Of a stretch of 64,000 nucleotides of DNA, positions 1-64,000 are shown piece after piece. Positions within the stretch are counted from its first letter, which is position 1; each line of letters starts with the position of its first letter. Location of the stretch: sequence record NC_028248.1; one strand, 5' to 3'. The stretch comes from Escherichia phage slur16. Both the position numbers and the translations under genes were made by a program. The notes beneath the pieces are model-generated. The model had not been told where the DNA came from, did not search any database, and saw nothing but the letters and a program-made list of their open reading frames with translations.

Positions 1-1820
1 ACCTTAGCGGTTGATTCTGTCTTGCTTGCCATCCATACGCTAAACCATATTAGATAAGCATCCCTATCTGCAATATAGAACTGCGGCAGCGTGTTTACGC
101 AGTACAGATCAAACAAGCCATTACCTATCTGCCTGTCGCTTAGGCTGAAATCTACAGAGGTGAGCCCCTTAGGATTAGCAAAGAAAGGTTTAATCTCTTC
201 TTCGGTGTGATGAGGTTGTGTCGGATCTAGTTTGAAATCTCCTAGAGTAAGAGTTTCTGTTATCCATTGTCCATTAGTGGCATATAGATCAGCATACCAT
301 AACCACCTATCTTTGTCAAGAAATTTGACCCTTACCATCTCATCATCTGATCGATAAGTTACTGAGTTTAAAGAAATCTCTCTCCCAAAATTGAAAGTTA
401 CTTTACCTCTTGCTATATTACAACGGGTGAAGTTGTCAGAGTGGTTGTAAATGTCGGTATCATACTGCATACTAACACTAGCGCCACCGCTTACGACAAT
501 GTTTTCCTCTTTAGGTAAGAGATACGGATTACCGTCTTTACCAACTACCTCTACGAAATCAGTAACCTTGGCAACTATTTCTGTTACCTCTGCCCCTCCA
601 AAAGGAACCCCTATCCTGTACTGTTTTTTGTTATTGTTGCCATCATTAAGGATGAAATGTGGCTGGAACAGAACCCCTTCTCCTCCGAAATTCATAACAA
701 TTTCAGCATCTCTGCCTATTTTGTATGTAGTCCCTTTTTGAATTATTTCGCAAGGCTGGCGTGCGTTCATTCTAAAATTGATATACCCGTCACTGTCCCT
801 GCTCATGGCAGGAACTGTTCCTGCAACAAGGCAAGTACCATCTGTAAACGGTGCCTTAATCAACGTGGTCTTCCTAAACAGTTTGTCGTAGGCGTTTATA
901 TCACTGAAATTAAGCAATTTGTTGTAAGACTGTTTAAACGCGGTGTAATACTTTTCCTCACCTGTCAAGGTGTAGAGTTGATAACAAGCGTCACACCACA
1001 TTTCTTCCCCGTCCAACTCTGGGGCCTGATTATCTGCAACCACGTTTATAGGATTTACAATTACAGGGGATCCTGCAGGTATCACCGATCCGCCCTGCTC
1101 TTGAGGTAATCTTACACAATAGGTCACCTTGTGGCTGCCTGTAACACCCTTATCTTGTAATTGGATTGTGCCGAACTCTACAGACGTATGACCACTGTCG
1201 GCTATGCTACCGTTAGCCCAATAGCGGTTACCATCCCATGCTATGTACCACTCAACCCACCAACTTAATCCGGATGTTGTCCAATCTGGGTTAGCATCTG
1301 TGCCACCGTAAACATCAGAGTCTACAGTGTTTCTTCCTAACACACCGTTATACGCTTGGAATGCCTTGTCAAGGTATTCTCCCCATGTCGGAGATCCAGC
1401 TGGGATTTTTCCTCTACCGTTGGTAAAAGACACCACCACATCTTTAAACCCACCATGTGATGGAACCCCATCTGTGGATAGGGGGTAGTGGGACAATCTT
1501 TGCATTTTACTTTCTACTGCATATGCACCCAGAAGATGGCTATTGTAAGCTTCCCAAGCATCTTTTGCCCTACCCAGATAGAAATCGCTTTTCGATGCCC
1601 TGTATGCTTCAATGTATCCCAGAATCAACACAGCTTGGGACTCATGCATTGCCCAATCATTATTTATCTTATTACCTGCCCACCCTGCAGCTATAAGACC
1701 ATCAGGGTTTACTAGCTTATTTTGTGTAGGGGTGTTGGTAATACCTGTGTTGTTATCGAGGCACTTCCTGTGCCCCTCAATCATCTGAAATACGTTATCA
1801 ATGTTATGTTGAATACGCAT
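1..1820 (-). CDS. tail fibre / receptor-binding structural protein (partial; N-terminal ~606 codons, continues past window start)
   Basis: Open minus-strand frame from ATG at 1820 (MRIQHNIDNVFQ...) with no stop to the window edge; distal end of the tail gene string; plus-strand ORFs 451-1715 look like antisense noise. Confidence 0.55.
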   Translation of the reverse strand, partial: MRIQHNIDNVFQMIEGHRKCLDNNTGITNTPTQNKLVNPDGLIAAGWAGNKINNDWAMHESQAVLILGYIEAYRASKSDFYLGRAKDAWEAYNSHLLGAYAVESKMQRLSHYPLSTDGVPSHGGFKDVVVSFTNGRGKIPAGSPTWGEYLDKAFQAYNGVLGRNTVDSDVYGGTDANPDWTTSGLSWWVEWYIAWDGNRYWANGSIADSGHTSVEFGTIQLQDKGVTGSHKVTYCVRLPQEQGGSVIPAGSPVIVNPINVVADNQAPELDGEEMWCDACYQLYTLTGEEKYYTAFKQSYNKLLNFSDINAYDKLFRKTTLIKAPFTDGTCLVAGTVPAMSRDSDGYINFRMNARQPCEIIQKGTTYKIGRDAEIVMNFGGEGVLFQPHFILNDGNNNKKQYRIGVPFGGAEVTEIVAKVTDFVEVVGKDGNPYLLPKEENIVVSGGASVSMQYDTDIYNHSDNFTRCNIARGKVTFNFGREISLNSVTYRSDDEMVRVKFLDKDRWLWYADLYATNGQWITETLTLGDFKLDPTQPHHTEEEIKPFFANPKGLTSVDFSLSDRQIGNGLFDLYCVNTLPQFYIADRDAYLIWFSVWMASKTESTAK

Positions 1821-1821
1821 C

Positions 1822-2490
1822 TTAGATAGCTCCTGCGATAATCAGTGCCCCGTACCAAGTTAACCCGTTGTCGTAGGTTTCCAACTTGAAAATATCTGTT
1901 GCACCAGCTGTAAATGTTAGGATAGGATCTCTTCCGTAGGACCATTTAACATTACCAGGCCAATAGACTTTGTTGCCGCCAGAGGTCTGAGTAATGCATA
2001 CGGTTATAGTTCTCGCCACTCCTTCAAGACCTTCTGTTTGATTTTCAAAAGAGATTGTGGTATTTGAAGTTAGTCGAACCTTAAAGGTATCCGCAACTTC
2101 AAGATCCATATCAAGCTGACCACCGATAGATCCGTAATCAACTATTCTGCCAGAAGAAGTTGCAGCAAGCTCACCAAAAACAGACCAGGCATTTGCAGAC
2201 ACACCCCCAGCACCCTCTACAGTGGAGTCTGGGAGGATTATTTTAGGATAATCCCCGTTCCACGTGTAGTAGCGCTTAGTTTCTGGGTCATAAGCAAAGT
2301 CCTTCTTGCTCTTAAGATAACCACCCTCTGTGAAATAGACTATCTTAGTAATGCTAAGATCGTTGACAACATCGTCAATCTTAGCCTTTCTTGTCCCATC
2401 AGTCTGGTTGACAACCAAGAAGTCATCACTCAAGACTGTTTCTGCATCTTCAAGATCTGGAATTGGTATTGTAGGATAAGCTACAGCCAT
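1822..2490 (-). CDS. tail fibre-associated / baseplate structural protein
   Basis: 222 aa ORF tightly packed between baseplate genes and the fibre gene; Gly/Thr-rich; position only. Confidence 0.4.
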   Translation of the reverse strand: MAVAYPTIPIPDLEDAETVLSDDFLVVNQTDGTRKAKIDDVVNDLSITKIVYFTEGGYLKSKKDFAYDPETKRYYTWNGDYPKIILPDSTVEGAGGVSANAWSVFGELAATSSGRIVDYGSIGGQLDMDLEVADTFKVRLTSNTTISFENQTEGLEGVARTITVCITQTSGGNKVYWPGNVKWSYGRDPILTFTAGATDIFKLETYDNGLTWYGALIIAGAI

Positions 2491-2499
2491 GATTTCTCC

Positions 2500-3216
2500 T
2501 TAGTTAACATCAATAGCACGACCAGACTGGTTGGCAATAGCCTCATCATTGGAGGTAGCAATAACACCAGAGTATTCGCGCTCATCTGGAGCAAGCGTCC
2601 AGGTATTGCGGTTAATGGTTTGTTCTGCCTCAGTCATCAGCAGATCTTTATCCTGAGTCAACAGAGAGCCTACAGGGATCGGGTTTTCCATCTCAGGGCC
2701 AGCATACTGGTTCCACCATGTGGCATCTCCTGTTCTAGGCAATCTGAAGTTGATCAGATAGTACAGTTTATTAGCCCACTTAATCCAACCCTCATCATCA
2801 CAGAGAGAGGTTGTCCCAGAATCAGGCTGTGGGTAGGTGAACTGATCAAGACCTACGAAAGCCAGCCTTACAATCTCGTTCTCTTTGGTAACAACCTCGA
2901 AGAACGCTTGGTATGTTCTCGATCTTCGGTCCATGGTAGACTGGAAGTTTATGATGTTTAGCACATCCGGCTCTTGTCTTGCCACTTCCATGATCTTGTT
3001 ATCAAGAACAGTCTTCATGACCTTCTTGCTGAGAAAGTCCATATAAGGGAAGCCAAACAGCTCGTCAAAGTACCAGCTCCCCTTCCACGTATTAAACCTC
3101 ATCCACAAGCGCTGGCGCAGACTTACCTGGTTTGAATCTATCAACTCAAGACCTTTGTCTATCGCCAAATCGCCTGTCTGTGGGTCCATCAATATATCAC
3201 TATAAAGCGTAGCCAT
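2500..3216 (-). CDS. baseplate structural protein
   Basis: 238 aa ORF in the post-tape-measure baseplate string; position only. Confidence 0.4.
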   Translation of the reverse strand: MATLYSDILMDPQTGDLAIDKGLELIDSNQVSLRQRLWMRFNTWKGSWYFDELFGFPYMDFLSKKVMKTVLDNKIMEVARQEPDVLNIINFQSTMDRRSRTYQAFFEVVTKENEIVRLAFVGLDQFTYPQPDSGTTSLCDDEGWIKWANKLYYLINFRLPRTGDATWWNQYAGPEMENPIPVGSLLTQDKDLLMTEAEQTINRNTWTLAPDEREYSGVIATSNDEAIANQSGRAIDVN

Positions 3217-3228
3217 GAAAGCCCTCTA

Positions 3229-3906
3229 TTAGTGCGGTCCACTTGTCTCGCCATCAGGGCAAGAGTGGGTATGACCTTTATATTCTGCATAGAATGAATC
3301 CAAATCCACGCCAGCAGCAGTTATAATTCTACCAGATGGGTCTATTGTAGCACCATTCATTCTGATATTCCCATCCACAGCAGCTCGCAAATTGGCAGCC
3401 CCGTTAGTGAAAGAAAACTCCCCGCTGCTGTCGCACCGTAATGTCCCACCAGGTGTTTGAAGCTCAAAATCGCCAGAAGGTGTCAGTTTAAAATAAACCC
3501 TATCATTCCATAACTCTACGTTATCAGGATCGATCTGTAAGGCGTTTGAGTCTGAATGAACAGAGGTGATTGCCCACCCCGGAAACAGGCCGTGAGTTTG
3601 TTGATCGTCGTTATTGTTTTCATTTCTCTCTGAAAACTGCAATCCTACAACATCTCCAGCCTTAATAGGGAGTGTTAACCTTGCCTTTCCGCTGTTTGCA
3701 GACATCACCTGAATTGGAACGTCATAGATAAGAGGGTATCTCTCCACATCTCCGTCATCAAACGTAGTTTCAGCTATTGGCTGCACGGCTGCAGAAGGTA
3801 TACTGTAGTCTACACTGACAACTCTGGCCCTGATACTGGTGTGGTAGTCCCTCATTATTTTTTCTATAAAAGATCTTACAGCAGCATCTTTCCTATTTAT
3901 TGCCAT
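3229..3906 (-). CDS. baseplate structural protein
   Basis: 225 aa ORF, stop/start abutting neighbours; position only. Confidence 0.4.
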   Translation of the reverse strand: MAINRKDAAVRSFIEKIMRDYHTSIRARVVSVDYSIPSAAVQPIAETTFDDGDVERYPLIYDVPIQVMSANSGKARLTLPIKAGDVVGLQFSERNENNNDDQQTHGLFPGWAITSVHSDSNALQIDPDNVELWNDRVYFKLTPSGDFELQTPGGTLRCDSSGEFSFTNGAANLRAAVDGNIRMNGATIDPSGRIITAAGVDLDSFYAEYKGHTHSCPDGETSGPH

Positions 3907-4910
3907 TATACCTCCTCAGTTTTGTCAACAACTCCACCCACTGTTTCCCCAAGGCCAAGCTCTGTAGTGTAATCACCACCTTCTATGGTGCCCTTATGAT
4001 GCACCGTGATCACCTTATAGAAGCCTGTATATTGCTTGCTTTTAAGATAAATAGTGGACTCTGGGAGGATAGCTCCGTTAAGGCATGTGGTTACAGTAAG
4101 GCCAACATCCTCTCTCGGGTTTTTCTTTTTCTTTTTAGATGTCGAACCACCTTTGGCAGCAGCTTTAGCTTTTCGTTTTTTAGCAGGTTCTGGGTTTTTA
4201 GGGGTAGGAGATCCGTGCATCCCAGACTCTGCACTTATTTCAAACACAGAGTCTTTGAACCTTTTTCCAACCTTGGTCCAATACAAAGCCCCATCCTGAA
4301 CGCTAAATGTTGAGTTGGTCAGCCTTGCAAACCTGCGGAGGTTCTCTGCAGTGTTTCCAGAGAAAGCCATAGAGTATTGCAAAGTCTGGTTTCCAAAACC
4401 AACAACCCTACCTTTTGGCAAGTTCATATCCTTCAGTAGGTCATTAAGCACAGAGTTCAGAGGTGTACCTTTCTGATAAGATCTTGTGCTTTGGCACTTA
4501 ATGATGTTCTCAGTGCCATCCCCAAAGATGAACTTAGTTTTTCTGGTCGGACCTTCCCACCTGTCTTCAACAAACTCCACAGTTCCGGAGAATATCAACT
4601 GGTTCTCATTATCATAGCCAGCTTCAAACATAACTGCAAGGGCATCAGCCTGATGCATATCCAGATAGTTAACTGTATCGTCAGACAGGTTGTAAACTGT
4701 CACATAACCTTTGTTTGGCTCTTTGGTATTGTCCTTTTGTATGTCAAACTCTATATTGGCAGCACCAGTGTCTGAGCTAACTTCATAAACTCCGGAATCA
4801 CTCTCCCCTTTCTTTTCAACAGATTTTGGGATATTGGTTTTTGATTTACCGCCATGTTCTACAGGACGACCAAACAATAATCGCCATGTTCTACGTCTGT
4901 ACTCTGCCAT
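3906..4910 (-). CDS. baseplate protein with Lys-rich low-complexity segment
   Basis: 334 aa ORF overlapping neighbours by 1-4 nt; contains PAKKRKAKAAAKGGSTSKKKKKNPRED. Confidence 0.4.
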   Translation of the reverse strand: MAEYRRRTWRLLFGRPVEHGGKSKTNIPKSVEKKGESDSGVYEVSSDTGAANIEFDIQKDNTKEPNKGYVTVYNLSDDTVNYLDMHQADALAVMFEAGYDNENQLIFSGTVEFVEDRWEGPTRKTKFIFGDGTENIIKCQSTRSYQKGTPLNSVLNDLLKDMNLPKGRVVGFGNQTLQYSMAFSGNTAENLRRFARLTNSTFSVQDGALYWTKVGKRFKDSVFEISAESGMHGSPTPKNPEPAKKRKAKAAAKGGSTSKKKKKNPREDVGLTVTTCLNGAILPESTIYLKSKQYTGFYKVITVHHKGTIEGGDYTTELGLGETVGGVVDKTEEV

Positions 4911-5290
4911 TATTCTAACCCTTGCTGTTCCTTGTAAAGATCAACCGGGGTGCCGTATACAAGTTGTAGCTCAGATCTCGCCCCAAGGTTATATCTTCCA
5001 ACCCTGCCCCAATATTGATCGTCTTTAAACGACAGCGCCATCAATCTACCTTTCGGTAAATCGTCTCTGTAATGCAGTCCGTCTAAAATATCTTGACAAG
5101 CTGTTACTTTTCTGGTTACTAAAGGGCTGTCACCTACCGGACCAAGAGATAACCACCAGGACTCATCCCTCTCATTCCATTGCATACGCATTTCATACGT
5201 CTCATTGTCTAAAACAACACGCATGGTTTGATCAGGAAAGCCGTCAATGTCCCACACAAAGGTGATTATGCACCAATCTTTAAGTTCCAT
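4910..5290 (-). CDS. small baseplate assembly protein (gpW-like size and position)
   Basis: 126 aa ORF coupled to downstream baseplate gene. Confidence 0.35.
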   Translation of the reverse strand: MELKDWCIITFVWDIDGFPDQTMRVVLDNETYEMRMQWNERDESWWLSLGPVGDSPLVTRKVTACQDILDGLHYRDDLPKGRLMALSFKDDQYWGRVGRYNLGARSELQLVYGTPVDLYKEQQGLE

Positions 5291-5302
5291 TACACGCTCC
5301 CC

Positions 5303-6214
5303 TTATTTTCCGTTAACTTTGTTGTAGTTTCCCTGCTCAGATGGGACTATGGTAGAAGGTCTTCCATATTCCTGATAATACCAATCCGCAGCAGATTGAG
5401 TAACACCGTTTTCATCCGTCCACATCATAGATTTGTAGGGCTGCCACTCTTCTGCGGCATTTGTTGATGCAGTGTCTGCAAATGCCCCTGTGTCCCTCTT
5501 GTTACCTACGTTACTGCCATTCTTACAGTCGTTGACAGCACCTTTTTGCTGGGTCTTGCCTACTTTCTTAGGGTTGCTGTATACAGTTGCATTAACAACC
5601 TTGTTCAAGTAGAATGTGCGGAACTCTGTAAGTTCTACATCAAACACCATCGCAGCACCTTCACCAACAGACTTGTTGGCAGAAAGGCTGGTTATGATGT
5701 AGTTCTCAAGGAGTCTCTCCTCGGTAACCAAAGAAACCAACTGGCGCTTATTAATGATCTCAGTCAAAGCCTCCAGTGCAGCGCCTGGTCGCATAGACGC
5801 TGCAGGGTTTTTAGAGTCAGTATTCCTGTCAATGTAGTTTTGCTCATAGATTATATGTGGTGATGTATTTACCCTACCAGTAAAAGAAAATACACCATCT
5901 TTAATTACAGCGTGGTCTGACAGGGTAGATTTATCTTCCACCGCAAACCCAGTCTTATCAACAGAATGTTTGAAAGAGTAATTCTCAACCTGATCGAAGA
6001 TGATGGCAAGATCGTTAGTAAAGTTTTTACCCTTCATCTCCGTATTGCGACCACCATAGTTAAGACCGCTGACAAACATAGTGTACTTTACATCGCTTTC
6101 AGTTTGCTGTTCTGCCTTTTCAGCCTTTGGAGATTTAACCTCTTGAGGCTTGTACAGGTCTTTTTCATCAACTATATTGCTTGGCATAACCTCTCCAGGA
6201 CACTCCGATACCAT
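5303..6214 (-). CDS. tail / baseplate hub protein
   Basis: 303 aa ORF immediately downstream of the tape measure gene. Confidence 0.4.
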   Translation of the reverse strand: MVSECPGEVMPSNIVDEKDLYKPQEVKSPKAEKAEQQTESDVKYTMFVSGLNYGGRNTEMKGKNFTNDLAIIFDQVENYSFKHSVDKTGFAVEDKSTLSDHAVIKDGVFSFTGRVNTSPHIIYEQNYIDRNTDSKNPAASMRPGAALEALTEIINKRQLVSLVTEERLLENYIITSLSANKSVGEGAAMVFDVELTEFRTFYLNKVVNATVYSNPKKVGKTQQKGAVNDCKNGSNVGNKRDTGAFADTASTNAAEEWQPYKSMMWTDENGVTQSAADWYYQEYGRPSTIVPSEQGNYNKVNGK

Positions 6215-6254
6215 CTAAATATTGTATCATAAAATAGCCGTTTTTACAACACCG

Positions 6255-6281
6255 ATAAAATAAAGGGGGCCGGAGCCCCCT
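6255..6281 (-). terminator. rho-independent terminator after tape measure gene
   Basis: Hairpin GGGGGC-CGGA-GCCCCC at 6265-6280; on the minus strand it is followed by a U-run (plus 6257-6264 AAAATAAA). Confidence 0.55.
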
Positions 6282-6293
6282 ATGTGCTGTTTA

Positions 6294-8630
6294 TTACCAA
6301 AGATCTGTTGACATAAAGTTAATATCTTTGTTATTCTCCCACTCAAGTTTTGCATCAAGTATTTTGCTAAACTCACCCTCATCTATTGAAATCGTGATTT
6401 TCCCATCACTAATCTCTAAAGGTAGCATTTCCATAGTTCTTAATTGAGAAGCAAAACCAGGGCCACCTGGCAACGGAAGAGTACCGCCCGGTAAGGTGTC
6501 CAAAGGATTAACAAATCCGTTACCTCCCGATATGATATCTTTGCGAATCATATCGCTGATAGTATCCAGCTGCTGATTTCTTTCACTTAGTGGGTTGTAA
6601 CGGTCATTAAATAATTCCCCGGCGCTTAGTATTGTACCGATAATACCCAGCTTACCGAGCAGACCAACTTTGCCACCAGGTGTCTTGAGGCCACCTCCCC
6701 CTTTTCCTGCCGGAGCGCCACCACCAGATCCTTCTGTAGTAGCGGCACCTGCTACTCCAGCTGCACCCCTTAGAGAGCTAAGGAATTTAAAGGTTTTTAC
6801 AAGCATAGATGCCATGACAAAACCTTTTGTTAGGGCGTTGACGACCAGCATGATGGCAGCAGCAAACCCTGCCCATTTAGCATAGCTAAAGGTGTCATGG
6901 AGCTCTTCAGAATATTCCTTCGTCTTAGCTGTTATGAACCCCCATTTAATCCCCCATTCAAGGAAAAACATGCGGATCTTGACTATAGTGTTGTTCAGTT
7001 CACCAACTACCCAGTTAAGGCCTCTCACAAACCCGCTAACAAAATCACCAGAGGCATCCCACACAAATTGCAGAGTCTCACCAGTGCGGATTAGTGTATA
7101 ATAGAACTCTGTTAGTTCGTCAGACCAACGGGTGAACAGTTTCTGACGAGTCAGTTCGATAAAGGTTTTCAGTCTGTTTTCTGCCAGCACGTTAGACTTC
7201 TGCATTCTTTCATAACCAGCTGCAGATGCCTCGTTCATGTACTTAGCCACATACTTCATGATCTTGGCTGTTTTAACCTCACCTTTCTTCATCATGTCCA
7301 TGAACTGATCCATGGAGAGTTCAGAAAGACCAAAAGCCTCTTTGGTGGCCTTGATAAAAGGTTCGTATGCACCAGGCAATGCTTCAGCAAGTTGTTGCTT
7401 CAGTTCTTCGGACATTACCTGTCCTTTCCCGAGCATCTGTTGGATTGCCATAATACCGCGCTGGTATTTTACCTCATCGGCACCATAAGCAGCAGCATAC
7501 TGGGAGTATGCAGAAAACAGCTCATGCACTTCCTGATTTGTCATCTGGTTTTTGGCGTTTACCGACATCTGGGCGTAACCTTGAAGACCAGATTTGAGAT
7601 CAAAACCAAGACGCATAGCCTCTTGCTGGACAAACGCAACCTCACTGTTGGCTTTGTTTGGATCTCCAGTAACAGCAGTAAGAGCAGCACTTGCCCCCTC
7701 CATCATGTGACCGGATCTGTTAACCGCAGCAAATCCAGAAAAAGCTGTATACGCAGCTGTTGCATTAATAACAGATCTACGTAAGTCTCTCATGGCATCG
7801 CCTAGTGTAAGCGTTTGGCTGGTGGCGCTTTTAAACCCAGACTGCAGCGCTGACAGGTGGGCGTTAAAGGTTGACTTCTTCATCTCCCCGCGAGCAAACC
7901 TGGACTCTAACTCTGAGTATCCTGGCAAGCTTCCACGGAATCCGGCCCCATACTTGGCAGAAAGTCTTATCGCGGAGTTGTAGAGGTGGGTTCTCCTTGC
8001 CTCACGATCCGACATAAGCCTATTATCCATACCAGCTTTACTGTCTCTTCTTAGCTGTCTATGATAACGATTCATAGCGGCTGTCTGAGCTTTCACAAGG
8101 TTAGGGTCGGAAGCCACACCACCCATATTAGGGTTACCGGGGATATATTTGAAAGATTTGGCATTAGCCAAAACTCTTGCCTTAGGTGCCTTATAACCAC
8201 CGTAAGACACTGGTGCAGATTTGGCAGCCTTTTTGGCCTCTTTAGCTTGCTGCTGGTAGAACTTACGCATCCTAGCCATTTCTGGATTTTTAGCGGTAAG
8301 ATTACCTACAGCTTGTTTACGTCTCGCATTCTCCCTACGTTCTATTGCAGCCCTTACTGCAGCCTCTTTCTTGGCCTGTGCTACGCTCTCTCTGTGCAGT
8401 TTAGCATTTGCCTGAGATTGCTGTCTGGCAACCCTCTGCATTGTCTGCTGGGTTTTAACAGCTACCGCCTGCCATCTACTCATTGGGTTGGCTGAGTTAA
8501 AATCCTCGCCCAGTTTCCTGAACTCCCTCCCAATACTGCGAATTTTCTCTACAGCTTTTTTGTAGGAGGAGTTCTCTATCTCAAAGCCAATCTTGTTGAC
8601 TGTTGTGGCAACTATTTTGTTTGTAGCCAT
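6294..8630 (-). CDS. tail tape measure protein
   Basis: 778 aa, longest ORF in the tail module; alpha-helical Ala/Lys/Gln-rich with Gly-rich segment (GGGAPAGKGGGGLKTPGGKVG); follows chaperone pair; GAGGAA RBS. Confidence 0.75.
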   Translation of the reverse strand: MATNKIVATTVNKIGFEIENSSYKKAVEKIRSIGREFRKLGEDFNSANPMSRWQAVAVKTQQTMQRVARQQSQANAKLHRESVAQAKKEAAVRAAIERRENARRKQAVGNLTAKNPEMARMRKFYQQQAKEAKKAAKSAPVSYGGYKAPKARVLANAKSFKYIPGNPNMGGVASDPNLVKAQTAAMNRYHRQLRRDSKAGMDNRLMSDREARRTHLYNSAIRLSAKYGAGFRGSLPGYSELESRFARGEMKKSTFNAHLSALQSGFKSATSQTLTLGDAMRDLRRSVINATAAYTAFSGFAAVNRSGHMMEGASAALTAVTGDPNKANSEVAFVQQEAMRLGFDLKSGLQGYAQMSVNAKNQMTNQEVHELFSAYSQYAAAYGADEVKYQRGIMAIQQMLGKGQVMSEELKQQLAEALPGAYEPFIKATKEAFGLSELSMDQFMDMMKKGEVKTAKIMKYVAKYMNEASAAGYERMQKSNVLAENRLKTFIELTRQKLFTRWSDELTEFYYTLIRTGETLQFVWDASGDFVSGFVRGLNWVVGELNNTIVKIRMFFLEWGIKWGFITAKTKEYSEELHDTFSYAKWAGFAAAIMLVVNALTKGFVMASMLVKTFKFLSSLRGAAGVAGAATTEGSGGGAPAGKGGGGLKTPGGKVGLLGKLGIIGTILSAGELFNDRYNPLSERNQQLDTISDMIRKDIISGGNGFVNPLDTLPGGTLPLPGGPGFASQLRTMEMLPLEISDGKITISIDEGEFSKILDAKLEWENNKDINFMSTDLW

Positions 8631-8684
8631 GGTTTCCTCATAATAAAAAGGGCCAGATCCCAGAAAAGGAATCCGGCCCTTAGA

Positions 8685-8933
8685 TTATCCTCTCCTGCGC
8701 TTAGCTTTCGCAGCAGCTGCGGCAGCCTTCTGCTCCCGCTCCATTTCCCTGTTTTGGACGGTATCTAGGAATTCTTCGATATCAAGATACTCACAGAGCT
8801 TCAGGAAATACGCCATATCTGCAAGATTTAGCGATTCAAAATTTTCCCCTTTGAAATTCTTGAGCACCCTGCACCAAAGAAAGTCGAACCAATTGAGTGA
8901 ACTGTTCTTGGCTGCCCACTCACTGGCCCTCAC
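8685..8933 (-). CDS. tail assembly chaperone, downstream ORF (possible frameshift partner)
   Basis: 82 aa ORF starting with GTG directly after the 157 aa chaperone ORF and before the tape measure gene. Confidence 0.35.
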   Translation of the reverse strand: MRASEWAAKNSSLNWFDFLWCRVLKNFKGENFESLNLADMAYFLKLCEYLDIEEFLDTVQNREMEREQKAAAAAAKAKRRRG

Positions 8934-8944
8934 AACAACCTTGC

Positions 8945-9418
8945 TTATTCCTGCTCTTCCGGAGTCTGATCCAGATTGTTCACCTGCTGAATCATACCCA
9001 TCTGCTGTAACATCTCCAGAAGGCTTCCTAAACCGTCTTGTGTGAAAAAACAGCCGTAGTTAACCTCCAGAACCTTACCTGCCAGCTTAATCATCTCCAG
9101 CAGATGCCCTGCAAACACAACATCCGGGTTAAGCCTATCCACACCATCTACGGTAATATCTTCGAACAAGATTTTAAATAGCTCTTCAATGGAGTTATCA
9201 TCAAGTTCTTGGAACAGGTAAGCCAGGGCTGTAGGAAGGACCTCTGCCATATTCTGACCACCTGAGAGAATAGATCCACCGATAGCACCTAGCGGGACAG
9301 CCACAATCTTACCGATTTTAGGCATGTTTTTCATTGCTTTCATCGGCCCCCAGTGGGTGATCACAAAGTTGTGCCCTGCTAAATCAATCTCTGTTGTAGG
9401 TCTAAAGTTTACAGCCAT
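8945..9418 (-). CDS. tail assembly chaperone
   Basis: 157 aa acidic ORF between tail tube and tape measure genes (canonical chaperone position). Confidence 0.45.
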   Translation of the reverse strand: MAVNFRPTTEIDLAGHNFVITHWGPMKAMKNMPKIGKIVAVPLGAIGGSILSGGQNMAEVLPTALAYLFQELDDNSIEELFKILFEDITVDGVDRLNPDVVFAGHLLEMIKLAGKVLEVNYGCFFTQDGLGSLLEMLQQMGMIQQVNNLDQTPEEQE

Positions 9419-9530
9419 TTTATAGCATCCTTATTAGTCATGTTGTGCACCATATTTGTGTATTTTACCATGATTATGGTGCATTGTCAATTTAACCTTT
9501 CAAGCAATTCAAGAACGTGTGTCAAAACCA

Positions 9531-9563
9531 TAAAAGCAAAAAGCCCCACCCGAAGGTGAGGCT
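9531..9563 (-). terminator. rho-independent terminator after tail tube gene
   Basis: Minus-sense hairpin GCCUCACC-UUCG-GGUGGGGC followed by UUUUUGCUUUU. Confidence 0.6.
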
Positions 9564-9580
9564 TATGCTAAAGTGTGCCC

Positions 9581-10054
9581 TTAGATAATACCTGCAAGAC
9601 CTGCGAGGCCAGTAAGAGCACCAGTGATGTTATCACGGTTGAGCCATGCATCCAGAATACCGATATCCCAGTCCAGCTGACCTACTTCGGTTCCGTAAGT
9701 CAGGTCAGGCTGTTTCTGGATCCAACCAATTGTGGAAATACCAGGGCCCTGGCTACCTTCCAGCAGAACCGGGAAGAATACCAGGCCAGTAATCGATGCC
9801 TGTTTCTGCCAGTCAGAAAGGTAAGCGTTCCATACAGAAGTGTTCTGCAAAGATACAGTCATAACACCAGATTGGTTACGAGACAGGGCAGCAGACATTT
9901 CGCCATCCACACCAACGTGAGGGTAGATGTTGTCTTCGTTTCTTGAAACAACGATCTTGGTGTCAGCAGCGAAGCCAGTGACACGCTGCTGCATCAGATA
10001 CAGTTTGACCTTTTTAGGATCATAAGCATAAGGAGTTAAAATTTGAGTTTCCAT
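9581..10054 (-). CDS. tail tube protein
   Basis: 157 aa ORF immediately downstream of the sheath gene. Confidence 0.55.
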   Translation of the reverse strand: METQILTPYAYDPKKVKLYLMQQRVTGFAADTKIVVSRNEDNIYPHVGVDGEMSAALSRNQSGVMTVSLQNTSVWNAYLSDWQKQASITGLVFFPVLLEGSQGPGISTIGWIQKQPDLTYGTEVGQLDWDIGILDAWLNRDNITGALTGLAGLAGII

Positions 10055-10064
10055 CTAGTCTTCC

Positions 10065-11441
10065 TTATTCAGTCATTGCAACAGCATTGGTGGATTTAGA
10101 ACCAACTTTGTCCAGAAGGACGTTGATCCGGATACGAACGAAGTGCAGGGCGTTGTTATACACCAGTTCTACTTTCACACCTTCCAGAACACGAGCAGCC
10201 AACTGATTGGTTGGAATCTCTGCACGTTTAGGAACTGTGATGATCGGGTCGTAGAACACATTGTTGTCTTCGTCAAAACCTGTCAGGATCGCACCATTCT
10301 TAATGCCAGTGTTGATTGGGTTGTTCATCAGGACAGACTTGATAACCGGAAGATCATCATCAGACATCTTCATGCTTAAACCCATGTTGGAGCGACGATG
10401 CATGTACCCAAACATAGATTCTTCAGATCTGAACTTGATCCAGTGTGCAAAACGAATAGCGTCTGCATACTGACCTGAAGCACACTTACCTTCCCAGAAA
10501 GCGCCAACACCGTTAATCATTCTGTAGAAGTTAACGTGGTTTTCCCAAATAGCCATACGCTGAGTTAAAGTCAGAGACGGTGCAATCACACCTGGCATCT
10601 GTTTTAAGTGCAAGCTGTCGCCGTAGGACGGATCGTTGGATGCCATAGCACCTATGATACCACCCTCCGGGAAGTCCTTATCTGCACGAGGATCGTACAT
10701 GCCAACACTGTCATATTGTGCAGCTTTCAGTTTGGTAGCGATGTTACTATCTTTGCCAGTCACATCTTCTGCAGTAGAGTAGACGTGCAGCTTGTAGTTG
10801 GCCTGAGCCCACTTAGCACATGCTTCAATGTCGGTGTGGTCTTCATGGCACAGGAAGTACCAATTGTCCCGCTCAGCATTGATCTTATCAACTACTGTAG
10901 AAGGTTTTTCAGCATTGGCGATATTTTTAATTGTATAGTTACCAGTATGATAACCTACAGTGCAGTCACCAGTGATGGTGATAACACCGTCTTCAGCCGC
11001 TACAGTGATATCGTCCAAGTTATCATCTGCTTCGATTTTAGTCTTCATGGACTCTGCGATCTGAGTTGCAGCTGTCCCACCAGAGATAGGAACTATCAAA
11101 GAGGTATTGTAGCCACCTTTTGCAATAGTCATTACTACATCGGTATCAGCTGCGGCAGCAATACCTTTAAAATCTACAGTGGTTTTTTCTTTGGCCTGTC
11201 TGCCGATCATAACATATTGTGGAGGGAATACACCACCAAAAGCTTTTGCTGCAAACTCATACGCTGCAGAGCCTTGTGCGAAACCATCTTCCACCATCTG
11301 ATCCAGCTCCGCATATACGCGAGCTCGCTCAGTAAAGTTGTTGTGGATAGCGATGAACAGGGGAGTTTCGAAACCTACAGTGTCAATAGGTTGGGTTCCG
11401 AGGTTAACTGTAACATCTACCACTTTATCTAAATATGGCAT
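10065..11441 (-). CDS. contractile tail sheath protein
   Basis: 458 aa ORF preceding the tube gene; size and order typical of myovirus sheath. Confidence 0.7.
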   Translation of the reverse strand: MPYLDKVVDVTVNLGTQPIDTVGFETPLFIAIHNNFTERARVYAELDQMVEDGFAQGSAAYEFAAKAFGGVFPPQYVMIGRQAKEKTTVDFKGIAAAADTDVVMTIAKGGYNTSLIVPISGGTAATQIAESMKTKIEADDNLDDITVAAEDGVITITGDCTVGYHTGNYTIKNIANAEKPSTVVDKINAERDNWYFLCHEDHTDIEACAKWAQANYKLHVYSTAEDVTGKDSNIATKLKAAQYDSVGMYDPRADKDFPEGGIIGAMASNDPSYGDSLHLKQMPGVIAPSLTLTQRMAIWENHVNFYRMINGVGAFWEGKCASGQYADAIRFAHWIKFRSEESMFGYMHRRSNMGLSMKMSDDDLPVIKSVLMNNPINTGIKNGAILTGFDEDNNVFYDPIITVPKRAEIPTNQLAARVLEGVKVELVYNNALHFVRIRINVLLDKVGSKSTNAVAMTE

Positions 11442-11513
11442 TTGTTTCCTCTTAATATCTGTGCACGGATATCAAACACGCAGTGTAATCATTACACTAC
11501 ACAATTATAACGA

Positions 11514-12065
11514 TTACTGACCACTGTCTGTAACCGATTTATCAGAATTGGGTGAAGGGAAGTGTGTGGTTATTTCAGCCTTAATTCCCTGAAGATCCTC
11601 AAAAGCCCCAATGTCTGTCTCAACAAACCTTACGTTAAATGTCAGCATTACCGTGGCTCTATTTTCATACGTCTGCTTATTCAACGGCACTCTTTGAGGT
11701 GAGATTGTTGAATTGTTAGAGTAGGCAAAGCACGATCCCAGAGGGAAATACTTGTCATAAAACATTGGAAGGTTTATTGCTTGCAATACTCTGCTAAGTG
11801 CAGCATATGCCCTGCCGCGATAAGCTGTTAACAGATAAGTAACAGTGTAACTGTGGGTGACGTAAGCATTACCTTCCGCATCTTGAAACTCATTATCTTC
11901 CCAAGTGGTGGGATTGATCGCCAGGGTTTGCAAAAGTACAAACTCACCTTCCGGCTTCGGTATGGTAGAGCTTTCTGCCAGAACTACAGTTCTTCCTGTG
12001 GCAACCTTGACAAGCTTAGCGATGGTTGTTTCAAGATCAGAAAAAACTTTTTCGAAAGCTTCCAT
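11514..12065 (-). CDS. tail completion / neck protein
   Basis: 183 aa ORF between head and tail modules; position only. Confidence 0.35.
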   Translation of the reverse strand: MEAFEKVFSDLETTIAKLVKVATGRTVVLAESSTIPKPEGEFVLLQTLAINPTTWEDNEFQDAEGNAYVTHSYTVTYLLTAYRGRAYAALSRVLQAINLPMFYDKYFPLGSCFAYSNNSTISPQRVPLNKQTYENRATVMLTFNVRFVETDIGAFEDLQGIKAEITTHFPSPNSDKSVTDSGQ

Positions 12066-12490
12066 CAGTTTTCTCCTTCAGGCTCTTCTACCACAAAAAA
12101 TCTATATCTTCCACCACCAGACGTGACATAAGCATCACATTTTAAAACGGTAAACCACTTCAGGTCACCACGGATGTCAGGCAGTTGAATTTGATCAGCC
12201 ATTGCATATGTTCCTTCGTCTGGACTATACAACTTGGTTGAGGAGTAAACTGTAAAAGCCTCGTACTGTCTGTCACCCTCAGGATTTATCTGGGAGGAGT
12301 AATCTTTAGCTGCCCTTCCTGTCAACGGCTGCACAACACACTCTAAGACATCAAACTCTTCATACTCAAGTTCTAACCCCTCGTTGGCAAAAGGGCCACC
12401 AACTGTTTTGTTATACACTCTGTGGCGACCTTTGAATGTTTTACGAGGTATTAGTCTGTTCTTTCCTATCAGCTTATAACCTGCTGCCAC
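12065..12490 (-). CDS. neck / tail terminator-like protein
   Basis: 141 aa ORF, start overlaps downstream gene. Confidence 0.35.
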   Translation of the reverse strand: MAAGYKLIGKNRLIPRKTFKGRHRVYNKTVGGPFANEGLELEYEEFDVLECVVQPLTGRAAKDYSSQINPEGDRQYEAFTVYSSTKLYSPDEGTYAMADQIQLPDIRGDLKWFTVLKCDAYVTSGGGRYRFFVVEEPEGEN

Positions 12491-12506
12491 TCAACCCCCC
12501 TTATTT

Positions 12507-12977
12507 TTACTGTCCGATTTTAAAGGTTGCAGATTCAAGCAGCACATCGTAATGCCGCATAGCCTCGTTGAAGCCTTTCTCTTGTGCCCACTGCTCGCTA
12601 ACAGTAGGATTACTAAACTGCCCAGCCTCAATAACAAACTGGATAGCTTTGGCCCCTGTGTCCCCCATCTGCTTAAGAATAGCCTCTGCACTCGATCCCC
12701 TAGCCATAGCTCTCAACAATTTTTCTGTCAAGGTCTGTAGTTGAGTACTATGAAATGCAAAAGCTGTCTCCATGAAATTGCGAACAGGCAGCCCGTTCCA
12801 ACCGAAGTTGTGAATGGCTGCCAATGTTGCCATATTTAAGCCTGACGGGTGAGGTTCGTCATAAAAGCCGTAGGTTATTGTTTTACTTTCAAGTCTCACA
12901 AGCTCTTTGTAGAAGCGATCTAAACGCTTTAGGTTGAACCTTGTTTGACATTTAACCTTTAGCATTATATCCCTCAC
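12507..12977 (-). CDS. head-tail joining protein
   Basis: 156 aa ORF in the head-tail connector region. Confidence 0.35.
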   Translation of the reverse strand: MRDIMLKVKCQTRFNLKRLDRFYKELVRLESKTITYGFYDEPHPSGLNMATLAAIHNFGWNGLPVRNFMETAFAFHSTQLQTLTEKLLRAMARGSSAEAILKQMGDTGAKAIQFVIEAGQFSNPTVSEQWAQEKGFNEAMRHYDVLLESATFKIGQ

Positions 12978-13018
12978 TAATGTATTTTACCACAAAGATG
13001 CATCAAAAGCAACAATTT

Positions 13019-13696
13019 TTAAAAACTGCGTTTGCGTCTTGGGTGGCGAGGAGGTTGGTTATTTAGACCACTGATAGGTGTAATCCCCTGGACATCGAAC
13101 GGTCCGTTGCTGTTTTCATTAAATTTAACCCGAATTCCTTCGTCTACACGAACACCACCAATGATAATCATTCTGCTGTAAGCATCTAACTCAGAATCTA
13201 CATAGTCTGGGTGTGCCAGCAGCCAATCAAGAAAATCCTTCCATTGGGCGTAGGAAGATCCACCACGAATCTCTATGGTCTCATCACCTATTTTTTCCAG
13301 ACGGGAAGTTATACTTGCATTACCACTGGACACTTCCTGCATCATCAGCCACCGCACAAGTTGCACAAGAACATTGTACTTAAGCAGCGGTAGCTTATCA
13401 GGATCTGCCGGATAATTTAGTTTCAACTTCTCCATGTCAAGGAATGTTTTAATTACCTCATCAGGGAGAGTTTCCTCATCAACATTGCCAAGCAATAACC
13501 TCATAATATCAATAAGAGGTTGGTCTGGATCAGGTTCCGGAGGCACAGGATCTTCTTTTGGTGGTTCTTCTGGGGTATCGACTACACCATCATGGTTAGG
13601 CGGTGACGGGATAATCTCTTCATCTTCATACCATGCCATTTGAAAATACCTCGTAAAAATAAAGCCCCATTCCTGATTTGGAAGGGGCCTTAACAA
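13019..13696 (-). CDS. head completion / connector protein
   Basis: 225 aa ORF with Pro/Glu/Asp-rich N-terminal segment. Confidence 0.35.
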   Translation of the reverse strand: MLRPLPNQEWGFIFTRYFQMAWYEDEEIIPSPPNHDGVVDTPEEPPKEDPVPPEPDPDQPLIDIMRLLLGNVDEETLPDEVIKTFLDMEKLKLNYPADPDKLPLLKYNVLVQLVRWLMMQEVSSGNASITSRLEKIGDETIEIRGGSSYAQWKDFLDWLLAHPDYVDSELDAYSRMIIIGGVRVDEGIRVKFNENSNGPFDVQGITPISGLNNQPPRHPRRKRSF

Positions 13697-13698
13697 AA

Positions 13699-14526
13699 TT
13701 ATGCCAGTGCAGCCTCAAAATCTTTCATCATATTTTGGAAAGTTTTTGCCTTACTTAAGGTAACACCGTACTCTTTAGCGAAGGTTTGGAGTGCATCTTT
13801 TGAACCACTTTTGTCATCTTCGTTGTTAAGAGCTGCGGCCTGTTTAAGGATTTCATCCTTATTCTCAACGGCTACAAATGAGGAAGAGGATACAGTCACA
13901 TCTTGCGGATCTGCTACAGTAACTTCACCGTCACCACCAGGTTCAGTAGGACCTACAGGTGGCTCCGGCTCTGGTTCAGGCGGTGGAGCTATCGTAGAGA
14001 CCAGTCCAAGATTTACAACCTGAGAACGTTTCTTAGGCCACTCAATGGTGAAAGTTTGGGTATCTTCTTCATAAACAATGTTGCATTGCTCATCGTTTAT
14101 GGTCACTTTTTTAGGCATCCCTACAGGGTCCCATAGATGGCCCTCTGCCACGGAAACTTGGAAAGCCGCATCTACCTCTTTAAACACTGACGGGGTGAGT
14201 GTGATATTGACATCCCCGCTTTGCAGTGTTAAAGTGCTTTCATCAAGGTTCTCTGTGAAGAACAGAAGAATAACACCCATACGGATAGTTGAAATACCAG
14301 TATCAATTGGCAGGCCTGTGTGTTTTGCAATCTTCTCGAAGAAGTCTACAATCGTTCTGCACGGATAGTGAACACTGCCAATAACGAATTCTGTTGGTGG
14401 CAGCAGGGCTGATAAACCAACATTGATTTCTGGATTGTATTGTGATAAAAATTGATAAAAACTTAACTGATTGTTGAAAACTCTTAATAGAGGATCATAC
14501 TCGACTGGATATACAGCTCTCTTCAC
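13699..14526 (-). CDS. head-associated structural protein
   Basis: 275 aa ORF directly downstream of capsid gene and terminator; PEPEPEPP linker. Confidence 0.35.
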   Translation of the reverse strand: MKRAVYPVEYDPLLRVFNNQLSFYQFLSQYNPEINVGLSALLPPTEFVIGSVHYPCRTIVDFFEKIAKHTGLPIDTGISTIRMGVILLFFTENLDESTLTLQSGDVNITLTPSVFKEVDAAFQVSVAEGHLWDPVGMPKKVTINDEQCNIVYEEDTQTFTIEWPKKRSQVVNLGLVSTIAPPPEPEPEPPVGPTEPGGDGEVTVADPQDVTVSSSSFVAVENKDEILKQAAALNNEDDKSGSKDALQTFAKEYGVTLSKAKTFQNMMKDFEAALA

Positions 14527-14550
14527 GGGACACTCCTGTTAAACCCTAAT

Positions 14551-14582
14551 AAATAAAAAGGGGAGGGGAGAACCCCCTCCCC
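14551..14582 (-). terminator. rho-independent terminator after major capsid gene
   Basis: Perfect hairpin GGGGAGGGG-AGAA-CCCCTCCCC; minus-sense U-run from plus 14551-14559. Confidence 0.7.
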
Positions 14583-14606
14583 ATATGGGATGAATCACCT
14601 TAGTGA

Positions 14607-15614
14607 TTATTCACTTTTCAGAGTTACTTTAACAACCAGCTCTGGACGGGTGTTAACTGCCAGCATAGAAGTTTCAGATTCAATCTTCTCTTCACGCAGG
14701 TATGCAGAGTGTTTATACCACATGTACAGTTCCTGTGCTGGAGTGTTTGCTTCGTTAACATCGTCTGCCGGAGCAAAGTGCAGCTGGAACATCTGATCAA
14801 TACCCATCGGCAGAATGCGAGCTTCTTTCTTAGGAATATTGCCAGAGATATCTTCGATAAAGGTGATACCTTTATGCTCAAACACACGGTATACGCTGTC
14901 TTGACCGCCAGCACCCAGACGGCGACGCAGAGGTTCCTGAGCAGAGCCGTAATAGGTGTATGCCAGTTCTACCAGCGGGTGATGAGTAACAGCACTGAAG
15001 AACTCCGGTGAGCACAGGGCTACAATGCGATAGCCAGCTGCGTTATCACCAGCTTGCAGTGCGATGTGCAGACGAGCTTCTTCCAGAACCTCCATAGGAT
15101 CCTGATCTGCTTTTGCAGGGTCGATCTCAACAGACTTCTGAGACACACCCCACAGAGTGTAGTAATCATACTGGCAGGTAGCGTCACCAGGTGCATAGGA
15201 TTTACCCAGAATAGCCTGGAACAGCGCTTTCTCACGCAGTGCTTCATGGGAAACACGGATACGGCGAACAACGCGGGTCACTACGTCCTGAACAGTTTTC
15301 GGAGCATCAGGGGTGAAGTAACGACGGAAGTTCTGGACATCTGCAGCAGTGATGCCTTTATCCAGAGGGAAGAACGGGATGTTCAGGTTTTTAACCTGAG
15401 CACGTTCATTACCAACGTAGTTACGCTCACCACCACGACGGCGTGCTGGAATGTCGGTTACAACTTCATCAACACGCTCAATCTGAGCAATTGTTGAGGT
15501 GCCGAGACGAGTTTCGAACAGATCCATACCGGTAATCAGGCGAAATTGACGCGGAACAAGGTCCAGAGTAGCACCTAAATCGACAATGCCAAATTCATCT
15601 TTACGAGTAATCAT
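14607..15614 (-). CDS. major capsid protein (lambda E-like)
   Basis: 335 aa ORF after decoration and scaffold genes, followed by strong terminator; composition resembles lambda gpE-type capsid proteins. Confidence 0.7.
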   Translation of the reverse strand: MITRKDEFGIVDLGATLDLVPRQFRLITGMDLFETRLGTSTIAQIERVDEVVTDIPARRRGGERNYVGNERAQVKNLNIPFFPLDKGITAADVQNFRRYFTPDAPKTVQDVVTRVVRRIRVSHEALREKALFQAILGKSYAPGDATCQYDYYTLWGVSQKSVEIDPAKADQDPMEVLEEARLHIALQAGDNAAGYRIVALCSPEFFSAVTHHPLVELAYTYYGSAQEPLRRRLGAGGQDSVYRVFEHKGITFIEDISGNIPKKEARILPMGIDQMFQLHFAPADDVNEANTPAQELYMWYKHSAYLREEKIESETSMLAVNTRPELVVKVTLKSE

Positions 15615-15666
15615 TTATTTCTCCAAAGTAAAACTTAAATATTTTTCCCGAACAATTTAGGGCTTA

Positions 15667-16053
15667 TTATTCACCAATAGTCTGGACGTGAACTTTGTTA
15701 CCTAAAGCTTCCAACTTATCCAGAATTCTTTGGTCTGCTTTAGCTCCATCTGCACCTAACAGCATGTCTTTTGCAAAGGTGACACCATGGACGGCAACAA
15801 CCAGGTTATAGGATTGTCCTACTTCTAACGGTTTTGCAAGATGAACCGTACCAGCATCTTTGACAAGAGCACGGTCAACAAGAACGCCGTACACATCAGA
15901 ACCGTCTGCGTTAGCGATGGTCCCGGTTTTTGTTACAACAGTGCCAGCGTGGTGATGCTCTGTCAGTGTTACCTTAATCTCTTTAAAATTGTAGCCAGCA
16001 TCGCTAGAATCAACTTTGCCGAGCACGATATCAGAATATTGAGCGGTAATCAT
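15667..16053 (-). CDS. head decoration protein (lambda D-like position)
   Basis: 128 aa Gly/Val/Ala-rich ORF immediately upstream of capsid gene. Confidence 0.5.
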   Translation of the reverse strand: MITAQYSDIVLGKVDSSDAGYNFKEIKVTLTEHHHAGTVVTKTGTIANADGSDVYGVLVDRALVKDAGTVHLAKPLEVGQSYNLVVAVHGVTFAKDMLLGADGAKADQRILDKLEALGNKVHVQTIGE

Positions 16054-16073
16054 TTATTTCCCCCGTTAATGTC

Positions 16074-17051
16074 TTATTTGTTAGATTCTGCACGTGCACG
16101 AGCAAGTGCTTTTGCAACGTTTTCAGCAAGAATTTCTTCTGCGGATTTTGCAATATCATCCACAACAGGTTCGCCATCATTACCATGTTCAGTGGTGGCA
16201 AACTCTTCTTTGGTTTTATGCACCTCTGCTTCCAGCTCTTCAATTTTTGCTTGAGCTTTCTCCAGCATAGCTACGATAGGTTCGTTAGCTTTTTCCAGCA
16301 TGAAGTCAACTAGGGTTGCATGATCTTCTTCACCAACAAAGCTTAAAGCTTGAGCCTTAGTCAGCATTTTAGCTTTTTCAACTTCAACCTGGGCCTTGAT
16401 GATTTCTTCAGCTTTACTCTGGGTTGCTTTCAGCTCTTCTACTTGCTTCAGCAGATCCAGATACTCTTTAGTTTTGGTTACGTCCACCGGATTCTCCTCG
16501 GTATTTGCGGATTTTGCAACATCATCCACCTCGGCAGTTTTATCCACCTCAGCAGGTTCCTGTACCGCCTTGATCAGGTTCCCTTCTTTATCGAAGAGAT
16601 CAGCGGTTACTTGTTCAAAAATCTGTTGTGTTTTTAACAGGCTGTACTGATCTACCACGCTAAGCTGCTTACCTTCTTTTGCAGCTTTATGAATGGTCAC
16701 GTTATCACAACGCTCTTCCAGCCATGCAATACAAGACTCTGCGTCAGCTTGCGCCCATTCCCAATCAGGATGCTCTTTGGCCCAAGCCTCCTCTTCAATC
16801 TCAAAACCAAGCATGTGTGCAAGTGCTTTAGCATCATCATACCACATATCGAAGAAACGACGCAGGTATTCTTCAAAACTAAGCTCCACAGTAACTTGGC
16901 GAAGTGCCTTAACAATATCGTCTGTTAACTGCTCAGGCTTAAGATCACTCTTCATCAAAAGAGATACAGGTCTGTTGTTAGCGCTATAGCCTTGCGCCTT
17001 ATGGCACAGGGCAATCCCCTTCTCTTTAATAGTAATCGTTTTTTCAGACAT
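16074..17051 (-). CDS. scaffolding protein
   Basis: 325 aa, acidic, C-terminal half is coiled-coil-like (EELKATQSKAEEIIKAQVEVEKAK...); between portal and capsid genes. Confidence 0.5.
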   Translation of the reverse strand: MSEKTITIKEKGIALCHKAQGYSANNRPVSLLMKSDLKPEQLTDDIVKALRQVTVELSFEEYLRRFFDMWYDDAKALAHMLGFEIEEEAWAKEHPDWEWAQADAESCIAWLEERCDNVTIHKAAKEGKQLSVVDQYSLLKTQQIFEQVTADLFDKEGNLIKAVQEPAEVDKTAEVDDVAKSANTEENPVDVTKTKEYLDLLKQVEELKATQSKAEEIIKAQVEVEKAKMLTKAQALSFVGEEDHATLVDFMLEKANEPIVAMLEKAQAKIEELEAEVHKTKEEFATTEHGNDGEPVVDDIAKSAEEILAENVAKALARARAESNK

Positions 17052-17470
17052 TATTCATTGCCCTCTTCTACAACACTGATCCCGAAGTTTACGTTGGTAA
17101 TTTCACCAGTTTCTTCATCAACATTACCTGTTGCCTGAATGCTTAGGCCACCAACAATGCCAGCCTTCTTAGCTTCCCATAATTCAGGATTATTGTATTT
17201 AACTTTAGCAACCCAAGAGCCAGCCTTGATGACCTGCTCAGTGCCAATTACTACAACATCAAACTCTTCTTGAATCCACGTCTTTTCAATAGTGAAAGCA
17301 TCTGTAGAGGTCAAGTGAAAAAGGTTTTCAGAAACTAGGCCTGCGGCGTATGCTGCGTCCCAGTTATCTTTAGCCTTTTTGATGGTGTCTTTACTCATCC
17401 ACTCACCGTGAGCATCTTTAGTGTCAGGCTCGTAGATGATTTCGTAGGAAATCATTTCTTCCTGTGGCAT
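17051..17470 (-). CDS. head morphogenesis protein (possible prohead protease)
   Basis: ORF between portal and scaffold; start placed at internal ATG 17470 to avoid 88 nt overlap with portal gene. Confidence 0.3.
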   Translation of the reverse strand: MPQEEMISYEIIYEPDTKDAHGEWMSKDTIKKAKDNWDAAYAAGLVSENLFHLTSTDAFTIEKTWIQEEFDVVVIGTEQVIKAGSWVAKVKYNNPELWEAKKAGIVGGLSIQATGNVDEETGEITNVNFGISVVEEGNE

Positions 17471-17537
17471 CTTATTCCCCATGTGGATTATTTTATCACG
17501 CCAAAGGAGGTTTTGCAACCCCCTGTGTTGATAATTT

Positions 17538-19094
17538 TTAATTTTCCATGTTGGATATGGAATTATCTCTGGTTGATGACATCTTAGAAGTGCCGTTGCC
17601 AGTGGATCCTGCAGCCATTCCATCACCAGCCCTACTAATGTCCTGGCCCAAGAGCTTCATCAGCTCTTCCTGATCCATGTCCTCGTCAAATCTTTCATCA
17701 AACCCGCCTACTTCAAGAATCTTATTAATTACTGCAGGAGTTTTTGGCAAGTAACCTACAGCACCGATCCTCTGGACAAACTTGGAGAAGCTCTCCATAT
17801 CCACTTCTTCAATCAGACCAGGTTTCAGTTTAGGCATATCATCATCTTCAAGGATGATACCATTCAATGCCAGAAGCTGCGGAATAAGATCTTTATTGAA
17901 GGCCTCAGTGATAATATCTATATCACGCTGAACAAAATGACCATGGATAGACTGTTTTGACTCAGACAGAGAGAAGGACCCAACGTTATCGTTACCGAGG
18001 TTAATAAAGCCAGCACCGAAACGGTCAAGAATCGCCTTCTTACGGGCATCAATCAAATCTTTAGTGGAATACTGCTTACCCATACCGTCAACCCCCTTCA
18101 GGGTCATGGAGTAAAGCTCTTTACCAGACTTATCTCTATCAGACGGAAGTATAAAGAAACTTTGCTCACCACTATGGGCGTTTGCTGCGTCAAGCATAAG
18201 GTCTGCAACCATTCTCCCTTCCATTGAATTCGGGTCAATGCTGGCCTTGTTCAAAATATTGGAAGGAATTTTCAGCTCAAGCACACCACCAAGGTCTTTG
18301 GAACAGCCAACAACCTCAAGGTTTTCAATCAGAACTTTCTCACGGAAAGATCTGTAGCAACCTATCATCGGTGACACACCTGCAGGGTTAGATTCTGTTC
18401 CTGACAGGGTCATGAGCATAAGCTTTTTAGCAGGGATGAAAATTTCAGGCTCATTAAAGCCTTTTGAAGGCATTGCAGCAAGAGGTCCAGCCCAGCGTGC
18501 ATTCTGAGTGTTTAGAAATGCATTAGGTGATTGATAAATACCTGTCAGTGTTCTACTATTCTTGTCAAAGACAAACGGCTCTGATCTGGACAAACTGGCC
18601 TGAGGTCGGAATGCAATTTTATCAATAAGAAGCATCCCGGCATATTTACCTTCTTTCTCTCTGCGGTATACTTTCTCAAACAGTGAAAAACCATACTCGT
18701 TAAAGGTAGCTGCACTTCTTGCAATATCTCGAAGAGTTTGTTGGTTTGCCAAATTACGCAAAGAATACTCTATAAGCTCGGCAGCTTTCTTAGAGTCTTC
18801 ACTTTTAACATTATAAAGGATCTTAAAATCATTAAATGCTTTCGTGATGAAAACATATTTTGTATCTAAGGCAGTAGCAACTGTGGAATCACATTTCATA
18901 GTCTCCACTGTAGCAATCAGCTGAGGCCAACGCAATTCCTCAACCATCATAGATTGCGATTCTGCCATAATTTGGGAAAGTGCGCCAGAACCGATCTCAC
19001 TCATACGAACATTATGAGTTGGTGCGCCTGCGTTCCCAGATTTATTCACAGTTTTGGCTGTGGCGTTGTGTTTCCTGCGGTTCTTTTTGGACAC
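17538..19094 (-). CDS. portal protein
   Basis: 518 aa ORF immediately downstream of terminase large subunit. Confidence 0.7.
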   Translation of the reverse strand: MSKKNRRKHNATAKTVNKSGNAGAPTHNVRMSEIGSGALSQIMAESQSMMVEELRWPQLIATVETMKCDSTVATALDTKYVFITKAFNDFKILYNVKSEDSKKAAELIEYSLRNLANQQTLRDIARSAATFNEYGFSLFEKVYRREKEGKYAGMLLIDKIAFRPQASLSRSEPFVFDKNSRTLTGIYQSPNAFLNTQNARWAGPLAAMPSKGFNEPEIFIPAKKLMLMTLSGTESNPAGVSPMIGCYRSFREKVLIENLEVVGCSKDLGGVLELKIPSNILNKASIDPNSMEGRMVADLMLDAANAHSGEQSFFILPSDRDKSGKELYSMTLKGVDGMGKQYSTKDLIDARKKAILDRFGAGFINLGNDNVGSFSLSESKQSIHGHFVQRDIDIITEAFNKDLIPQLLALNGIILEDDDMPKLKPGLIEEVDMESFSKFVQRIGAVGYLPKTPAVINKILEVGGFDERFDEDMDQEELMKLLGQDISRAGDGMAAGSTGNGTSKMSSTRDNSISNMEN

Positions 19095-19196
19095 AAGCTT
19101 TACCCCTCAAAACAGTATAACAAAATAGCCCTCGTGTTAGAGGGCTAGTATCTCCGATTACTCTATTCTACCACATCTAATTAAGATTGGCAACAC

Positions 19197-20318
19197 TTAG
19201 ATAAAACGCTTGAACATAGAAGGTGATGAGATTGATGGAATCACACAAGGAAGTGCTACTTCCTCTTTCTCCAGGAAATTAATAGCAGAAGCTACACAGT
19301 CAGCCCAGTCGTCTTTTCTGTTAAATGTTGATCTTTCCCCGTTGAATTTTTCAAGTTCAGTCAGAAATGCTTCCAGAGTATCAGGATGGAAACTGGATTT
19401 TACAATCCTCACCATTCCTTGTTGGGCAAGATTGGCAAAAGGTGAGAACCTTGTCAGTTTAGATTTGTTGGAAGGCATTGGGTCTTCTTCAACCCTAAAC
19501 CCTTCGGCAAGCAAGGATCTGGAGGAGGTTAAGAACTCACTCTTACCTGCCTGACCGGGGTCCACAGAGAATACGATTATACAATCATCACCATCAAACT
19601 GCGCCTGTTTCCTGATGATCACATCTCGTTCACCAGCCTTTTTACAGAACTTGCCTTCTAGACCTGTGGAATACCTCCCGTCATCCACGTTCTCAGGACA
19701 ATAATCACCGGACAGGTAATAAAAGCCGTCGCTATCTTTACTTACCTTAACACTGGCGGTAAAGTCAGGAAATTTATTACCGGAAGTTCTCTCGGTTCCT
19801 GCCTTATCCCATGCCCTGCAAGATACTGATCCAAGGGGTACTCTATCGGCATCACGAAGGAAAGATCTTTGAAAATAGTTTGCGCCCTCAGGCTTTGCAA
19901 ACCAGTTACCATGAAGAAGCTGAGCTTTTTCCAGTTCCGGCAGACCTTCAAGGAAAGCAAGGTATTCTGGGTTGTCTCTTAAGCAAACAGGATTATCGAA
20001 TATTGTTGCGCCTATAAACGAGAATGACAACGGTCTTGGCTTGATCTCCACACCAAGTCCGTTAACCGTGGTGTATTTCTCTATCAACTCTTCTTTAGAG
20101 TCCCCCCAGATAAATTCACCGTCGCGTCGGATAAAATATCTTTTCTTACCGCATTTCTCCGGATCTGGATACCCTTCATCGTCCAACCACCACCTAACCA
20201 GTTTGGCAAGCATGTGTTCTGAATCGGGGTTACAGCTGATAACCATTCTTGATGGATACTTTGACTGAGATCGCAGACGAGACATCAGATAGTCTATCTG
20301 CTCCCATTCGAATTGTGT
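19197..20318 (-). CDS. terL: terminase large subunit, exon 2 (nuclease domain)
   Basis: Contains ISCNP coupling motif and acidic nuclease-type C-terminal domain; frame stays open upstream of the ORF-track ATG to ~20321 (TTQFEWEQIDYLMSRL...); 3' splice site approximate. Confidence 0.75.
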   Translation of the reverse strand, partial: TQFEWEQIDYLMSRLRSQSKYPSRMVISCNPDSEHMLAKLVRWWLDDEGYPDPEKCGKKRYFIRRDGEFIWGDSKEELIEKYTTVNGLGVEIKPRPLSFSFIGATIFDNPVCLRDNPEYLAFLEGLPELEKAQLLHGNWFAKPEGANYFQRSFLRDADRVPLGSVSCRAWDKAGTERTSGNKFPDFTASVKVSKDSDGFYYLSGDYCPENVDDGRYSTGLEGKFCKKAGERDVIIRKQAQFDGDDCIIVFSVDPGQAGKSEFLTSSRSLLAEGFRVEEDPMPSNKSKLTRFSPFANLAQQGMVRIVKSSFHPDTLEAFLTELEKFNGERSTFNRKDDWADCVASAINFLEKEEVALPCVIPSISSPSMFKRFI

Positions 20319-20637
20319 CGTTTATGTTCGGGCAAGGTCGCTAGTCTTGCCCCGCCATTTTCAGGCAGCTGCATGTCTCCATGCAGACCAGACTATATCT
20401 TATAAGCGACAACAACCGCTTATCCTCCCGTTTCGAATCGCTTGATTCTACGTCTTTCGACTAGTCGTTGAACGTTCATCCTCTCGGATGCTTCGCTGCG
20501 GATTATCTAAATTAACACACTGTTACCATACCTTCGATCTCTCTTCGAAGCCTCTATCATGTTACCATGACAGGTTGGTGGTATTAATAGTAAAGATTTC
20601 CCCGCAATTAGGGAGGTTTTACGAGAGCTACAAATTA
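20319..20637 (-). mobile_element. group I self-splicing intron (ORF-less) in terL
   Basis: Minus-sense conserved elements in order: P AAUUGCGGGGAA (20609-20598), Q AAUCCGCAGC (20504-20495), R GUUCAACGACUAGUC (20473-20459), S AAGAUAUAGUCUGG (20401-20388); no ORF; splits Walker ATPase from nuclease domain. Confidence 0.8.
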
Positions 20638-21063
20638 ACCCTCATCGAAGCAAACCATGGTGTACTCAAGCCCTTGATGGTTAAGCTTATCTTGTACATA
20701 CTCCATGTGGCAGTATTTTACAACAGCTCCCTTTTTGCTTCTATCCCACTTGCCAGTGTTCGGATCAAACCGTGGAAAAATGAACTTATGATCCTTCTCT
20801 CTGAACTTTGGCTTAATGTTTTCAGGCAGATCACTATAAATAGCTACCGCTTTAGGCCATAGTCCACCCTCACCTTCCAACTGCGGGGTTGTTCTTCGGA
20901 ACATAACCACAGAGCTGTGGGGGTCATCAATAATTTTAAGTGGCATCAATTGCAAGAGGAACGACTTGCCAGACCCTGCGGCACCGCCGATTACCAAAAT
21001 ATCTGCATCGTTTTCGAGGATCATCTTCTGCTTTTCAGAACACGGTCCGTAAATCTTAGACAT
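20638..21063 (-). CDS. terL: terminase large subunit, exon 1 (ATPase domain)
   Basis: Walker A GGAAGSGKS and Walker B-like VCFDE; ORF-track stop at 20635 lies in intron sequence. Confidence 0.8.
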
Positions 21064-21350
21064 TAACCGCTCTCCTTTGGAAACAGTGTTCTAATATAGT
21101 CTTGCAAAATGATCAATTTAGCTCTATCATTGCTACAAGACAGATTATTATCCCTCATAATGCCAGAATTCACTGCATCTGGCGCACCTTTCTTCAAAGG
21201 CATAGCTTTAGCAGGTGGTTTCATGGCACCTTCCGGGGGTTTAACAATCAACCTTCCTACATCCGGAGGGTCAATCTTGTATTCTCTCTCAACGTTGGTT
21301 GCACACCCACATAATAACAAGCACACAATAAACAGTGTAGCAACTCTCAT
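21063..21350 (-). CDS. o-spanin (outer-membrane lipoprotein, Rz1-like)
   Basis: 95 aa; signal peptide with lipobox LLLCGC; Pro-rich mature region; coupled to upstream i-spanin. Confidence 0.65.
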   Translation of the reverse strand: MRVATLFIVCLLLCGCATNVEREYKIDPPDVGRLIVKPPEGAMKPPAKAMPLKKGAPDAVNSGIMRDNNLSCSNDRAKLIILQDYIRTLFPKESG

Positions 21351-21745
21351 CGATCCTCCTGATTGATACTCTCATTATAAATATCTATAAGCTGATCAGG
21401 GAGTGTTGACTTCTTGCCTTCAGGTGACTGGAGGTAGATAATCTGCTTTTCTTTACCTGCCTTCTCAGCCATATTTAATTTATCCTGCAGATCAGAAAGG
21501 GATTTTTCAAGGTTTTTAACCTCCTCTGCGTGGCCCATTTTAATTTTGTCGGCCTGCTTTTGTTGCTGATCAAGGATCCGTTCCCACTTTAACTCTGTTG
21601 CTGACACACCCTCTTGGTAGGCTTCATTAAGCTTAAAGTTAAACCAATATACGGCTCCAAGATAAGCTGTACCTAGCGCAGCTGCAAAAACTAAACCTTT
21701 TATGATCCCTCTATACCTACTCAGCCATGTTAAAACTGAAATCAT
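21347..21745 (-). CDS. i-spanin (Rz-like)
   Basis: 132 aa; N-terminal transmembrane segment (LVFAAALGTAYLGAVYWF) then charged coiled-coil-like periplasmic domain; overlaps o-spanin start. Confidence 0.65.
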   Translation of the reverse strand: MISVLTWLSRYRGIIKGLVFAAALGTAYLGAVYWFNFKLNEAYQEGVSATELKWERILDQQQKQADKIKMGHAEEVKNLEKSLSDLQDKLNMAEKAGKEKQIIYLQSPEGKKSTLPDQLIDIYNESINQEDR

Positions 21746-21850
21746 TTTAAGGCTCCAGAAACGAAAAAACCCCGCAGCTATACAGCTAACGGGGCGGGTT
21801 AAAATTGAGTAACCTAAATAGATCGAAACTAACTAAAAGGAGACTAATAC

Positions 21851-22120
21851 TTATCGAGGCACTCGGTGGATGATTCTAACAGTAACTGCATTTTCATTCA
21901 TCAAGTATGCATCTACATCTCTGTAAATATAAAACTTCTGCTCACTATCAACAACACAAGCTACCGCCCCTTCAGAGTTGTCTTCAAAAAAGACCACCAC
22001 TGCATCGCAGCTGAGTTCATGATATGACTCTCGAAGATTTACAGCCAGAGGATTGAAATCGTCACGAAAATCTACGGTATGGGTTGGATTTACACGCTCT
22101 ACAATTTTAAGTGTATACAT
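21851..22120 (-). CDS. hypothetical protein
   Basis: Start moved to internal ATG 22120 (AGGAA RBS 8 nt upstream) so it does not overlap tRNA-Pro. Confidence 0.45.
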   Translation of the reverse strand: MYTLKIVERVNPTHTVDFRDDFNPLAVNLRESYHELSCDAVVVFFEDNSEGAVACVVDSEQKFYIYRDVDAYLMNENAVTVRIIHRVPR

Positions 22121-22166
22121 TTTAAAGGTTCCTTTTGTTTGTATATGTTTAAAGTATAACTGAAAG

Positions 22167-22243
22167 TGGTCTCCACGGAGTGATTCGAACACTCGACCTC
22201 CTGATCCCAAATCAGGCGCTCTACCAAGCTGAGCTACGCGGAG
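22167..22243 (-). tRNA. tRNA-Pro (anticodon UGG)
   Basis: Cloverleaf with C1:G72, anticodon loop UUUGGGA, T-arm GAGUG-UUCGAAU-CACUC, CCA encoded. Confidence 0.85.
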
Positions 22244-22254
22244 TATTTATTATT

Positions 22255-22329
22255 TGGTGGCCCTGGGTGGAATTGAACCACCGTCTGGCGATTATGAGTC
22301 GCTTGCTTGAACCTTCCAGCTACAGGGCC
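22255..22329 (-). tRNA. tRNA-Met (anticodon CAU; elongator, initiator or Ile-lysidine type not resolved)
   Basis: Acceptor GGCCCUG/CAGGGCC, anticodon loop CUCAUAA, T-arm GGUGG-UUCAAUU-CCACC, CCA encoded. Confidence 0.8.
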
Positions 22330-22330
22330 A

Positions 22331-22406
22331 TGGTGCTGATGGCAGGACTTGAACCTGCAACCTATTGATTACAAATCAATTGCACTACCAATTGTGCTAC
22401 ATCAGC
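22331..22406 (-). tRNA. tRNA-Thr (anticodon UGU)
   Basis: Acceptor GCUGAUG/CAUCAGC, anticodon stem AUUGA/UCAAU with loop UUUGUAA, T-arm GCAGG-UUCAAGU-CCUGC, CCA encoded. Confidence 0.85.
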
Positions 22407-22412
22407 AAAAAA

Positions 22413-22511
22413 GGTGCTAGGTGATGGAATCGAACCACCTATGTATTCAACGACTACCTCGTCTATTTTCAGGATTAAAAATCCTCGCCCTTGCCAAAGG
22501 GCTTACCTAGC
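22413..22511 (-). tRNA. aberrant tRNA-like gene (possible pseudo-tRNA; Lys-UUU-like anticodon loop but oversized variable region)
   Basis: Perfect 7 bp acceptor GCUAGGU/ACCUAGC, D-arm GCCC-UUUGGCAA-GGGC and T-arm GGUGG-UUCGAUU-CCAUC, but ~47 nt between D- and T-arms; only CC encoded at 3' end. Confidence 0.3.
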
Positions 22512-22609
22512 TCAGTATGTTGACCATGTTGCTAGTCGGCGATGACGACTGTAACATTTGATAATCCGGTTCTGCTTCCGGCTTTCGCTTAATTACAAGG
22601 TCAACAATA

Positions 22610-22700
22610 TGGCTGAGGGTAATGGAATCGAACCATCATCGAGTCATCCTCAACGGGACGGTTTTCAAGACCGCTTGAGCACCATTGCTCCCTACCCTCA
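22610..22700 (-). tRNA. tRNA-Ser (anticodon UGA), type II with long variable arm
   Basis: Anticodon arm GCGGUCUUGAAAACCGU nearly identical to E. coli tRNA-Ser(UGA); T-arm GAUGG-UUCGAUU-CCAUU; discriminator G; CCA encoded; position 1 is U. Confidence 0.8.
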
Positions 22701-22814
22701 TTTATAAACAATACTGATAATGACACTGATTTTCGAGCAGTTAGTGACTAGTATAAACGACGATAAATATCAATGCCATTATCTGTATGATTTATGCATT
22801 TAAAACTATAAATT

Positions 22815-22901
22815 TGGTGGGGAGTGGTGGAGTCGAACCACCCGAGTCGTAATGACAATAGATTTACAGTCTACACCGCTACCTCTACGGGATAACTCCC
22901 C
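22815..22901 (-). tRNA. tRNA-Tyr (anticodon GUA), type II
   Basis: Acceptor GGGGAGU/ACUCCCC; anticodon region AGACUGUAAAUCU as in E. coli tRNA-Tyr; long variable arm; T-arm GGUGG-UUCGACU-CCACC; CCA encoded. Confidence 0.85.
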
Positions 22902-22905
22902 AATT

Positions 22906-22980
22906 TGGCACCCCGTACTGGACTCGAACCAGTGTCAACGGCTTAGAAGGCCGCTGCTTTATCCACTAAGCTAACAGGGC
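22906..22980 (-). tRNA. tRNA-Arg (anticodon UCU)
   Basis: D-arm GCUU-AGUGGAUA-AAGC, anticodon stem GCGGC/GCCGU with loop CUUCUAA, T-arm ACUGG-UUCGAGU-CCAGU, CCA encoded. Confidence 0.8.
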
Positions 22981-23076
22981 ACTGGGTGGCTTTCTTTTAC
23001 ACCTTAGCCGCCAGAAAAGGTGGGAGACCATGTTTACAATATTACACTGTTAAGCAAAGTTTGTCAAGAAAATATT

Positions 23077-23415
23077 TTAGCTATTGCTAACAGGTTGTAT
23101 TTCTGTGGTAAATGGCATAAAAGGTGCTGGTTTTTCAGCCTCTTCTACTACCACCTCTTCCTCTTCACCAAACATCTCATCATATTCTTCCTGCATTCGG
23201 TCTGCCTTATCAAGAACATACTCTGCAATGCTTTGACGAATATTTTGTTTGGTTTTCGGGTCCAACATCAGCTCTCTTAGAACTTTGTGAGCTTCTGGAA
23301 CCATCGCTATAAAAGATTCCTTCATATCGAGGATGTTCTTCTCTAGCTGAATGGCGTTGGACTCCTCTTTCAGAGGTCTGCCTCTACGGCGACGCTTTTT
23401 AGTTGTATCCGCCAT
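23077..23415 (-). CDS. small basic protein with AT-hook-like RGRP motif
   Basis: Start at ATG 23415 with GGAGGA RBS; N-terminal KKRRRRGRP, acidic C-terminus; ORF-track upstream extension has no RBS. Confidence 0.45.
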   Translation of the reverse strand: MADTTKKRRRRGRPLKEESNAIQLEKNILDMKESFIAMVPEAHKVLRELMLDPKTKQNIRQSIAEYVLDKADRMQEEYDEMFGEEEEVVVEEAEKPAPFMPFTTEIQPVSNS

Positions 23416-23763
23416 GTTTCCTCCATTATCACGTGATAGGTGGATTTTATCATAGCAAATACTGATTGTCAAGTTCGCCGCAGGGTGGTATTCCCTGCGA
23501 CTTGTCCAGCGTCCTGGACCAGCAAGACCCAACAAGTGGGTTTTCCAGCTATACCCATTACCGCGCACAGGCTCGACCTTATTACAGGTTGGCTGGGGTC
23601 ACATCGTCATGTGCTGGCTGCCCCTACCATTTTAAGTGTGGTGCACTATCAAGCCCTCTAAGGGGAACTCAGCTTTCTCCGAACCCTGTTTCAAAGCATC
23701 CGGAGATAAAGCCATCAAATTCATCTTTAAATTGGATATTCATCATGATACACGAAAACAACC

Positions 23764-24006
23764 TCATTGTAAAGCACAAATAAATAAAACATACTTGATT
23801 TGTTTGTTATCGGGCTCAGGGTAGAAGTAGAAGATCTTGCTATCACCGATCTGAACACCACCATCCCAACAGCATAGCCCATAACCCGTATTCATACAAG
23901 CTAAGTCGTTGGCAAAATCTATTGCATCATCCAGTGCACGAAATTCACCTTCATCTTCTAAATAATCCTCATTCATGGAACGAAAAACGAGCTTAACCTT
24001 AAACAT
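23764..24006 (-). CDS. hypothetical protein
   Basis: 80 aa ORF in minus-strand gene string. Confidence 0.35.
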   Translation of the reverse strand: MFKVKLVFRSMNEDYLEDEGEFRALDDAIDFANDLACMNTGYGLCCWDGGVQIGDSKIFYFYPEPDNKQIKYVLFICALQ

Positions 24007-24082
24007 AGCATTACCTGTAGACCTCGTAAGTTAAAATTGTATCACATCATATTGCAGATCTTATCAGGTAACATTATTTTTG

Positions 24083-24292
24083 TCAACAGATTCCGGCCTT
24101 ATCCCTCCTGTCTGCGTATTCTTTAATCGCAACCTCATCTGCATTGGTGACTAAATCTTCAAAGTAACTCTCAAGCTCCTCGTCAATGTCAGGAAACCAA
24201 CTCTTTTTCCTGTCAGTGTGAATCGCAGACTTGTTGAATTTATTACAGTTCTTTGCTACCGGATTGTTCATTAATCGCCCCTCAGCGTTCAT
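24083..24292 (-). CDS. hypothetical protein
   Basis: 69 aa ORF overlapping upstream gene end by 11 nt. Confidence 0.35.
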   Translation of the reverse strand: MNAEGRLMNNPVAKNCNKFNKSAIHTDRKKSWFPDIDEELESYFEDLVTNADEVAIKEYADRRDKAGIC

Positions 24293-24860
24293 AGTAAATC
24301 TTATTTAACATTACCTCATCCTTTGCAGAAAGAATACCGAGATATGCATCACCGAACCTACCTGCAACAACCTCTACATGATACATAACTTCGTTAATAT
24401 CGTCAAGAGTGATAACTGGATGACCGTACCTCTCTGAGTATTGTCTCAGAGTGCGATGTAGGGAATCATCATCGTAGGCAGACTTTTTAATATCACAAAC
24501 ACGACGAATAGCCTTGATGTCGAAAAACCCTGTGCGATACCAACCAAGAAAAAGGTTTCGTACAGTGTCAACACCTACATCAACACCGTCAAGAACCTTA
24601 TCTACAAGATAGCTGTCATCCTTTGGACCTGCTTCCTTAGTTCGAATGTAGTTGCCATCTTTTCCTGGTGACAGCTCCTTCTCATCACCAACCTGAATGC
24701 CATCATTTGGCGGTGTTAACCACTTATCCGGATGCTTACGATCACGAGCGTTAGAATGATTACGCTGGAAACCTGGCTTCCACTTGAAAGTTTTCTCCAT
24801 CTGTTCTTCATTCTGATAACGTTTTGCAATCTTTTCACGGTCATCTTTGCGTGGACTCAT
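24282..24860 (-). CDS. hypothetical protein
   Basis: 192 aa ORF with strong RBS (GAGGAGG 5 nt before ATG at 24860). Confidence 0.5.
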   Translation of the reverse strand: MSPRKDDREKIAKRYQNEEQMEKTFKWKPGFQRNHSNARDRKHPDKWLTPPNDGIQVGDEKELSPGKDGNYIRTKEAGPKDDSYLVDKVLDGVDVGVDTVRNLFLGWYRTGFFDIKAIRRVCDIKKSAYDDDSLHRTLRQYSERYGHPVITLDDINEVMYHVEVVAGRFGDAYLGILSAKDEVMLNKIYYER

Positions 24861-25365
24861 AGCTGCCTCCTCTTCAAGTTATAGAAAAACTCACTGTATC
24901 GCTTTGTAACGAGCTTTTCTATCAAACTGGTGCGATTGCCTTACCTGGTATAGTTTATATAGCTGTGGAGCGATTTAGGGGCCTTCTTGTCCGTTTCCAC
25001 ACATAAACTTCATCCAAGCTCGCGCGGGAGACTCTCAACCGACTCCTTACGGCGCTGGCAAGCTTTCGTCGGTGGTCCACATCAGTGCTCGGCCTTTGGC
25101 CTGCGCTATCGCTTCGCTCCCACACATGTTAACAGACCTTCATGTATGCACTTCTGTTATTGTGTGCACCAAGGAGGCCCGGCATCTCGCCCCTCGTAGG
25201 CGAGTGCCAATGAAGGGCCGACACTACCTATAGTAAGTAATAAATTTAAAACATGGTACTTAGGATCTAGTATATTCTACATAAGTTAAGTATATGTATT
25301 TAGTACCATAAGTACTAGATCTTTTATTTTTTTTATTATTTAGTTATTTTAGTTATATTCTTTAT

Positions 25366-25448
25366 GTGTCCGTATCACGGACAGTTAGTGTCCGTATTAC
25401 GGACAGATGTGTCCGCGTGACGGACAGTAGTGTCCGTATCACGGACAG
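25366..25448. repeat. four tandem palindromic sites (core TGTCCGT-NNN-ACGGACA), spacing 21-22 bp
   Basis: Copies at 25366-25384, 25388-25406, 25409-25427, 25430-25448; copies 1 and 4 identical; flanked by AT-rich DNA (25321-25365). Confidence 0.9.
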
Positions 25449-25522
25449 TTACTAACCTCTGTTCCAGAGTGAACATAAAACATACGAATCCTTATAGTAC
25501 AGATATTTAAGTTTTTACTGGT

Positions 25523-25873
25523 CTAACCAGTTGTTGACATTCGAATAACTTCTTCTGGTGGCAAAACTTTGGAAAATGTGCATCTTTTACCTCTCCCTTG
25601 TGTGGATATTTCAACCACTCCTGCACATTCTAAAGTTTTAACGCACGCTGCTGCTTTTGTTTTCTTTATCCCAATATCTGCTGCAATTTTCCTTGTGCTG
25701 GGCGTGAAGCGTGAATTTCCTCCAAGCTTATACCAGTTGTGCAGGTAGCAGTATACGATCTTGTCATATAAGTCAAGAACAACAACCTCACCAGTTGTGT
25801 CATTCAAAACTTTTGACATAGACAGTATTTCAAGGGGGACTTTAAGATATAGCAGCTTATCCCCATCTTTCAT
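25523..25873 (-). CDS. winged-helix / HTH DNA-binding protein
   Basis: 116 aa; segment FTPSTRKIAADIGIKKTKAAACVKTLECAGVVEI resembles a winged-helix recognition unit; ends ~75 bp from the palindrome array. Confidence 0.45.
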   Translation of the reverse strand: MKDGDKLLYLKVPLEILSMSKVLNDTTGEVVVLDLYDKIVYCYLHNWYKLGGNSRFTPSTRKIAADIGIKKTKAAACVKTLECAGVVEISTQGRGKRCTFSKVLPPEEVIRMSTTG

Positions 25874-25920
25874 ATCTCCTGATTCTCCTTGTGTGGCAAT
25901 TTTCTTTAAAATAGCAGGGA

Positions 25921-26475
25921 TTACTCCACGCTGTCAATAGCAAGACTCATTGCAATACGGTATGCCTCTTCTAATGGTAAGAGTCTCCCCCACACATCCC
26001 AACCGACATCAAACTGCCTGCCAAACAACTGCTGTGTGGTTCCGTGAGCATGACCGAACAGTTGGACCGATCCGTGAGGCTTTCTGTTCCACTTTGCAAA
26101 CTGGTAATGGCTCATACAGATCAAATTCTTGTTGTGGCGAAGCTCGTAATAATCTACAACCTCATGACCGAACTCTTTCATAATTCTGACAGTCGTCCTT
26201 GTGTCATGGTTACCACGAACAAGAATAATATGTCCGTTCAACATATTTAGAACATCTGGGAGCAATTTGTTAATATTCTTATCATTAGTGCACGCAATAT
26301 CTCCTAAGTGAAACACAGTGTCTGCAGGTGACACAACAGAGTTCCACTTGGTGATGATCCCCGCATTCATACTGTCAAGATTGTGATCATACTGAGATCT
26401 GTGTTTTTGACATGAGTCAAACTCCATGACCCGCTGGTGGAGAAAGTGTGTGTCGCTTGTTACAAAGTATTTCAT
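25921..26475 (-). CDS. calcineurin-like metallophosphoesterase (candidate RNA-repair phosphatase)
   Basis: Motifs DTHF, GDIACTND, GNHD, GHAHG; start set to ATG 26475 (GAGGAA RBS) just after the kinase stop. Confidence 0.65.
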   Translation of the reverse strand: MKYFVTSDTHFLHQRVMEFDSCQKHRSQYDHNLDSMNAGIITKWNSVVSPADTVFHLGDIACTNDKNINKLLPDVLNMLNGHIILVRGNHDTRTTVRIMKEFGHEVVDYYELRHNKNLICMSHYQFAKWNRKPHGSVQLFGHAHGTTQQLFGRQFDVGWDVWGRLLPLEEAYRIAMSLAIDSVE

Positions 26476-26482
26476 ACATTCC

Positions 26483-26950
26483 TCATTTAAGTTTAATGCA
26501 GTTTTTAAGCTGGCGTTCCATACGATCCACAACCCTGTCTGGAACATCATGAATGCTTTTACTACCATGGCGGTTTTCAACCACGATTACGGTATAACTA
26601 TACCTATGACTGATCGCCATGTCAATATATTCTTGCACATATTTTTCTTTTGTAAATGTATTACTTACCACGATACGGTCGTATCCCATACGCATCATAT
26701 CTTCTACGTTATCTTTGCACCATTTTGCTGCAAGTGTTACTTTACTTGCATCCCAGTTGTAATTTCCATCATCGTCGTACCAGAACATGTCGTTCTCAAA
26801 ATGTGGATACAGACCTTCTAAAGATAGCGCACTTGCCAGTGTTGATTTGCCAGACCCTGGTAGACCACGCACGATATATAGCATTTTAGACATAGTAATC
26901 CTCCGTTTTAATTTCAACGATAGTATACCTAACTGTTTTGTTAATTTCAA
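26483..26950 (-). CDS. polynucleotide 5'-kinase, P-loop (T4 Pnk kinase-domain-like)
   Basis: Walker A GLPGSGKST near N-terminus; ~150 aa kinase-only size; adjacent to phosphoesterase and RNA ligase. Confidence 0.6.
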   Translation of the reverse strand: MKLTKQLGILSLKLKRRITMSKMLYIVRGLPGSGKSTLASALSLEGLYPHFENDMFWYDDDGNYNWDASKVTLAAKWCKDNVEDMMRMGYDRIVVSNTFTKEKYVQEYIDMAISHRYSYTVIVVENRHGSKSIHDVPDRVVDRMERQLKNCIKLK

Positions 26951-27011
26951 GTGTTGACACTAGGTTATTTGTGTGGCAGGATAGACTGACAAAATGACAA
27001 ATGAGGAACGT

Positions 27012-27929
27012 ATGATGAAGTATTTTAATGCAGACGACCTAGTTGACAAAGGTCTTGTAACCAGCAGATATCACCCAGACCTTGGGTTAAAGATCTATAA
27101 ATATGCCAGAAAAGTATTCTACAACAACTTATGGCATTTGTCTCCTCGATTACTGGAGTGCCGAGGCATTGTTGTCGGTAATGAAGGAAATGTTGTGGCA
27201 TGGCCCTTTACAAAAGTGTTTAACTTGGGAGAAAACTCCACCAACCTGCCTGACAATAAGCTTGTGACGGCGGTAGAGAAAAAGAACGGATTCCTTGGTG
27301 TGGTGTCATCTCATAAAGGTGAACTATTGTTCTCAACAACCGGGTCTCTTGATTCTCCATATTGTAACCTTGCAAAGGAAACCATCCAGGAGCAATGTGG
27401 TAATTTAGATCTTATCAAGAAGGTTATGGGCAATGAAAATATGACATTCATGTTTGAAATTTGTCACCCCTCAGATCCGCATATTGTTCAGGAAGATCAT
27501 GGCGCATATTTGATAGGTTGCAGATATAATGATTCTGGAATAATGCTACCAGAAGCAGCTTTAGATGGGATTGCCAAATACCTTGGTGCAAAACGTCCTC
27601 ACACTGTGCGTGAAATTCCGTTCAGTTATGCAAAAGAATTAGCTGCAGAAACAAGAGGTGAAGGGTATATGATTCGTAAGCCTTACTACCCTTATGATCT
27701 GCAGCTGAAGATTAAGTCTCCATACTATCTGGCACGGAAGGCCGTAATGAGGGGTAAAGCTTGGAAGATTTGGGATGATGATATCTTTAAACGTGTTGAC
27801 GAAGAGTTTTACGGCATGGTAAACTTCATTCGTAACAACTACACAGAGGATGTATGGAACTGCCTCCTGGAGCAGGAACGCCGTGAGATACTCGATTACT
27901 ATTTCCACAACGAGAACTATATGCAATGA
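27012..27929 (+). CDS. rnlA: RNA ligase 1 (T4 RnlA-like)
   Basis: LLECRGIVV, KVFNLGEN and motif I KKNG match T4 Rnl1 ALECRGIMF, KFFNLNEN, KEDG; start at ATG 27012 with GAGGA RBS (ORF-track ATG 26994 also possible). Confidence 0.75.
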   Translation: MMKYFNADDLVDKGLVTSRYHPDLGLKIYKYARKVFYNNLWHLSPRLLECRGIVVGNEGNVVAWPFTKVFNLGENSTNLPDNKLVTAVEKKNGFLGVVSSHKGELLFSTTGSLDSPYCNLAKETIQEQCGNLDLIKKVMGNENMTFMFEICHPSDPHIVQEDHGAYLIGCRYNDSGIMLPEAALDGIAKYLGAKRPHTVREIPFSYAKELAAETRGEGYMIRKPYYPYDLQLKIKSPYYLARKAVMRGKAWKIWDDDIFKRVDEEFYGMVNFIRNNYTEDVWNCLLEQERREILDYYFHNENYMQ

Positions 27930-28276
27930 AGAAGTTGATTGTGTGGCTAGATGACTTGAGAGATCCGTCAAAGTACGGGCTCCAAGACGCTGTTTGGCTA
28001 AAGAATTCCTCCGAGTTTATAGATTTTATTAACGATAATAGAAAGCTCTACAGACGCGTTTCTGAGTGGCATATGGACAACGACCTTGGAGAGGTATTCG
28101 AAGGGTACGATTGCCTATCTATGTTGGAGGAAAAATTTGTATTTGGTAAGCCTCCTGTAGTTGACAACGTGAAGATTTTCGTGCATACTTCTAACCCATC
28201 AGCGGCTCGTAAATTCATGCTTGCAGCTGACTCGTTTAAAAAGTTTGGAATAGAGATTAAACAAAACATCTACTGA
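27926..28276 (+). CDS. hypothetical protein
   Basis: 116 aa ORF, ATGA-coupled to upstream gene, immediately upstream of Sir2 gene. Confidence 0.45.
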   Translation: MKKLIVWLDDLRDPSKYGLQDAVWLKNSSEFIDFINDNRKLYRRVSEWHMDNDLGEVFEGYDCLSMLEEKFVFGKPPVVDNVKIFVHTSNPSAARKFMLAADSFKKFGIEIKQNIY

Positions 28277-28284
28277 GGACACTT

Positions 28285-29046
28285 ATGCGACGACTGATTA
28301 TTATCTCCGGTGCTGGTTTGAGCGCTGAATCTGGTATTCCCACTTTCCGATCTGGTAGCACTGCAATGTGGGAGAATTTCAGCATCGATGAGGTGTGCAA
28401 CATCCACACCTTTGCCAAGAACTACTATAAGGTGCATGACTTTTACAATGCACGTCGTGTAGCTTTAGGCAGTGTTGAGCCTAACCTTGCACATCTTCGG
28501 ATCGCTGAGTGGTATTCCCGCTGGTCTGGTCGTGTGATCAACCTTACCACCAATGTAGATGATTTGCTGGAGCGTGCTGGTGTAAAACATGAAGATATTT
28601 TACATGTCCACGGGTATTTGCCAGAAATAGTCTATGAGGACGATGAAGGAAGTGACGTCATTAAGGACATTGGATACTCTGAGGTAGACGCAGGAAAGTA
28701 TACCTGGGTTAAGCCTAATGTGGTGTTCTTCGGAGAAGTAGCTCCGAAGTATACAGACATGTATGACCTGTTGACTTCTCTTACGAGCAATGATATGGTT
28801 ATCCTTGTAGGGTGCTCCAACACAGTTATCAATTTTAACTGGGAGCTATTCCCTGCCTGCAATAAGGGAACCAAACTACTGATCGTTAATAAATACGACT
28901 CACAGCATCTAGAGGAGAATGGCATTTCACGTAGTGATATTTACCAGTATGAGGATCGTGGCATCCCAGTTTGGTTTAACGGTGCGGTTGATGCCTTCTC
29001 TGATAAAACATTCATTGAGACTGTAGAAAACTTTATGGAACTTTAA
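28285..29046 (+). CDS. Sir2-family (sirtuin-like) NAD-dependent enzyme lacking zinc ribbon
   Basis: GAGLSAESGIPTFRS (Sir2 Rossmann/NAD motif), TTNVDDLLERAG, catalytic HG in LHVHGY; no CxxC pairs. Confidence 0.75.
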   Translation: MRRLIIISGAGLSAESGIPTFRSGSTAMWENFSIDEVCNIHTFAKNYYKVHDFYNARRVALGSVEPNLAHLRIAEWYSRWSGRVINLTTNVDDLLERAGVKHEDILHVHGYLPEIVYEDDEGSDVIKDIGYSEVDAGKYTWVKPNVVFFGEVAPKYTDMYDLLTSLTSNDMVILVGCSNTVINFNWELFPACNKGTKLLIVNKYDSQHLEENGISRSDIYQYEDRGIPVWFNGAVDAFSDKTFIETVENFMEL

Positions 29047-29059
29047 AAGGAGACCTTTA

Positions 29060-29773
29060 ATGCTGAATACTAAACTGATCGACAACCTGGAAAAACTGTC
29101 TCAGCCTGAAAACTACCTTTGGTCTGCCAACTGGGTGGAAAACTGGAACCGTGTGGCAGCTAAAGTGAAAAAATCATACACACCATTCGAATTACAGCTT
29201 AGCTTCATTGAGGAAGAGTTCAATGAGGTTTTGGAAGAGCTGGAGAAAGGTGATGGTGGAGATCACCTGCTAAAAGAGGCCTGCGATCTTCACGTTGTCA
29301 CAAGTTATGCCGCTTATCTTGTTAATGATAATCACGAAAAGTGGTCAAACCTGTTTGATAATCCACGAGGTCTTAAGTTCAAGATCGGTGAGTTCTATGA
29401 TACACTGATCGCTGCGAAAAACACATCCAAGCAAAGAGCGTCAGCTTACCGTTTAGCTGAGTTGTCAACAGCTTTGCTGTTCCAGCTTCGCGGCGATGTG
29501 TGCGGGATGATGCGTAAGGTTCTCAAATCGAATGACAGCAAGTTTGCACGGGTCAACCATCTACGGTATTCACACGGTGCCAGTGCAGATATGCCTGCTG
29601 AACAACTCATAGAGTTGGAGATTAAAGATCTTGAGCGACGCTTTGATGGTCGATATGAAGGTTTTGTTGCTAAGGAAGAATTCTACAACGGTAATAAAGT
29701 TATCATATTCCTTGACAGTAAAGGTAAGATCATGAAGCCTTCGAGCTTCAAGGATGTAGCAGAGTATATTTAA
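29060..29773 (+). CDS. hypothetical protein (possible MazG-like NTP pyrophosphohydrolase fold)
   Basis: 237 aa; EEEFNEVLEELEKGDGGDHLLKEACDLH resembles MazG-type E-x-x-E ... E-x-x-D; weak. Confidence 0.3.
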   Translation: MLNTKLIDNLEKLSQPENYLWSANWVENWNRVAAKVKKSYTPFELQLSFIEEEFNEVLEELEKGDGGDHLLKEACDLHVVTSYAAYLVNDNHEKWSNLFDNPRGLKFKIGEFYDTLIAAKNTSKQRASAYRLAELSTALLFQLRGDVCGMMRKVLKSNDSKFARVNHLRYSHGASADMPAEQLIELEIKDLERRFDGRYEGFVAKEEFYNGNKVIIFLDSKGKIMKPSSFKDVAEYI

Positions 29774-29806
29774 CAACATGGCCGGGATTACCCGGCTTTA
29801 CTTGTT

Positions 29807-30145
29807 GTGGAAAGTATGCAAGTGAGGCAGATAGTTATGTACAAGCACTCTAGAGATCTTGAAAACGATGCTGTGTTTGGGGATCAGATGAAAGAGTTGG
29901 TTAAACTTATAGGCAGGATAGAGGATAAGTTTGACACTAAGATCTACATCGACAGCAAAGTATTCAACCACAAAATATGGACAAATCTGTGTGTTGGACT
30001 ACATGGAGATAAAGATGTGGTAAATTTAGTTGTAATTAAGTTCATAGTGTGGCAGAATAAAACTATAAATTATTACGATCCACACCTGCTTGTTTACCCA
30101 ATAAAAGATCTATTAGATAAGGAGGACTGCAATGCCGTTATTTAA
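29807..30145 (+). CDS. hypothetical protein
   Basis: 112 aa ORF. Confidence 0.4.
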   Translation: MESMQVRQIVMYKHSRDLENDAVFGDQMKELVKLIGRIEDKFDTKIYIDSKVFNHKIWTNLCVGLHGDKDVVNLVVIKFIVWQNKTINYYDPHLLVYPIKDLLDKEDCNAVI

Positions 30146-30401
30146 TCTTGCTAAACCTGTAGAAGCACACCAGTTTGACGGAAGCTCTTCATCAGTATCT
30201 GATCTGCAACGGTGGATTGATACAGGTGTGTTTACATCGTCACCTGTTCGGACCAGAGATCTTCGTCGCATGTGTGAGCTTGTAGAGCCGTTTGGTAACC
30301 TAGTCTTGTACCAGGGTGATTGGCTTGTTGATTTTATGGGGGACTGGTTGGTAATGAGTAAAGAAGAGATGTTTAAAATTTTTAAGGAAGAGGCCGAGTA
30401 A
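30132..30401 (+). CDS. hypothetical protein
   Basis: 89 aa ORF, stop overlaps ligase start. Confidence 0.4.
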   Translation: MPLFNLAKPVEAHQFDGSSSSVSDLQRWIDTGVFTSSPVRTRDLRRMCELVEPFGNLVLYQGDWLVDFMGDWLVMSKEEMFKIFKEEAE

Positions 30402-31684
30402 TGCATCAAATCAAAACAACACTGTACGCACTGAACAAAGATGGCAGCTACCAACAGTGGAAAGTATTCACGGATGGTGATAAGGTTATCGTAGAGTTTG
30501 GCAAGCTTGATGGTAAACTGCAATACAAAGAGACGATCTGCACACCTAAGAACGTGGGTCGCGCCAATGAAACTACAGCTGAGCAACAGGCCGAGCTGGA
30601 AGCGATCAGTAAGTGGGAAAAACAGGTCCGACTCGGGTACGTGGAGAGTATGGAAGATTGTGAGCAAGGTGTTGATCTTTTACCCATGTTGGTGCATGAC
30701 TACCTGAAGCGTGGCAAGGCACTTAAATTACCTTGCTGGATCTTGCGTAAGTTAGATGGCCTTCGTCTACTTGTTGTTTTCCAGAATGGTGAGCCTAAAT
30801 TTATTTCCCGTGGTAATAAGTCCTACCCTATTCAAGGAAAGCTTCTGGAGCAACTTCGCTCTTTCCACCTAACCACCGGGATTAAACAGCTCGACGGAGA
30901 GCTCTATATTCATGGTCTACCTCTGCAGAAAATAGTGTCTCTTGCTAAACGGTGGCGCACACAGGAAGAAATTCAGGCCGAGATCGATAAAGACTACAAG
31001 GCAGATAAAAAACGCCGTCAGGCTGCGATTAAAGCAGGTTTAGCAACATACAAAAACTTCAACAAGGTGGACATTCCTGTTGATGTTGAGCCTGTTCGTG
31101 ATGATTTGCGTTACGGAGGGTACTGCAGCTACGACTTAGAGTATCATATTTTCGATATTCCTAGCGATAAGGTGTGGTGGGATCCTGAAACAGAGTCTGG
31201 TCGCTGTAAGGATCTTATGGAGGCAAACGGTGCTATTACTTCTTTGATGCTTGATCATATTAAGGTTGTTGATGCAGAGCTTGCATATACGGTTGATCGG
31301 TGCGAAGAGTCTGTTGGTATATTTATGTCTGAAGGATATGAAGGTACCATTATGCGTAACTTCTGTGGTAAATATGAGTATGGTCAGCGAACATCTGAAG
31401 CATTGAAATGGAAAAAGTTCAACGACGCAGAGGTGAAAGTTATTGACGTTGAGAAAGATAAGAATGATGAAGGTGTTCTTATCTGTGTTGACAAGGAAGG
31501 TGTTGTTGTTAAAATGAAGATGAAAGGCACGCACGAGGAGCGTAGCTATGACAGGATGCAGGAAATGATCGGCAAGTTTGTCACCTTCAAATATCAAGCA
31601 AGGACAGAAGACAACAACTACCAATTCCCTGTCGGTATCTGCGTCCGAAATGTTAACCCAGATACTTGGGAGGTTCTGGAATGA
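30401..31684 (+). CDS. ATP-dependent DNA ligase
   Basis: Nucleotidyltransferase motif I KLDGLR (KxDGxR) in WILRKLDGLRLLVV; 427 aa. Confidence 0.7.
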   Translation: MHQIKTTLYALNKDGSYQQWKVFTDGDKVIVEFGKLDGKLQYKETICTPKNVGRANETTAEQQAELEAISKWEKQVRLGYVESMEDCEQGVDLLPMLVHDYLKRGKALKLPCWILRKLDGLRLLVVFQNGEPKFISRGNKSYPIQGKLLEQLRSFHLTTGIKQLDGELYIHGLPLQKIVSLAKRWRTQEEIQAEIDKDYKADKKRRQAAIKAGLATYKNFNKVDIPVDVEPVRDDLRYGGYCSYDLEYHIFDIPSDKVWWDPETESGRCKDLMEANGAITSLMLDHIKVVDAELAYTVDRCEESVGIFMSEGYEGTIMRNFCGKYEYGQRTSEALKWKKFNDAEVKVIDVEKDKNDEGVLICVDKEGVVVKMKMKGTHEERSYDRMQEMIGKFVTFKYQARTEDNNYQFPVGICVRNVNPDTWEVLE

Positions 31685-31808
31685 TGTAGGATGGTTTAGT
31701 AGGTAACGGTAGCCAATTGAATGATGGTTTTTCAATTGGCACCTACATAACCACACTATGCAGTGTTGTTGATCGGGTTAGTTATGAGCAAACTGGAGAG
31801 TATGAAAA

Positions 31809-32279
31809 ATGAAACTTGATAAAAATGTTCAACGAAAAGCTTTCTTGGATATGATCGCATATTCGGAAGGAACAGATAATGGTAGACAACCTACCAAGGA
31901 TCGGGGGTACGATGTCATAGTCGGCGGCAAGCTGTTCAGCGATTACAGCAAGCATCCAGGTGTTTACGTTAAGCTAAATGCTAAACTTACCTCCTCCGCT
32001 GCTGGTCGTTACCAGGTTTTGGAGAAGTTTGCTAAACACTACATGAAACAGTTAGGATTACCAGATTTTGGCCCTGCCAGTCAGGACAAGATTGCGTTGC
32101 AACTGATCCGTGAGTGCAAGGCTCTCGCCGACATTGACGAAGGGCGTATCCACGAAGCTATCCGCAAATGCCGTTCCCGCTGGGCTTCGTTACCCGGCGC
32201 TGGATATGGTCAGCATGAACAGAAGATCGAGAAGTTGATCGAGGTGTTTAAAAAGGCAGGCGGCATTGTCCTGGATTGA
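31809..32279 (+). CDS. endolysin (lambda R-like lytic transglycosylase)
   Basis: Close match to lambda R: NVQRKAFLDMIAYSEGTDNGRQ, GYDVIVGG, AAGRYQ, WASLPGAGYGQ. Confidence 0.85.
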   Translation: MKLDKNVQRKAFLDMIAYSEGTDNGRQPTKDRGYDVIVGGKLFSDYSKHPGVYVKLNAKLTSSAAGRYQVLEKFAKHYMKQLGLPDFGPASQDKIALQLIRECKALADIDEGRIHEAIRKCRSRWASLPGAGYGQHEQKIEKLIEVFKKAGGIVLD

Positions 32280-32342
32280 TCATTGACATAACCACACGGA
32301 CGTGGTATTGTTACCTCATAAAATGTTATGGAGTGTTTAACC

Positions 32343-32549
32343 ATGAAAGATTTTCTGTTGGCAATTTTGTTCATGGCAGCATGTCTGGCCTGTGGTGTCG
32401 TGTTTGCAGGTGAAACAGCGTATCTTGTCGATGTGTATCGGGACAATGGTAAACGTATTTGCCTTTATGAGACAAGCCAAGGTGAGCTCTACGAGCTTGT
32501 GAAACAAGGTGAGGCAGGTTCCTGCCCTCGCACCCATTTCTTTGAATAA
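32343..32549 (+). CDS. small secreted protein / putative lipoprotein
   Basis: N-terminal signal-like MKDFLLAILFMAACLACGVVFA; start at ATG 32343 (GGAG 9 nt upstream). Confidence 0.4.
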   Translation: MKDFLLAILFMAACLACGVVFAGETAYLVDVYRDNGKRICLYETSQGELYELVKQGEAGSCPRTHFFE

Positions 32550-32558
32550 GGGGGATAC

Positions 32559-33023
32559 GTGGAAGACGGACGTTTAATGAGGTCTGAACGCAGGCTTATT
32601 GTGCAACTGATCCCAGAAACAGCTTGGTATAATAACCTCCGAAACGCTGTGAAGAAGAGTGAGTGGGATAAGATCCGTAAGAAGTGCTACAGAGAGGCAA
32701 ACTACACTTGCGAGGTGTGCGGCGGTAAAGGCAGCAAACATCCAGTGGAGTGTCATGAACTTTACACTTTCGAAGAGGGAGTGATCCGGCTTGTCGGACT
32801 GATAGCGTTGTGCCCAGATTGTCACACATCGGTACATCCTGGATTAGCAAATATCCGTGGAAAGTATGCTCAGGCAGTTAATCAGTTGGCTAAGGTGAAT
32901 AAGATCACCAGAGGTATGGCAGAGGCGTATTACCGAGACTGCTTTGCAGAGTGGCGCGAGCTTAGTAAAGTTCCAGAATGGAAGACTGACTTTTCGTGGA
33001 TAGAGGGTTACCTTGATGGCTAA
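32559..33023 (+). CDS. HNH-type zinc-finger nuclease (free-standing)
   Basis: CEVCGG...HPVECHELY...CPDCHTSVH cysteine/histidine pattern; GTG start with GGGGGA RBS. Confidence 0.45.
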   Translation: MEDGRLMRSERRLIVQLIPETAWYNNLRNAVKKSEWDKIRKKCYREANYTCEVCGGKGSKHPVECHELYTFEEGVIRLVGLIALCPDCHTSVHPGLANIRGKYAQAVNQLAKVNKITRGMAEAYYRDCFAEWRELSKVPEWKTDFSWIEGYLDG

Positions 33024-33306
33024 GAGATCTGTAAAAGAGAAATTCGATAAGACAGCTTTTGTATTCGATACACCTCTGGACGATATCATCAGGGGTATGC
33101 AAGCCTTGTATCGGAAGGCTGAATCTGAGCAGTTGTCTGAATCAGAACTTTACTGGCTTGGTTGGTGGGAGTTAAACCTGCCTAAAGCTGAAAGCTCTTG
33201 TCTGAGAACTGTTAAAACGTGCGCCCAAGAAAACGCTGCACTTGGAATCTACCACAAAAGGAAAAGATCAACAAAAAGCTCTCCAAGAAAGACTAAAAAG
33301 TCTTGA
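33013..33306 (+). CDS. hypothetical protein with basic C-terminal tail
   Basis: 97 aa; C-terminus HKRKRSTKSSPRKTKKS. Confidence 0.4.
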   Translation: MMAKRSVKEKFDKTAFVFDTPLDDIIRGMQALYRKAESEQLSESELYWLGWWELNLPKAESSCLRTVKTCAQENAALGIYHKRKRSTKSSPRKTKKS

Positions 33307-33332
33307 CAAAAGTGTTATTAATCTGATATTAT
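33303..33332 (+). promoter_or_regulatory. sigma70-like promoter
   Basis: TTGACA (33303-33308), 18 nt spacer, TATTAT (33327-33332); AGGAG RBS and ATG 33366 downstream. Confidence 0.55.
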
Positions 33333-33365
33333 CGGTCAGATATCTATAAACTAGGAGAACTAGGT

Positions 33366-33674
33366 ATGCTTAAAATTTTTATTGTTGAAGATAAAGATAT
33401 TGTCCAGTTGTATGCAAACGAGAATCATAAAGGTATGATTCTGAAGAAGGCAAGCAACCTTCATGAAAACACAATTCAACCTGGCGATGTAATTAAGATC
33501 TGTGGTTATATGATACCAGACTCCTTGATGAAAATAACCCACCACTGGGGGTCTAATCCGTTCCTTTTTGAAAAGTATTGGGATGTTGAGTCACTTATTG
33601 CAGAGAGTGATGATGCATTCCATTACAGCATCCAACCATCTTGCAGAATAACTAACAGGAGGGTCTTTGAGTAG
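33366..33674 (+). CDS. hypothetical protein
   Basis: 102 aa ORF behind promoter and RBS. Confidence 0.45.
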   Translation: MLKIFIVEDKDIVQLYANENHKGMILKKASNLHENTIQPGDVIKICGYMIPDSLMKITHHWGSNPFLFEKYWDVESLIAESDDAFHYSIQPSCRITNRRVFE

Positions 33675-34806
33675 AGAATATCCACTTATTGAGTCCATAG
33701 ATTGTCTGGCTGATCTTCTTGAACCTGACGCTATAGTTTATTATGACTTCGATCAGGTTGCATATCAAGCTGCAGCAAGTTGTGAAAAAAGGACAATTGA
33801 GGTAACACACAAAGCCTCCGGACGTAAGAAGATGTTTAAAACACGAACAGAGTTCTGGGGGCGGCAGAAGAACACCGTTGGTGGTTGGCTAAAAGCTGAG
33901 AATACCAACCGTGAAGCCGCATGTAAAAAGTCTGGTAAGGAGTTTATTCCGTGGACACGTGAAGATTTTGATGTCTTGGATATCCAAACACCTGACCCTG
34001 TAGAGAACTGCTTGCACACAATAAAATGTAAGGCAAATGCAGTTCTTAACTATCTTGGTATTCCGGAAGAGCGATGTGTCGGGGTGTTGGGAGGCACAGG
34101 TAACTTCAGACTAGATCTTCCAATGCCGGAAAGATACAAAGCCAACCGTAACAATACTCTTCGACCACTGCTGCTTGGAGATGCAAGACAGTATCTCCAA
34201 AAGCAGTATAATGCTCAAGTGATCAACGGTATCGAGGCTGATGACTGGTTAGCTATCCAGCAATTTGAAGGTTGGAACCACTACCAAAAAACAGGTAAGT
34301 TCAACAAGTTTATTATCTCTATTGATAAGGACCAAAGAACACTACCGGGGCTTGTGTTCGATCCCATGCGAAACGATAAGGGAGATTTTGTAAGGGAAAC
34401 CCCTATGCTGATCGATAACGGTATGGGGAACATCTTCATGAAGCCTAATGGAGAGGTTGGTGGTTACGGAATGCTGTTCTTCGGATACCAAATGCTGTGT
34501 GGTGACTCTGCTGACAACATCAAGCCGTATCAAGGACTTATCGGTAAGGGTAAGTTCGGAGATGCCTCAGCATTCTACCTACTGTCTCAGTGCAGCACTC
34601 CAAAGGAGATGTGGGTGGCTATTATTGATCAGTACAAGAAGTGGTTCCCGAAAGGTGTTGTTAAGTATACTGACTTCAATGGTATTGATCGTAGAATCTC
34701 CGTAGGTCAATGGATGAGTATAATTTTTGACTGTTTGTATATGAAGCGAACATTCAATGATCAAACAAAACTTGTTAACGTTCTTAGAAATGTTGGAGCA
34801 ATTTGA
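33667..34806 (+). CDS. 5'-3' exonuclease / flap endonuclease (T5 D15 / T4 RNase H family)
   Basis: Signature GIEADDWLA (FEN-family G-x-EADD metal site); 379 aa. Confidence 0.65.
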   Translation: MSREYPLIESIDCLADLLEPDAIVYYDFDQVAYQAAASCEKRTIEVTHKASGRKKMFKTRTEFWGRQKNTVGGWLKAENTNREAACKKSGKEFIPWTREDFDVLDIQTPDPVENCLHTIKCKANAVLNYLGIPEERCVGVLGGTGNFRLDLPMPERYKANRNNTLRPLLLGDARQYLQKQYNAQVINGIEADDWLAIQQFEGWNHYQKTGKFNKFIISIDKDQRTLPGLVFDPMRNDKGDFVRETPMLIDNGMGNIFMKPNGEVGGYGMLFFGYQMLCGDSADNIKPYQGLIGKGKFGDASAFYLLSQCSTPKEMWVAIIDQYKKWFPKGVVKYTDFNGIDRRISVGQWMSIIFDCLYMKRTFNDQTKLVNVLRNVGAI

Positions 34807-35138
34807 TGACTAAAAATTCTGTAGATAACGCAATTATGGAAGCTGTTTTTGAGGATGATCACACAACAGGGACACTTAAAACAAAAAATACATTCGTTGT
34901 TGCCACAGGTATGTGGCGGTTGTATGAAGATGACACCATTTCATACATCCTGTACACGGATGATTACGCAGATGACCGTGTATGGTCTGCTGTTTTAAAA
35001 GAGGATTGTGAGCTGATTGAGGGCGAGCGGTTATGCATGTTCACCAGTGTGGAAACAGATGTTAAGCTTTGCTCTCTCGTATTGTTCAAAGATAAGGCTT
35101 ATGCTCCTGATGAAGGAGAGGAGGATGAGGAAGCATGA
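34803..35138 (+). CDS. hypothetical acidic protein
   Basis: 111 aa; ATGA coupling both sides; C-terminus EGEEDEEA. Confidence 0.4.
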   Translation: MMTKNSVDNAIMEAVFEDDHTTGTLKTKNTFVVATGMWRLYEDDTISYILYTDDYADDRVWSAVLKEDCELIEGERLCMFTSVETDVKLCSLVLFKDKAYAPDEGEEDEEA

Positions 35139-35764
35139 GAGAGCGTCTATTATCCATAGACCAGTCGTTGACACACACAGCTTGCGTTGTATGGGACGAT
35201 GGAAAGCCTGTTCATAAGGTTGTGTTACGAACTCAAAGCTCATCTGCAAAAGAGAAGAAACCAGGGACGGTTTCTTTTGCAACAGCTGCTGAGCGTATTG
35301 ACTGGATCTGCAAACAGGTCAGATATTATATCCACACGCACGGCGTTGACACTGTAGTTATGGAAGGGCTTTCCTTTGGATCACGCGGGGATGCCACACG
35401 TGAACTGGCTGGGTTGTTTTACGGTCTTGAAGTTATGCTTTGGGATGCCTTAGCTGATTGTGAAAATGACGGCCTGTTTAAGGTCCACACAGTGACACCA
35501 ACAACTGCCAAAAAGTTTGCTCGTGGTCATCTTCCTGAGGAACTTGCTTTCGAGGAGAAGAAAAAGCTTGACAAAAAGACAGGTAAAGAGCATACTGTGA
35601 AGAAACCTGTTACGATGGATAAAAAGTTGATGGTTAAGGCCTGCGAAGTATCTGAACCTGGGTTCCTAGATGGGATCAATTTGGTACAAGGTAAGGCCGA
35701 TCTCGCAGATGCTTATTGGATAGGCAGGGCGCATCTGGAGGGATTATCGCAAAGCGTAAAATAA
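35135..35764 (+). CDS. RuvC-like Holliday junction resolvase
   Basis: LSIDQSLTHTACVV (Asp motif), VVMEGLSFG (Glu), DLADAYWIGRAHL (C-terminal Asp pair). Confidence 0.5.
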   Translation: MRERLLSIDQSLTHTACVVWDDGKPVHKVVLRTQSSSAKEKKPGTVSFATAAERIDWICKQVRYYIHTHGVDTVVMEGLSFGSRGDATRELAGLFYGLEVMLWDALADCENDGLFKVHTVTPTTAKKFARGHLPEELAFEEKKKLDKKTGKEHTVKKPVTMDKKLMVKACEVSEPGFLDGINLVQGKADLADAYWIGRAHLEGLSQSVK

Positions 35765-36321
35765 GAAAGAAAGCTGTCAAAGCCCCCGTTCATAACGGGT
35801 GGTTAAAAGATTCTAAGGACATAGCCAACTTTCGAAAAGAATTGTCAGAGGAGCAGGATGGTCTTGATCCTATCTTGTGCGAGCCACTTCGTAAGCCTTG
35901 TTTGGATCATGACCATCTGACTGGTCGTTGCAGGGGTGTTTTGTCCCAATGCACTAATACCTTTGAGGGGTATGTGCTTAAATACTGGATGAAATACTGT
36001 AACGAGTATACAGATTGCAGTTTATCAGAGGCGTTGCGCCGGATGGCTGACTATTTGGAGAAAGACTACAGCGACTTCCCGCTCCACAAAAACTACAGAG
36101 ATGATATGACAAAGTTCTTGAGGAGATGCTCTAAAGCTACGATCATTGCACGAGCAGAATCAGATCTCAATCTTGTCATTAATCCGGAGTGCACCAAGCA
36201 TGAGGCTATTGAGTTCTACATGCAGGAGTTTATAAAGAAAACTGAGGAGAGAGATTTCTATGGGGATGAAAAAGGTATTCAATCCTTGCGATTCAGTTCT
36301 GATCAGGATGAAATACCGTAA
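35716..36321 (+). CDS. His-Me finger endonuclease (T4 endonuclease VII-like)
   Basis: CLDHDHLTGRCRGVLSQCTN matches endonuclease VII core. Confidence 0.6.
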   Translation: MDRQGASGGIIAKRKIRKKAVKAPVHNGWLKDSKDIANFRKELSEEQDGLDPILCEPLRKPCLDHDHLTGRCRGVLSQCTNTFEGYVLKYWMKYCNEYTDCSLSEALRRMADYLEKDYSDFPLHKNYRDDMTKFLRRCSKATIIARAESDLNLVINPECTKHEAIEFYMQEFIKKTEERDFYGDEKGIQSLRFSSDQDEIP

Positions 36322-36481
36322 CTGGAAAGGTGTTGTTGCAGATCGCTGCGTTACTGAGCCTAATTTATGGTTTGGCTCTACAGAGTATCATAAAGAAGAG
36401 CAGTGGTTGATGCGTGCCTTCGATGTAGACAAGGGCGAATATCGTGACTTCGCTTTAAAAGACATTCTTCAGTTTTACTAA
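36260..36481 (+). CDS. hypothetical protein
   Basis: 73 aa ORF; start may be the ATG at 36266. Confidence 0.35.
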   Translation: MGMKKVFNPCDSVLIRMKYRNWKGVVADRCVTEPNLWFGSTEYHKEEQWLMRAFDVDKGEYRDFALKDILQFY

Positions 36482-36493
36482 GGAATCTTAACG

Positions 36494-37477
36494 ATGATGA
36501 CAAAGTTAACTCTTGAGCAAATTTTAACACTAAAGCAACAGGGATACACTAATAGACAAATTGCTCGTGAATTTTTAGGCCGTGAGTCACGTGAGAGCTG
36601 GATCCGACTACAGCTTAAACGTGCACAAGAGAATATGTCAGAGATTGTAGGAGAAGCAACGGAGCGCTTCCTTGAAGAGCACAAAGGTGCTAAAGTTTGG
36701 GTGTATGATACAGAGACATCTCCAACAAACGGCTGGTTCTTTGGGCACTATAAGACCAACATTCAAACCTGCGGTATTGAAATTATGCCCTACATGCTAA
36801 CTTTCGCAGGTAAGTGGTTAGACAGTCCTAGTGTGGTTGACTGCGCTCTTCCTGATTACAAAATGTGGGATGAGGATATTCACAATGATCTCGAATTGAT
36901 TCAGGATTTGTGGTATTATCTGGATAAATGTGATGTCGCAGTAGCCCACAATTCAGGTTTTGACTGTGGGTGGGCCAACCAACGATTTGCATTTCACGGA
37001 TTGCCTCCAACAAGCCCCTACAAAGAGGTTGACACCCTTAAAATGATCAAGAAGGCATTCCGTTTGAATGCAAACACTTTGGAGTATGCATGCAAATACT
37101 TCCAACTTGCCCGACAGAAACTGATTGACCACACATTTGAAATGTGGATCAAGTGTGTTCACGGTGATCTTGAGGCGTTTAAACAGATGCGGGAGTACAA
37201 TGTTGGCGATATCCTATCTCTGGAAGGCCTGTATTTGCTGGCTCGCCCGTTTGCTAAGCAGCACCCCAACATGTCATTGTACTACCAGGATGAGGAGCCA
37301 AAAGTTCGTTGCCCACGCTGTGGTGGAGAACACCTTCACGAGGAAGAAGCTTTGGCGTATACTCAACTGAGTGCATTTAAAACATACCGCTGCGAAGGTT
37401 GTGGATCTGTTGTTCGTGACCGTAACAACATCCGCACCAGAGAAGAAATGAAAAATACCCTGATTCAGATAATCTAA
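36494..37477 (+). CDS. DnaQ-like 3'-5' exonuclease with C-terminal zinc ribbon
   Basis: Exo I VWVYDTETS, Exo II AHNSGFDCGW; C-terminal CPRCGG...CEGCGS. Confidence 0.6.
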   Translation: MMTKLTLEQILTLKQQGYTNRQIAREFLGRESRESWIRLQLKRAQENMSEIVGEATERFLEEHKGAKVWVYDTETSPTNGWFFGHYKTNIQTCGIEIMPYMLTFAGKWLDSPSVVDCALPDYKMWDEDIHNDLELIQDLWYYLDKCDVAVAHNSGFDCGWANQRFAFHGLPPTSPYKEVDTLKMIKKAFRLNANTLEYACKYFQLARQKLIDHTFEMWIKCVHGDLEAFKQMREYNVGDILSLEGLYLLARPFAKQHPNMSLYYQDEEPKVRCPRCGGEHLHEEEALAYTQLSAFKTYRCEGCGSVVRDRNNIRTREEMKNTLIQII

Positions 37478-37492
37478 CAATTATAGGGAGGC

Positions 37493-38341
37493 TTGCGCCT
37501 CCCTTTTCCTTTTGGAGGCACTTTGAGCAAGAAAGAGTCCAACGACAAATACTACACAAACCCTGAGTATGCAGAATATCTTGTTGGTAAAGTAAAAGAT
37601 AAGTATGGGAATTGTGCATACGTTGAGCCTTCTGCTGGAAGGGGTTCTTTTTCAAAACTATTTTCAGAGATACTGTCGTACGATTTAGTACCAGATCCTG
37701 AATTTGAAGGACCAACACCGTGCATTCAGGCAAACTTCTTGGAGGTGCATCCCAAGGCAGATGTCTTCATAGGTAACCCACCATTTGGCAAGAATTCATC
37801 CTTAGCTTGCAAATTCTTTAACCATTGTGCATCATTGCTAGAGCTTGGAGGGGCTATAGCCTTCATCTTGCCACGGACATTTGAAAAAATATTTTTTGCA
37901 AACAAACTGGACATGTCGATGCACCTTGTCTACAGCGAAAGGTGCCCTAAGAATTCGTTTTTACTTAATGGCAAACCTTATGACGTGCCATGTGTTTTCC
38001 AAATTTGGGAGAAAAAGGCGTGCAATAGGGATCCTGTAGAGATTGGAGAGAATAAGTTATTTTCTTTTAGCACACCAGATGACTACGACTTCTGTGTAAG
38101 ACGTGTTGGGTATAATGCTGGAAAAGTATTGGGGGATGATGACCCAAAATCTGAAGAATCAACATATTTCATAAAATCTTTAGTTAACGGTGTTGACAGA
38201 GTGTTTGCTGAATGCTATTCTTCTTTTCAAGAAGAAGCAGGTAAGACTGCTGGAATGAAGAGTATAGGTAAGAAAGAACTACAATACATTTTGGAGACCA
38301 GGTATGATCAAAAGCATAGACTTGACCAAAGAACTTACTGA
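37493..38341 (+). CDS. DNA N6-adenine methyltransferase
   Basis: Motif I VEPSAGRG and motif IV NPPFG; non-ATG start in ORF track, start uncertain. Confidence 0.55.
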   Translation: MRLPFPFGGTLSKKESNDKYYTNPEYAEYLVGKVKDKYGNCAYVEPSAGRGSFSKLFSEILSYDLVPDPEFEGPTPCIQANFLEVHPKADVFIGNPPFGKNSSLACKFFNHCASLLELGGAIAFILPRTFEKIFFANKLDMSMHLVYSERCPKNSFLLNGKPYDVPCVFQIWEKKACNRDPVEIGENKLFSFSTPDDYDFCVRRVGYNAGKVLGDDDPKSEESTYFIKSLVNGVDRVFAECYSSFQEEAGKTAGMKSIGKKELQYILETRYDQKHRLDQRTY

Positions 38342-38762
38342 TGCAAAAGCTTTTGGTGAGACAGCGGTACAAAGAGGACAGGCGATGGGACTGGCACTAC
38401 CTTTTGTCTTAAAAGAGCACTTTACAGATTTTCAACTTATCAAAGGTGATAAGGGAATGCTTATCCTGGAGCATAAGTTGAGTAAGAAACGCTATAAAGT
38501 CGTTTTTAATTCTAAAGCTCCAACAAAACTGGGATTCAGAACTTACAATCTTAACCCATCCTACACTAAGGGTGTTGGAAGGGTAGAACAACAGCATTTC
38601 AGTGCCAGAGCTTCTTTAGCCCCTTTGATGCTAAATTTCTCAGGGGTGGCTTTAGGATACCTTGATAAGAAAAGGGTTCTTCATGTTCGTTTCACAGACT
38701 TTGTAACGCTTTTAGCTAACAACGAGGTTGATGAGAAGGGACGTGTAAAAACAAACTTCTAA
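38304..38762 (+). CDS. hypothetical protein
   Basis: 152 aa ORF. Confidence 0.4.
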   Translation: MIKSIDLTKELTDAKAFGETAVQRGQAMGLALPFVLKEHFTDFQLIKGDKGMLILEHKLSKKRYKVVFNSKAPTKLGFRTYNLNPSYTKGVGRVEQQHFSARASLAPLMLNFSGVALGYLDKKRVLHVRFTDFVTLLANNEVDEKGRVKTNF

Positions 38763-38777
38763 TAACGCATAGTATGA

Positions 38778-38981
38778 TTGGAGACCGAAATGACACTAGA
38801 GTTAACAATTCCAGACAGCTTTTCAGAAAACTTTATCCCAGAAATGATGAGTAAGATGCGATCATTGCTTGATCAGATTGAGGAGGCTGTTTGGGAAGAC
38901 GATGCTGTAGTGGCTAACGAGCTGGTAGATAAGTGTAAAAGTATTATTGATGCAGTTGAAGAATACCACGGAGGTTTTTAA
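38778..38981 (+). CDS. hypothetical acidic protein
   Basis: 67 aa, ATGA-coupled to next gene. Confidence 0.4.
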   Translation: METEMTLELTIPDSFSENFIPEMMSKMRSLLDQIEEAVWEDDAVVANELVDKCKSIIDAVEEYHGGF

Positions 38982-39595
38982 TGGATATTATTGTTCTTAA
39001 CGCCCCACCCAGCAGTGGTAAGGATCACATTGCAGATCTCTTGTTGGAAGCTATTCCTAACTCACACCACCGTGAGGTTAAGGAAATGCTCTTCAGTGTG
39101 GCAATTAAGGCAGCTGGTGTAACTCCTCAACTCTGGAATGCACTTTATGACCGCCACTACAAAGAAGAGCCTTGCCCTTTCTTAATGATAGACGGCAAGC
39201 ATGTTTCTCCGCGAGAATGGATGATCCATTGTAGTGAAAATCTGATTAAACCTATCTTTGGTGAAGATGCTTTCGGTAAAGCCGCAGTCGCATCTTTGAA
39301 GAAAGATTTCCCTGAAGGTAAAGGGGTTATTGTTTACTCCGATGGGGGATTCAAAGAGGAGCTGGCATGCCTTAGCGAGTACGCATACAGCACAGGTGGA
39401 GATCTGTTGTTGTTCCGTATTCACCGTGTAGGATATGACTGGGGAAATGATTCCAGAACCTATCTAAGTCTGGAAAAGAACGGAATAAAAGGGGTTGAGT
39501 TTGATGTTGTAAACCCTGAAGGCGCACCTTGGGAGTGTGCATCGGAGATTGTGTGCAAGTATATTGATGCTAAAGAGGCCCAAGAAGAATGTTAA
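38981..39595 (+). CDS. deoxynucleoside monophosphate kinase-like P-loop protein
   Basis: N-terminal P-loop NAPPSSGKD resembles T4 gp1 dNMP kinase GVKRSGKD. Confidence 0.5.
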   Translation: MDIIVLNAPPSSGKDHIADLLLEAIPNSHHREVKEMLFSVAIKAAGVTPQLWNALYDRHYKEEPCPFLMIDGKHVSPREWMIHCSENLIKPIFGEDAFGKAAVASLKKDFPEGKGVIVYSDGGFKEELACLSEYAYSTGGDLLLFRIHRVGYDWGNDSRTYLSLEKNGIKGVEFDVVNPEGAPWECASEIVCKYIDAKEAQEEC

Positions 39596-40182
39596 TCGGA
39601 ATTGATGTAGATCTGACACTGGTAGATTCAGGAACAGCATGGTGGGAGTGGTTGGAGCGTTTGTATGGTCCAGCCAGTAAGACAGTAGCTAAACCTTCTA
39701 ATGGGCTAATGTATTACGATCTGTCAAAGTATTGGCCTGATCGTCCCAAAGAAAACATCATAGGACCTTTTGATTTCTGGAGTGATCCGTTCCTCTACGA
39801 CTTCCTTAAGCCTGAAGAGGGGGCTATTGAGGTTATGAAAGATTTGGTGGCTCGTGGTCACAAGCTTGCATTTATCTCGGTATGCAAGAAAGGTCACCTT
39901 GCATCTAAATCAAGGTTCTTAAAGCGTTGGACCAGTGATTTTATGGATCTGGACGATCACACCCAGGGCCACGGCTTCTACGCCACACATTTCAAAGGGA
40001 ATGTGGCTGTAGATGTTATAATTGACGACAGGCATGAATACCTGAACCAATTCGCTTCACGACCTGAAGTTATTAAAATCCTAAAAGATACACCTTATGA
40101 GCAATTCGAGGAGTTAAAGGTCAGTGTTGACTATACCGCTAATAGCTGGTATAAAATAGGAAAATTTTTAGAAGGTATTTGA
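39589..40182 (+). CDS. HAD-superfamily hydrolase (possible 5'-deoxynucleotidase)
   Basis: N-terminal HAD motif I in LIGIDVDLTL (DxDxT). Confidence 0.45.
   Translation: MLIGIDVDLTLVDSGTAWWEWLERLYGPASKTVAKPSNGLMYYDLSKYWPDRPKENIIGPFDFWSDPFLYDFLKPEEGAIEVMKDLVARGHKLAFISVCKKGHLASKSRFLKRWTSDFMDLDDHTQGHGFYATHFKGNVAVDVIIDDRHEYLNQFASRPEVIKILKDTPYEQFEELKVSVDYTANSWYKIGKFLEGI
40127..40155 (+). promoter_or_regulatory. sigma70-like promoter
   Basis: TTGACT (40127-40132), 17 nt spacer, TATAAA (40150-40155). Confidence 0.45.
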
Positions 40183-40183
40183 A

Positions 40184-40384
40184 ATGGGCAGATGTTCTAA
40201 AGGTGGCGATCCTGTAGTCAGATACGGTGACTGGCTAGAGGTGTATGATCTAGGAGGTAAGCTAGTGTATGCCTCTAGGATCACCCAAGATATGTGCTCT
40301 GACATGTTCAACAGATACCTTGCATTTAAGGCCAACATAAACCCAGACGAAATTTCCAAAATTAAAACAAGGAGAGCTAAATAA
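40184..40384 (+). CDS. hypothetical protein
   Basis: 66 aa, ATGA-coupled to thyX. Confidence 0.4.
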   Translation: MGRCSKGGDPVVRYGDWLEVYDLGGKLVYASRITQDMCSDMFNRYLAFKANINPDEISKIKTRRAK

Positions 40385-41367
40385 TGCTAAAACTGTGCAC
40401 TGCAAAGATTATTGCTGACAGCATTTCCGAGAAAGGTAAGCGTATCACCACTTTTGAACTAGAGTATCCTCGAATTATTCACTCAGAGCTTATGACGCAC
40501 CGAGTGTTCAGCCGAAACGCCATGTCTTCCCGTGCAGTACCTGTCGGCAAGATGCTGCAACAGATTGTGGAGAATCCGGCAATGCCAGTTCGCTTCGGTG
40601 TAAATAAGCGAGGAATGGAAGATGGTGGGGAACACGATCAAAAGATCCGTGTAGAGTACACTGACATGGAGCTAACTCCTGAAGAGTTTTGGAAAGAAGC
40701 TGCAAAAAACGCCGCTTGGCATGCAGAGAAGTTCGCCCTTGCTGGTTACCATAAGCAAGTATGTAACCGCTTAGTGGAGCCGTTCCAGCGCATGAAAACA
40801 GTTGTAACAAGCACCGAGTGGAATAATTTTTTCCACCTCCGTTGCTGGCACGATGCGGATCCTACGATTCAGATGTTAGCTAATTGTATGTGGGAGGCTC
40901 TTGAGAATAGCACTCCTGAAATCCTTAAACCGGGTCAATGGCACACCCCATATGTAGAGCACGTTTATTTGGACGGAGAGTTTAACTACGCTGTACGTGA
41001 CACAGAAGGAAAGCTCTGCATTCTCGATACTAAAGAAGCTCTGTCTATCAGTGCTAGTTGCTGTGCACAAGTATCTTATCGAAATATTGACAGCACGTTT
41101 GAAAAGGCAGATAGTGTGGCTAAAAAATTGATTGGTGGGGATCGTATTCATGCAAGCCCTTACGAGCACCAGGCAACACCTATGGATCACGATAACGCAA
41201 TGGAACGTTTAAACTACTACCTGTCTTCATGTGAAATCACACAAGACATCAGTACTTGGCAGGAAGGTGTAACCCATCAAGACCGTGATGGTAAATTCTG
41301 GTCTGCCAACTTTTGTGGGTGGGTTCAGCACAGACAACTGCTTAATAACCACTTCGTGAAAGGTTAA
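40384..41367 (+). CDS. thyX: flavin-dependent thymidylate synthase ThyX
   Basis: ThyX-like motif THRVFSRNAMSSRA (cf. RHRxxSxxxxSSRY); ~327 aa. Confidence 0.7.
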   Translation: MLKLCTAKIIADSISEKGKRITTFELEYPRIIHSELMTHRVFSRNAMSSRAVPVGKMLQQIVENPAMPVRFGVNKRGMEDGGEHDQKIRVEYTDMELTPEEFWKEAAKNAAWHAEKFALAGYHKQVCNRLVEPFQRMKTVVTSTEWNNFFHLRCWHDADPTIQMLANCMWEALENSTPEILKPGQWHTPYVEHVYLDGEFNYAVRDTEGKLCILDTKEALSISASCCAQVSYRNIDSTFEKADSVAKKLIGGDRIHASPYEHQATPMDHDNAMERLNYYLSSCEITQDISTWQEGVTHQDRDGKFWSANFCGWVQHRQLLNNHFVKG

Positions 41368-41396
41368 TCCTATCACAGCGATAGGTAACTTTTGTG

Positions 41397-41425
41397 TTGA
41401 CTAATAGTATTAGATAATCTATAAT
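41397..41425 (+). promoter_or_regulatory. sigma70-like promoter (near consensus)
   Basis: TTGACT (41397-41402), 17 nt spacer, TATAAT (41420-41425). Confidence 0.6.
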
Positions 41426-41465
41426 AATGGCTCACTTTGTTGGTGAGCCAGAAATGGAGACAGAT

Positions 41466-41927
41466 ATGAGTAATGTTATGATTCCTAAAAAGACATTTAT
41501 TTCAGTTACTTTAGATTTTCTATCTACCGTCCCTGGGTTTAACGTTCGCACACGAAACGGTCTCCGAGCTGCACTCTTTGCCGTAGGGTTTGATTTAAAA
41601 AGTATTGATGTTCTTCGTGGAAAAAACGTTCGATGCAAAAATAAGCCAACACATTATCGAAAGGCAGATGTATTTGCTGGTGTCATGCGTGCAGACTTTA
41701 GATACCCACAAATGTATAACGGTGTAGATATTTTAGATGTAGATAAAGCACCTGGTGAGGCAATGCTTGTTCAAGATCTCCCGTATGATATCCCTGTAGA
41801 GGATCGTGTTAATGTAAGAAAGTATACAAAACAATCTGAAAAGGCTGAAGATATTCATATTGTTGATGAACCTTTCAATTTTGAAGATCTGCATCGCCTG
41901 GAAAAATTATTCGGTATTGAAAGCTAA
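41466..41927 (+). CDS. hypothetical protein
   Basis: ORF-track ATG 41427 sits 2 nt after the -10 box; start moved to ATG 41466 with GGAGA RBS. Confidence 0.4.
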   Translation: MSNVMIPKKTFISVTLDFLSTVPGFNVRTRNGLRAALFAVGFDLKSIDVLRGKNVRCKNKPTHYRKADVFAGVMRADFRYPQMYNGVDILDVDKAPGEAMLVQDLPYDIPVEDRVNVRKYTKQSEKAEDIHIVDEPFNFEDLHRLEKLFGIES

Positions 41928-41937
41928 GGTGGTGAAG

Positions 41938-42168
41938 ATGAGTCATAACTCCAAGTGGAAGGATCTTGGTTTTGCAAGTCGGGCAGAGTATGTTGGTTGG
42001 CTTTGGTTCAATGGCCTGACAAACGATATTAAAATGTATGATGATGTCTATTATGACGAGTATACAGGTAAAATTATAAATATCTCTGTAGAAGAGGATA
42101 CTTTTATCCAGCAAGATACTGATACCTGTCTTGATAAATACGTTAGTGAAGTGGAGGAAGCAAATTGA
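41938..42168 (+). CDS. hypothetical protein
   Basis: Start at ATG 41938 (AAGGTGGTGAAG RBS); ATGA-coupled to nrdA. Confidence 0.4.
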   Translation: MSHNSKWKDLGFASRAEYVGWLWFNGLTNDIKMYDDVYYDEYTGKIINISVEEDTFIQQDTDTCLDKYVSEVEEAN

Positions 42169-44480
42169 TCACCAAGGTAATTAAAAGCAACGGATGTGAA
42201 GTGGCATTCGATCCAGAACGTTTAAATAAGGCAGCTATTTTCGGTGACGATGGTAACGGCAATTGGTCACATATTGCACTGGATGCCTACAAGCGGTTGT
42301 ATGATGGATGTACAACCAAAGAAGTTAACCAAGCTATTATAGACTCTTGTGTTAGCCGTAAAGACGAAGCACATTCCCGTATGGCTGGTCGTGTTCTCAT
42401 TGGTCAGATCTATAAAGAGGCTTTTGGAGGGTTTACAAAGATCCCTTCCTTACCATTATTTTACAATGACATGGTTGAGAAAGGTTATTGGGAGGATATG
42501 GGTTATAGCTTTACCGAGCTAAACACTTTAGACGCTGTTATTGACCACAGTAAAGATCTCGGTTATGGCTATGCAGTCCTTAAACAGTTTCGCGACAAAT
42601 ACGGGATCAAGGATACTCTTAAAGACACCTTGTTTGAATCTCCCCAGATGATGTTTATGGGGATAGCAATGGCTGTCATGAAGAATATGCCGAAAGAACG
42701 TCGTATCAACGATGTTGTAAAATTATACACTTATCTGTCCGACTTAAAGATCAATGCCCCAACACCGTACTTAAACGGGCTGCGCACAGGTAAGACAGGG
42801 TATGCATCTTGTTGTGTAATAAAAGCTGACGATACAGCAAAATCTATTGGTGTGGCACGTGAAGTTGCGTACACAATGACGGTTAACCAGGCAGGTATCG
42901 GCTACTATTTATCCTCAAGATCTGCAGGCGATGGTGTTCGTGGTAACACTATTAAACATATGGGTAAGATTCCATATTATCGAGGTATTGATGCTGGGGT
43001 TAAGGAGAACAGACAACAATCACGTGGCGGTTCTGCAACAGTATCATTCCTTGCACTGGATCCGCAGATTGATGAGCTAATCCGTTTGAGAAACCCTATG
43101 ACTGTTGCTTCAAAAAGAATCAACACCATGGACTACTCTATAGGTATTAACAGGTCGTTTATCAACCGTGTGGCTAAGAATTTAGATTGGATGCTTGTTT
43201 CTTATAAGCACGCGCCTCAACTGCATGAGGGTATCTTCACCATGTCTATGGAGGAGTTTGATGCAGAGGTTGATCGTATCGCTAAAGATGACAGTATTCC
43301 TAAAACATGGATCCGAGCTAGAGATCTTGCTGTTGAACTGCTCACGCAGCGTACTGAGGTTGGAAGGCTGTTCGTATACTGGACAGACGAGATGAATAGA
43401 CATACACCTTTTAAAGATGTGATCTATTCAAGTAACCTGTGTGCAGAAATAGCCCTCCCGACAAAAGGCTATTCAGATATGCGTAATATCTTCAAGCACG
43501 ATGTTGATGATGGCGAAGTTGCATTGTGCTTCCTGTCATCCCTTGTAGCTGGAAGGGTTACCCCAGAGGAGTATGAGGATGTTGCATATTACACTGTGCT
43601 TATGATTGACAATGTTATGGAAATCATGACATATCCGTATGAAAATATGGAGAGCACTGTTAAAAAACGCAGATCCATCGGAGTTGGCCTTACCAATGTT
43701 GCACATTTTATTGCCAGCCACAAGGTTACTTACGGATCTCCTGAAAGTAAACAGCTTGTTCACGATCTTGCAGAACTTCACAGCTACAGTTTGCATAAGG
43801 CAAGTTTACGATTGGCAAAAGAGCGTGGTGTCTGTGAGTGGATGCATAAAACAAAATACCCGGAGGGTTGGTTACCAATCGACACCTATAACAAAGAGGT
43901 CGATAGCGTGGTGAAAGATCCTTCTCTTAAACAGGATTGGGAAGGGTTACGTAAAGAAATCATTGAAAATGGTGGGCTACGTAATAGCGTTCTTGAAGCA
44001 TATATGCCTAATGAAAGCTCTTCGCTGGCAACAAACACCACTAACGGGGTTTATCCTGTCCGTGAGCACATTATCTTTAAAAAGTCGCCACAAGGGCAGG
44101 TGCTGTTTATCGTTCCTGACTATGATGAGTTGAAAGAGTATTACACTTCGGCTTGGGACGTTGATACTAACGACATGATCGATATGTATGCTGTGATTCA
44201 AAAATTCACAGGTCAGGCAATCAGCGCGGATTTATACATAGACTACACCAAGTTGAAAGATGGTAAAATTTCAATGAAGGAGCAGCTAGGGTACCTTATC
44301 CGTGCCACTAAATTCGGGATGAAGACATGGTATTATTTAAACTCTAGGGTTGGTGCTGGTGACTCCTTGGCAGAGGAACTTCATGCCAAGAAACAGGCTG
44401 AAGATGAAACCAGAAAGAACTACCCTTTGATTGCAGATAGTTCAGTTGAAGATCCGTATTGCGAAAGCTGTGCACTATAA
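42165..44480 (+). CDS. nrdA: ribonucleotide reductase class Ia large subunit
   Basis: 771 aa; catalytic NLCAEIALPT; C-terminal CESCAL; followed by nrdB. Confidence 0.9.
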   Translation: MITKVIKSNGCEVAFDPERLNKAAIFGDDGNGNWSHIALDAYKRLYDGCTTKEVNQAIIDSCVSRKDEAHSRMAGRVLIGQIYKEAFGGFTKIPSLPLFYNDMVEKGYWEDMGYSFTELNTLDAVIDHSKDLGYGYAVLKQFRDKYGIKDTLKDTLFESPQMMFMGIAMAVMKNMPKERRINDVVKLYTYLSDLKINAPTPYLNGLRTGKTGYASCCVIKADDTAKSIGVAREVAYTMTVNQAGIGYYLSSRSAGDGVRGNTIKHMGKIPYYRGIDAGVKENRQQSRGGSATVSFLALDPQIDELIRLRNPMTVASKRINTMDYSIGINRSFINRVAKNLDWMLVSYKHAPQLHEGIFTMSMEEFDAEVDRIAKDDSIPKTWIRARDLAVELLTQRTEVGRLFVYWTDEMNRHTPFKDVIYSSNLCAEIALPTKGYSDMRNIFKHDVDDGEVALCFLSSLVAGRVTPEEYEDVAYYTVLMIDNVMEIMTYPYENMESTVKKRRSIGVGLTNVAHFIASHKVTYGSPESKQLVHDLAELHSYSLHKASLRLAKERGVCEWMHKTKYPEGWLPIDTYNKEVDSVVKDPSLKQDWEGLRKEIIENGGLRNSVLEAYMPNESSSLATNTTNGVYPVREHIIFKKSPQGQVLFIVPDYDELKEYYTSAWDVDTNDMIDMYAVIQKFTGQAISADLYIDYTKLKDGKISMKEQLGYLIRATKFGMKTWYYLNSRVGAGDSLAEELHAKKQAEDETRKNYPLIADSSVEDPYCESCAL

Positions 44481-44484
44481 TTTT

Positions 44485-44506
44485 AAAGGGGCTTCGGCCC
44501 CATTTT
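44485..44506 (+). terminator. rho-independent terminator / attenuator between nrdA and nrdB
   Basis: GGGGC-TTCG-GCCCC hairpin then ATTTT. Confidence 0.55.
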
Positions 44507-44518
44507 AGAGGTAGAATA

Positions 44519-45607
44519 ATGGCTGTATTTAATGCTGAGAACACCGCTCATAAAACTGGTGACTATCCGCTGTTTCTGGGACAGCAAATGGGTATGTACG
44601 ACTCTATCAACAAAAAATATCCACAACTGTTCGAACTGTACAAAAAACAAAAAGAACAAGACTGGGCAGAGGATGAAGTGGATTTGTCGCAATCTATTTC
44701 AGATTTTGTAACATGCTCCAAGTCAACTTATGATGTGATGGTGCAGACCTTGATGTGGCAATGGGAGGCTGATAGCGTTGCGGCAAGATCGATCATCTGC
44801 CTCTTTTCACCATTCATCACTAATAGTGAGCTTTTCACTCTATTGATGAAACAGTCAGAGATTGAAGTTCTTCACGCACTAACTTACTCAGAGATTGTTA
44901 GACAATGCCTCCCCAATGCCCGTGAGATTATAGAAGAGATTCAGGAAAACCAAAACGTTCTGAGCAGATCTGGCGTTATTGTCAAATACATGCAAGAGCT
45001 TGAGGTTATTGGTGCAAAATACCGACTGGATCCTTCTAGTGTTGAAGAGGATATTGTGCGGAAATGCATTCTTAGAGCGCTTTTTGCACTTTTAGCCCTG
45101 GAAAGTATTGAGTTTATTGCAAGTTTTGCATGCACTTTCGCAGTAGCTGAACAGGGTATTTTTGTTCAGGTGGCGCAGCTTGTTCAAAAAATCATGCTTG
45201 ACGAAATGCTACATTCGAAAGGTGATTTTGCCATCATTGATATCCTGCTTAATGATCCGGCATGGGAGAAAAGCTTCCTTGAGATAAAAGGGGAGTTAAA
45301 AGAGATTCTTGATGAAGTACGAACCAAAGAGTACGGTTGGAGTGACTATATTTTCAGCGAAGGAAGAGCGATTATAGGTCTTAACTCACCGTTGCTTAAA
45401 GAATGGGTTGACTATAACTGCTCACCGATTTATGATTACTACGGCATCGACAAAGACTTTGTGCCGCCAACAAAGGACCCTCTACCGTTTATGCAGGTGT
45501 GGATGAAACCTTCATTGCAACAGACGGCGAACCAAGAAATGTCGAACACTGACTACCGCGTCAACACAACTGTTAATGACGCTGAAGAAGAAATTTGGGA
45601 GTTTTAA
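44519..45607 (+). CDS. nrdB: ribonucleotide reductase class Ia small subunit
   Basis: Di-iron ferritin-like helices; start at ATG 44519 (AGAGG RBS), ORF-track extension overlaps nrdA. Confidence 0.85.
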   Translation: MAVFNAENTAHKTGDYPLFLGQQMGMYDSINKKYPQLFELYKKQKEQDWAEDEVDLSQSISDFVTCSKSTYDVMVQTLMWQWEADSVAARSIICLFSPFITNSELFTLLMKQSEIEVLHALTYSEIVRQCLPNAREIIEEIQENQNVLSRSGVIVKYMQELEVIGAKYRLDPSSVEEDIVRKCILRALFALLALESIEFIASFACTFAVAEQGIFVQVAQLVQKIMLDEMLHSKGDFAIIDILLNDPAWEKSFLEIKGELKEILDEVRTKEYGWSDYIFSEGRAIIGLNSPLLKEWVDYNCSPIYDYYGIDKDFVPPTKDPLPFMQVWMKPSLQQTANQEMSNTDYRVNTTVNDAEEEIWEF

Positions 45608-45610
45608 TAC

Positions 45611-45889
45611 ATGAGCTGTGAAAAATCTTTTTTCTTTATTATTTACGGTAAAGATAACTGCCCACATTGTGTAAGAGCAAAAGAATTTGCAGTCAGTAAA
45701 GGTCTGCCTTTTGTATATAAGACACTTGGCGAGGGTTACACAAAAGAAGAGCTTATTGAGAAGTGCAGTCCAATCGTACCCAGAACGTTGCCGCAGATCT
45801 TCTTAGAAAGCAATCTTGAAAGTGTCCATATAGGCGGTGCCGACGATTTCATCTCTTTTGTTAAGAATGGTTTTGGAGAGAAAAAGTGA
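45611..45889 (+). CDS. glutaredoxin / NrdH-like redoxin
   Basis: 92 aa with CPHC active site (YGKDNCPHCVRAKEF); between nrdB and nrdD. Confidence 0.7.
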   Translation: MSCEKSFFFIIYGKDNCPHCVRAKEFAVSKGLPFVYKTLGEGYTKEELIEKCSPIVPRTLPQIFLESNLESVHIGGADDFISFVKNGFGEKK

Positions 45890-46746
45890 AAGTTGTAAAA
45901 CGGGACGGTAGAGAAGAGGTCTATAACGGAATTAAGGTGATCAAGGCGGCAGAGTCCGCCTTACTTGAGTCTGGACATACTGAAGAAGAAGCTTACCGGA
46001 TCGCCTGTGCGGTTAATGAAGTTGTTGCTAACAATCTACCAACCGATCAGTGCACGATCTCTGTAAAAAATATCCATATCCTTGTTGAAGATGCTCTTAT
46101 GGATATGGGTTTAAAATGTGCAGCCAGAGAATACATCCAGTATAGGCAGACAAGAGATAATAACAGAGAGGCAGGTGGAAAACTGCTTGCAGATATTAGT
46201 GGCTTCTTGGATCGCACTTGTGATGAATTTACAAAAGAAAACGCAAATAAGCCTACCAATCATGTACACACTCATCGTGACCTGCTTGCAGGCATCCTTA
46301 GCAAACACCTTGCATCAACACAGATCCTGCCAGACCGTGTCTCAGAAGAGCACAATAAAGGCTTCATCCATGTGCATGATCTTGACTACTTGATCAGTCC
46401 GTTAACAAACTGTTGTTTGGTAAATTATCCAGATATGTTGGAAAACGGATTCAACATTGGCAACGCCCATGTCAGTAAGCCGAAGTCAATAGGGGTTGCA
46501 ACAACAATCCTTAGCCAAATCTCTAGTGCGGTAGCTAGTGCTCAATATGGTGGTCAGACTATGAGCCATATTGATCATTATCTGGCACAGTATGCTGAAG
46601 CAACCTATGAGAAGAACCTTAAATTTTGCCAGGAACATTGGTTGCCGGATGCTGAAACTGTTGCAATGCAAATGACAGATAAAGACGTATTTGACAGCAT
46701 GCAGACTTTGCTCTATCAAATCAATACGTTAACTTCTGTCAACGGT
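45886..46746 (+). CDS. nrdD: anaerobic ribonucleotide reductase, exon 1
   Basis: N-terminal ATP-cone-like start (MKVVKRDGREEVYNGIKV); frame ends in intron; 5' splice site approximate. Confidence 0.8.
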
Positions 46747-46749
46747 TAA

Positions 46750-47560
46750 CAAACTGGCCGTTGTAAAACTCTCCTAACCTCATAAGAGGGGTCGGTAAAT
46801 CCGGCTAACGGGGAACGCTAAGGCGAAAGCTATGCCAATCCCGTGACTAGTTCTTACAGGAGTTGGAACGGTTGTAACGACTAACGAAAGGCAGAGATGC
46901 TTGACAAACATTTCTGAACCAAGTAGTGTAGGGGTTAGTTGAAATACTAACTTCGAAATGGAGAGGCTCTATGAAAAAGATCATTCTTAATGGTGAAGAA
47001 TCAAACTATGTGATTGATGAAGTTGGAAACGTATACGGAAAACGTGGAATGCTGCACCCAATATTGTGGGGAGGTTATGGAAAAGGTAATAAGCATGTTA
47101 AACGCCGTTATATGTACTCTTTCAACCACAAAGGTAAAAAGATTCGAATCCAAACCTCAAGGGTTGTTGCCTTGTATTGTTTGCCAGATGTCCCAGAAGA
47201 CCCTGAAAACTGGGAAGTGAATCATAAAGATGGCAATACATTGAATGATCATCCGTCTAACCTAGAGTGGGTTTTGCCGGAAGATAATAAGAGACATGCT
47301 TTCCGAACAGGACTTTGTCCAGGTAAGTGCTATAGGAAAGTGCAGGCATACAAAGGGAAAATCTTGGTGGGTGAATATCCTTCACTCTACGCCTGTGCAA
47401 AAGCCTTAAATTTGAACGTAGGTAACGTTCACAGGGCTATCGAAGGAAATGCCGAAGGTAAGCATCTCACAATAAAGGGTTATTATCTTATTGAAGTAGA
47501 GTAAGAGATAGTCTGGCCCTGTGGAAACACAGGGAGGAGACAGCAGACTCCATTCATCAC
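46750..47560 (+). mobile_element. group I intron in nrdD carrying HNH homing endonuclease
   Basis: Q-like AATCCCGTGAC (46848-46858), R-like GTTGTAACGACTAACG (46871-46886), S-like AAGAGATAGTCTGG (47503-47516) flanking the HNH ORF; splits one nrdD reading frame. Confidence 0.8.
46971..47504 (+). CDS. HNH homing endonuclease (intron-encoded)
   Basis: 177 aa; HNH core EVNHKDGNTLNDHPSNLEWV; lies inside nrdD intron. Confidence 0.8.
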   Translation: MKKIILNGEESNYVIDEVGNVYGKRGMLHPILWGGYGKGNKHVKRRYMYSFNHKGKKIRIQTSRVVALYCLPDVPEDPENWEVNHKDGNTLNDHPSNLEWVLPEDNKRHAFRTGLCPGKCYRKVQAYKGKILVGEYPSLYACAKALNLNVGNVHRAIEGNAEGKHLTIKGYYLIEVE

Positions 47561-47561
47561 A

Positions 47562-48806
47562 TTGAGTTTAGGACTGGATACCTCGGTCTTTGGTAGAATG
47601 ATTACCAAAAACTACCTGAAAGTCCACAAAATGGGTCTTGGTGAAGAACGTATCACACCTGTGTTCCCTAAAGTGCTGTTCTTCCTGGAAGAGGGTGTCA
47701 ACATGAACCCTGGGGATCCTAACTATGATTTGAAACGATTAGCTCTGGAATGCTGTGCAGAACGTATCTATCCTGACTTCGTATCTGTACCACTAAATAG
47801 AAAAGTGACAGGCTCGACAGATGGCAAAGTAACTAGCATGGGTTGCAGGAGTTTTCTTAGCAAATACAATGACTTGGAAACAGGCGAGGAGAAATACCTT
47901 GGCAGATTTAACTTAGGCGTTGTTAGCCTTAACCTGCCAATGATTGCGGCAAAAGCCAAGACGGAAGGTGTTGATTTCTTTGCAGTTCTTGACGAATACT
48001 TGGATCTTGCATACGAGGCTCACCTTGTAAGGGTTAATCGTCTAAAAGGAACAAAGGCAGGGCAGAACCCCATCATGTGGTGTGAAGGCGCTCTTGCTCG
48101 CCTGGATCCTGAAGAGAGTATTGATAAACTCTTCTATGACGGGTACGCTTCCATCAGTATTGGGTATATCGGTGTGTATGAAACCTGTCAGATTTTGGGC
48201 AGAGAGGGTGACAAGGCTTTAGCTCTTGGAATCCTTCAGCACATGAGAGATGCTTGTGAGCGATACAAGAAGGAAAGTAGACTAGCATTTAGCTTGTACG
48301 GCACTCCTTCTGAGAGTCTATGCTATAAAGCTGCAACCTGTCTGGATCGTGAATATCCGGAAGTGTTGAAGCACGAGCATGAATATCTCACCAACAGTTT
48401 CCATCAGCCAGTATGGATAAATAGCTCTCCTTTTGATAAGTGGGAGTATGAGGAAGGTTTTGCTATAATCTCCTCTGGTGGCAACATCGGATACGTAGAA
48501 ACACCTAACCTGAAAAACAACCTGGATGCTTTAGAGGCTCTTGTTGACTTCGGGTATAAACACATTATGTATTTTGGTATTAACCAACCTGTGGATAAAT
48601 GTCTCAAGTGTGGTTTCTCTGGTGAGTTCAGTGCAACAGCTAAAGGCTTTGTATGCCCAGAGTGTGGAAACCATGAAGAGGGAACGATCAGTGTAATTCG
48701 ACGTGTGTCTGGATACCTTTCCAGTCCTAACTCCCGTCCTTACAATAAAGGTAAGCAAGCGGAAGTTATCGAGCGAGTTAAGCACTACGGAAGTTGTGGT
48801 TGCTGA
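47562..48806 (+). CDS. nrdD: anaerobic ribonucleotide reductase, exon 2
   Basis: GRFNLGVVSLNLP; C-terminal zinc ribbon CLKCGF...CPECG and glycyl-radical motif RRVSGYL; exon probably begins 10-40 nt upstream of the ORF-track TTG. Confidence 0.8.
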   Translation: MSLGLDTSVFGRMITKNYLKVHKMGLGEERITPVFPKVLFFLEEGVNMNPGDPNYDLKRLALECCAERIYPDFVSVPLNRKVTGSTDGKVTSMGCRSFLSKYNDLETGEEKYLGRFNLGVVSLNLPMIAAKAKTEGVDFFAVLDEYLDLAYEAHLVRVNRLKGTKAGQNPIMWCEGALARLDPEESIDKLFYDGYASISIGYIGVYETCQILGREGDKALALGILQHMRDACERYKKESRLAFSLYGTPSESLCYKAATCLDREYPEVLKHEHEYLTNSFHQPVWINSSPFDKWEYEEGFAIISSGGNIGYVETPNLKNNLDALEALVDFGYKHIMYFGINQPVDKCLKCGFSGEFSATAKGFVCPECGNHEEGTISVIRRVSGYLSSPNSRPYNKGKQAEVIERVKHYGSCGC

Positions 48807-48869
48807 TTCTTGACAAAAGCCACAAGGATGTGGCATATTATTGACACACAGTGAGCTAGGAGGTGCAGT

Positions 48870-48986
48870 ATGTCATCAGGTATTTATAAAATTTGCAAGT
48901 GCGGCTGTAGTTGTAATCTTCGTTGGTGCAAGGCACTAGACGATTTTATTTGGCATTGCCCTAAATGTGATGCGGAGTATCTATGA
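48870..48986 (+). CDS. small Cys-rich zinc-ribbon protein (38 aa)
   Basis: MSSGIYKICKCGCSCNLRWCKALDDFIWHCPKCDAEYL; AGGAGG RBS 7 nt upstream; stop overlaps nrdG start; below ORF-track size cutoff. Confidence 0.4.
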   Translation: MSSGIYKICKCGCSCNLRWCKALDDFIWHCPKCDAEYL

Positions 48987-49456
48987 ACATTGCTGGATAC
49001 ACAGAAATATCTTACACCGAAGGACCAGGTATTAGAACTGCCTTGTGGGTATCTGGGTGCCCACACGCTTGCCCTGGTTGCTTTAATCAGGCATTTTGGT
49101 CAAAAGATAAGGGGAGGAAGTTCACTGAAGAAGACTTGCAAAAAATCTTGTCAGATTTAGATAACCCGTCTGTGTGCGGTATCTCTCTACTGGGTGGAGA
49201 ACCCTTAGCATACTATAATGAGCCAGATATTATTAGCCTGATGGAGAAAATTAAGGAAAAATTTGGTGACAAGAAAACTATTCTTGTATATACTGGGTTC
49301 ACATTTGACCATATCTCTAGTGATGTTCTTAAACTGGCTGATATCATCATTGACGGTAAGTATGTAAAAGATTTACCAACCAAGAAACCGTTCCGAGGCA
49401 GTGATAACCAAAGAATGTTTAAAAAAGTATCAGGCGGTTGGGTTCAGGTAGACTAG
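48983..49456 (+). CDS. nrdG: anaerobic ribonucleotide reductase activating protein (radical SAM)
   Basis: Cysteine cluster CPHACPGC near N-terminus; ~157 aa; follows nrdD. Confidence 0.8.
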   Translation: MNIAGYTEISYTEGPGIRTALWVSGCPHACPGCFNQAFWSKDKGRKFTEEDLQKILSDLDNPSVCGISLLGGEPLAYYNEPDIISLMEKIKEKFGDKKTILVYTGFTFDHISSDVLKLADIIIDGKYVKDLPTKKPFRGSDNQRMFKKVSGGWVQVD

Positions 49457-49459
49457 TTG

Positions 49460-49489
49460 TTGACAAAGCTTTGTTGAGTTGGTTATAAT
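49460..49489 (+). promoter_or_regulatory. sigma70-like promoter (near consensus)
   Basis: TTGACA (49460-49465), 18 nt spacer, TATAAT (49484-49489). Confidence 0.6.
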
Positions 49490-49518
49490 TGCCGTAATGA
49501 AAGCAGAGGAGGTGCCAA

Positions 49519-49632
49519 ATGGCTAAAAAAGCCTTGAAGAAGGCGTACAAGAAAGAGATTGCGCTTGAGCTTAAGAAAAAACACAAGCGTGAAAAGAAAC
49601 ATCATGAAGATGAAGAGGGGGTGCAACAGTGA
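49519..49632 (+). CDS. small highly basic protein (37 aa)
   Basis: MAKKALKKAYKKEIALELKKKHKREKKHHEDEEGVQQ; strong RBS GAGGAGG; overlaps next ORF start. Confidence 0.35.
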   Translation: MAKKALKKAYKKEIALELKKKHKREKKHHEDEEGVQQ

Positions 49633-49979
49633 CACAAGAACGTATCGATTTGGCTAATAAGTTTGTAGATCTCATTTTGCCACGGTTAGTTACTCAACAT
49701 GCAGATGCTATTTCTACTAATCTTGATGGCTTACGCCTAATGCTGAATCGCACAGATGACCCTCGTATTCGGGCTGATTTAGAAGCCTCTGCCAACAAAC
49801 TGGAAAAGTTCTTGCAAGTAGACACGCAAGAAGCCTTGCACAAGATTATGGTGGAAGGTTTCTCTAAAGAATTTACCATTAAAGAGCTTAAGGAGCTGAT
49901 CCACCAAGAAGAGATGAATATCCGAGTTCAGGCTGTTGCAAGCAGCATGGAAGCGGCTATTGAAAAACTGTTGCAGTAA
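49629..49979 (+). CDS. hypothetical protein
   Basis: 116 aa helical ORF, GTG start. Confidence 0.4.
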   Translation: MTQERIDLANKFVDLILPRLVTQHADAISTNLDGLRLMLNRTDDPRIRADLEASANKLEKFLQVDTQEALHKIMVEGFSKEFTIKELKELIHQEEMNIRVQAVASSMEAAIEKLLQ

Positions 49980-50017
49980 AAGTACTTGGCACATCTCAAT
50001 CTGAAAGGAGTCCCAAC

Positions 50018-50806
50018 ATGGGTCGAGCTAAAGAAACAAAACGCATGCGTGATGAAGCTAGAGAGGCTCGCAAATCTGATCGCCTGCGTAAGGCTGCTGA
50101 GAAATTTGCTGACGAAAGAGAGCACACCGCTCCAGCTCTCCGACCAATGAATAAGAAGCAGCAAAAGTATCTTGATTATCTAGGGTCACGTAAGATTATT
50201 ATTGTAAACGGTGTGTTTGGATCCGGTAAGACATTCATGGCATCTGCATATGCAGGTGATCTTCTGCGTAAGAACGAGATTGATAAGATTATTGTTGCAC
50301 GTCCTTACGTTCAGACAGGAAAGACTTCAGGATTTAAACCTGGAAATGCAATGCAGAAACTGTGGCCCTATCTTCGAAGCATGATGGACACGATTTGTCG
50401 TCGTGTTGGCAAAGGTGCTTTTGCCGCAATGCTGGGAGACGGTCAGAACAGCCGTATCGAGATTTGTGAAGTTGAAAGCATTCGTGGTCGTAGTTTCGAT
50501 GAGCGATGCTTTGTCCTGATTGACGAGGCACAGCAAACTAACCCTGAAGAAATGTTGTCAATTATCACAAGGATCTCTGATCAAGCCACCCTTGTAATTA
50601 TGGGTGATAATAGCCAACGTGACATCCCTGGTAAATCTGGCCTTGCATGGGTGACGGATTTCTTTACTCGTCATCCAGATCCTGAGGTTGGAATGATCAG
50701 CTTTGATAGTCCAGACGATGTCGTTCGTTCTGGGTTGGGTCGTCAGATCGCACTCAATCTTATTGAGGATCGTGCAAATCATATTTGGACCCCTGTTTCC
50801 GAGTAA
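50018..50806 (+). CDS. phoH: PhoH-like ATPase
   Basis: Walker A GVFGSGKTFMA and Walker B-like VLIDEAQQ; ~262 aa. Confidence 0.8.
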   Translation: MGRAKETKRMRDEAREARKSDRLRKAAEKFADEREHTAPALRPMNKKQQKYLDYLGSRKIIIVNGVFGSGKTFMASAYAGDLLRKNEIDKIIVARPYVQTGKTSGFKPGNAMQKLWPYLRSMMDTICRRVGKGAFAAMLGDGQNSRIEICEVESIRGRSFDERCFVLIDEAQQTNPEEMLSIITRISDQATLVIMGDNSQRDIPGKSGLAWVTDFFTRHPDPEVGMISFDSPDDVVRSGLGRQIALNLIEDRANHIWTPVSE

Positions 50807-50850
50807 TACAGAAGGGTGGTTATTCCACCCTTAAATATCTAAAACAGTTG

Positions 50851-50879
50851 TTGACAAATAGGTAAGCTTTAGATATTAT
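50851..50879 (+). promoter_or_regulatory. sigma70-like promoter
   Basis: TTGACA (50851-50856), 17 nt spacer, TATTAT (50874-50879); same TATTATCGG downstream motif as promoter at 33327. Confidence 0.55.
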
Positions 50880-50907
50880 TATCGGACAAAACAGAGAGAA
50901 GGACAGT

Positions 50908-51219
50908 ATGGCTACAATACAAGAGAAACTGAATAAAATATACTGCCTGTTTGTCTATAACGGCGAGACAATTTTGGCAAATAAGGGATCCAAGAATGTG
51001 TGGACCAAGGACAGCGGTGGTAATATAATTAACTTAGCGTTGCTACGTGAGCGCCGACACAGATTCTTTATCGAGTCTCGAATTATTGAAAGCAGCACTT
51101 GCTACAGAACAGGCGATAAAGTAATTGTTGACAATGATACGTGGTATGTGGTAGACTGGCAATCATTGAGCTGTGATGCTTCTGACAATCGTAAGTATTC
51201 CATAGTGATTGCTAAATAA
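50908..51219 (+). CDS. hypothetical protein
   Basis: 103 aa ORF behind promoter. Confidence 0.4.
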   Translation: MATIQEKLNKIYCLFVYNGETILANKGSKNVWTKDSGGNIINLALLRERRHRFFIESRIIESSTCYRTGDKVIVDNDTWYVVDWQSLSCDASDNRKYSIVIAK

Positions 51220-51279
51220 AGGTAAATGTGAATCAGGTTTAAATAAATAGCTTTCAACTTCCAATATTAAGGATTTCTC

Positions 51280-52329
51280 ATGAATTTAACACCTCGCAGA
51301 ACCATGGTACACGGCATGAAAGAAAAACAGAACGGTTTCGAACCTATGAGTAATAAAATGTTTGGTATGCCGGGCGGTATCATGGAAACATACAGCTACC
51401 CAACACCTGTTGTTGACCACGTTCTTTATATCGACGATTTGGAAGACTTACAAGATCATATGTCTCGTCTGCAGACGATCCGTATGGCTCAGCCGGAAGA
51501 AAGCATTCGGGTGATCATCAATAGCCCTGGGGGTTGCGTGCACATTGCAATGGCTTATCTGCAGGCATTCCGAGAGTCTCAGGCAAGCGTTGTTGCACAT
51601 GCTGAAGGGATGTGCTGCTCTGCTGGAACAATCTTATGGCTTGGTTGTAAAGAACGTACTGTGGCTCCGGACACAGAGTTTATGTTCCACTACTATCAAG
51701 GTGGCACTTATGGTAACGGTGTGAACATGAATACTCAGGTCAGCTACTGGAAAAAACGTTTTGAACGCCTGATCGAAAAATACTACGGTGGGGTGCTGAC
51801 AGAAGATGAGATCGCATCCATCACAGCTGGTGGCGAAGTGTGGTTGGACGGAGAAGAGCTGGCAGCACGCACTGGAGCTATTATTCTGGATGAAGGCAAC
51901 ATACAACGCATCCAGAACGGACAAAAACCGAAAAAGCTTCTGGCAAAAGGTGATGAAGAAGGCGTGTTAGGTGAAGCAGGTCTTCCGGAGATTCACCAGT
52001 GCACATCTTTAGATGAGTTAGTTCATGCTGTTGAATCTGCAAAAGCGGGTGGTTCGAAAGGTGATGTTCACACTGTGTTCCTGAATCTGCAGATGGAAAG
52101 TGGCGAGACCGTCAGAATTGCCCTGAGTGAGATTACTTCAGAAGATCTGCAGAGATTCTCTGTCGTTGAACTTCAGGATATTCTGTCTCAATTGAAGACT
52201 ACTCTGAACGGCGGTGAAGAGGTTAAGGTGAAAGATAAGACTCGCAAGCGTCTGGTGGACAATATTATTAAAACAGCAAAAGAGCTCAATGAAAAAATCC
52301 TGGGTGCAGGAATTGTCGAAGAAGCTTAA
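51280..52329 (+). CDS. ClpP-like serine protease with ~150 aa C-terminal extension
   Basis: ClpP motifs INSPGG, Ser-site-like EGMCCSAGT, His-site-like MFHYY; located in early region, not head module. Confidence 0.65.
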   Translation: MNLTPRRTMVHGMKEKQNGFEPMSNKMFGMPGGIMETYSYPTPVVDHVLYIDDLEDLQDHMSRLQTIRMAQPEESIRVIINSPGGCVHIAMAYLQAFRESQASVVAHAEGMCCSAGTILWLGCKERTVAPDTEFMFHYYQGGTYGNGVNMNTQVSYWKKRFERLIEKYYGGVLTEDEIASITAGGEVWLDGEELAARTGAIILDEGNIQRIQNGQKPKKLLAKGDEEGVLGEAGLPEIHQCTSLDELVHAVESAKAGGSKGDVHTVFLNLQMESGETVRIALSEITSEDLQRFSVVELQDILSQLKTTLNGGEEVKVKDKTRKRLVDNIIKTAKELNEKILGAGIVEEA

Positions 52330-52341
52330 ACATTAATTCTA

Positions 52342-52364
52342 AAGCCCTCTTCGGAGGGCTTTTA
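52342..52364 (+). terminator. rho-independent terminator after ClpP-like gene
   Basis: GCCCTC-TTCG-GAGGGC hairpin then TTTT. Confidence 0.6.
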
Positions 52365-52380
52365 TGATCTGGAGATTTGC

Positions 52381-52914
52381 ATGACTTGTGCTAGAAAACC
52401 TGATGAACAACGTAACGCCTACGATGAGTATGTGACACCGGAGTGGTGTGCAGAAGGGCTGTATGACCTTATTCCGTTCCCAGAAGACTGGACCTACTTA
52501 GAGCCTTGCAGGAATAGTGCCTCAGGTGTGTTCTACTCCCGTATGCCGTTAGGATCTGCATGGGGAGAAATACAAGAAGGTGTTGACTATCTGAATACAG
52601 AATACAACCATGTTGACTGTATTATCACCAACCCACCATACAGCCTGGCTCGTGAGTTTGTAGACAAGGCGTTGAAAGATGCTGACGTAGTTATTATGCT
52701 TTTGCGTCTTAATTTTCTGGAAAGCAAAGCCAGATTTGAATGGTGGCTTGATAATGCACCTACTACTGTGATCACAATATCTAAGCGTCCATCATTTCAA
52801 TCAAACGGCAGAACTGACGGGCAAGCATATGCATATTTTGTGTGGGATAAGAAAAACCGTTTAGACTTGCCGCCGTTTATGTGGTTGGCACCCCCAGAGG
52901 TAGACCTGAAATGA
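52381..52914 (+). CDS. small DNA methyltransferase (NPPY motif)
   Basis: IITNPPYS catalytic motif; 177 aa. Confidence 0.5.
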   Translation: MTCARKPDEQRNAYDEYVTPEWCAEGLYDLIPFPEDWTYLEPCRNSASGVFYSRMPLGSAWGEIQEGVDYLNTEYNHVDCIITNPPYSLAREFVDKALKDADVVIMLLRLNFLESKARFEWWLDNAPTTVITISKRPSFQSNGRTDGQAYAYFVWDKKNRLDLPPFMWLAPPEVDLK

Positions 52915-53195
52915 AAATGAGTGCTAAGGACAAATTACACCAGCTAGCGCTAAAACGCCCTGTAACGCTCCCTGACGAGCTTAACTCCATTTATGATGCG
53001 ATTGTAGGGGAGATACAAAATAAAGCGTTAGCAGGCTTTCTGGGGTGCGGATTTTCGATAAATCTACCCTCGCATCTCTCAGATTACTTCCCGCACATTG
53101 TTGGAGATTTAAGGGCAGGAGGTCTGCAGGTAGATGTTGTTGGCATCTCCCCAGAGAAAAATAATACGGTTGCCTACTTGACAGTAACCTGGTAG
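52911..53195 (+). CDS. hypothetical protein
   Basis: Start at ATG 52911 overlapping upstream stop (ATGA). Confidence 0.4.
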   Translation: MKMSAKDKLHQLALKRPVTLPDELNSIYDAIVGEIQNKALAGFLGCGFSINLPSHLSDYFPHIVGDLRAGGLQVDVVGISPEKNNTVAYLTVTW

Positions 53196-53471
53196 TTGTG
53201 TATTGTTGTTTTCAACAAGAGGGGGTCATTTATGTACAAGTCATTTTCAATCTACTCAAGACAGGCGAAACACTACACAGAGATCCTGATCACTCAGAAA
53301 AAATCTGTGGAAGGTGAGTGGGAATATCACCATAAAATGTTGCGTCCAGACTGGGTTTTTGATAGACTTATTGCTATGATCCCTCTCGGAGAAGTATACC
53401 CTCTGACAGCCCATCGCGATGCTTGGGATTTAATTGATTACATAGATTCATTTAAGGAGCCTAGATTATGA
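53196..53471 (+). CDS. hypothetical protein
   Basis: 91 aa ORF, coupled. Confidence 0.4.
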   Translation: MCIVVFNKRGSFMYKSFSIYSRQAKHYTEILITQKKSVEGEWEYHHKMLRPDWVFDRLIAMIPLGEVYPLTAHRDAWDLIDYIDSFKEPRL

Positions 53472-53866
53472 AGATTGAGATTACTAAAGAAGGTAAGAAA
53501 GTGTCCGGCAACTATGCAACAGTAATTCGGGATTTAATGTTTGAAGCCACCAAGATCGGTACATCTAAAGTTGGTCAAACTGTTAGTGTGAAAAGTAATA
53601 TCTCCACAGGAGAGAAGGTATTCATTGTGGTCAAAGGGCAGGATCCCGTGGAAGGAACAGTGGGCCGAGGTGGCTACCTGTGCATTTCTGAAGAGCCGCG
53701 TATGTTAGTGGCTGACGCTACTATGGGTGGGAAACGTGTGTGCGAGGCGGATGAGGTAATGATTATCCAACCTGTTGATCCAGATGACCCAGCAACTTGG
53801 GTGGTAGGAAATGAAATCTTCTCTTTAGAAGAGTTATCCTTCCCAGCACCGCGCTCTGTTCAGTAA
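53468..53866 (+). CDS. hypothetical protein
   Basis: 132 aa ORF, ATGA-coupled. Confidence 0.4.
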   Translation: MKIEITKEGKKVSGNYATVIRDLMFEATKIGTSKVGQTVSVKSNISTGEKVFIVVKGQDPVEGTVGRGGYLCISEEPRMLVADATMGGKRVCEADEVMIIQPVDPDDPATWVVGNEIFSLEELSFPAPRSVQ

Positions 53867-53903
53867 TAATTTATCTTACCAGGGACGGTAGGTAGGAGGT
53901 AGC

Positions 53904-54137
53904 ATGAAAGTTAAATTTCTTACAGATTTAGGGTACCCTTCCTTGGTTGACTGTGTTGGTAAAATTGTGGAAGCAAAACGGCTATCTGCAAACGAGAATG
54001 TTGTCCTGGTTAAAGGGAAGGATTTACTAGCTGCAGGTGCAGAGTCTGGCAGGATCTCTCCTGATTATATGTATTACCTATCTTTAAGTAATCTGCCAGA
54101 GCGAGGCGGTAAAGGCCTTGAAGTTGTGGAGGAGTGA
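53904..54137 (+). CDS. small protein, paralog family A
   Basis: MKVKFL...LVKGKDLLAAGA...LEVVEE; shares N-terminus, KG-DL-AAGA core and VVEE-type end with 57463, 57680 and others. Confidence 0.5.
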   Translation: MKVKFLTDLGYPSLVDCVGKIVEAKRLSANENVVLVKGKDLLAAGAESGRISPDYMYYLSLSNLPERGGKGLEVVEE

Positions 54138-54667
54138 CAGGTATGCTTCTGATTAACTGGGAAGACCTCTATGGGGACAAAGACCCTGTTGCGTTTGTTG
54201 ATCGTAGGTGGAGATACACTGAAGAACAACTGGCGGCAAAAAATTTAACTGCAAAACGCAGAAAGATCATCCAGTGCAAGTACAAATACGCACAGTTTGC
54301 TGCAAAAGTGTCTCCACAAATCGAGAGCTTTGTGCTTAAATTGTATGACGAGTACCTCAAATTCAAATTGGATTTTGTGCAGGTGTACCGTGCACAGGTA
54401 CGACCAGATACCAACATATGTAGATGGAAGGTTGTTTGTGAAGGTAAAGATTTGCCGCTCAGCTTGACAATTGAGTGGCGTTATGGGTATCATGAGTGTG
54501 GTCTGTATGATATTTGGGATGTCATTGTAGATCCTGCTAAGCATCTGAACACAGAGGAGCTGGAATATATCAATAAGGTTATTCTCGATATGTTTTTCAG
54601 CTACACACATGAAAACTCTGAGAAAGAACGGGATAATTTTCTTGACACCCTCAGCGACCATTTGTAG
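54134..54667 (+). CDS. hypothetical protein
   Basis: 177 aa ORF. Confidence 0.4.
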   Translation: MTGMLLINWEDLYGDKDPVAFVDRRWRYTEEQLAAKNLTAKRRKIIQCKYKYAQFAAKVSPQIESFVLKLYDEYLKFKLDFVQVYRAQVRPDTNICRWKVVCEGKDLPLSLTIEWRYGYHECGLYDIWDVIVDPAKHLNTEELEYINKVILDMFFSYTHENSEKERDNFLDTLSDHL

Positions 54668-54697
54668 TATACAATTTAACCTACAAAGGGAGGACCA

Positions 54698-54925
54698 ATG
54701 AGTATAAATGTTGTGCTAATAGGTTACCTGGTAATGTCCGTTATAACAGCGGTATTCTTGACAGGTGTATGCATCGTGTCCAGACGAAGGGTGAAGTTTG
54801 ATGATTTTATCACCATCATCACTGCTGCACCTTTTTGGCCTGTTGTTATCTTCATCGTAATAATGTGCCTAGTTGATTACTACAAGAATATCAGGAAGGA
54901 GAGTAGGGATGGAGACCGCACCTAA
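54698..54925 (+). CDS. small membrane protein with two predicted TM helices (holin-like topology)
   Basis: Hydrophobic stretches VVLIGYLVMSVITAVFLTGVCIV and ITIITAAPFWPVVIFIVIMCLV, charged C-terminus. Confidence 0.4.
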   Translation: MSINVVLIGYLVMSVITAVFLTGVCIVSRRRVKFDDFITIITAAPFWPVVIFIVIMCLVDYYKNIRKESRDGDRT

Positions 54926-55061
54926 AACTATCTATACTGTTCTTAAAGAGATTGCGTTCTACGCAGATCTTAGCCAGGCACCTTTATGGGAAAAGAGCAT
55001 GTATTTAAAATGGTGCGTTAATTTAGGGAGACCTTCCAGTGTTTCAAGCCATGTTTATTGA
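54909..55061 (+). CDS. hypothetical small protein
   Basis: ATG 54909 with AGGAAGGAGAG RBS; overlaps upstream gene end. Confidence 0.3.
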   Translation: METAPKTIYTVLKEIAFYADLSQAPLWEKSMYLKWCVNLGRPSSVSSHVY

Positions 55062-55144
55062 GATGCTATCTGGGATATTGTTACTGGTAGCCATCTTAGG
55101 TGGTGCAGTTCTGATGTATAACTATCTTGAAAAAGGAGACAGCA

Positions 55145-55330
55145 ATGGTAAAAAATAAATCTTTAGAGCAGGCTGAAAACCTTCTCCACGAGCTGGTAAA
55201 GGAGTGGAAAGTTGAATACTCAGATTTTAATGCACGAGAGGGTGAAGATTATTGGCCTACGGAGCGCTCAGAGGGCGAATGGTATCAAGATTTTATAGAG
55301 TGGTTATATCAGACGTGCGATGAGGGGTGA
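55145..55330 (+). CDS. hypothetical acidic protein
   Basis: Start at ATG 55145 with AGGAG RBS. Confidence 0.4.
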   Translation: MVKNKSLEQAENLLHELVKEWKVEYSDFNAREGEDYWPTERSEGEWYQDFIEWLYQTCDEG

Positions 55331-55797
55331 CGATGTTTGTTAAATATGTAAAAACGTGCCTCAACAGTCTTGGCAGAGAGCATTGGTACACCTTGCTTGA
55401 AAAAGGGGAAATTTTAACAAAATCTGGAAAGATAACTTTGATACCTCTTGATAGTAAAGGTAAAGACCCGTCACGACTTGTTATAGATGATTACGTTACA
55501 GGTGTGACGTTCGAGGTCTCTGTGGAGAGGTTAATACGCAGAACTGGCGGCCCTTATGACCGAAGAGAGTATGTTTTCGATTCCGTTACAGAGATGGGGG
55601 AGCATCCGTCTTTAATGTTCAGGATGGTAATCAGAGATATGAGGTCATCTATAGATAGGATCGTAAAGGACATTAAGGAACCTTTTAGAGTAAAAGTTAA
55701 GAAGTTTTTCGATTCTAAGATTAACATACTCGCCGTTGCACTAGGTGTAGTTCAACTTCTGTTAATTTTGCACTATTTTGAACTACTATTTAAGTAG
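55327..55797 (+). CDS. hypothetical protein with C-terminal TM segment
   Basis: 156 aa; C-terminal hydrophobic ILAVALGVVQLLLILHYFELLF. Confidence 0.4.
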   Translation: MTMFVKYVKTCLNSLGREHWYTLLEKGEILTKSGKITLIPLDSKGKDPSRLVIDDYVTGVTFEVSVERLIRRTGGPYDRREYVFDSVTEMGEHPSLMFRMVIRDMRSSIDRIVKDIKEPFRVKVKKFFDSKINILAVALGVVQLLLILHYFELLFK

Positions 55798-55859
55798 TAG
55801 TTGAGATATGGCACAAAGGATGTGCCATAGTGAAATAAACTAAGAAAGAGGTAGAGAGA

Positions 55860-56207
55860 ATGCCAAAGATTAAAACGTTATTACTGTGGGTAGCTGTTTT
55901 AGCTTTTATAGGGTACTGGACTTGGGAAACTGAATTAAAAGATATCGGATATACCAGTCTTGAGAGCAAGGCGTGCATTGGCATAACCGATGCGTTCAGG
56001 CAAAATGCTATGGATCACGAATGTGTTGATGCAGATATAGATGAGAAACTGTCTAAGGACAAAGATTTTTACCATGGGCATGCTTTACTTGATAGTGGTG
56101 ACACTGTAGAGTTCTGGTCGTGGTTTCGTGAAGATGGAACAATAAAAACAGCAGTAAAGATCTCTAACAAAGAGTTAATGCTGTTGCAGCAAAAGGAGGC
56201 TCAATGA
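55860..56207 (+). CDS. hypothetical protein with N-terminal signal/anchor
   Basis: N-terminus MPKIKTLLLWVAVLAFIGYWTW. Confidence 0.4.
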   Translation: MPKIKTLLLWVAVLAFIGYWTWETELKDIGYTSLESKACIGITDAFRQNAMDHECVDADIDEKLSKDKDFYHGHALLDSGDTVEFWSWFREDGTIKTAVKISNKELMLLQQKEAQ

Positions 56208-56491
56208 TCTGGATATCCTATGCTGATGGCACCATGCTGTATACTGCAGGTACCAGATATGAAGTTCAGGAGAACGATAAAAAATTTATCGTAAAAACAT
56301 TTGACAAGGACGACAACCTTTTGCTAGAATTGACTTACAAAGTTGGAGAGGTATCCAATATCCAGTTGGATTGTGGTCATAAAGATAATCCACTCAAAAA
56401 ACCTGGAGTAGGTAAGGCTTCAGAAGAACGTCTGTCTCGTATTGCAGAAAGCGTTTCTCCCCAAAAATCTAAGAAGAGGACTAGAAAATGA
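56204..56491 (+). CDS. hypothetical protein
   Basis: 95 aa, ATGA-coupled. Confidence 0.4.
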   Translation: MIWISYADGTMLYTAGTRYEVQENDKKFIVKTFDKDDNLLLELTYKVGEVSNIQLDCGHKDNPLKKPGVGKASEERLSRIAESVSPQKSKKRTRK

Positions 56492-56682
56492 AAAACTTAC
56501 GTTTTAACACTTATTACTACAACACATTGAATGATTTGTATTATATTGTTCGAAGTAAAAGTCCTGAAACAGTCCTATTCTGCCGCGAACCTTTCAAAGG
56601 GGAGGAAGTAGAGTCTGAGATGAATGTTAGCCAGATCACCTCTTTGTTGCTCTCAGGCGCAATGGAAGAAGCAATATTCTAA
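56488..56682 (+). CDS. hypothetical protein
   Basis: 64 aa, coupled. Confidence 0.35.
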   Translation: MKNLRFNTYYYNTLNDLYYIVRSKSPETVLFCREPFKGEEVESEMNVSQITSLLLSGAMEEAIF

Positions 56683-56700
56683 ACCAGGCAGGAGGGTTTT

Positions 56701-56889
56701 ATGAAGCACTATTGCCTGTCTGGTAGAATGGGTGCAGATTGTGATTGGGTTTTCTTAAAACTTGTCAGCATTCGAGAGTTCATCCCAGAGGAAGAGCAAG
56801 AAAGCGAGCTGATGTCATGGATCAACCATTACGGTAACACTTTTCGGCATGTTAAGGTAGAAGAGTTGCCAAGCGAGGCTGAATTATGA
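56701..56889 (+). CDS. hypothetical protein
   Basis: 62 aa. Confidence 0.35.
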   Translation: MKHYCLSGRMGADCDWVFLKLVSIREFIPEEEQESELMSWINHYGNTFRHVKVEELPSEAEL

Positions 56890-57182
56890 AACTTTTTGAG
56901 TGGTTTAAAAAGTTTAAATATAAAGCTGTAGCCATCGTGCCGTGGTCCATTCAGTGGGTTGATGAAGGTGGTCTACCGATACCTGGTGACAAAGATACTG
57001 GGTACTGGATTATGATGGAGAACGGGTTTGGAAAGCGAAAGTATACGTGCACAAACTCTACTCGATCTGCACTTAATAGAGTGCCTGGTTACAAACTTAT
57101 GGTTGTGTGGAAAATGTCAGGCGTGCCTCCAGCCAATGCTCAATTTCTTACTGACAATCCGACCACGGTAGAGGGAGATTGA
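56886..57182 (+). CDS. hypothetical protein
   Basis: 98 aa, coupled. Confidence 0.4.
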   Translation: MKLFEWFKKFKYKAVAIVPWSIQWVDEGGLPIPGDKDTGYWIMMENGFGKRKYTCTNSTRSALNRVPGYKLMVVWKMSGVPPANAQFLTDNPTTVEGD

Positions 57183-57466
57183 TAATGAAAAAGATTAACA
57201 GTAGTGAAGTAGAGTTTAAACTTGTCGGAAAAGGCACTTACTGGGAAGTTCGTCAAAAGGTATATTTGTTCGGTCTTATTCCCTACTGGTCTAAATTCTA
57301 CTGGGGAGCTAACGAGTTGGGAAGATACGCCACCAAATCAATGGCACTTATTGGTATAGCAGAGTACATTGCAGCCCGAGACAGGGTTGGAACCACTTAT
57401 TACTACACTGCTGACGATATTCGTAACAGTGTTTACGTCCCACAACCACCTGATGGAGACCGTTGA
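57179..57466 (+). CDS. hypothetical protein
   Basis: 95 aa, coupled. Confidence 0.4.
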   Translation: MIMKKINSSEVEFKLVGKGTYWEVRQKVYLFGLIPYWSKFYWGANELGRYATKSMALIGIAEYIAARDRVGTTYYYTADDIRNSVYVPQPPDGDR

Positions 57467-57690
57467 TGAAAGTTAAAGTTTTAGATTCAAGCTTCTATAT
57501 TGGTCAGGAGCCTTTAGTAGGAAAAGTGTTTACTGCTGTCCCTAACGAAGATTACCCTGACCTTTTAAAAATAAAAGGAGCAGATCTTATTGCCGCTGGT
57601 GCATCTCAGGAATGCTTTGACAGTCAGTGGACCTATAACTTTGCCCTAGGTGAGGATGTAGAGGTAGTGGAGGACGATCATGAAGGTTAA
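57463..57690 (+). CDS. small protein, paralog family A
   Basis: MMKVKVLDSSFYIGQEPLVGKV...IKGADLIAAGA...VEVVEDD. Confidence 0.5.
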   Translation: MMKVKVLDSSFYIGQEPLVGKVFTAVPNEDYPDLLKIKGADLIAAGASQECFDSQWTYNFALGEDVEVVEDDHEG

Positions 57691-57934
57691 AATTCTTGAT
57701 TCTAACGTCTACTTGGGACAATCCTTCCTGAATGGAAAGGTCGTTCCTGCGGTATACTTTGAAGGGTTGCCGTGGGATGATCCTGTGCGGCAACATCACA
57801 GTTATGTAGGCCACAACGTGGTGTTTATCTTGGGATCAGACCTGATCACCGCTGGTGCACCTGAATATTATTTCGGGGAAGAGTCCTACTATGCCTTTGG
57901 GGTAGGGTCAGATGCAGATATTGTAGAGCTGTGA
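57680..57934 (+). CDS. small protein, paralog family A
   Basis: MKVKILDSNVYLGQSFLNGKV...ILGSDLITAGA...IVEL. Confidence 0.5.
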   Translation: MKVKILDSNVYLGQSFLNGKVVPAVYFEGLPWDDPVRQHHSYVGHNVVFILGSDLITAGAPEYYFGEESYYAFGVGSDADIVEL

Positions 57935-57946
57935 TGGGTAACCGTT

Positions 57947-58345
57947 GTGAAAAATAAACTGTTTAAAGTTACAATGAAAATTCGCGGGGCTTGGAGCGTA
58001 AAGCAAGGGCGTATTCCAGAATTTGAGAAAGACTTCTACGTAGTCTCCACCTCGGAGGAGGCTGCATGCTGGCAGGCTGGCTATGCCTATGCAAGAACCT
58101 GGTACGAAGGATACCAGACTGGGGGCTATGACGGAGAAATTATCAGCAAGGGTGTAGAAGAAATTAATGTGTTGACAAGTGAAAAAGTTTTTGTTATAGT
58201 GCATCCAGATTCCAGAGTGAAGCATTACTGGAATGCCAGAACAAAAACTTGGACACCGTTTGCAGATTCTGCTACGCCACTTTTAAACCAGAAAGCTCTT
58301 GACTCTGCCCCAAGTTATGGGGTTGTTGAAGAAAAGCTAAACTGA
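57947..58345 (+). CDS. protein, paralog family B
   Basis: Shares FYVVSTSEEAA...HP...YW...WTP...ATPLL pattern with ORF 60157-60552. Confidence 0.5.
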   Translation: MKNKLFKVTMKIRGAWSVKQGRIPEFEKDFYVVSTSEEAACWQAGYAYARTWYEGYQTGGYDGEIISKGVEEINVLTSEKVFVIVHPDSRVKHYWNARTKTWTPFADSATPLLNQKALDSAPSYGVVEEKLN

Positions 58346-58362
58346 AACAGTGAGGTGTCACC

Positions 58363-58653
58363 ATGATGGATTTAATTCTAAATATTGATAACGCAGGAGA
58401 GTTTAAAGACGATGGTGTAACAAGCATGGACAAACCCTGCTCTGCTAAGGTTGACTCAAAATGGACCTACAAGTTTGACGGAGAGATCTTCGCAAATGAT
58501 GAGAAGGTTGTAGATGCTGCAGCCATTTTAAACGCTCTAGGGTACGACCCTGTGAATTCTTTGATCAAGGATCCTGTTGAGTTTGCAGAGTATGTTCGAA
58601 AAATGGCAGATCTTGCTGTGGATATTTTAAAAACTATCGACAACAAGCTGTAA
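58363..58653 (+). CDS. hypothetical protein
   Basis: 96 aa. Confidence 0.4.
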   Translation: MMDLILNIDNAGEFKDDGVTSMDKPCSAKVDSKWTYKFDGEIFANDEKVVDAAAILNALGYDPVNSLIKDPVEFAEYVRKMADLAVDILKTIDNKL

Positions 58654-58659
58654 AAACTG

Positions 58660-58688
58660 TTGACACAACGCTTCAGATTTAGTATCAT
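58660..58688 (+). promoter_or_regulatory. sigma70-like promoter upstream of HPF-like gene
   Basis: TTGACA (58660-58665), 17 nt spacer, TATCAT (58683-58688). Confidence 0.5.
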
Positions 58689-58737
58689 TGTTTTCAAAGA
58701 GAGATAGTTATTCCCTCTTCCTTAAAAGGAACACGTT

Positions 58738-59058
58738 ATGCAAATTGAAATCACTGGCAACAATGTAGAAATCACAGAAGGTATGGTATCTTTTATTTCC
58801 CGCAAAATGTCCAAGCTGGAGCGTTTACATCCCTCTGTTAACTATGCACGTGTGAGTGTAAAAGTTGAAAATGATCACCAGGAAGTTATGGCGTTCATTT
58901 TTGACAATTCTGGAAAAGAAGTTATTGCCAAGGCTAAAGGCAGTGATGCTTACGAGGCAACTGACCGTATGGTAGATGTTGCAGCACGTCAGCTGGCTAA
59001 ATGCGGTGGAAAGAAAGGTAAGGGGAAAGGCAAAGTAAAGATTGACTTTGGAGAATGA
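58738..59058 (+). CDS. hpf: ribosome hibernation promoting factor homolog (RaiA/HPF family) with Lys/Gly-rich C-terminal tail
   Basis: MQIEITGNNVEITEGM...KLERL...VSVKVE...GSDAYEATDRMVDVAARQLAK aligns with E. coli HPF MQLNITGNNVEITEAL...KLEQY...VVLKVE...GQDMYAAIDGLIDKLARQLTK. Confidence 0.75.
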   Translation: MQIEITGNNVEITEGMVSFISRKMSKLERLHPSVNYARVSVKVENDHQEVMAFIFDNSGKEVIAKAKGSDAYEATDRMVDVAARQLAKCGGKKGKGKGKVKIDFGE

Positions 59059-59195
59059 GGTGCTACAATGGGTGTGATTAAGAAATTAGTCCCAAATGTA
59101 GAGATTGCATGCTTTGAAATTATGTTTGCAATCGCAGTTGTAGTTAATGTGTTAGGTTACGGCTATTAATATCAAATAATTGAGGAGACCTCTAA

Positions 59196-59465
59196 ATGAA
59201 AATTAAATTATTCCAAACTGAGCTGGCAGACAAAAATTGTGGACTGGTTGAAGGCATGATTGTTGAAGCACAACCAGTGGACTATATGAAGGTGGTTCGT
59301 GATGCCCTAGGTGAAGGTTTTGATCTGATGGAGCCAGCTCTGCGAGAAGATGTTATCGAGATGGCTAAAAAGCACACACCTGAAGGTTTGGTGGTGTTTG
59401 TTGCACCGGGTAACGGAGAAGAGTTGATTGTAACTCCTGATGTGTATGAGATTGTAGAGGAATAA
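59196..59465 (+). CDS. small protein, paralog family A (divergent)
   Basis: MKIKLF...LVVFVAPGNGEELIVTPDVYEIVEE. Confidence 0.45.
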   Translation: MKIKLFQTELADKNCGLVEGMIVEAQPVDYMKVVRDALGEGFDLMEPALREDVIEMAKKHTPEGLVVFVAPGNGEELIVTPDVYEIVEE

Positions 59466-59556
59466 TCCTGCTTGGATTAGCATACTTCCTCGCTAAGGAA
59501 GATTTGTAATTATTTGTGGGAAAGGAGTCCCAATCTCTTACCAGAGGTGATACTAT

Positions 59557-59820
59557 ATGATTGTTTATTTTAAAACTTCAGGTGGATACCCTGATTCTCA
59601 AAGCTTGATCGGAAAAACGTGCACAGCATACTCACCTCTTGATGAGGAGGTAAGCGATATTTTACGAAATATGTATCGGATTGACCCCCAAGAAGCCTTT
59701 GATCAAAACCTTGTATTTGTCAAGGGCTCAGATATGAAGTCTTTGGGAGCATTCCCTGAAGCAGATGATGATGCCGTTTATTCGTTCATGACTCCTTTTG
59801 AAGCTATGGTTGTTGGGTGA
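59557..59820 (+). CDS. small protein, paralog family A
   Basis: YFKTSGGYPDSQSLIGK...LVFVKGSDMKSLGAFPE...MVVG. Confidence 0.45.
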   Translation: MIVYFKTSGGYPDSQSLIGKTCTAYSPLDEEVSDILRNMYRIDPQEAFDQNLVFVKGSDMKSLGAFPEADDDAVYSFMTPFEAMVVG

Positions 59821-59824
59821 TAAT

Positions 59825-60157
59825 ATGAAAGTACGCTTTATTGGTGAAACAATTCCTGTGCATCTCCGGTCGCCTGAGGATTCTGCAGATCTTGCATCTA
59901 AAAAGGCGAGAGGTTATGATAAGAAAGTAACCTCAACCGATGTAGTGCTTGAGGCTACTAGTCTACCTGACCCTGCTGCATTCTTTAATCATTATGGGTA
60001 CTATTTCAGCAATCTGATGAATATCGGTGAGCTTGTGTTTATTAGTGGTGGAGAAATTGTTAGCAAGCTTGGCGGCGATCCGGATGTCTTTCATGAAACC
60101 TGTCCTTTTGCATTTGTGGTGGGTTCAGATGTGGAAGTTATTGAGGAGGTGCGGTAA
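59825..60157 (+). CDS. small protein, paralog family A
   Basis: Start at ATG 59825 (MKVRFIGE...); FAFVVGSDVEVIEEVR terminus. Confidence 0.45.
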   Translation: MKVRFIGETIPVHLRSPEDSADLASKKARGYDKKVTSTDVVLEATSLPDPAAFFNHYGYYFSNLMNIGELVFISGGEIVSKLGGDPDVFHETCPFAFVVGSDVEVIEEVR

Positions 60158-60552
60158 TGGTAAGCCTATACCGTGTTGAGTATAGCTCAGATACTGTATA
60201 CAACGTAAGAAGCAAAGATCGCAGCGACAGAGTGCAAGAAATGTATGTTCTTGCCGACAGTCCGTTATCTGCAGCGTTCAAGGCAGGGGCTCTTGCATCT
60301 CGTTGGAAATTTGAAGGCGGATCTTTCTATGAAGAAACCCTTGAAGATTCTGTTGTTATTTCTTCTGTAGAGGTTTCAGATGACTACGAAGGGAAAAAGT
60401 TCGTAATGCGGCACCCACACAGCAACATTGCGTACTACTGGGATGTTCTGAACAACGAGTGGACCCCAGATCTTCAGAAGGCTACTGTGCTAACACCGTT
60501 TTTGGCAGATAAGTTCCCACCAGAAGGTAATTTATCCGCACTGTTTCAGTAA
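60157..60552 (+). CDS. protein, paralog family B
   Basis: Paralog of 57947-58345 (YVLADSPLSAA...HPHS...YW...WTPDLQKATVLTP). Confidence 0.5.
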   Translation: MVSLYRVEYSSDTVYNVRSKDRSDRVQEMYVLADSPLSAAFKAGALASRWKFEGGSFYEETLEDSVVISSVEVSDDYEGKKFVMRHPHSNIAYYWDVLNNEWTPDLQKATVLTPFLADKFPPEGNLSALFQ

Positions 60553-60628
60553 TTTTCTTGCACACAGGTGTTGACAACACCAACCCTGTGTGAAATAATA
60601 CCTTCATCTTAACAAGACGGGAGACTGA

Positions 60629-60889
60629 TTGATGAAGATTAAACTGAAAAACCTTGAAATGGCAGAGATTCAGGATGGTGTTGATTTCCGCTCTAAAGAT
60701 GGTGACATCTTGGAGGTAAATCTTCCAACCTACGAGCTGATTAAAGGTTTTGGCAACGTTCAGGAAGAGGATATTCCAGAAACTCTTATGATGTTGATTC
60801 TTGACGGAACTGTGTTTGTAGGTGAAGGTGAGAACGCTATTGCAATCCCAGGCCATTTTTATGAAGTAGTTGACGAAGAGGTGCTGTAA
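60629..60889 (+). CDS. small protein, paralog family A (divergent)
   Basis: MMKIKLKNL...VFVGEGENAIAIPGHFYEVVDEEVL. Confidence 0.4.
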   Translation: MMKIKLKNLEMAEIQDGVDFRSKDGDILEVNLPTYELIKGFGNVQEEDIPETLMMLILDGTVFVGEGENAIAIPGHFYEVVDEEVL

Positions 60890-61240
60890 ATGAAAGTAGA
60901 AATTACTGGTTTTGATGTTAGTGTGGTTCCGGAAGATATTTTAGCTAACTTACCGGAAGGTTTTGGTAACGGTGTTGTGGTGGATGCTGTTCCTCCTACC
61001 AAAGACATTCTGCTGCAGTATGGTGTAGCAGAGGAAGATGTCGATAAAGTTCTTACAATGATGGCAATCGATCGTGTTGTCGTTGTTAAAGGTCTCGATA
61101 ATTTTGAGAGTGATCCTCTGATTATTCGCGGAGATGACTACAAAATCATCGATAATGAAGGCCAAGAGTTCTATGAGCCTTGTGCAGAAGATATTCTTAA
61201 CTTATTACTGGAAGCAGGCACCGAAGAGGAGGACGAATAA
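60890..61240 (+). CDS. small acidic protein (family A-like)
   Basis: MKVEITGFDV...VVVVKGLDNFESD; acidic C-terminus. Confidence 0.4.
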   Translation: MKVEITGFDVSVVPEDILANLPEGFGNGVVVDAVPPTKDILLQYGVAEEDVDKVLTMMAIDRVVVVKGLDNFESDPLIIRGDDYKIIDNEGQEFYEPCAEDILNLLLEAGTEEEDE

Positions 61241-61569
61241 TGAAGATTGACCCGTTACTGAAGGCTCGTGCAGAAAAAGCGTACACCATTAAGCTGACCA
61301 ACCTGGTTCCTACTTGTCATCCAGATGTAGGTTGGCCCGAAGGTTTGGTGGAGGGAACTGTAACAGCTGCATACCTTCCTAACATCAAATACCTTATGGA
61401 AATCTTGGAGCTGGATGAGGAAACGGCAGAAGAGTTACAGTTGGACATGAAACAAAGTGGGACTCTGGTTATTCACGGGTGGTATAATACTAAAGATGCA
61501 GAAGACCCTCTGGTAACTTCTAATCTGGCATATGAAATCTTAGGACCTTTGAACCTGGAGGAAGACTAA
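61240..61569 (+). CDS. hypothetical protein
   Basis: 109 aa, ATGA-coupled. Confidence 0.4.
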   Translation: MKIDPLLKARAEKAYTIKLTNLVPTCHPDVGWPEGLVEGTVTAAYLPNIKYLMEILELDEETAEELQLDMKQSGTLVIHGWYNTKDAEDPLVTSNLAYEILGPLNLEED

Positions 61570-61856
61570 TGAAAGATTTGGTTAAGATTAAGATTAAAGA
61601 TACCAATGGAGAACTCAGCCATTTTGGAATTAAGGATGGTGACGAGCTGATCGCACACTTGCCTACTAAGGAGGTTGTAAGCAAAGCAGTTGCCGGAGAA
61701 GAAGCTGCAATGCAGGCTGCAGGTGTGGATGAAAACTATGTAGCTATGTGCATGTGCCGAGATCAGGTTGTTCTGTATAAAGCGTATCGACCAAACGGAG
61801 CCACGGAGTGGCTTGTATTCCGACCCGAAGGATATGAAATCTTAGAGGCACTATGA
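61569..61856 (+). CDS. hypothetical protein
   Basis: 95 aa, coupled. Confidence 0.4.
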   Translation: MKDLVKIKIKDTNGELSHFGIKDGDELIAHLPTKEVVSKAVAGEEAAMQAAGVDENYVAMCMCRDQVVLYKAYRPNGATEWLVFRPEGYEILEAL

Positions 61857-61945
61857 TAAATCTTGCCAAGGTTGCAACGGCACTGTTAATTATTTGCTGG
61901 TCTGTAACCTTAACACTGTGTCTTGTATTTCAGTGAGGTGCTTGT

Positions 61946-62209
61946 ATGAACATCCTGATGTGGGTTATAGCAGTGGCGTTTGTTGCATGTTTTTGCTGCT
62001 GGGTTGCGGTGAGGATTTCTGTAGCTACCCTTCGGAAGTTGGGGTTCTCAGAATGGGATATTAATATCCTTTCTTTTCGCAATGAAACAATCTCAGCCGC
62101 CCTGCTTTGTAAGAAATTCAAGTGGGAACCTTGTGAGGTCATGAGCTATCTAAGAACAGGCGATATCCCTGAAAGATTTAAAAAAGTTCTTGACGGCAAG
62201 GATAAATGA
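61946..62209 (+). CDS. small membrane-anchored protein
   Basis: N-terminal hydrophobic NILMWVIAVAFVACFCCWVAV. Confidence 0.4.
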   Translation: MNILMWVIAVAFVACFCCWVAVRISVATLRKLGFSEWDINILSFRNETISAALLCKKFKWEPCEVMSYLRTGDIPERFKKVLDGKDK

Positions 62210-62364
62210 CAGTATAGTGACTAACAAGAGGTGAGGAGTGACTGATTTTACTGAAGCTTTAATGATGGCCTTGTCTGTTTTAGCGCTATCGGTGTGTTTT
62301 GGGGCGTTATTCACATCTCTGGTTAAAGTTTTACATACAGTATTATTACCCAAGGAGCGCAGTA

Positions 62365-62616
62365 ATGACGAAGATTGACTTGAATGCTGGTGATCATGTT
62401 GTTGTCAAATGCATTGGAGATTATCTTGGATTCACAATCGGCAATACTTACGAGGCGGTAGTGGCGAAGGTTTATCATGATAAAGTCCTCAGTCTTGTAT
62501 TTGACTGCGATGATGATGGGGATGACCGATACGTCTGTGAGGTGCTGGCACGAGACGATAGTGAAGACCAGAAATTCCTGGTTATTGAACTGAACGGTAT
62601 TTTTGTAGAACGTTAA
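62365..62616 (+). CDS. hypothetical acidic protein
   Basis: Start at ATG 62365 with AAGGAG RBS 7 nt upstream. Confidence 0.4.
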   Translation: MTKIDLNAGDHVVVKCIGDYLGFTIGNTYEAVVAKVYHDKVLSLVFDCDDDGDDRYVCEVLARDDSEDQKFLVIELNGIFVER

Positions 62617-62644
62617 TTTAAAACAACATAAGGAGACTCTTACT

Positions 62645-62950
62645 ATGGCTAAATCTAAAGTTGAACTGTTCACCTCTCTTCCTTCTGACACTGCAGAACG
62701 TGATCGCCTTCGCAAAACAATTGAAGAACTGGTGGAACTCCAGCTTCAGATTAAAGATTTGAAAGATGCCATCAAGGATATCATTCTTGTTGAGAAGCAG
62801 GATCATCTGTATTCTCCTAAATTCATCAAATCTCTGGTGGCTACCGAGTTCGATATTCGATATGAGGCTGAAAAACGTCGAGCTAAAATCGAAGAAGAGG
62901 TTGAGCACATGTCTGAGGCAGACATTCTGTTCAAACGCTCTGTAGAATAA
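62645..62950 (+). CDS. hypothetical coiled-coil protein
   Basis: 101 aa, charged helical; RBS AAGGAGA; followed by terminator. Confidence 0.45.
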   Translation: MAKSKVELFTSLPSDTAERDRLRKTIEELVELQLQIKDLKDAIKDIILVEKQDHLYSPKFIKSLVATEFDIRYEAEKRRAKIEEEVEHMSEADILFKRSVE

Positions 62951-62956
62951 TGACAA

Positions 62957-62982
62957 AGAGGGGGGCTTAGGCCCCTCTTTTT
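62957..62982 (+). terminator. rho-independent terminator
   Basis: AGAGGGG-loop-CCCCTCT hairpin then TTTTT. Confidence 0.6.
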
Positions 62983-63005
62983 ACTATCCATGAAGGAGAC
63001 TTGAG

Positions 63006-63338
63006 ATGGGTATACCGATCACTGTAAAAGAATTGAATGAACGTGATGCAGGTGGTCTATGGCCTGCACGAAAAATACGCTGCATCCGTATGAAAGAGAA
63101 CCTTCAGCATCTTGAGCAACAGAAACGGATTGAGGTTGGTGATATTTTCGAAGTATTTTATTCTGATCGCCGTAACTGGGAAACCATTCAACCTTCCGGT
63201 TTTGTTCTTGCTAAGCTTGACACTGGAGAAGTGATTGTTCCTGGGTTGGATATTGTCTTCGAAATTATACAGGAGTGGGATCCGGACAAGATTAGATACG
63301 AAGAGCTATTCGGTGAAGGTATTATCAAACCTGTGTGA
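63006..63338 (+). CDS. hypothetical protein
   Basis: 110 aa. Confidence 0.45.
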   Translation: MGIPITVKELNERDAGGLWPARKIRCIRMKENLQHLEQQKRIEVGDIFEVFYSDRRNWETIQPSGFVLAKLDTGEVIVPGLDIVFEIIQEWDPDKIRYEELFGEGIIKPV

Positions 63339-63646
63339 GGTGGATTATGTCTACAAAGGCGGCTAAATACTCCTATATGCCATCAACCTCTGCAGAGGTA
63401 GACTTTAGTTTCGATGTGTTTCCACTGTTTGAGGTGGTTCTGGCATACCCAACAATACTATCTACTCCTGAATCACTTGTGCCTGTTAAGTTGCAGAACG
63501 CTATGCATTCCATGCACTACAACAACAAATGTAGGCACAGATGGTGTCAGGACGAGGAAAAAGATTTGGATAGTTTGAGAGATTTTGACAGTCACCTTTT
63601 GACACCTTTCAGCTACTCCAACCTTGATAAGCCCTCGTGGGTATAG
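63335..63646 (+). CDS. hypothetical protein
   Basis: 103 aa, ATGA-coupled; followed by terminator. Confidence 0.4.
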   Translation: MRWIMSTKAAKYSYMPSTSAEVDFSFDVFPLFEVVLAYPTILSTPESLVPVKLQNAMHSMHYNNKCRHRWCQDEEKDLDSLRDFDSHLLTPFSYSNLDKPSWV

Positions 63647-63670
63647 CAAAATATCAAATTTAAGACACCT

Positions 63671-63697
63671 AGGACGCTCTGTGGCGTCCTTTTCTTT
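63671..63697 (+). terminator. rho-independent terminator
   Basis: AGGACGC-TCTGTG-GCGTCCT hairpin then TTTCTTT. Confidence 0.6.
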
Positions 63698-63859
63698 ATC
63701 TGGTGCACGATTGCATACCTTGGGTAGTTAATTTCATTACAGAGCGTTTAAGAGCTCCCTACAAACAACTCCATATTTCGAGCGTAGCGAGAACGCACGT
63801 CCGTTTTGACCCAAATCACCATACGCTCGGATTTTAACCAAACCCTCGCGGCGTTTCTG

Positions 63860-63888
63860 TTGACACATTACCGATCCAGTGATAGTAT
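63860..63888 (+). promoter_or_regulatory. sigma70-like promoter
   Basis: TTGACA (63860-63865), 17 nt spacer, TAGTAT (63883-63888). Confidence 0.5.
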
Positions 63889-63908
63889 CCACACATCGTT
63901 TGGAGAAT

Positions 63909-64000
63909 ATGGGATACACAATGAAAACATTGTCAGAGGTTTTGGTGGTGATCCTGATGATCATTACGTCCATAGTGGCTGTTGCCGGAATACTCACGGG
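63909..64000 (+). CDS. membrane protein (partial; runs off window end)
   Basis: ATG 63909 or 63921 after GGAG; hydrophobic LVVILMIITSIVAVAGIL; no stop before window end. Confidence 0.35.
   Translation, partial: MGYTMKTLSEVLVVILMIITSIVAVAGILT

Follow-up and report, generated by a model that had tools for sequence, protein, structure and literature searches.

What is the GC-rich, seemingly non-coding block that separates two leftward genes in Escherichia phage slur16, and what holds it in place? The window, by which we mean the whole stretch of 64,000 nucleotides that was analyzed (sequence record NC_028248.1), is that of an rV5-like Vequintavirus phage of E. coli; its segment 24900-25500 has 100% identity with Escherichia phage slur12 and 89-100% identity with 117 rV5-like (Vequintavirus) records in a blastn search of 50,697 phage records, which returned no match to this segment beyond the rV5-like phages. 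The block is present in all 117 of these records. It occupies part of the 660 bp that separate a gene for a 116-aa winged-helix protein (25523-25873) from one for a 192-aa protein (24282-24860), and the genes flanking it are on the minus strand. An initial annotation had placed here, at 24975-25245, a GC-rich, highly structured non-coding block that may encode a stable RNA; comparison with relatives shifted the limits to ~24970-25222, with the minus strand as the reading sense and with a 5' edge at 25222/25223 set by a recombination breakpoint in a divergent relative (L011). The claimed excess of GC over the flanks was borne out (0.565 at 25000-25199 and 0.515 at 24900-25099 vs. 0.42-0.455 on the left and 0.295 at 25200-25399 on the right), and the three inverted repeats that had been named are all present, CTCGCC..GGCGAG as part of hairpin H1 (25173-25222), GGCC-TTTG-GCC as part of H3 (25083-25118) and CCGAC..GTCGG as the upper stem of the core hairpin (25024-25080). 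A covariance model of this core found a single copy per genome, with no extra copies. We also observed that a tRNA cluster is situated ~2 kb downstream of the block and that a neighbouring second unannotated block folds well (z = -3.0). From the winged-helix gene leftwards, the parts of the locus are as follows:

25523-25873, minus strand: winged-helix protein of 116 aa, initiator-like, which heads the cassette (ORF; Pfam; PHROGs; RefSeq V5)
25366-25448, no strand assigned: four palindromic iterons GTGTCCGTATCACGGACAG, spaced by 21-22 bp (repeat search)
25223-25365, no strand assigned: AT-rich spacer, putative DNA-unwinding region (GC 0.295 at 25200-25399)
~25254-25317: inverted repeat inside the AT-rich spacer
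25173-25222, minus strand: H1 hairpin, 5' end of the conserved block, GUCGGCCC..GGCA CUCGCC UACGAGG GGCGAG A UGCC GGGCC
25121-25166, minus strand: H2 hairpin, variable module with CACACA/UGUGUG pairing around an inner stem (minimum-free-energy fold)
25119-25128, minus strand: separator motif CAUGUGUGGG, aligning with plasmid boxC UCUGUGUGGG
25083-25118, minus strand: module H3, AGCGAAGCGAUAGCGC AGGCCAAAGGCC GAGCACUG
25024-25080, minus strand: core hairpin with base GUGG/CCGC and a six-pair upper stem ACCGAC/GUCGGU
25044-25067, minus strand: core loop GAAAGCUUGCCAGCGCCGUAAGGA, 24 nt
24996-25005, minus strand: second UGUGUGG motif UAUGUGUGGA
24970-24983, minus strand: tail GGCCCCUAAAUCGC, the 3' limit of plasmid similarity

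Phages are not the only carriers of this element. When 5,426 complete E. coli genomes were searched by blastn, the block turned up on small circular plasmids, in DNA that carries no annotation, and a plasmid copy used as query identified carriers in 7 genomes, with plasmids of 13.2-13.7 kb (~13 kb), one plasmid record being a 39.6-kb head-to-tail trimer; the plasmid group also includes two metagenome contigs (13.9 and 15.5 kb). In a nucleotide comparison of a plasmid with the complete V5 genome, the element is the longest stretch of similarity, and the only other non-coding V5 match comprises 49 nt at 88% identity inside the plasmid Rep-like gene. Scanning for an exact 19-mer of the core in genome and metagenome contigs recovered solely rV5-like contigs and two plasmid-like ones, the rest being chance matches in GC-rich genomes, and the same scan of IMG/VR yielded one rV5-like contig and one chance match; a scan of IMG/VR for arrays of TGTGTGGG gave 67 loci, each of which proved to be a tandem repeat in coding sequence, a CRISPR array or an unrelated repeat. 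Upstream of the plasmid core is an array in which separators, UCUGUGUGGG or UGUGUGUGGG, are each followed by a short GC-hairpin cassette, the number of cassettes varying from 1 to 4 among near-identical plasmids. Some of these cassettes include C-UUCG-G loops, a G-rich run is found upstream of plasmid copies only, and the plasmids have GCCCCCUAAAUGGCC at the relative position of the phage tail GGCCCCUAAAUCGC. In three plasmids, the core shared with the phages (type 1) is replaced in the same slot by a type 2 core, with an eight-pair stem and an 18-nt loop AAGAGACUUCUGUUUCCA. Given that the 5' half of phage H3 resembles the opening of the plasmid type 2 module (AGCGUAGUGCGAUAGCAC), that the phage core is of type 1 and that H1 resembles that of one plasmid, the phage element is a mosaic; modules have moved between phages and plasmids.

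These copies allowed us to examine the element for conserved structure. To the eye it is highly structured, as had been claimed, but its predicted folding energy is ordinary for its composition (z = -1.67 on the minus and -1.58 on the plus strand vs. composition-matched expectation), and unusual structure seen by eye alone is therefore not evidence. The structure is shown instead by compensatory changes across relatives, which the initial annotation had proposed as a check, with double substitutions that preserve hairpins between phage and plasmid copies. In the 65-nt core common to both (alignment A2), 3 of the 6 upper-stem pairs are doubly changed between phage and plasmids (A-U to G-C, C-G to U-A and A-U to C-G) with every cell paired, the first pair being G.U in two phages, and the 24-nt loop is constant across phages and plasmids except for one U/G position. 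None of 500 shuffles reached the observed covariation score of the core, the pairing was lost when the partners were slid, and RNAalifold returned the same core hairpin plus the base helix GUGG/CCGC, in which 12 of 13 sequences have a U.G pair and the thirteenth has C-G. Outside the type 1 core, plasmid NZ_CP020521 shares the H1 hairpin with two double changes (GGCA/UGCC to GUCA/UGAC and CUCGCC/GGCGAG to CUCUCC/GGAGAG), and the type 2 stem is doubly changed between plasmids and phage (GUCCGGAU/AUCCGGAC to GUUCGGAU/AUCCGAAC) around an 18-nt loop that is identical in the two. The H2 module has an 18-nt deletion in Murica and typing phage 5 in which the inner stem is lost and the CACACAU/AUGUGUG pairing is kept. 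As for the strand on which the structure acts, conserved G.U pairs tilt slightly towards the minus strand, on which the flanking genes are also read, and the type 2 closing helix GUGGAG/UUCCGC in one copy (L143) has two wobbles. A possible pair between columns 8 and 53, on the other hand, reads in two or three phages as A.C if taken on the minus strand and as G.U if taken on the plus strand, and the cassette hairpins are nearly all perfect Watson-Crick, which fits DNA hairpins as well as RNA. Either RNA or single-stranded DNA could thus be the active form on the computed evidence.

The same copies bear on whether the block codes for a small protein. As had been noted, no minus-strand ORF of 60 aa or more covers the block, although one of 56 aa (24955-25125) is just below this limit, and the plus strand has an ORF of 70 aa at 24987-25199. 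The 56-aa ORF is annotated as hypothetical in V5 (ORF78/gp074) and in BASEL phages and is intact in 8 of 11 phage copies, but it starts with GTG and is broken in the other three, by stops in L011 and B9-1 and by a frame shift in Alma; the plus ORF contains stops in 8 of the 11. Neither ORF is preserved in the plasmids despite invariant core nucleotides, and substitutions are paired across stems. With neither frame kept intact in relatives, the description of the block as non-coding stands, and we consider a protein product from either ORF very improbable. The initial annotation had also allowed for a degraded coding remnant of host origin, and the GC content of the block is indeed near the E. 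coli value. Such a functionless remnant, or a recombination scar, is already contradicted by the pattern of conservation, as the block is kept in 117 of 117 rV5-like records with an invariant loop and covarying stems, and blastn of the 5,426 E. coli genomes gave no match to it on the chromosomes; we regard its probability as close to negligible.

What the element is for may be gleaned from its surroundings. On the minus strand, a winged-helix gene is followed by 3-4 iterons, an AT-rich stretch and then the element, and this order and polarity are the same in four independent contexts, with the iterons consistently 5' of the element on the UGUGUGG-bearing strand. The first context is the window itself, with the 116-aa gene, four iterons (21-22 bp), the AT-rich stretch and the block; the iterons, annotated as repeat_region in phages pangalan and Alma, are kept in rV5-like relatives. 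The second is a divergent rV5-like phage from IMG/VR (L011, L062) that retains the block and the downstream gene but combines them with a different winged-helix homologue of 143 aa, iterons of its own in place of those in the window (three in L011) and a different A-rich stretch instead of the AT-rich spacer, homology between L011 and the window beginning exactly at the 5' end of H1. The second UGUGUGG motif (24996-25005), conserved in most rV5-like relatives, is not conserved in L011. The third came from a scan with the type 2 loop, which identified one viral contig, a second locus of the same divergent phage: here (L146), a 1-kb insertion between the gp019 and gp020 homologues comprises a 152-aa winged-helix gene, four iterons ACCYGGGGAATTTTCCCC spaced by 22-25 bp, an AT-rich stretch, hairpins, a type 2 element whose stem carries one compensatory change, and a promoter-like site TTGCAA-17-TATAGT. 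In the fourth, the plasmids, iteron arrays precede the element and an operon encoding a 303-aa Rep-like protein follows, with the predicted sigma-70-like promoters of this operon positioned after the element. Plasmid iteron families are independent of core type, as exemplified by a type 1 (L008) and a type 2 (L144) plasmid that share iterons; since the two do not co-vary, iterons and core are separate modules. The element is the constant last part of the cassette, and initiator and iterons are exchangeable.

The proteins that head these cassettes are initiator-like to differing degrees. The three phage winged-helix proteins (116, 143 and 152 aa) are mutually alignable, and two of them match PHROGs named replication initiation protein. 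The 116-aa protein matches phrog_12838 at 3e-80 ('replication initiation protein'), with phrog_8102, 428 and 270 matched weakly, and Pfam HTH_36 at 25.1 bits vs. a cutoff of 25, with DUF6945 just under cutoff; RefSeq V5 annotates its homologue as a replication initiation protein, a name based on homology. For the 152-aa protein, we found no PHROG match and weak HTH matches. The plasmid 303-aa protein has weak matches to 'replication initiation O-like' PHROGs, and comparison of the phage winged-helix proteins with it revealed no significant homology. The hallmarks of an iteron origin, that is, at least three direct repeats at approximately helical spacing beside an initiator gene and an AT-rich region beside the iterons, are present in the window, in L011 and, with the gene of weak HTH matches, in L146, and the strand-specific conserved hairpins, in fixed polarity to the putative origin, that would mark a single-strand initiation (ssi) site are present as well. 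The minimum of the cumulative GC skew of V5, at 66,689, lies ~1.7 kb from the element, but it adds little because it coincides with a switch in gene strand. Inspected by eye, one potential DnaA box, GTTTCCACA (24994-25002, plus strand), agrees with 8 of the 9 positions of TTWTNCACA and is not conserved in L011 or Aya, and another, GGTCCACAT, fits at 6-7 of 9. T7-type primase sites (GTGTC/GGGTC) at the 5' edge of H1 and after the boxC repeats were set aside, the motif being too short for significance, as was the tail CCCCTAAAT as a late promoter, the motif being unique in the V5 genome and not repeated.

That the element recurs at the end of cassettes made of initiator, iterons and AT-rich stretch suggests a role linked to an origin. 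Our preferred reading, to which we assign a probability of about 0.4, is of an origin cassette of the iteron type in which the block is the constant arm, specific to one strand and working as single-stranded DNA or as an origin transcript. We infer that the cassette is an origin, that the block acts when single-stranded and that a partner reads it. We envisage that the initiator would bind the iterons and open the AT-rich stretch, upon which the adjoining block would become single-stranded or be transcribed through and fold into hairpins, and that the replication machinery would read the loop and its flanks for primer synthesis or for helicase/primosome loading; alternatively, the block may work as an origin transcript. 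Initiator and iterons are swapped between genomes as a specificity module with the hairpin block retained, and phages and the ~13-kb satellite-like plasmids exchange hairpin-block modules. Several features weigh against the origin reading: 1) 'replication initiation protein' is a homology-based name, HTH_36 is matched at its cutoff and the 152-aa protein lacks a PHROG; 2) palindromic repeats beside an HTH gene could be operators rather than iterons; 3) the cassette is always co-oriented with the flanking genes, and hence the block is probably transcribed in the sense direction; 4) some features are RNA-like, namely the U.G pair at the base, the G.U pair in two phages and the C-UUCG-G loops and boxC repeats of the plasmids; 5) two alternative cores in one phage, and 1-4 cassettes among near-identical plasmids, are unexpected for a single host primase site.

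Some of these features would be at home in a stable or cis-acting minus-strand non-coding RNA with no role in replication, lying within or processed from the gp075-gp073 transcript and binding a protein or RNA through its loop. A stable or leader RNA unrelated to replication is a serious rival, one that we hold to be possible though short of likely. Its helices covary and contain minus-sense G.U pairs (the base U.G in 12 of 13 sequences, the G.U in two phages and the two wobbles in the type 2 closing helix of L143), the element is co-oriented with the downstream genes in every context, the plasmid cassettes have C-UUCG-G loops, and the tRNA cluster lies 2 kb downstream, with the well-folding unannotated block (z = -3.0) next to the element. 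Against this, chance would have to account for the strict link, in four contexts, to initiator-iteron-AT cassettes, two or three phages have at columns 8-53 a possible pair that would be A.C in the minus sense and G.U in the plus sense, and overall folding reaches a z of just -1.67. The promoter and terminator of its own that a small RNA gene would have were also lacking: neither a sigma-70-like promoter upstream nor an intrinsic terminator downstream of the block was found on either strand, in a scan that used the sigma-70 consensus only, which a phage-specific promoter may escape. In agreement with the initial annotation, which recognized no known ncRNA family, a search of the window and the block against Rfam 15 gave nothing at gathering thresholds and nothing credible up to E=10, the best match at E<=10 being rli43 (21.9 bits vs. 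a threshold of 100), mostly over the AT-rich part; the plasmid copy likewise had no credible Rfam match. The suggestion of a stable RNA thus holds as to structure and absence of coding and falters on the lack of sigma-70-like promoter and intrinsic terminator around the block. A more specific identity, an RNA anti-CRISPR mimicking the type I-E repeat, was rejected. GAGUCUCCCGCGCGAGCUUGGAUGAAG agrees at 20 of 27 positions with what we take to be the E. coli type I-E CRISPR repeat, but the hairpin is lost, with two central stem pairs mismatched; the 3' half of GAGUCUCCCGCGCGAGCUUGGAUGAAG is not conserved in plasmids.

The separators of the plasmid array suggested a further kinship, with the leader of rRNA operons. 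In this leader, boxC is defined as UCUGUGUGGG and pairs with the trailer, and boxA is the necessary and sufficient antitermination element (PMC10250234); boxC, a binding site for SuhB or NusA, also forms part of the RNase III duplex (PMC6614801). An element mimicking an rrn leader might recruit the Nus factors, NusA and SuhB among them, so that antitermination would carry transcription processively across the untranslated tRNA region and along the long leftward operon or, in a variant, might provide RNase III sites modelled on the 16S leader-trailer helix; taken jointly, we deem these two versions unlikely. The plasmid copies hold 1-4 exact boxC sequences UCUGUGUGGG, one of them agrees with the rrnH leader at 15 of 16 positions, 13 of them consecutive (AGGCAAUCUGUGUGGG), a score that 0 of 500 shuffles reached, and an adjacent plasmid hairpin contains a perfect boxA UGCUCUUUA, albeit on the strand opposite the boxC repeats, the only strand with a perfect copy; in the phage, UGUGUG pairs with CACACA in H2. 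The boxC repeats of the plasmids, though exact, have the wrong spacing when compared with the 18-19 nt downstream of boxA. For the phage element, we required boxA as UGCUCUUUA or CGCUCUUA on the transcribed sense strand, and boxA is absent: no site with <2 mismatches to TGCTCTTTAACA exists in the whole window, 24861-25522 included. The boxC-like sites of the phage element (24996-25005 and 25119-25128, each 8/10 positions) belong to a class that is not enriched, with 65 observed vs. 56 expected when counted window-wide at <=2 mismatches. Moreover, the last UGUGG motif is a helix strand rather than a free binding site, and the predicted sigma-70-like promoters of the plasmids are downstream of the element. 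Nus-type antitermination was rejected for the phage element as it has no boxA, and with boxC at chance level and neither promoter nor terminator, we do not class the element as an rrn/nut-type site. The boxC identity in the plasmids remains as an unexplained lead.

The plasmids themselves raise another alternative. Their genes include those for a major capsid protein, a tape measure protein and HTH proteins, and three of the encoded proteins are homologous to those of V5 (gp048 at 50% identity, the neck/tail completion protein gp056 at 45% and the tape measure protein gp049 at 25%); no terminase was recognized among the plasmid proteins. The ~13-kb plasmids look like satellites of rV5-like phages, as we gather from this gene content, and our literature searches on these plasmids and on rV5 satellites, ncRNAs or transcriptomes found nothing relevant. 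The element might be a pac or other helper-recognition site, copied by the plasmids for packaging by the phage terminase, which would tally with its being the longest plasmid/V5 nucleotide similarity, with homologues of gp048, gp056 and tape measure encoded in the absence of a recognized terminase, and with the head-to-tail trimer of one plasmid record. We find this explanation rather improbable, as compensatory stem changes are unexpected for a double-stranded protein-binding site, the terminase gene is ~4 kb from the element, and one phage has two different versions at two loci, each within an iteron cassette. A broader conjecture, which we consider doubtful yet worth stating, is that the plasmids form an unrecognized plasmid-borne satellite family and that, by way of the element as a shared cis handle, helper and satellite vie for the machinery of replication or transcription; the reshuffled cassettes and cores would then be a trace of this conflict, and boxC would point to host rRNA-leader factors. 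Conserved structure, polarity, recurrent linkage and sharing with plasmids are what we observed, and it is the origin-cassette reading that we carry forward.

To our knowledge, no origin has been mapped in any rV5-like phage, and the cassette is a concrete and testable origin candidate for this group, which is widely used in therapy and typing. The element is also a structured family absent from Rfam, and it ties strictly lytic phages to rare autonomous plasmids carrying rV5-type neck, baseplate-region and tape-measure homologues together with a capsid protein of their own, plasmids that would be the first candidate satellites of the rV5-like group. If the element is a priming or loading signal, the parasite would keep its own initiator and borrow the downstream machinery of the helper; if it is an RNA, it would be a new modular RNA bearing rRNA-leader motifs.

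Known systems offer partial likenesses. The lambda origin comprises four palindromic O-binding iterons at approximately helical spacing, a winged-helix initiator, an AT-rich region and an adjacent palindrome, and the cassette resembles it in the succession of iterons, AT-rich region and dyad-symmetric sequence; in lambda, the origin is located within the O gene and has a short palindrome, whereas here the initiator-like proteins are of 116-152 aa and the arm is long, modular and conserved across different initiators. The G4- and phiX-type priming signals, known from ssDNA phages and from R1 and ColE1, are GC-rich hairpin clusters on one strand that are read when single-stranded, downstream of plasmid origins; the element is like them in its one-strand clustering of GC-rich hairpins, though those signals are defined by function. 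In ColE1 RNA II and the T4 origin R-loop primers, a structured transcript across the origin joins in initiation, but unlike these, the phage copy had no promoter, RNase H site or persistent-hybrid motif that we could find. The likeness to the rrn leader consists of the exact boxC and the boxA-containing hairpin in plasmid copies and of UGUGUG pairing with CACACA or CCCACA, as boxC does with the trailer (PMC10250234); it is offset by the lack of boxA in the phage, by plasmid boxA and boxC being on opposite strands, by a spacing of 5-10 nt vs. 18-19 nt and by repetition of the motif up to four times. In architecture, the nearest precedent is the IncQ oriV, where iteron-binding RepC opens the origin and exposes the ssiA/ssiB hairpins to the plasmid primase (PMC6925257). 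As with ssiA/ssiB of RSF1010/R1162, strand-specific hairpins are found beside iterons and an AT-rich stretch, but the IncQ sites are short, number two, lie on opposite strands and come with a primase gene of the plasmid itself, whereas the element here is one ~250-nt block with 4-5 hairpins, all on the same strand, whose cores are interchangeable, whose cassettes vary in number and whose priming role is a proposed one. The family is new to Rfam and to searchable papers and its general kind, an origin-side hairpin module or origin-linked RNA, is known; what is new is the architecture, the two interchangeable cores and the sharing between a lytic phage group and satellite-like plasmids.

In one rV5-like phage the initiator-iteron-element cassette is present at a second locus, and a repeated sequence occurs in another viral contig:

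L146 1462-2500 (second locus of a divergent IMG/VR rV5-like phage; IMGVR_UViG_3300010279_000001, contig 83494-88766): second initiator-iteron-element cassette
L075 12137-12211 (IMGVR_UViG_3300023082_000009): three intergenic copies of TCTGTGTGGGCATGTGG, 37-38 nt apart

The cassette in L146 is a 1-kb insertion that separates the homologues of gp019 and gp020, and it is missing from both the rV5-like phage V5 and the IMG/VR relative L147. At the position where the phage of L146 has the type 2 cassette inserted, V5 carries CTCTGTGGGCATGTGGACC, just upstream of its own promoter P20. The contig with the TCTGTGTGGGCATGTGG copies is an unrelated, GC-rich viral sequence. Exact TGTGTGG sites number 20 in the 64-kb window vs. 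9.9 expected, with 8 of these lying within 3 kb (24997-27946), around the putative origin and the point where the strand switches.

Several further features were located in the window and in V5:

Window 20369-20647, minus strand: group I intron (Rfam, 84 bits), inside the large terminase gene
Window 22413-22511, minus strand: oversized tRNA-like gene (97-99 nt)
Window 23470-23720, minus strand: second GC-rich intergenic block, without annotation
V5 (NC_011041) 104,013-106,618, outside the window: 2.6-kb stretch without an annotated gene, on which transcription converges

The large terminase gene of V5 is annotated as a joined CDS in three parts, with an HNH endonuclease within. For the tRNA-like gene, ARAGORN returned an undetermined anticodon, while other records name it tRNA-Lys(TTT) or "tRNA-OTHER"; it may harbor an intron or insertion. 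The second GC-rich block folds far better than its shuffled versions (z = -3.04, with 0 of 200 shuffles equally stable) and has a TTGACA-17-TAAAAT site downstream; Rfam yielded no match for this block, and the element-bearing plasmids do not have it. Residues 105,688-105,736 of V5 share 88% identity over 49 nt with a plasmid Rep-like gene.

Given that 18 records named "Campylobacter phage" (MG0656xx) are 97-99% identical to the E. coli phage region studied, this naming is doubtful. The element is also present in the E. coli "plasmid" record CP057073.1, where it is 85% identical to one of the plasmid copies; at 137.6 kb, this record is the same size as an rV5-like genome.

Plasmid copies of the element are accompanied by a hairpin, and were found in these records:

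Plus strand, e.g. L043 (one of the plasmid copies) 4967-4995: hairpin GCCUAAAGAG..CUCUUUAGGC
Plasmid records: NZ_CP020521.1 (L006), NZ_CP043822.1 (L009), NZ_CP035869.1, CP148565.1, NZ_CP178698.1, NZ_JBUCKS010000006.1, NZ_AP045055.1, NZ_CP074841.1

A perfect rrn boxA lies within this hairpin in the plus sense and, since UUUCAUUUGU follows on the same sense, the structure looks like an intrinsic terminator of plus-sense transcription. A weak divergent promoter is positioned ~600 nt upstream, making an antisense RNA that spans the plasmid element possible.

These E. coli plasmids are circular and 13.2-13.7 kb in length, from isolates of human, chicken, pig and cattle origin. Their gene products include a capsid protein and a tape measure as well as homologues of rV5 gp048 and gp056, with no terminase recognizable among them. 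One of the records holds a trimer, and 10 plasmid copies would amount to about the length of an rV5 genome. We surmise that these plasmids are possibly undescribed satellites.

Follow-up and report, generated by a model that had tools for sequence, protein, structure and literature searches.

Phage T4 counters the anticodon nuclease PrrC with two enzymes, Pnkp (PseT) and Rnl1 (RnlA), which together follow a logic of 5′-kinase, 3′-end phosphoesterase and ATP-dependent ligase. The T4 kinase is fused to a HAD-type phosphatase, and the genes for Pnkp and Rnl1 are linked, lying about 1.4 kb apart on one strand. In Clostridium thermocellum, Pnkp/Hen1 combines a Pnk-type kinase, a calcineurin-type metallophosphoesterase (MPE) and an adenylyltransferase/ligase module. 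The MPEs of CthPnkp and lambda phosphatase both have 2′,3′-cyclic phosphodiesterase and phosphomonoesterase activity, which is used in the healing of RNA ends (PMC2190708). Fungal and plant Trl1 has the order ligase-kinase-CPDase, with a ligase of the PF09511 family and a kinase that is also of the Pnk clade.

The closest description is a computational prediction by Iyer, Burroughs, Anantharaman and Aravind (2022; Viruses 14:1977; PMC9503650, section 3.7.3) of a sirtuin-centred, NAD-utilising RNA-repair neighbourhood termed “type 2,” with Escherichia phage V5 and Proteus phage Mydo as prototypes. It is the same locus as the one described here, in Escherichia phage slur16 (NC_028248.1), where the six components (sirtuin, T4-like ligase, cREC, nucleotide kinase, MazG and calcineurin-like phosphoesterase) lie within 25921-29773 of the window, the 64,000-nt stretch of DNA that was analysed. 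An earlier note on this DNA had called the gene set a distinct architecture, by implication a new one. This does not hold, as the neighbourhood had been published (PMC9503650) and MPE-based healing of RNA 3′ ends has been demonstrated by experiment for bacterial Pnkp (PMC2190708). We conclude that the gene set is real and probably an ordinary, previously predicted RNA heal-and-seal system, built on a concept that was already known. The present analysis leaves the view of the RNA repair mechanism unchanged. It adds to the published description that the triad of kinase, MPE and ligase, and not the sirtuin, is the conserved unit, that kinase and ligase are fused in one clade, and that the tRNA-specificity domain of T4 Rnl1 has no detectable counterpart in the ligase.

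The window matches phage slur12, an rV5-like Vequintavirus, at 100% identity. The 3.6-kb stretch of the locus is found in 116 records at an identity of at least 90%. Its features are as follows.

22167-22980, minus strand: phage tRNA cluster of 7 genes (ARAGORN and Rfam tRNA matches), given for context only
25921-26475, minus strand: stand-alone MPE (calcineurin-type metallophosphoesterase), 184 aa, aq_1665 subfamily
26483-26893, minus strand: stand-alone P-loop kinase, 136 aa, polynucleotide 5′-kinase (Pnk) clade
26922-26950, minus strand: sigma-70-like promoter candidate for the kinase-MPE unit, TTGAAA-17-TATACT, a consensus match only
27012-27929, plus strand: RNA ligase, ATP-dependent, 305 aa; Rnl1-type nucleotidyltransferase domain followed by a short C-terminal region of 4 helices
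27926-28276, plus strand: cREC (cyclic-phosphate-processing receiver-like) protein, 116 aa, PF20274 cREC_REC
28285-29046, plus strand: Sir2-family protein, 253 aa, Pfam SIR2
29060-29773, plus strand: candidate MazG-like nucleotide pyrophosphohydrolase, last gene of the ligase operon, 237 aa, phrog_671
29780-29797, both strands: terminator-like GC-rich hairpin, a pattern match only

The three open reading frames named in the earlier note stand where it had placed them, apart from their start codons. Translation of the kinase begins with the ATG at 26893 (MSKMLYIV..., 136 aa), which has a GGAGG Shine-Dalgarno sequence upstream. For the MPE the most likely start is the ATG at 26475 (MKYFVTSDTHF, 184 aa) and not the upstream TTG at 26580, and the start of the ligase is that of the GenBank records, 27012 or 27015, instead of 26994. 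The kinase and MPE genes are separated by 7 nt and do run divergently from the ligase, with a 118-nt intergenic region (26894-27011) in between. The promoter candidate, which agrees with the consensus at 10 of 12 positions, is found inside this spacer. On the other strand the start of cREC overlaps the stop codon of the ligase (ATGA), and the unit of ligase, cREC, Sir2 and MazG-like gene ends at the hairpin, which has a stem of 7 bp, 6 of them GC, and a T-rich tail after it. As judged from this layout, the ligase opens a predicted operon of four genes and is followed in it by cREC, Sir2 and the MazG-like gene. Thus, the set of three genes pointed out earlier is real but was drawn too narrowly. 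It had also been placed next to the tRNA cluster; the cluster is near but not adjacent, since 2.9 kb and about eight small open reading frames lie between it and the MPE gene.

The identities of the three genes were borne out by Pfam, PHROG and NCBIfam, and every motif quoted earlier was found in the translations. The kinase, which carries GLPGSGKST, matched Pfam AAA_33 (2e-9), phrog_2071 (1e-56) and phrog_505 “polynucleotide kinase” (2e-9). When its family profile was compared with the PDB, the top full-length matches were the kinase domains of T4 Pnkp (1ly1, 2e-13) and CthPnkp (4gp7, 3e-11), Pnkp1 (4xrp, 4e-11) and PSTK (1e-10). Adenylate kinase 9 scored 6e-13 through repeated P-loop-only stretches alone, and gluconate, adenylate and shikimate kinases otherwise gave 1e-6 or weaker. 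By profile comparison, the nearest characterised relatives of the kinase are polynucleotide kinases and not nucleotide or small-molecule kinases. An hhalign comparison with full-length T4 Pnkp gave a probability of 98.4%, with the 136-aa kinase covering residues 1-151 of the 301 residues of T4 Pnkp and no HAD/DxD 3′-phosphatase domain in it. The phosphatase is therefore separate from the kinase, as the earlier note had it: T4 fuses the kinase to a HAD-type enzyme, whereas slur16 pairs a stand-alone kinase with an unrelated binuclear MPE. Among 36 family members, G15 and K16 of the P-loop (G10-L-P-G-S-G-K16-S-T) and D35 are invariant, and D35 aligns with the catalytic general base D35 of T4. 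The T4 residues R122 and R126 (the latter the lid Arg) align with the R and K of ENRHGSKS, neither of which is invariant across the family, and R38 of T4, the Arg that binds the substrate phosphate, has no counterpart in the hhalign alignment, where the aligned residue is W38, an aromatic position in the consensus.

The ligase, which carries ECRG, FNLGEN and KKNG, matched Pfam RNA_lig_T4_1 (PF09511; 6e-15, 56.1 bits against a gathering score of 28.3) and phrog_562 (8e-67). Against the NCBIfam equivalog model TIGR02308 it reached 39.3 bits, where the cut-off is 242, and aligned to positions 32-251 of the 373 in the profile. Because it passes the Pfam gathering score and fails the TIGR02308 cut-off, the ligase is classified by these profile scores as a member of the superfamily and not as an equivalog of T4 RnlA. 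T4 Rnl1 was the sole PDB match of the family profile (2e-14), and hhalign aligned residues 41-235 with T4 residues 45-249 at a probability of 97.8%. The AF2 model of the ligase (pLDDT 92.4) had Rnl3, T4 Rnl1 and Trl1 ligase domains as its best Foldseek matches, at about 1e-12.

Residues R51, K68, F70, K90-x-N92-G93, E149, E217-G218, K233 and K235 of the ligase are invariant in 36 family members. Motifs I (K90-K-N-G93), III (E149), IV (E217-G218) and V (K233/K235) correspond to K99/G102, E159, E227/G228 and K240/K242 of T4, which establishes that the catalytic residues are conserved. R51 (ECRG), K68 and F70 (FTKVFN) align with R54, K75 and F77 of T4 Rnl1, which Wang, Ho and Shuman reportedly found to be essential in 2003. 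The motif Ia lysine of T4 (S118-K119) is not kept; K119 aligns with T110, the invariant Thr of a family motif S-T-T-G-S. The all-helical C-terminal domain of T4 Rnl1 (about residues 255-374) confers tRNA specificity. No similarity to the C-terminal domain (about 250-374) was detected in the slur16 ligase by hhalign or TIGR02308, although the model has about 65 residues in 4 helices after motif V and an analogous, unrecognisable domain is possible. Thus, the description of the ligase as Rnl1-like is right for the nucleotidyltransferase domain and does not extend to the N-terminal 44 residues and the C-terminal region 250-374 of T4 Rnl1, which are unmatched, nor to motif Ia, where K119 is replaced by Thr.

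The MPE, with GDIACTND, GNHD and GHAHG, matched Metallophos_2 (1.7e-6) and phrog_547 (5e-51). All five metal-binding motifs of MPEs (DxH, GD, GNH[D/E], H and GHxH) are present and invariant in the family, SDTHF being the first, and the predicted model has the metallophosphoesterase beta-sandwich fold with confidence. The protein is a member of the aq_1665 subfamily and falls outside the lambda-phosphatase/CthPnkp clade; a search for a specific tie to this RNA-healing clade through its GDxxDRG motif did not find one. In structure the MPE resembles LpxH, MJ0936, YfcE and a DNA nuclease MPE of P. putida more closely than it does the RNA-healing clade of lambda phosphatase and CthPnkp. The namesake of the subfamily, Aquifex aeolicus aq_1665 (PDB 1XM7), is a structural-genomics metallophosphoesterase without an assigned function and is uninformative on the substrate.

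To assess the conservation of the gene set we surveyed the loci of phages carrying a related ligase, 84 in the full set and 64 after removal of redundancy. Isolate genomes with a related ligase number 776; among them are rV5-like coliphages, Phapecoctavirus, Pakpunavirus, Streptomyces phages and many phages of Vibrio. A kinase and an MPE lie within 2 kb of the ligase on the same strand in 46 of the 64 non-redundant loci, and the full triad is seen in 35 of the 45 loci with enough flanking sequence. Nearly all kinase or MPE genes (101 of 108) are no more than 2 kb from the ligase, a zone that makes up 29% of the flanking DNA (binomial P about 1e-45, with shared ancestry ignored). The linkage, which these counts establish, is kept in several gene orders: MPE>LIG>KIN (31 loci), KIN>LIG>MPE (7), KIN>MPE>LIG (3), LIG>MPE>KIN (3), LIG>KIN>MPE (1) and MPE>KIN>LIG (1), with the divergent arrangement of the window as a seventh. 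In one clade (three non-redundant loci) kinase and ligase are fused into a protein of 421-432 aa, with AAA_33 at 16-115 and RNA_lig_T4_1 at 184-367, an order opposite to the ligase-kinase-CPDase order of Trl1. The retention of the linkage across seven orders and the fusion argue strongly that kinase, MPE and ligase work together. Further domains of RNA repair also turn up repeatedly next to the triad, namely cREC, HD_4, a “Swiss army knife” phosphatase of the PTP type and a ligase of the Rnl2 type.

The proposal that the three genes act jointly in healing and sealing is backed by this conserved, rearranged and partly fused synteny and, at the level of family profiles, by the homology of kinase and ligase to the Pnkp kinase and Rnl1 of T4. 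On balance, the separate small enzymes of the region probably make up a phage system for healing and sealing RNA ends. A host ribonuclease, for example an anticodon nuclease or a toxin RNase, would cut an RNA, possibly a tRNA, leaving a 2′,3′-cyclic phosphate and a 5′-OH. The Pnk-type kinase would then phosphorylate the 5′-OH with ATP, using its P-loop and Asp35 as general base, and the binuclear MPE would open the 2′,3′-cyclic phosphate and/or remove the 3′-phosphate to give a 3′-OH. Finally, the Rnl1-type ligase, adenylylated on Lys90 of motif I (KKNG), would move AMP to the 5′-phosphate and seal the break. The RNA or tRNA substrates, this order of reactions and a role in counter-defence are inferred, and we know of no defence system that is countered by the kinase-MPE-ligase set. 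Should the reading hold, a modular kit for repairing RNA cut by host defences, with parts unlike those of T4, would be common to many phage groups. This would bear on host range against tRNA- or RNA-cleaving immunity and on the choice of therapeutic phages, and the aq_1665 subfamily of metallophosphoesterases, so far uncharacterised, would gain a function.

From its conserved linkage to ligase and kinase, the MPE would be the RNA 3′-end healing enzyme, a 2′,3′-cyclic phosphodiesterase and/or 3′-phosphatase. Its specificity is a guess from context, because the aq_1665 subfamily is uncharacterised and the structure is nearer to LpxH, MJ0936 and YfcE. According to database descriptions, these similar-sized MPEs act on small-molecule phosphodiesters, and the MPE, possibly along with the kinase, might likewise act on cyclic-nucleotide immune signals, ADP-ribose derivatives or nucleotide pools, so that the cluster would be part of an anti-defence island with no coupled repair pathway. 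In Pakpunavirus and other relatives the triad adjoins PRPP-synthetase-like and NAMPT-family genes resembling the NARP1 NAD+ reconstitution pathway (10.1101/2024.02.11.579819), and the operon in the window contains NAD- and nucleotide-related enzymes (Sir2 and the MazG-like protein). We nevertheless consider this very improbable: MPE and ligase stay linked through all seven orders, many of these loci have no NAD-related neighbour, kinase and ligase are fused in one clade, and the phage phosphatase shown to support NARP1 belongs to the Macro-domain enzymes and not to the MPEs.

An ATP-dependent DNA ligase is encoded within a few kb in 31 of the 84 loci, so that the kinase and MPE might be general end-processing enzymes that serve this ligase as much as the RNA ligase, cleaning 5′-OH/3′-phosphate DNA nicks left by host nucleases or by replication and recombination, with RNA repair not their main role. 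The tight partner, usually at 0-500 bp, is however the RNA ligase, to which the kinase can be fused, whereas the DNA ligase is 1-4 kb away and missing from most loci; the other recurrent neighbours carry RNA-repair or NAD-related domains. Such a role in DNA repair is thus improbable.

The remaining genes of the ligase operon were identified by profile matches. cREC matched PF20274 cREC_REC (4.5e-15) and phrog_1479 (5e-35). The sirtuin matched Pfam SIR2 (3e-27) and phrog_2162 (9e-110) and contains the motifs GAGxSxxSGIPxFR, TTNVD and HG; the CxxC zinc-ribbon cysteines are absent from its sequence, and it scores far under the cut-offs of the CobB-type models of NCBIfam. The last gene matched phrog_671 “nucleotide pyrophosphohydrolase” (5e-22) and is listed as MazG in the published neighbourhood (PMC9503650). 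A Pfam search with the MazG-like protein gave zero matches, and its homologue in locus L003 has a faint PRA-PH match. In line with the proposal of Iyer et al., the three proteins, which join the core in rV5-like phages and their closest relatives, probably form an NAD-linked accessory branch that would handle products with a 2′-phosphate or a cyclic phosphate.

A rival reading makes the NAD-dependent, yeast- or plant-like pathway the main route in this phage. cREC would open the cyclic phosphate to a 2′-phosphate and 3′-OH, the kinase would phosphorylate the 5′ end, the ligase would seal and leave a 2′-phosphate at the junction, and the sirtuin, acting like Tpt1/KptA, would remove it with NAD+, leaving the MPE and the MazG-like enzyme just to clear by-products such as ADP-ribose cyclic phosphate. 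In this way cREC and sirtuin could mirror the CPDase and Tpt1 of the Trl1 pathway (a hypothesis of PMC9503650). A 2H-type CPDase and KptA/Tpt1 are both absent from the set. The four genes of the ligase operon are tightly packed and terminator-bounded, with cREC overlapping the ligase stop codon. All six genes occur together in the nearest relatives, whose ligases are 43-48% identical (loci L007, L010-L012, L014, L015 and L048). Trl1 ligase domains match the ligase model as well as T4 Rnl1 does, and the sirtuin is atypical in lacking the zinc-ribbon cysteines and scoring below CobB.

Against this, homologues of cREC, Sir2 and MazG are present in 9-12 of the 84 ligase loci, a count in which the cREC profile may miss divergent copies, compared with about three quarters for kinase and MPE. 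It follows that most phages use the core without a sirtuin, and that the constant partner at the 3′ end is the MPE and not cREC. Furthermore, RNA 2′-phosphotransferase activity is known for no sirtuin and is unproven according to PMC9503650. We regard the NAD-dependent main route as possible but doubtful. The route is a published hypothesis (Iyer et al., 2022) and overlaps with the heal-and-seal reading rather than excluding it. The “type 2” description is built around the sirtuin, with the phosphoesterase termed “occasional”; our ligase-centred survey reverses the weight, with MPE, ligase and kinase as the constant parts (46 of 64 loci). As far as gene content can tell, the kinase-MPE-ligase triad is the widely conserved core, and sirtuin, cREC and MazG appear to be lineage-specific additions. 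That cREC and the Zn-less sirtuin form a phage CPDase/Tpt1 branch while the aq_1665-type MPE is a self-sufficient RNA 3′-end healer in hundreds of phages is a tentative idea, and we would not expect it to hold as a whole. With the prediction published, the novelty of this idea would lie in its biochemistry.

Transposon data are available for the relative Bas54, which can do without the orthologue of each of the six genes in E. coli K-12. The mean insertion counts were 192 for the ligase (60 TA sites), 171 for the kinase, 140 for the MPE, 88 for cREC and 406 for the sirtuin. In the retrieved comparisons of K-12 with the test hosts, which according to the main text of the transposon study are the uropathogenic isolates CFE303 and CFE311, mutants of these orthologues were not significantly depleted. 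Dispensability in K-12 is to be expected of an accessory function or of one in counter-defence, and the absence of a conditional phenotype so far counts against the proposed reading.

These counts also bear on an annotation. Many records name the ligase “RNA ligase 1 and tail attachment protein,” a label transferred from T4, by which the homologue would serve virion assembly through gp63-like tail-fibre attachment, with kinase and MPE as unrelated neighbours. The abundance of ligase-orthologue mutants in Bas54 largely refutes this. In addition, the gene lies in a nucleic-acid-metabolism region, away from the tail genes, and the conserved linkage and the fusion to the kinase contradict unrelated neighbours, so that tail attachment can hardly be its function. 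T4 differs in this respect too: the N-terminal domain of rnlA is intolerant of insertions, unlike the Bas54 orthologue, which is fully dispensable in K-12.

The 3.6-kb stretch around the three genes matches Escherichia phage slur12 (LN881735) at 100% identity and 116 other records at 90-99.9%, nearly all of these rV5-like Vequintavirus. With start codons corrected, Pfam and PHROG matches backed the identities of the Pnk-type kinase, the metallophosphoesterase (MPE) and the RNA ligase, and the motifs quoted in the earlier note were all found in the translations. For the ligase, the annotated start at 27012 is likelier than the ATG at 26994. The locus is laid out as follows.

22167-22980: tRNA cluster of seven genes, 2.9 kb past the MPE gene
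25921-26475, minus strand: MPE, 184 aa, beginning 7 nt after the kinase gene
26483-26893, minus strand: kinase, 136 aa
Upstream of the kinase gene: promoter-like TTGAAA-17-TATACT (pattern match only)
27012-27929, plus strand: RNA ligase, 305 aa, separated by a 118-nt spacer from the kinase-MPE pair
27926-28276, plus strand: cREC, "cyclic-phosphate processing receiver" (Pfam PF20274, 4.5e-15), overlapping the ligase stop codon
28285-29046, plus strand: Sir2-family gene, beginning 8 nt after cREC
29060-29773, plus strand: MazG-like gene (phrog_671, 5e-22), beginning 13 nt after the Sir2-family gene
29780-29797: terminator-like GC-rich hairpin after the MazG-like gene (pattern match only)

A set of three genes ending at the ligase had been proposed to lie next to the tRNA cluster. 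The three genes are real, but the transcription unit of the ligase runs on through the cREC, Sir2-family and MazG-like genes, and the tRNA cluster lies nearby without adjoining the set.

PDB searches with the single ligase or kinase sequence gave nothing useful; T4 Rnl1 and T4 Pnkp were reached by family profiles only. The ligase profile, built from 36 homologues that share 41-50% identity with the query, matched only T4 Rnl1 among PDB sequences (E 2e-14), and hhalign against full-length T4 Rnl1 aligned query residues 41-235 with T4 residues 45-249 at 97.8% probability. The residues invariant in the family are the counterparts of T4 R54, K75, F77, K99, G102, E159, E227, G228, K240 and K242, so the machinery for adenylylation and sealing appears intact. 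In contrast, K119 of T4 Rnl1 (motif Ia) corresponds to an invariant threonine in the phage family, and no part of the phage ligase aligns with the first 44 residues of the T4 enzyme or with its C-terminal domain (250-374). The NCBIfam T4-RnlA equivalog model gave a score of only 39 bits (cut-off 242) and a match to profile positions 32-251 of 373. In a confident AlphaFold model (pLDDT 92.4) motif V is followed by only four helices, and the model is about equally close to the ligase domains of archaeal Rnl3, T4 Rnl1 and fungal Trl1 (roughly 1e-12). Based on these differences and model matches, we assign the protein to a distinct short subfamily of the Rnl1 superfamily of RNA ligases and exclude orthology to T4 RnlA. 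Related ligases are found in 776 records of isolate phages, among them 197 from Escherichia, 177 from Pseudomonas, 127 from Streptomyces and 83 from Vibrio phages.

For the kinase, a profile of 36 kinases neighbouring related ligases had its best match in the T4 Pnkp kinase domain (1ly1, full length, E 2e-13). Next came two kinases of RNA repair, those of C. thermocellum Pnkp and Capnocytophaga Pnkp1, followed by PSTK and mammalian PNKP. When aligned to full T4 Pnkp by hhalign (98.4% probability), the kinase matched T4 residues 1-151 only, which indicates that it has no phosphatase domain. The P-loop residues G15 and K16 are invariant, as is Asp35, which lines up with D35, the general base of T4 Pnkp, whereas T4 R38 is without a counterpart.

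All five metal-binding motifs of the MPE are invariant across 38 homologues. The fold confirms a binuclear phosphoesterase and is silent on its substrate. Membership in the RNA-healing lambda-Pase/CthPnkp clade was tested and ruled out, and the enzyme is assigned to the subfamily of aq_1665, an Aquifex aeolicus MPE (PDB 1XM7). Small-molecule phosphodiesterase activity within an anti-defence island is a less likely function than RNA healing, for which bacterial Pnkp and lambda phosphatase are the MPE precedents (PMC2190708). The 87 homologues are all stand-alone proteins of 170-240 aa, and fusions to a kinase or ligase were not seen among them. The C-terminus of the Vequintavirus MPE (25921-25935) reads "...LAIDSVE" and is without the C-terminal D-H-H motif of most homologues in the family alignment.

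The strongest evidence that the three genes belong together is their linkage. We collected 84 loci with related ligases from public assemblies and IMG/VR and annotated their genes using HMMs from curated alignments. Kinase and MPE genes were both found within 2 kb of the ligase on the same strand in 46 of 64 non-redundant loci, and both were present in 35 of the 45 loci in which each flank of the ligase is 2.5 kb or longer. Six gene orders were observed, MPE>LIG>KIN (31 loci), KIN>LIG>MPE (7), KIN>MPE>LIG (3), LIG>MPE>KIN (3), LIG>KIN>MPE (1) and MPE>KIN>LIG (1), and the divergent arrangement in the window is a seventh. Of the kinase and MPE genes in the flanks, 101 of 108 lie within 2 kb, a zone making up only 29% of the flank DNA (P ~1e-45, uncorrected for shared ancestry). 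One of the loci, the 3.5-kb contig L004 (JAHXDU010000436.1), repeats its kinase-ligase pair almost perfectly in inverted orientation, and both arms encode the same products of 310 and 134 aa; it is probably an assembly artefact (fold-back chimera).

In one clade of uncultivated phages (L033, L036-L038, L040-L042, L044 and L046; e.g. L042:7527-8825) the kinase forms the N-terminal part of a fusion with the ligase, giving proteins of 421-432 aa with Pfam AAA_33 at 16-115 and RNA_lig_T4_1 at 184-367. No aq_1665-type MPE was detected near these fusions. A conserved protein of 229-236 aa without a Pfam hit is encoded just upstream of them, and it might be a replacement 3'-end healing enzyme.

The best-supported reading of the homology, residue conservation and linkage observed here is a heal-and-seal pathway, whose substrates and counter-defence role we infer. 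The kinase would phosphorylate the 5'-OH, the MPE would convert a 2',3'-cyclic or 3'-phosphate to a 3'-OH, and the ligase would seal the break via a Lys90-AMP intermediate. Processing of DNA ends together with the nearby DNA ligase is a less likely role. The cREC, sirtuin and MazG-like genes may supply an NAD-dependent branch for 2'-phosphates, as proposed by Iyer et al. (PMC9503650). Homologues of these three genes were found at only 9-12 loci, all closest relatives; that most phages with the kinase, MPE and ligase are without this extension argues that it is accessory. Motifs for NAD binding and the catalytic His are retained in the sirtuin (GAGLSAESGIPTFR, TTNVDD, VHG). CxxC pairs are absent, and with them the canonical zinc ribbon, and the protein scores far under the NCBIfam CobB cut-offs (123 vs 243 bits).

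Other genes that recur beside the three are RNA-repair or NAD-related. An HD_4 phosphohydrolase was found at 24 loci (e.g. L085:654-1157; Pfam 2e-16) and a DSP/PTP "Swiss army knife"-type phosphatase at 15 (e.g. L074:3132-3626; Pfam 7e-7), so some phages have two or three different candidate end-healing enzymes per ligase. Rnl2-type ligases and PRPP-synthetase-like and NAMPT-family genes also recur. Such a second ligase, of the Rnl2/PF09414 type, occurs at L061:193-825 and L033:10509-11588, beside or close to the Rnl1-type enzyme; the L033 copy has an N-terminal OB-fold domain. In Pseudomonas phage PaP1 (L087, HQ832595, gp018-gp028) the three genes directly adjoin PRPP-synthetase-like and NAMPT/NAPRTase-family genes; this neighbourhood is seen in Pakpunavirus and also at L005, L033 and 12-16 other loci. 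The pair resembles the NARP1 NAD+ reconstitution pair (Adps, Namat), which points to an anti-defence or NAD-related island shared by these genes. In the rV5-like phages the NAD link is the sirtuin instead. We also considered, as a rival function for the MPE, the "phage phosphatases" active against aRES NAD+ depletion; these are Macro-domain (Poa1p-like) enzymes, so this function was ruled out.

Transposon data are available for the Vequintavirus relative Bas54 (HIDEN-SEQ preprint), in which bas54_0206 to bas54_0211 have the same gene lengths and order as the six genes of this locus. On E. coli K-12, insertions were abundant in all six orthologues, with mean counts of 192 for the ligase, 171 for the kinase, 140 for the MPE, 88 for cREC, 406 for the sirtuin and 310 for the MazG-like gene. 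Under laboratory conditions the phage can therefore do without the set, matching the expectation for an accessory function. The clinical-isolate comparison examined showed no significant change in the Bas54 repair genes, and the preprint gives no conditional phenotype for them. In the same study the N-terminal domain of T4 rnlA did not tolerate insertions, whereas the Bas54 ligase did; a role of the ligase in tail-fibre attachment, the less likely alternative to RNA sealing, was rejected on these data. Directly downstream of the MPE gene lies an HTH protein gene (25523-25873, minus strand; phrog_12838 "replication initiation protein", 3e-80; Pfam DUF6945/HTH_36). Its orthologue, the adjoining regulator bas54_0212, had a mean of 14 insertions against 140-400 in its neighbours, and this gene, unlike the repair genes, may be important for the phage.

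The finding is real, but the "distinct architecture" put forward in the earlier note is not new, as the set was already known as a prediction. A 2021 jumbo-phage paper by the authors of Iyer et al. linked calcineurin-like phosphatases and cREC with RNA repair in phages, and BASEL-collection annotations already use "RNA ligase", "polynucleotide kinase" and "putative phosphoesterase". Our literature search found no paper combining rV5, RNA ligase and polynucleotide kinase. What is added here is the conservation pattern centred on the three genes, the kinase-ligase fusion, the placement of the MPE in the aq_1665 subfamily and the finding that the ligase is without a C-terminal domain of the T4 type.

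Within the tRNA cluster, one odd tRNA of 97-99 nt (22413-22511, minus strand) was given a 4-base anticodon "atcc" by ARAGORN, and its Rfam score is only 35 bits. Its orthologue is labelled tRNA-Lys in the Bas52 record. Read directly, the tRNA of the window has a GAGGA/TCCT stem, a TTTTTAA loop resembling the tRNA-Lys(UUU) anticodon loop, and then a variable region of ~30 nt. PrrC classically targets tRNA-Lys(UUU), so an atypical copy in the phage could matter for evading anticodon nucleases.

A group I intron was detected at 20369-20647 on the minus strand (Rfam RF00028, 84 bits, full-length model), where the slur12 record has two separate "Terminase-like family protein" CDSs. A self-splicing intron thus appears to interrupt the terminase large-subunit gene. 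Finally, MG065655, MG065682 and 16-21 other records listed as "Campylobacter phage", with C. jejuni given as the host, are 97-98% identical to the E. coli rV5-like region; their host labels look doubtful, or the phages look like co-isolated contaminants.

Follow-up and report, generated by a model that had tools for sequence, protein, structure and literature searches.

The window analysed here, the whole 64,000-nucleotide stretch of Escherichia phage slur16 (NC_028248.1), belongs to an rV5-like phage and carries a sirtuin gene amid RNA-repair genes. The features of the locus are the following.

22167..22980, minus strand: tRNA cluster (Pro, Met, Thr, an odd 99-nt tRNA-like element, Ser, Tyr, Arg; ARAGORN, Rfam tRNA)
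25921..26475, minus strand: calcineurin-like metallophosphoesterase (Pfam Metallophos E 5e-6, Metallophos_2 E 3.6e-6; PHROG 547 'phosphoesterase' E 5.6e-52)
26483..26893, minus strand, divergent: polynucleotide-kinase-like P-loop protein (Pfam AAA_33 E 3.4e-9)
26994..27929, plus strand: T4 Rnl1-family RNA ligase, first gene of the predicted operon (Pfam RNA_lig_T4_1 E 6.3e-15; PHROG 562 E 7.7e-67)
27926..28276, plus strand: cREC (cyclic-phosphate-processing receiver-like) protein, 116 aa (PF20274 E 4.5e-15, 56.5 bits against a cut-off of 27)
28285..29046, plus strand: Sir2/CobB-like sirtuin, 253 aa, class III-like (YxxR), with a cysteine-less small domain
29060..29773, plus strand: probable all-alpha protein of the NTP pyrophosphohydrolase superfamily, dimeric-dUTPase/MazG-like fold, 237 aa
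29780..29797, plus strand: terminator-like GC-rich hairpin, 7-pair stem with 6 GC pairs (GGCCGGGATTACCCGGCT then TTACTTGTTG), a consensus match only
30401..31684, plus strand: ATP-dependent DNA ligase, member of the syntenic block (Pfam DNA_ligase_A_M and DNA_ligase_OB_2)

The Rnl1-like ligase, cREC, Sir2 and dUTPase/MazG-like genes form a predicted four-gene operon, from which the kinase-like and metallophosphoesterase genes run divergently. ATGA joins the ligase stop to the cREC start and is the sole true gene overlap in the operon; 8 nt separate the cREC stop from the Sir2 ATG, with GAGGA overlapping the stop, and the 13-nt gap between Sir2 and the MazG-like gene holds AAGGAG, each gap having its Shine-Dalgarno sequence. 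The hairpin directly 3' of the MazG-like gene is probably the end of this transcription unit. An earlier note on this DNA had seen the Sir2 ORF at 28285-29046 flanked by a 116 aa and a 237 aa gene within 27926-29773, and had read the three as a possible unit with translational coupling of Sir2 to the 116 aa gene; we find them on the plus strand at 27926-28276, 28285-29046 and 29060-29773. The gaps and their Shine-Dalgarno sequences support co-transcription of Sir2 with both neighbours. The spacing to the 116 aa gene is indeed tight, but true overlap is confined to the ligase and cREC. The three-gene unit itself, loosely supported, is too narrow: the Rnl1 ligase is translationally coupled to the 116 aa gene, the order differs in Mydovirus, and Sir2 stands apart in Justusliebigvirus alia. 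The ligase, the divergent kinase-like and metallophosphoesterase genes and the seven tRNAs had all been missed.

The Rnl1-like ligase is a distant member of its family, since it scores 39 bits on TIGR02308 against a cut-off of 242. In cREC, the receiver-like acidic site is kept: among 22 sequences R12, D51, D53, H87, N90 and P91 are invariant, and D9, D10, T88, S89 and K96 are conserved in at least 90%, D9 and D10 being nearly invariant. Its catalytic activity is a prediction only (PMC9503650). The kinase-like protein, whose start we set at MSKMLYIVRGLPGSGKST, matches PHROG 2071 (E 4.5e-57) and PHROG 505 'polynucleotide kinase' (E 2.8e-9); the metallophosphoesterase start was taken from a 555-nt annotation in APECc02. 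The 'weak MazG-like features' that the earlier note saw in the 237 aa protein were a fair description (Pfam PRA-PH E 0.083; PHROG 671 'nucleotide pyrophosphohydrolase' E 5e-22), and its fold appears nearest to dimeric dUTPases. Searches of solved structures gave nothing for the MazG-like profile at E up to 10 and only spurious matches for the Rnl1-like protein and the cREC profile (E 0.52 for the latter). Some 3 kb past the metallophosphoesterase gene come the seven phage tRNA genes, whose products are possible substrates of the repair module.

The product of 28285-29046 matches SIR2 (PF02146) in Pfam with 96.2 bits, where the cut-off is 24 (E 3e-27), and PHROG 2162 'Sir2' with E 9e-110; judged from the sequence, this agreement is far beyond chance. 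The translation includes ISGAGLSAESGIPTFRSG, TTNVDDLLERAG and HVHG, and the sirtuin motifs are G9-A10-G11-x-S13 (GAGxS), F21-R22, T89-N90-V91-D92 and H109-G110, with the catalytic His. SIRT5 and CobB are the best PDB sequence matches (E about 2e-21), and the AF2 model (pLDDT 88.9) finds E. coli CobB as its top Foldseek match (E 1e-18, TM 0.76/0.84), a Rossmann fold. Pfam, PHROG, PDB-sequence and fold evidence agree: the identity of this gene is firm, and it encodes a sirtuin-fold, predicted NAD-dependent enzyme with intact catalytic residues. In fact, the gene is already annotated as cobB in Escherichia phage slur12, which is 100% identical to the window. The earlier note was thus right to see a Sir2-family protein with an NAD-binding and catalytic signature, and the structure comparison that it proposed confirms it; assignment to a non-Sir2 Rossmann family, which it named as a refutation, is contradicted by both profile searches.

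Conservation follows the same lines. Across 40 homologs S16, G17, F21, R22, Y54, R57, R58, T89, N90, V91, D92, H109 and G110 are invariant, and G9, A10, G11 and S13 nearly so (at least 90%). In a wider set of 150 cluster representatives at 50% identity (151 sequences with the query), N90 and H109 are each kept in 149/150. Y54 and R57 align to the FYHYRR segment of SIRT5, where their counterparts are Y102 and R105, residues that bind the anionic acyl group; in the wider set the Y is found in 144/150 and the R in 111/150. The CxxC...CxxC zinc site of sirtuins is canonical, not universal. The phage Sir2 lacks it because C38, C177 and C192 are its sole cysteines, as the earlier note had recognised; none lies between H109 and F148, that is, in the small domain. 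The insert of ~37 residues in this domain persists nonetheless. Zinc cysteines are missing from the whole close phage clade, and among the 151 sequences the small domain has four cysteines in 74 and none in 42. VINF occupies the place of the canonical V-x-P tunnel motif in the clade; taking this loss as a sign of changed substrate was dropped, the position being too variable across the wider clade. The top NCBIfam matches are 'NAD-dependent protein deacylase' models, and the CobB equivalog cut-offs are not reached (NF040867, 122.7 bits against 243; NF001753, 103.5 against 320). The protein is acidic, with a pI of 4.8 (clade median 5.07).

Sir2 homologs occur in 1009 phage records, in several kinds of company. 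Vequintavirinae loci hold metallophosphoesterase, kinase, Rnl1, cREC, Sir2, DNA ligase and MazG-like genes, and the gene order of this block is shuffled between rV5-like and Mydovirus genomes, the latter reading Rnl1-cREC-kinase-x-Sir2-DNA ligase and then, some 3 kb on, the MazG-like gene. In Justusliebigvirus alia, cREC, Rnl1, kinase, DNA ligase and MazG-like genes are grouped and Sir2 lies about 30 kb away. Because alia has the whole block without Sir2, the association could partly be inherited synteny. A NAD-salvage gene (phosphoribosyltransferase) sits at the border of the alia block, and tblastn with its product found no such gene in the window. Elsewhere, about 30 T5-like loci have Sir2 followed by HAD_SAK_2 (a 'Swiss Army Knife RNA repair' HAD phosphatase, E 1.8e-20); jumbo phage JP4 has Sir2, a Nudt16-like Nudix, cREC and a PIN-PhoH protein; and a Campylobacterota contig has cREC, SIR2 and a second SIR2. 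RNA-repair neighbours of Sir2 were not seen in KVP40, Salmonella phage SE131 or the phapecoctavirus-like Escherichia phage vB_EcoM_UP17; in UP17 an Acb2/Tad1-hairpin gene is found at 4 kb from the homolog. In the two loci examined, cellular homologs with 35-50% identity have ordinary chromosomal or housekeeping surroundings, and zinc-containing and zinc-less cellular relatives both occur outside repair contexts. A phmmer scan with the module proteins found no RNA-repair gene beside 79 of 80 cellular homologs (the exception having a cREC gene), using single-sequence queries that would miss 2H, Nudix and distant families. The linkage of Sir2 to the repair block is looser than a three-gene unit.

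This neighbourhood was described by Iyer, Burroughs, Anantharaman and Aravind in 2022 for "Escherichia phage V5" and Proteus phage Mydo, with the prediction that the sirtuin removes an RNA 2'-phosphate in the manner of KptA/Tpt1 and that cREC processes ADP-ribose derivatives (PMC9503650, section 3.7.3). The zinc-less finger domain was already noted in 2016 (PMC5107563). The gene, its finger, its exact neighbourhood and the RNA-repair hypothesis are therefore known, and our finding is modest: we add the DNA ligase to the syntenic block, the apparent closeness of the MazG-like protein in fold to dimeric dUTPases, the varying position of Sir2 relative to the block and the cellular relatives, with and without zinc cysteines, outside repair contexts. 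The literature that we found on the phage sirtuin consists of two Aravind-group surveys and one study, done in silico, on KVP40-like phages; full-text searches turned up no experimental test of it, whether biochemical or genetic. The NARP3 paper, which deals with bacterial Sir2-HerA, is irrelevant to it.

To explain the locus we tentatively prefer, with rather less than even confidence, the RNA-repair proposal from 2022, with additions of our own. Metal-independent anticodon nucleases of the host leave 2',3'-cyclic phosphate and 5'-OH ends, and the module would heal and seal the tRNA or other RNA that they have cut. The kinase would phosphorylate the 5'-OH end, cREC and/or the metallophosphoesterase would open or remove the cyclic phosphate, and the Rnl1-like ligase would seal the break. 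The sirtuin would then remove the residual 2'-phosphate with NAD+, as KptA/Tpt1 does: a phosphate oxygen would attack C1'' of NAD, releasing nicotinamide, and the ADP-ribose 2''-OH, activated via the conserved His109, would attack the phosphorus. The product would be processed by cREC and possibly by the pyrophosphatase. We take the neighbourhood context as firm and treat both the RNA substrate and the 2'-phosphotransferase chemistry as putative. In its strongest form, the phage sirtuin would be no deacylase but the first nucleic-acid-acting sirtuin, an NAD-dependent RNA 2'-phosphotransferase (or RNA-end ADP-ribosyltransferase) that finishes tRNA repair after host anticodon nucleases, and cREC a new receiver-fold phosphoesterase clearing the ADP-ribose cyclic-phosphate by-product; this we regard as possible, though less likely than not.

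RNA end-processing neighbours of Sir2 recur in separate arrangements, and the context in the window indicates RNA end-healing over the host-protein modification or anti-NADase action suggested by the earlier note. The cREC and HAD partners both belong to families whose active sites rely on aspartate, as is established for HAD and a prediction for cREC, so a phosphorylated substrate or product would fit, and lysine deacylation generates none. The alignment of Y54 and R57, invariant in the close clade, with the anionic-acyl-binding residues of SIRT5 and the nearby tRNA genes also speak for RNA repair. Against it, the nearest relatives by sequence and modelled fold are the bona fide protein deacylases CobB, SIRT5 and Sir2Af; in 79 of the 80 cellular loci the phmmer scan found no RNA-repair neighbour, and in the phages the linkage is not universal (KVP40, SE131, UP17; alia). 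Tpt1-type RNA binders are basic, whereas the phage protein is acidic. The T4-type Pnkp/Rnl1 pathway leaves no 2'-phosphate, and the metallophosphoesterase could itself clear phosphates, to judge from T4 and Clostridium Pnkp. The downstream dUTPase-like gene may serve dNTP pool sanitation instead of RNA repair. Finally, the argument is partly circular, because cREC and HAD_SAK are only predicted repair enzymes, named by the same research group.

[quoted passage not shown] This explanation, argued already in PMC5107563, we consider rather unlikely while taking it seriously. It draws on CobB, SIRT5 and Sir2Af as best sequence and fold matches, on the NCBIfam deacylase models, on the class III YxxR, the catalytic His, the N and D residues and the FGE loop, all kept, on the acidity of the protein, on cellular relatives in housekeeping contexts, and on the phages in which Sir2 lies apart from the block (Justusliebigvirus) or has no repair neighbours. 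Yet every NCBIfam match is far under its cut-off, the close clade is entirely devoid of zinc cysteines and has VINF for V-x-P, adjacency to cREC, HAD_SAK or Nudix recurs in mutually non-syntenic arrangements, and a Pfam scan of the neighbours made no acetyltransferase or target gene evident.

Two further uses of NAD have to be weighed. An ADP-ribosyltransferase that marks proteins or the ends of RNA or DNA (by capping the 5'- or 3'-phosphate, of which KptA/TRPT1 is capable), with cREC and the pyrophosphatase reversing or trimming the mark, would suit the predicted processing of ADP-ribose derivatives by cREC and the Nudt16-like Nudix of JP4, of a family acting on RNA caps and ADP-ribose; some sirtuins have such activity (cited in PMC9503650). 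It is improbable: the deacylase-typical catalytic His is kept, and the neighbours include no macrodomain partner, unlike SirTM systems. In fact, a SirTM-type system was rejected when Pfam showed no Macro domain in nine neighbouring proteins, and KptA/Tpt1 (PF01885) membership was ruled out, SIR2 being the only Pfam match. Very improbable, in our judgement, is an NAD-linked counter-defence or exclusion factor, either an NADase or, with cREC and the pyrophosphatase, a consumer or modifier of ADP-ribose-derived immune signals. The predicted chemistry of cREC and Nudix, the Acb2/Tad1-hairpin gene in UP17 and the NAD-salvage gene bordering the alia block would favour it; but in fold and motifs the protein is a canonical sirtuin and not one of the ThsA, DSR or SIR2-HerA type, a sensor or partner domain is absent, and without regulation an NADase would be harmful to a phage that perhaps needs NAD itself. 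The defence-type NAD-consuming activity that the earlier note mentioned for bacterial Sir2 domains finds no support here: none of six module proteins matches a PADLOC SIR2 effector model, and deacylases are the nearest fold matches.

If the RNA-repair prediction is true, it would bring a new sirtuin reaction class, phosphate transfer from RNA to NAD, the first biochemical function assigned to the cREC domain, and a phage counter-measure to tRNA-cleaving defences in more than a thousand sequenced phages, rV5-like and T5-like included. We envision the locus as a ready target for simple enzyme and phage-genetics work.

Among known systems, the class III sirtuins CobB, human SIRT5 and Archaeoglobus Sir2Af1/Sir2Af2 share the fold (TM 0.74-0.84) and GAGxS, FR, N, D, His, YxxR and the FGE loop. 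At about 25-27% identity, the phage Sir2 differs from them in lacking the four zinc cysteines while keeping the ~37-residue insert with an 'IGY' motif, in having VINF at V-x-P, in missing the NCBIfam equivalog cut-offs, and in being phage-encoded amid RNA-repair genes. The defence SIR2 NADases (ThsA, DSR1/2, SIR2-HerA, SIR2-APAZ/pAgo) belong to the same superfamily and likewise have no zinc ribbon, but the phage Sir2 has neither a PADLOC match nor a sensor or partner (SLOG, HerA, pAgo/APAZ), whether fused to it or encoded alongside, and in motifs and nearest folds it goes with the canonical deacylases.

T4 Pnkp-Rnl1 and bacterial Pnkp/Hen1 likewise combine kinase, phosphoesterase and Rnl1-family ligase, T4 in a phage with tRNA genes, and countering anticodon nucleases is the presumed role in T4 and here. 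In contrast to T4 Pnkp, the phage encodes its kinase and its phosphoesterase as two small proteins; the latter is of the calcineurin-like kind known from Clostridium Pnkp and not a HAD enzyme, and the cREC, sirtuin and pyrophosphatase genes have no T4 counterpart. The KptA/Tpt1 RNA 2'-phosphotransferase, NAD-dependent and working alongside RNA ligases, is the proposed functional analogue. The phage Sir2 is not a member of that family, because the folds are unrelated (ADP-ribosyltransferase against Rossmann-type sirtuin). According to PMC11417386, Tpt1 has a substrate oxygen attack NAD C1'', followed by 2''-OH attack to a 1'',2''-cyclic product, two steps that would parallel the sirtuin mechanism. 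The type 2 phage sirtuin RNA-repair neighbourhood (PMC9503650), in which the calcineurin-like phosphoesterase is an optional part, is the same system with no substantive difference: sirtuin, T4-like RNA ligase, cREC, nucleotide kinase, MazG-superfamily pyrophosphatase and calcineurin-like phosphoesterase all lie within 25921-29773, and this set recurs in rV5-like, Mydovirus and related loci.

The Sir2 gene and its neighbours are arranged as follows:

25921-26475, minus strand: calcineurin-like metallophosphoesterase
26483-26893, minus strand: polynucleotide-kinase-like P-loop protein
26994-27929, plus strand: Rnl1-like RNA ligase
27926-28276, plus strand: cREC protein, 116 aa
28285-29046, plus strand: Sir2-family protein, 253 aa
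29060-29773, plus strand: MazG-like putative pyrophosphatase, 237 aa

The last three ORFs exist exactly as the earlier note described them, and its assignment of the central one to the Sir2 family holds. The 253 aa product carries the motifs GAGLSAESGIPTFRS, TTNVDDLLERAG and HVHG and matches Pfam SIR2 (E 3e-27) and PHROG 2162 (E 9e-110); NCBIfam deacylase models match far under their cut-offs. By sequence, the closest solved structures are SIRT5, E. coli CobB and Archaeoglobus Sir2Af (E ~2e-21). The structural check that the note had proposed agrees with its assignment: an AF2 model (40 homologs, pLDDT 88.9, pTM 0.87) finds its best structural match in CobB (Foldseek E 1e-18, TM 0.76/0.84), followed by Sir2Af and SIRT5. 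Across these homologs (50-98% identity), F21, R22, the catalytic N90, D92 and H109 are invariant, as are Y54 and R57, and conservation reaches 90% or more at the GAGxS residues. The Y54/R57 pair aligns in sequence with Y102/R105 of SIRT5, which bind anionic acyl groups.

The feature is genuine and well conserved. The 1,848-bp interval 27926-29773 is 100% identical in Escherichia phage slur12 (LN881735.1; rV5-like Vequintavirus), more than 110 other phage records match it at ≥90% identity over ≥80% of its length, and Sir2 homologs are present in 1009 phage records. It is also already annotated, as 'cobB', 'Sir2-like' or 'NAD-dependent protein deacetylase of SIR2 family' in the matching records, and already interpreted. 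In fact, Iyer et al. 2022 describe this exact arrangement (PMC9503650, section 3.7.3), propose that the sirtuin removes 2'-phosphates in a KptA-like manner, and list cREC as experimentally uncharacterised; the cREC domain itself was defined in a 2021 jumbo-phage survey by the same group (PMC7824862). A literature search found no experimental follow-up of the sirtuin/cREC prediction. Separately, this region of an rV5-like E. coli phage recurs at 93-100% identity in some 18-25 unannotated records that bear the name 'Campylobacter phage' and give Campylobacter jejuni as host; these host assignments look doubtful.

The zinc cysteines are missing, as had been claimed (the only cysteines are C38, C177 and C192), yet the zinc module itself is still there. 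An insert of ~37 residues, with predicted beta strands in the AF2 model and a conserved 'IGY' motif, is kept between His109-Gly110 and the FFGE motif. When the query and the top 150 representatives of clusters made at 50% identity were compared, 74 sequences had four cysteines in this insert (CxxC...CxxC) and 42 had none. The phage clade therefore derives from a lineage of short zinc-ribbon sirtuins and has lost the cysteines. Cellular relatives 35-53% identical are encoded at 80 genome loci, with Marinobacterium and Pseudochelatococcus among the Cys-less cellular members and Campylobacterota and Verrucomicrobiota among the four-Cys ones. A zinc-less finger in phage Sir2/CobB was already described in a 2016 study of KVP40-like phages (PMC5107563), which names T5, SPC35, GAP32, My1 and JD001 as carriers.

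The flanking genes had been called uncharacterised, an outdated description. The 116 aa product is a cREC_REC domain protein (PF20274, E 4.5e-15). In 22 homologs, jumbo-phage and Campylobacterota members included, its receiver-like site keeps R12, D51 and D53 in every sequence and D9 and D10 in nearly every one; its VHTSNP motif likewise has invariant V86, H87, N90 and P91 and nearly invariant T88 and S89. The two flanking genes were correctly placed, and the Rnl1-family RNA ligase immediately upstream (Pfam E 6.3e-15; PHROG 562 E 7.7e-67) went unmentioned. Its stop codon overlaps the cREC start (ATGA), the kinase and phosphoesterase genes are transcribed divergently from a region of ~100 bp, and just downstream of the 237 aa gene there is a terminator-like hairpin, so that Rnl1-cREC-Sir2-pyrophosphatase probably forms the transcription unit.

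Seven tRNA genes lie ~3 kb past the phosphoesterase. Inside this cluster is an odd 99-nt tRNA-like gene (22413-22511, minus strand), reported by ARAGORN as 'tRNA-???' with a 4-base anticodon (atcc) and scoring only 35.5 bits against Rfam tRNA. It may be a tRNA that contains an intron or has degenerated. Elsewhere in the window, the large terminase gene is split:

20369-20647, minus strand: group I catalytic intron (Rfam RF00028, 84.3 bits, E 1e-20, full-length model), flanked by ORFs 20635-21063 and 19197-20285

Terminase_6N is divided between the two ORFs, with positions 2-104 in the upstream one and positions 117-211 in the downstream one, which also matches Terminase_6C. Related phages differ in whether they have the intron: 51 of 121 related phage records cover ≥80% of the query and hence carry it, many others show 57% coverage over a 432-bp span with an uninterrupted 'terminase large subunit', and some have a longer insert, annotated 'recombination endonuclease VII'.

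We surveyed Sir2 neighbourhoods at 76 viral-contig loci and in several annotated phages. Vequintavirinae loci hold metallophosphoesterase, kinase, Rnl1, cREC, Sir2, DNA ligase and MazG-like genes in varying order; in Mydovirus the order is Rnl1-cREC-kinase-x-Sir2-DNA ligase, with the MazG-like gene ~3 kb further downstream. Jumbo phage JP4 combines Sir2 with a Nudt16-like Nudix, cREC and a PIN-PhoH protein. Among the 80 cellular loci, a short Campylobacterota MAG contig, JAYEIM010000071.1 (186-2121 of the locus), carries cREC (E 1.4e-25) followed by two tandem SIR2 genes, one of 293 aa and one of 236 aa of the four-Cys 'IGY' type; here cREC and a sirtuin are again paired independently, in a compact cassette outside enterobacterial phages. 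T5-like phages have Sir2, then HAD_SAK_2 (E 1.8e-20), plus two DUF7415 genes. This tandem pair (E 3e-33, 2e-30) always follows Sir2-HAD_SAK_2 there and may belong to the same module:

L002 (Salmonella phage S131 locus) 5494-6325: DUF7415 tandem pair, seen likewise in ~30 other T5-like loci

Justusliebigvirus alia has an intact block of cREC, metallophosphoesterase, Rnl1, kinase, DNA ligase and MazG-like genes next to a tRNA cluster, with Sir2 outside this block, ~30 kb away. Thus cREC and the pyrophosphatase move together with the ligases, and the point at which Sir2 joins them varies. The three-gene unit proposed earlier is loosely supported and too narrow. Homologs of cREC and of the MazG-like protein occur in 355 and 322 phage records. 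Between the alia tRNA cluster and the cREC-Rnl1-kinase-DNA ligase-MazG-like block sits an annotated nicotinate phosphoribosyltransferase (NAD salvage) gene (L166, the alia locus, 2258-3991), a position suggesting that NAD supply and the block are linked; tblastn with it found no homolog in the 64-kb window. At the loci surveyed in KVP40, SE131 and the phapecoctavirus-like Escherichia phage vB_EcoM_UP17, Sir2 has no recognisable RNA-repair neighbours, and the UP17 cREC gene is ~33 kb away. The UP17 homolog (L084, its locus, 6001-6801) lies 4 kb downstream of a gene (1918-2193) with the Acb2_Tad1_hairpin domain PF24729, an anti-CBASS/anti-Thoeris sponge family.

What, then, does the sirtuin do? 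A role in RNA repair, KptA-like, is our tentative choice. Sir2 recurs beside predicted RNA-end/ADP-ribose phosphate-processing enzymes (cREC, HAD_SAK, Nudix) in non-syntenic arrangements, shares an operon with an RNA ligase, and keeps a Y/R pair suited to an anionic group. In both sirtuins and Tpt1, an oxygen nucleophile attacks C1'' of NAD and the ribose 2''-OH then attacks in turn, giving a 1'',2''-cyclic species; from these established mechanisms we infer that the two reactions are chemically parallel, a likeness that favours a KptA-like phage sirtuin. Nevertheless, its nearest relatives are deacylases, it is acidic (pI 4.8), T4-type healing and sealing leaves no 2'-phosphate, a metallophosphoesterase is at hand to remove phosphates, several phage lineages lack the linkage to repair genes, and cREC and HAD_SAK carry the label 'RNA repair' by prediction. 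A conventional protein deacylase is somewhat unlikely. Two cellular loci, where Pfam places transporters, a GGACT protein, an aldose epimerase, a TetR regulator and a hydrogenase around Sir2, are ordinary chromosomal contexts, consistent with a housekeeping deacylase.

RNA or protein ADP-ribosylation by Sir2 seems improbable, and an NADase or counter-defence role more improbable still, with a small part of the probability left unassigned; a PADLOC search matched no defence-type SIR2 model. The biochemical question is attractive and directly testable. Host-protein modification and anti-defence, the functions first guessed, have less support than the RNA-repair reading.
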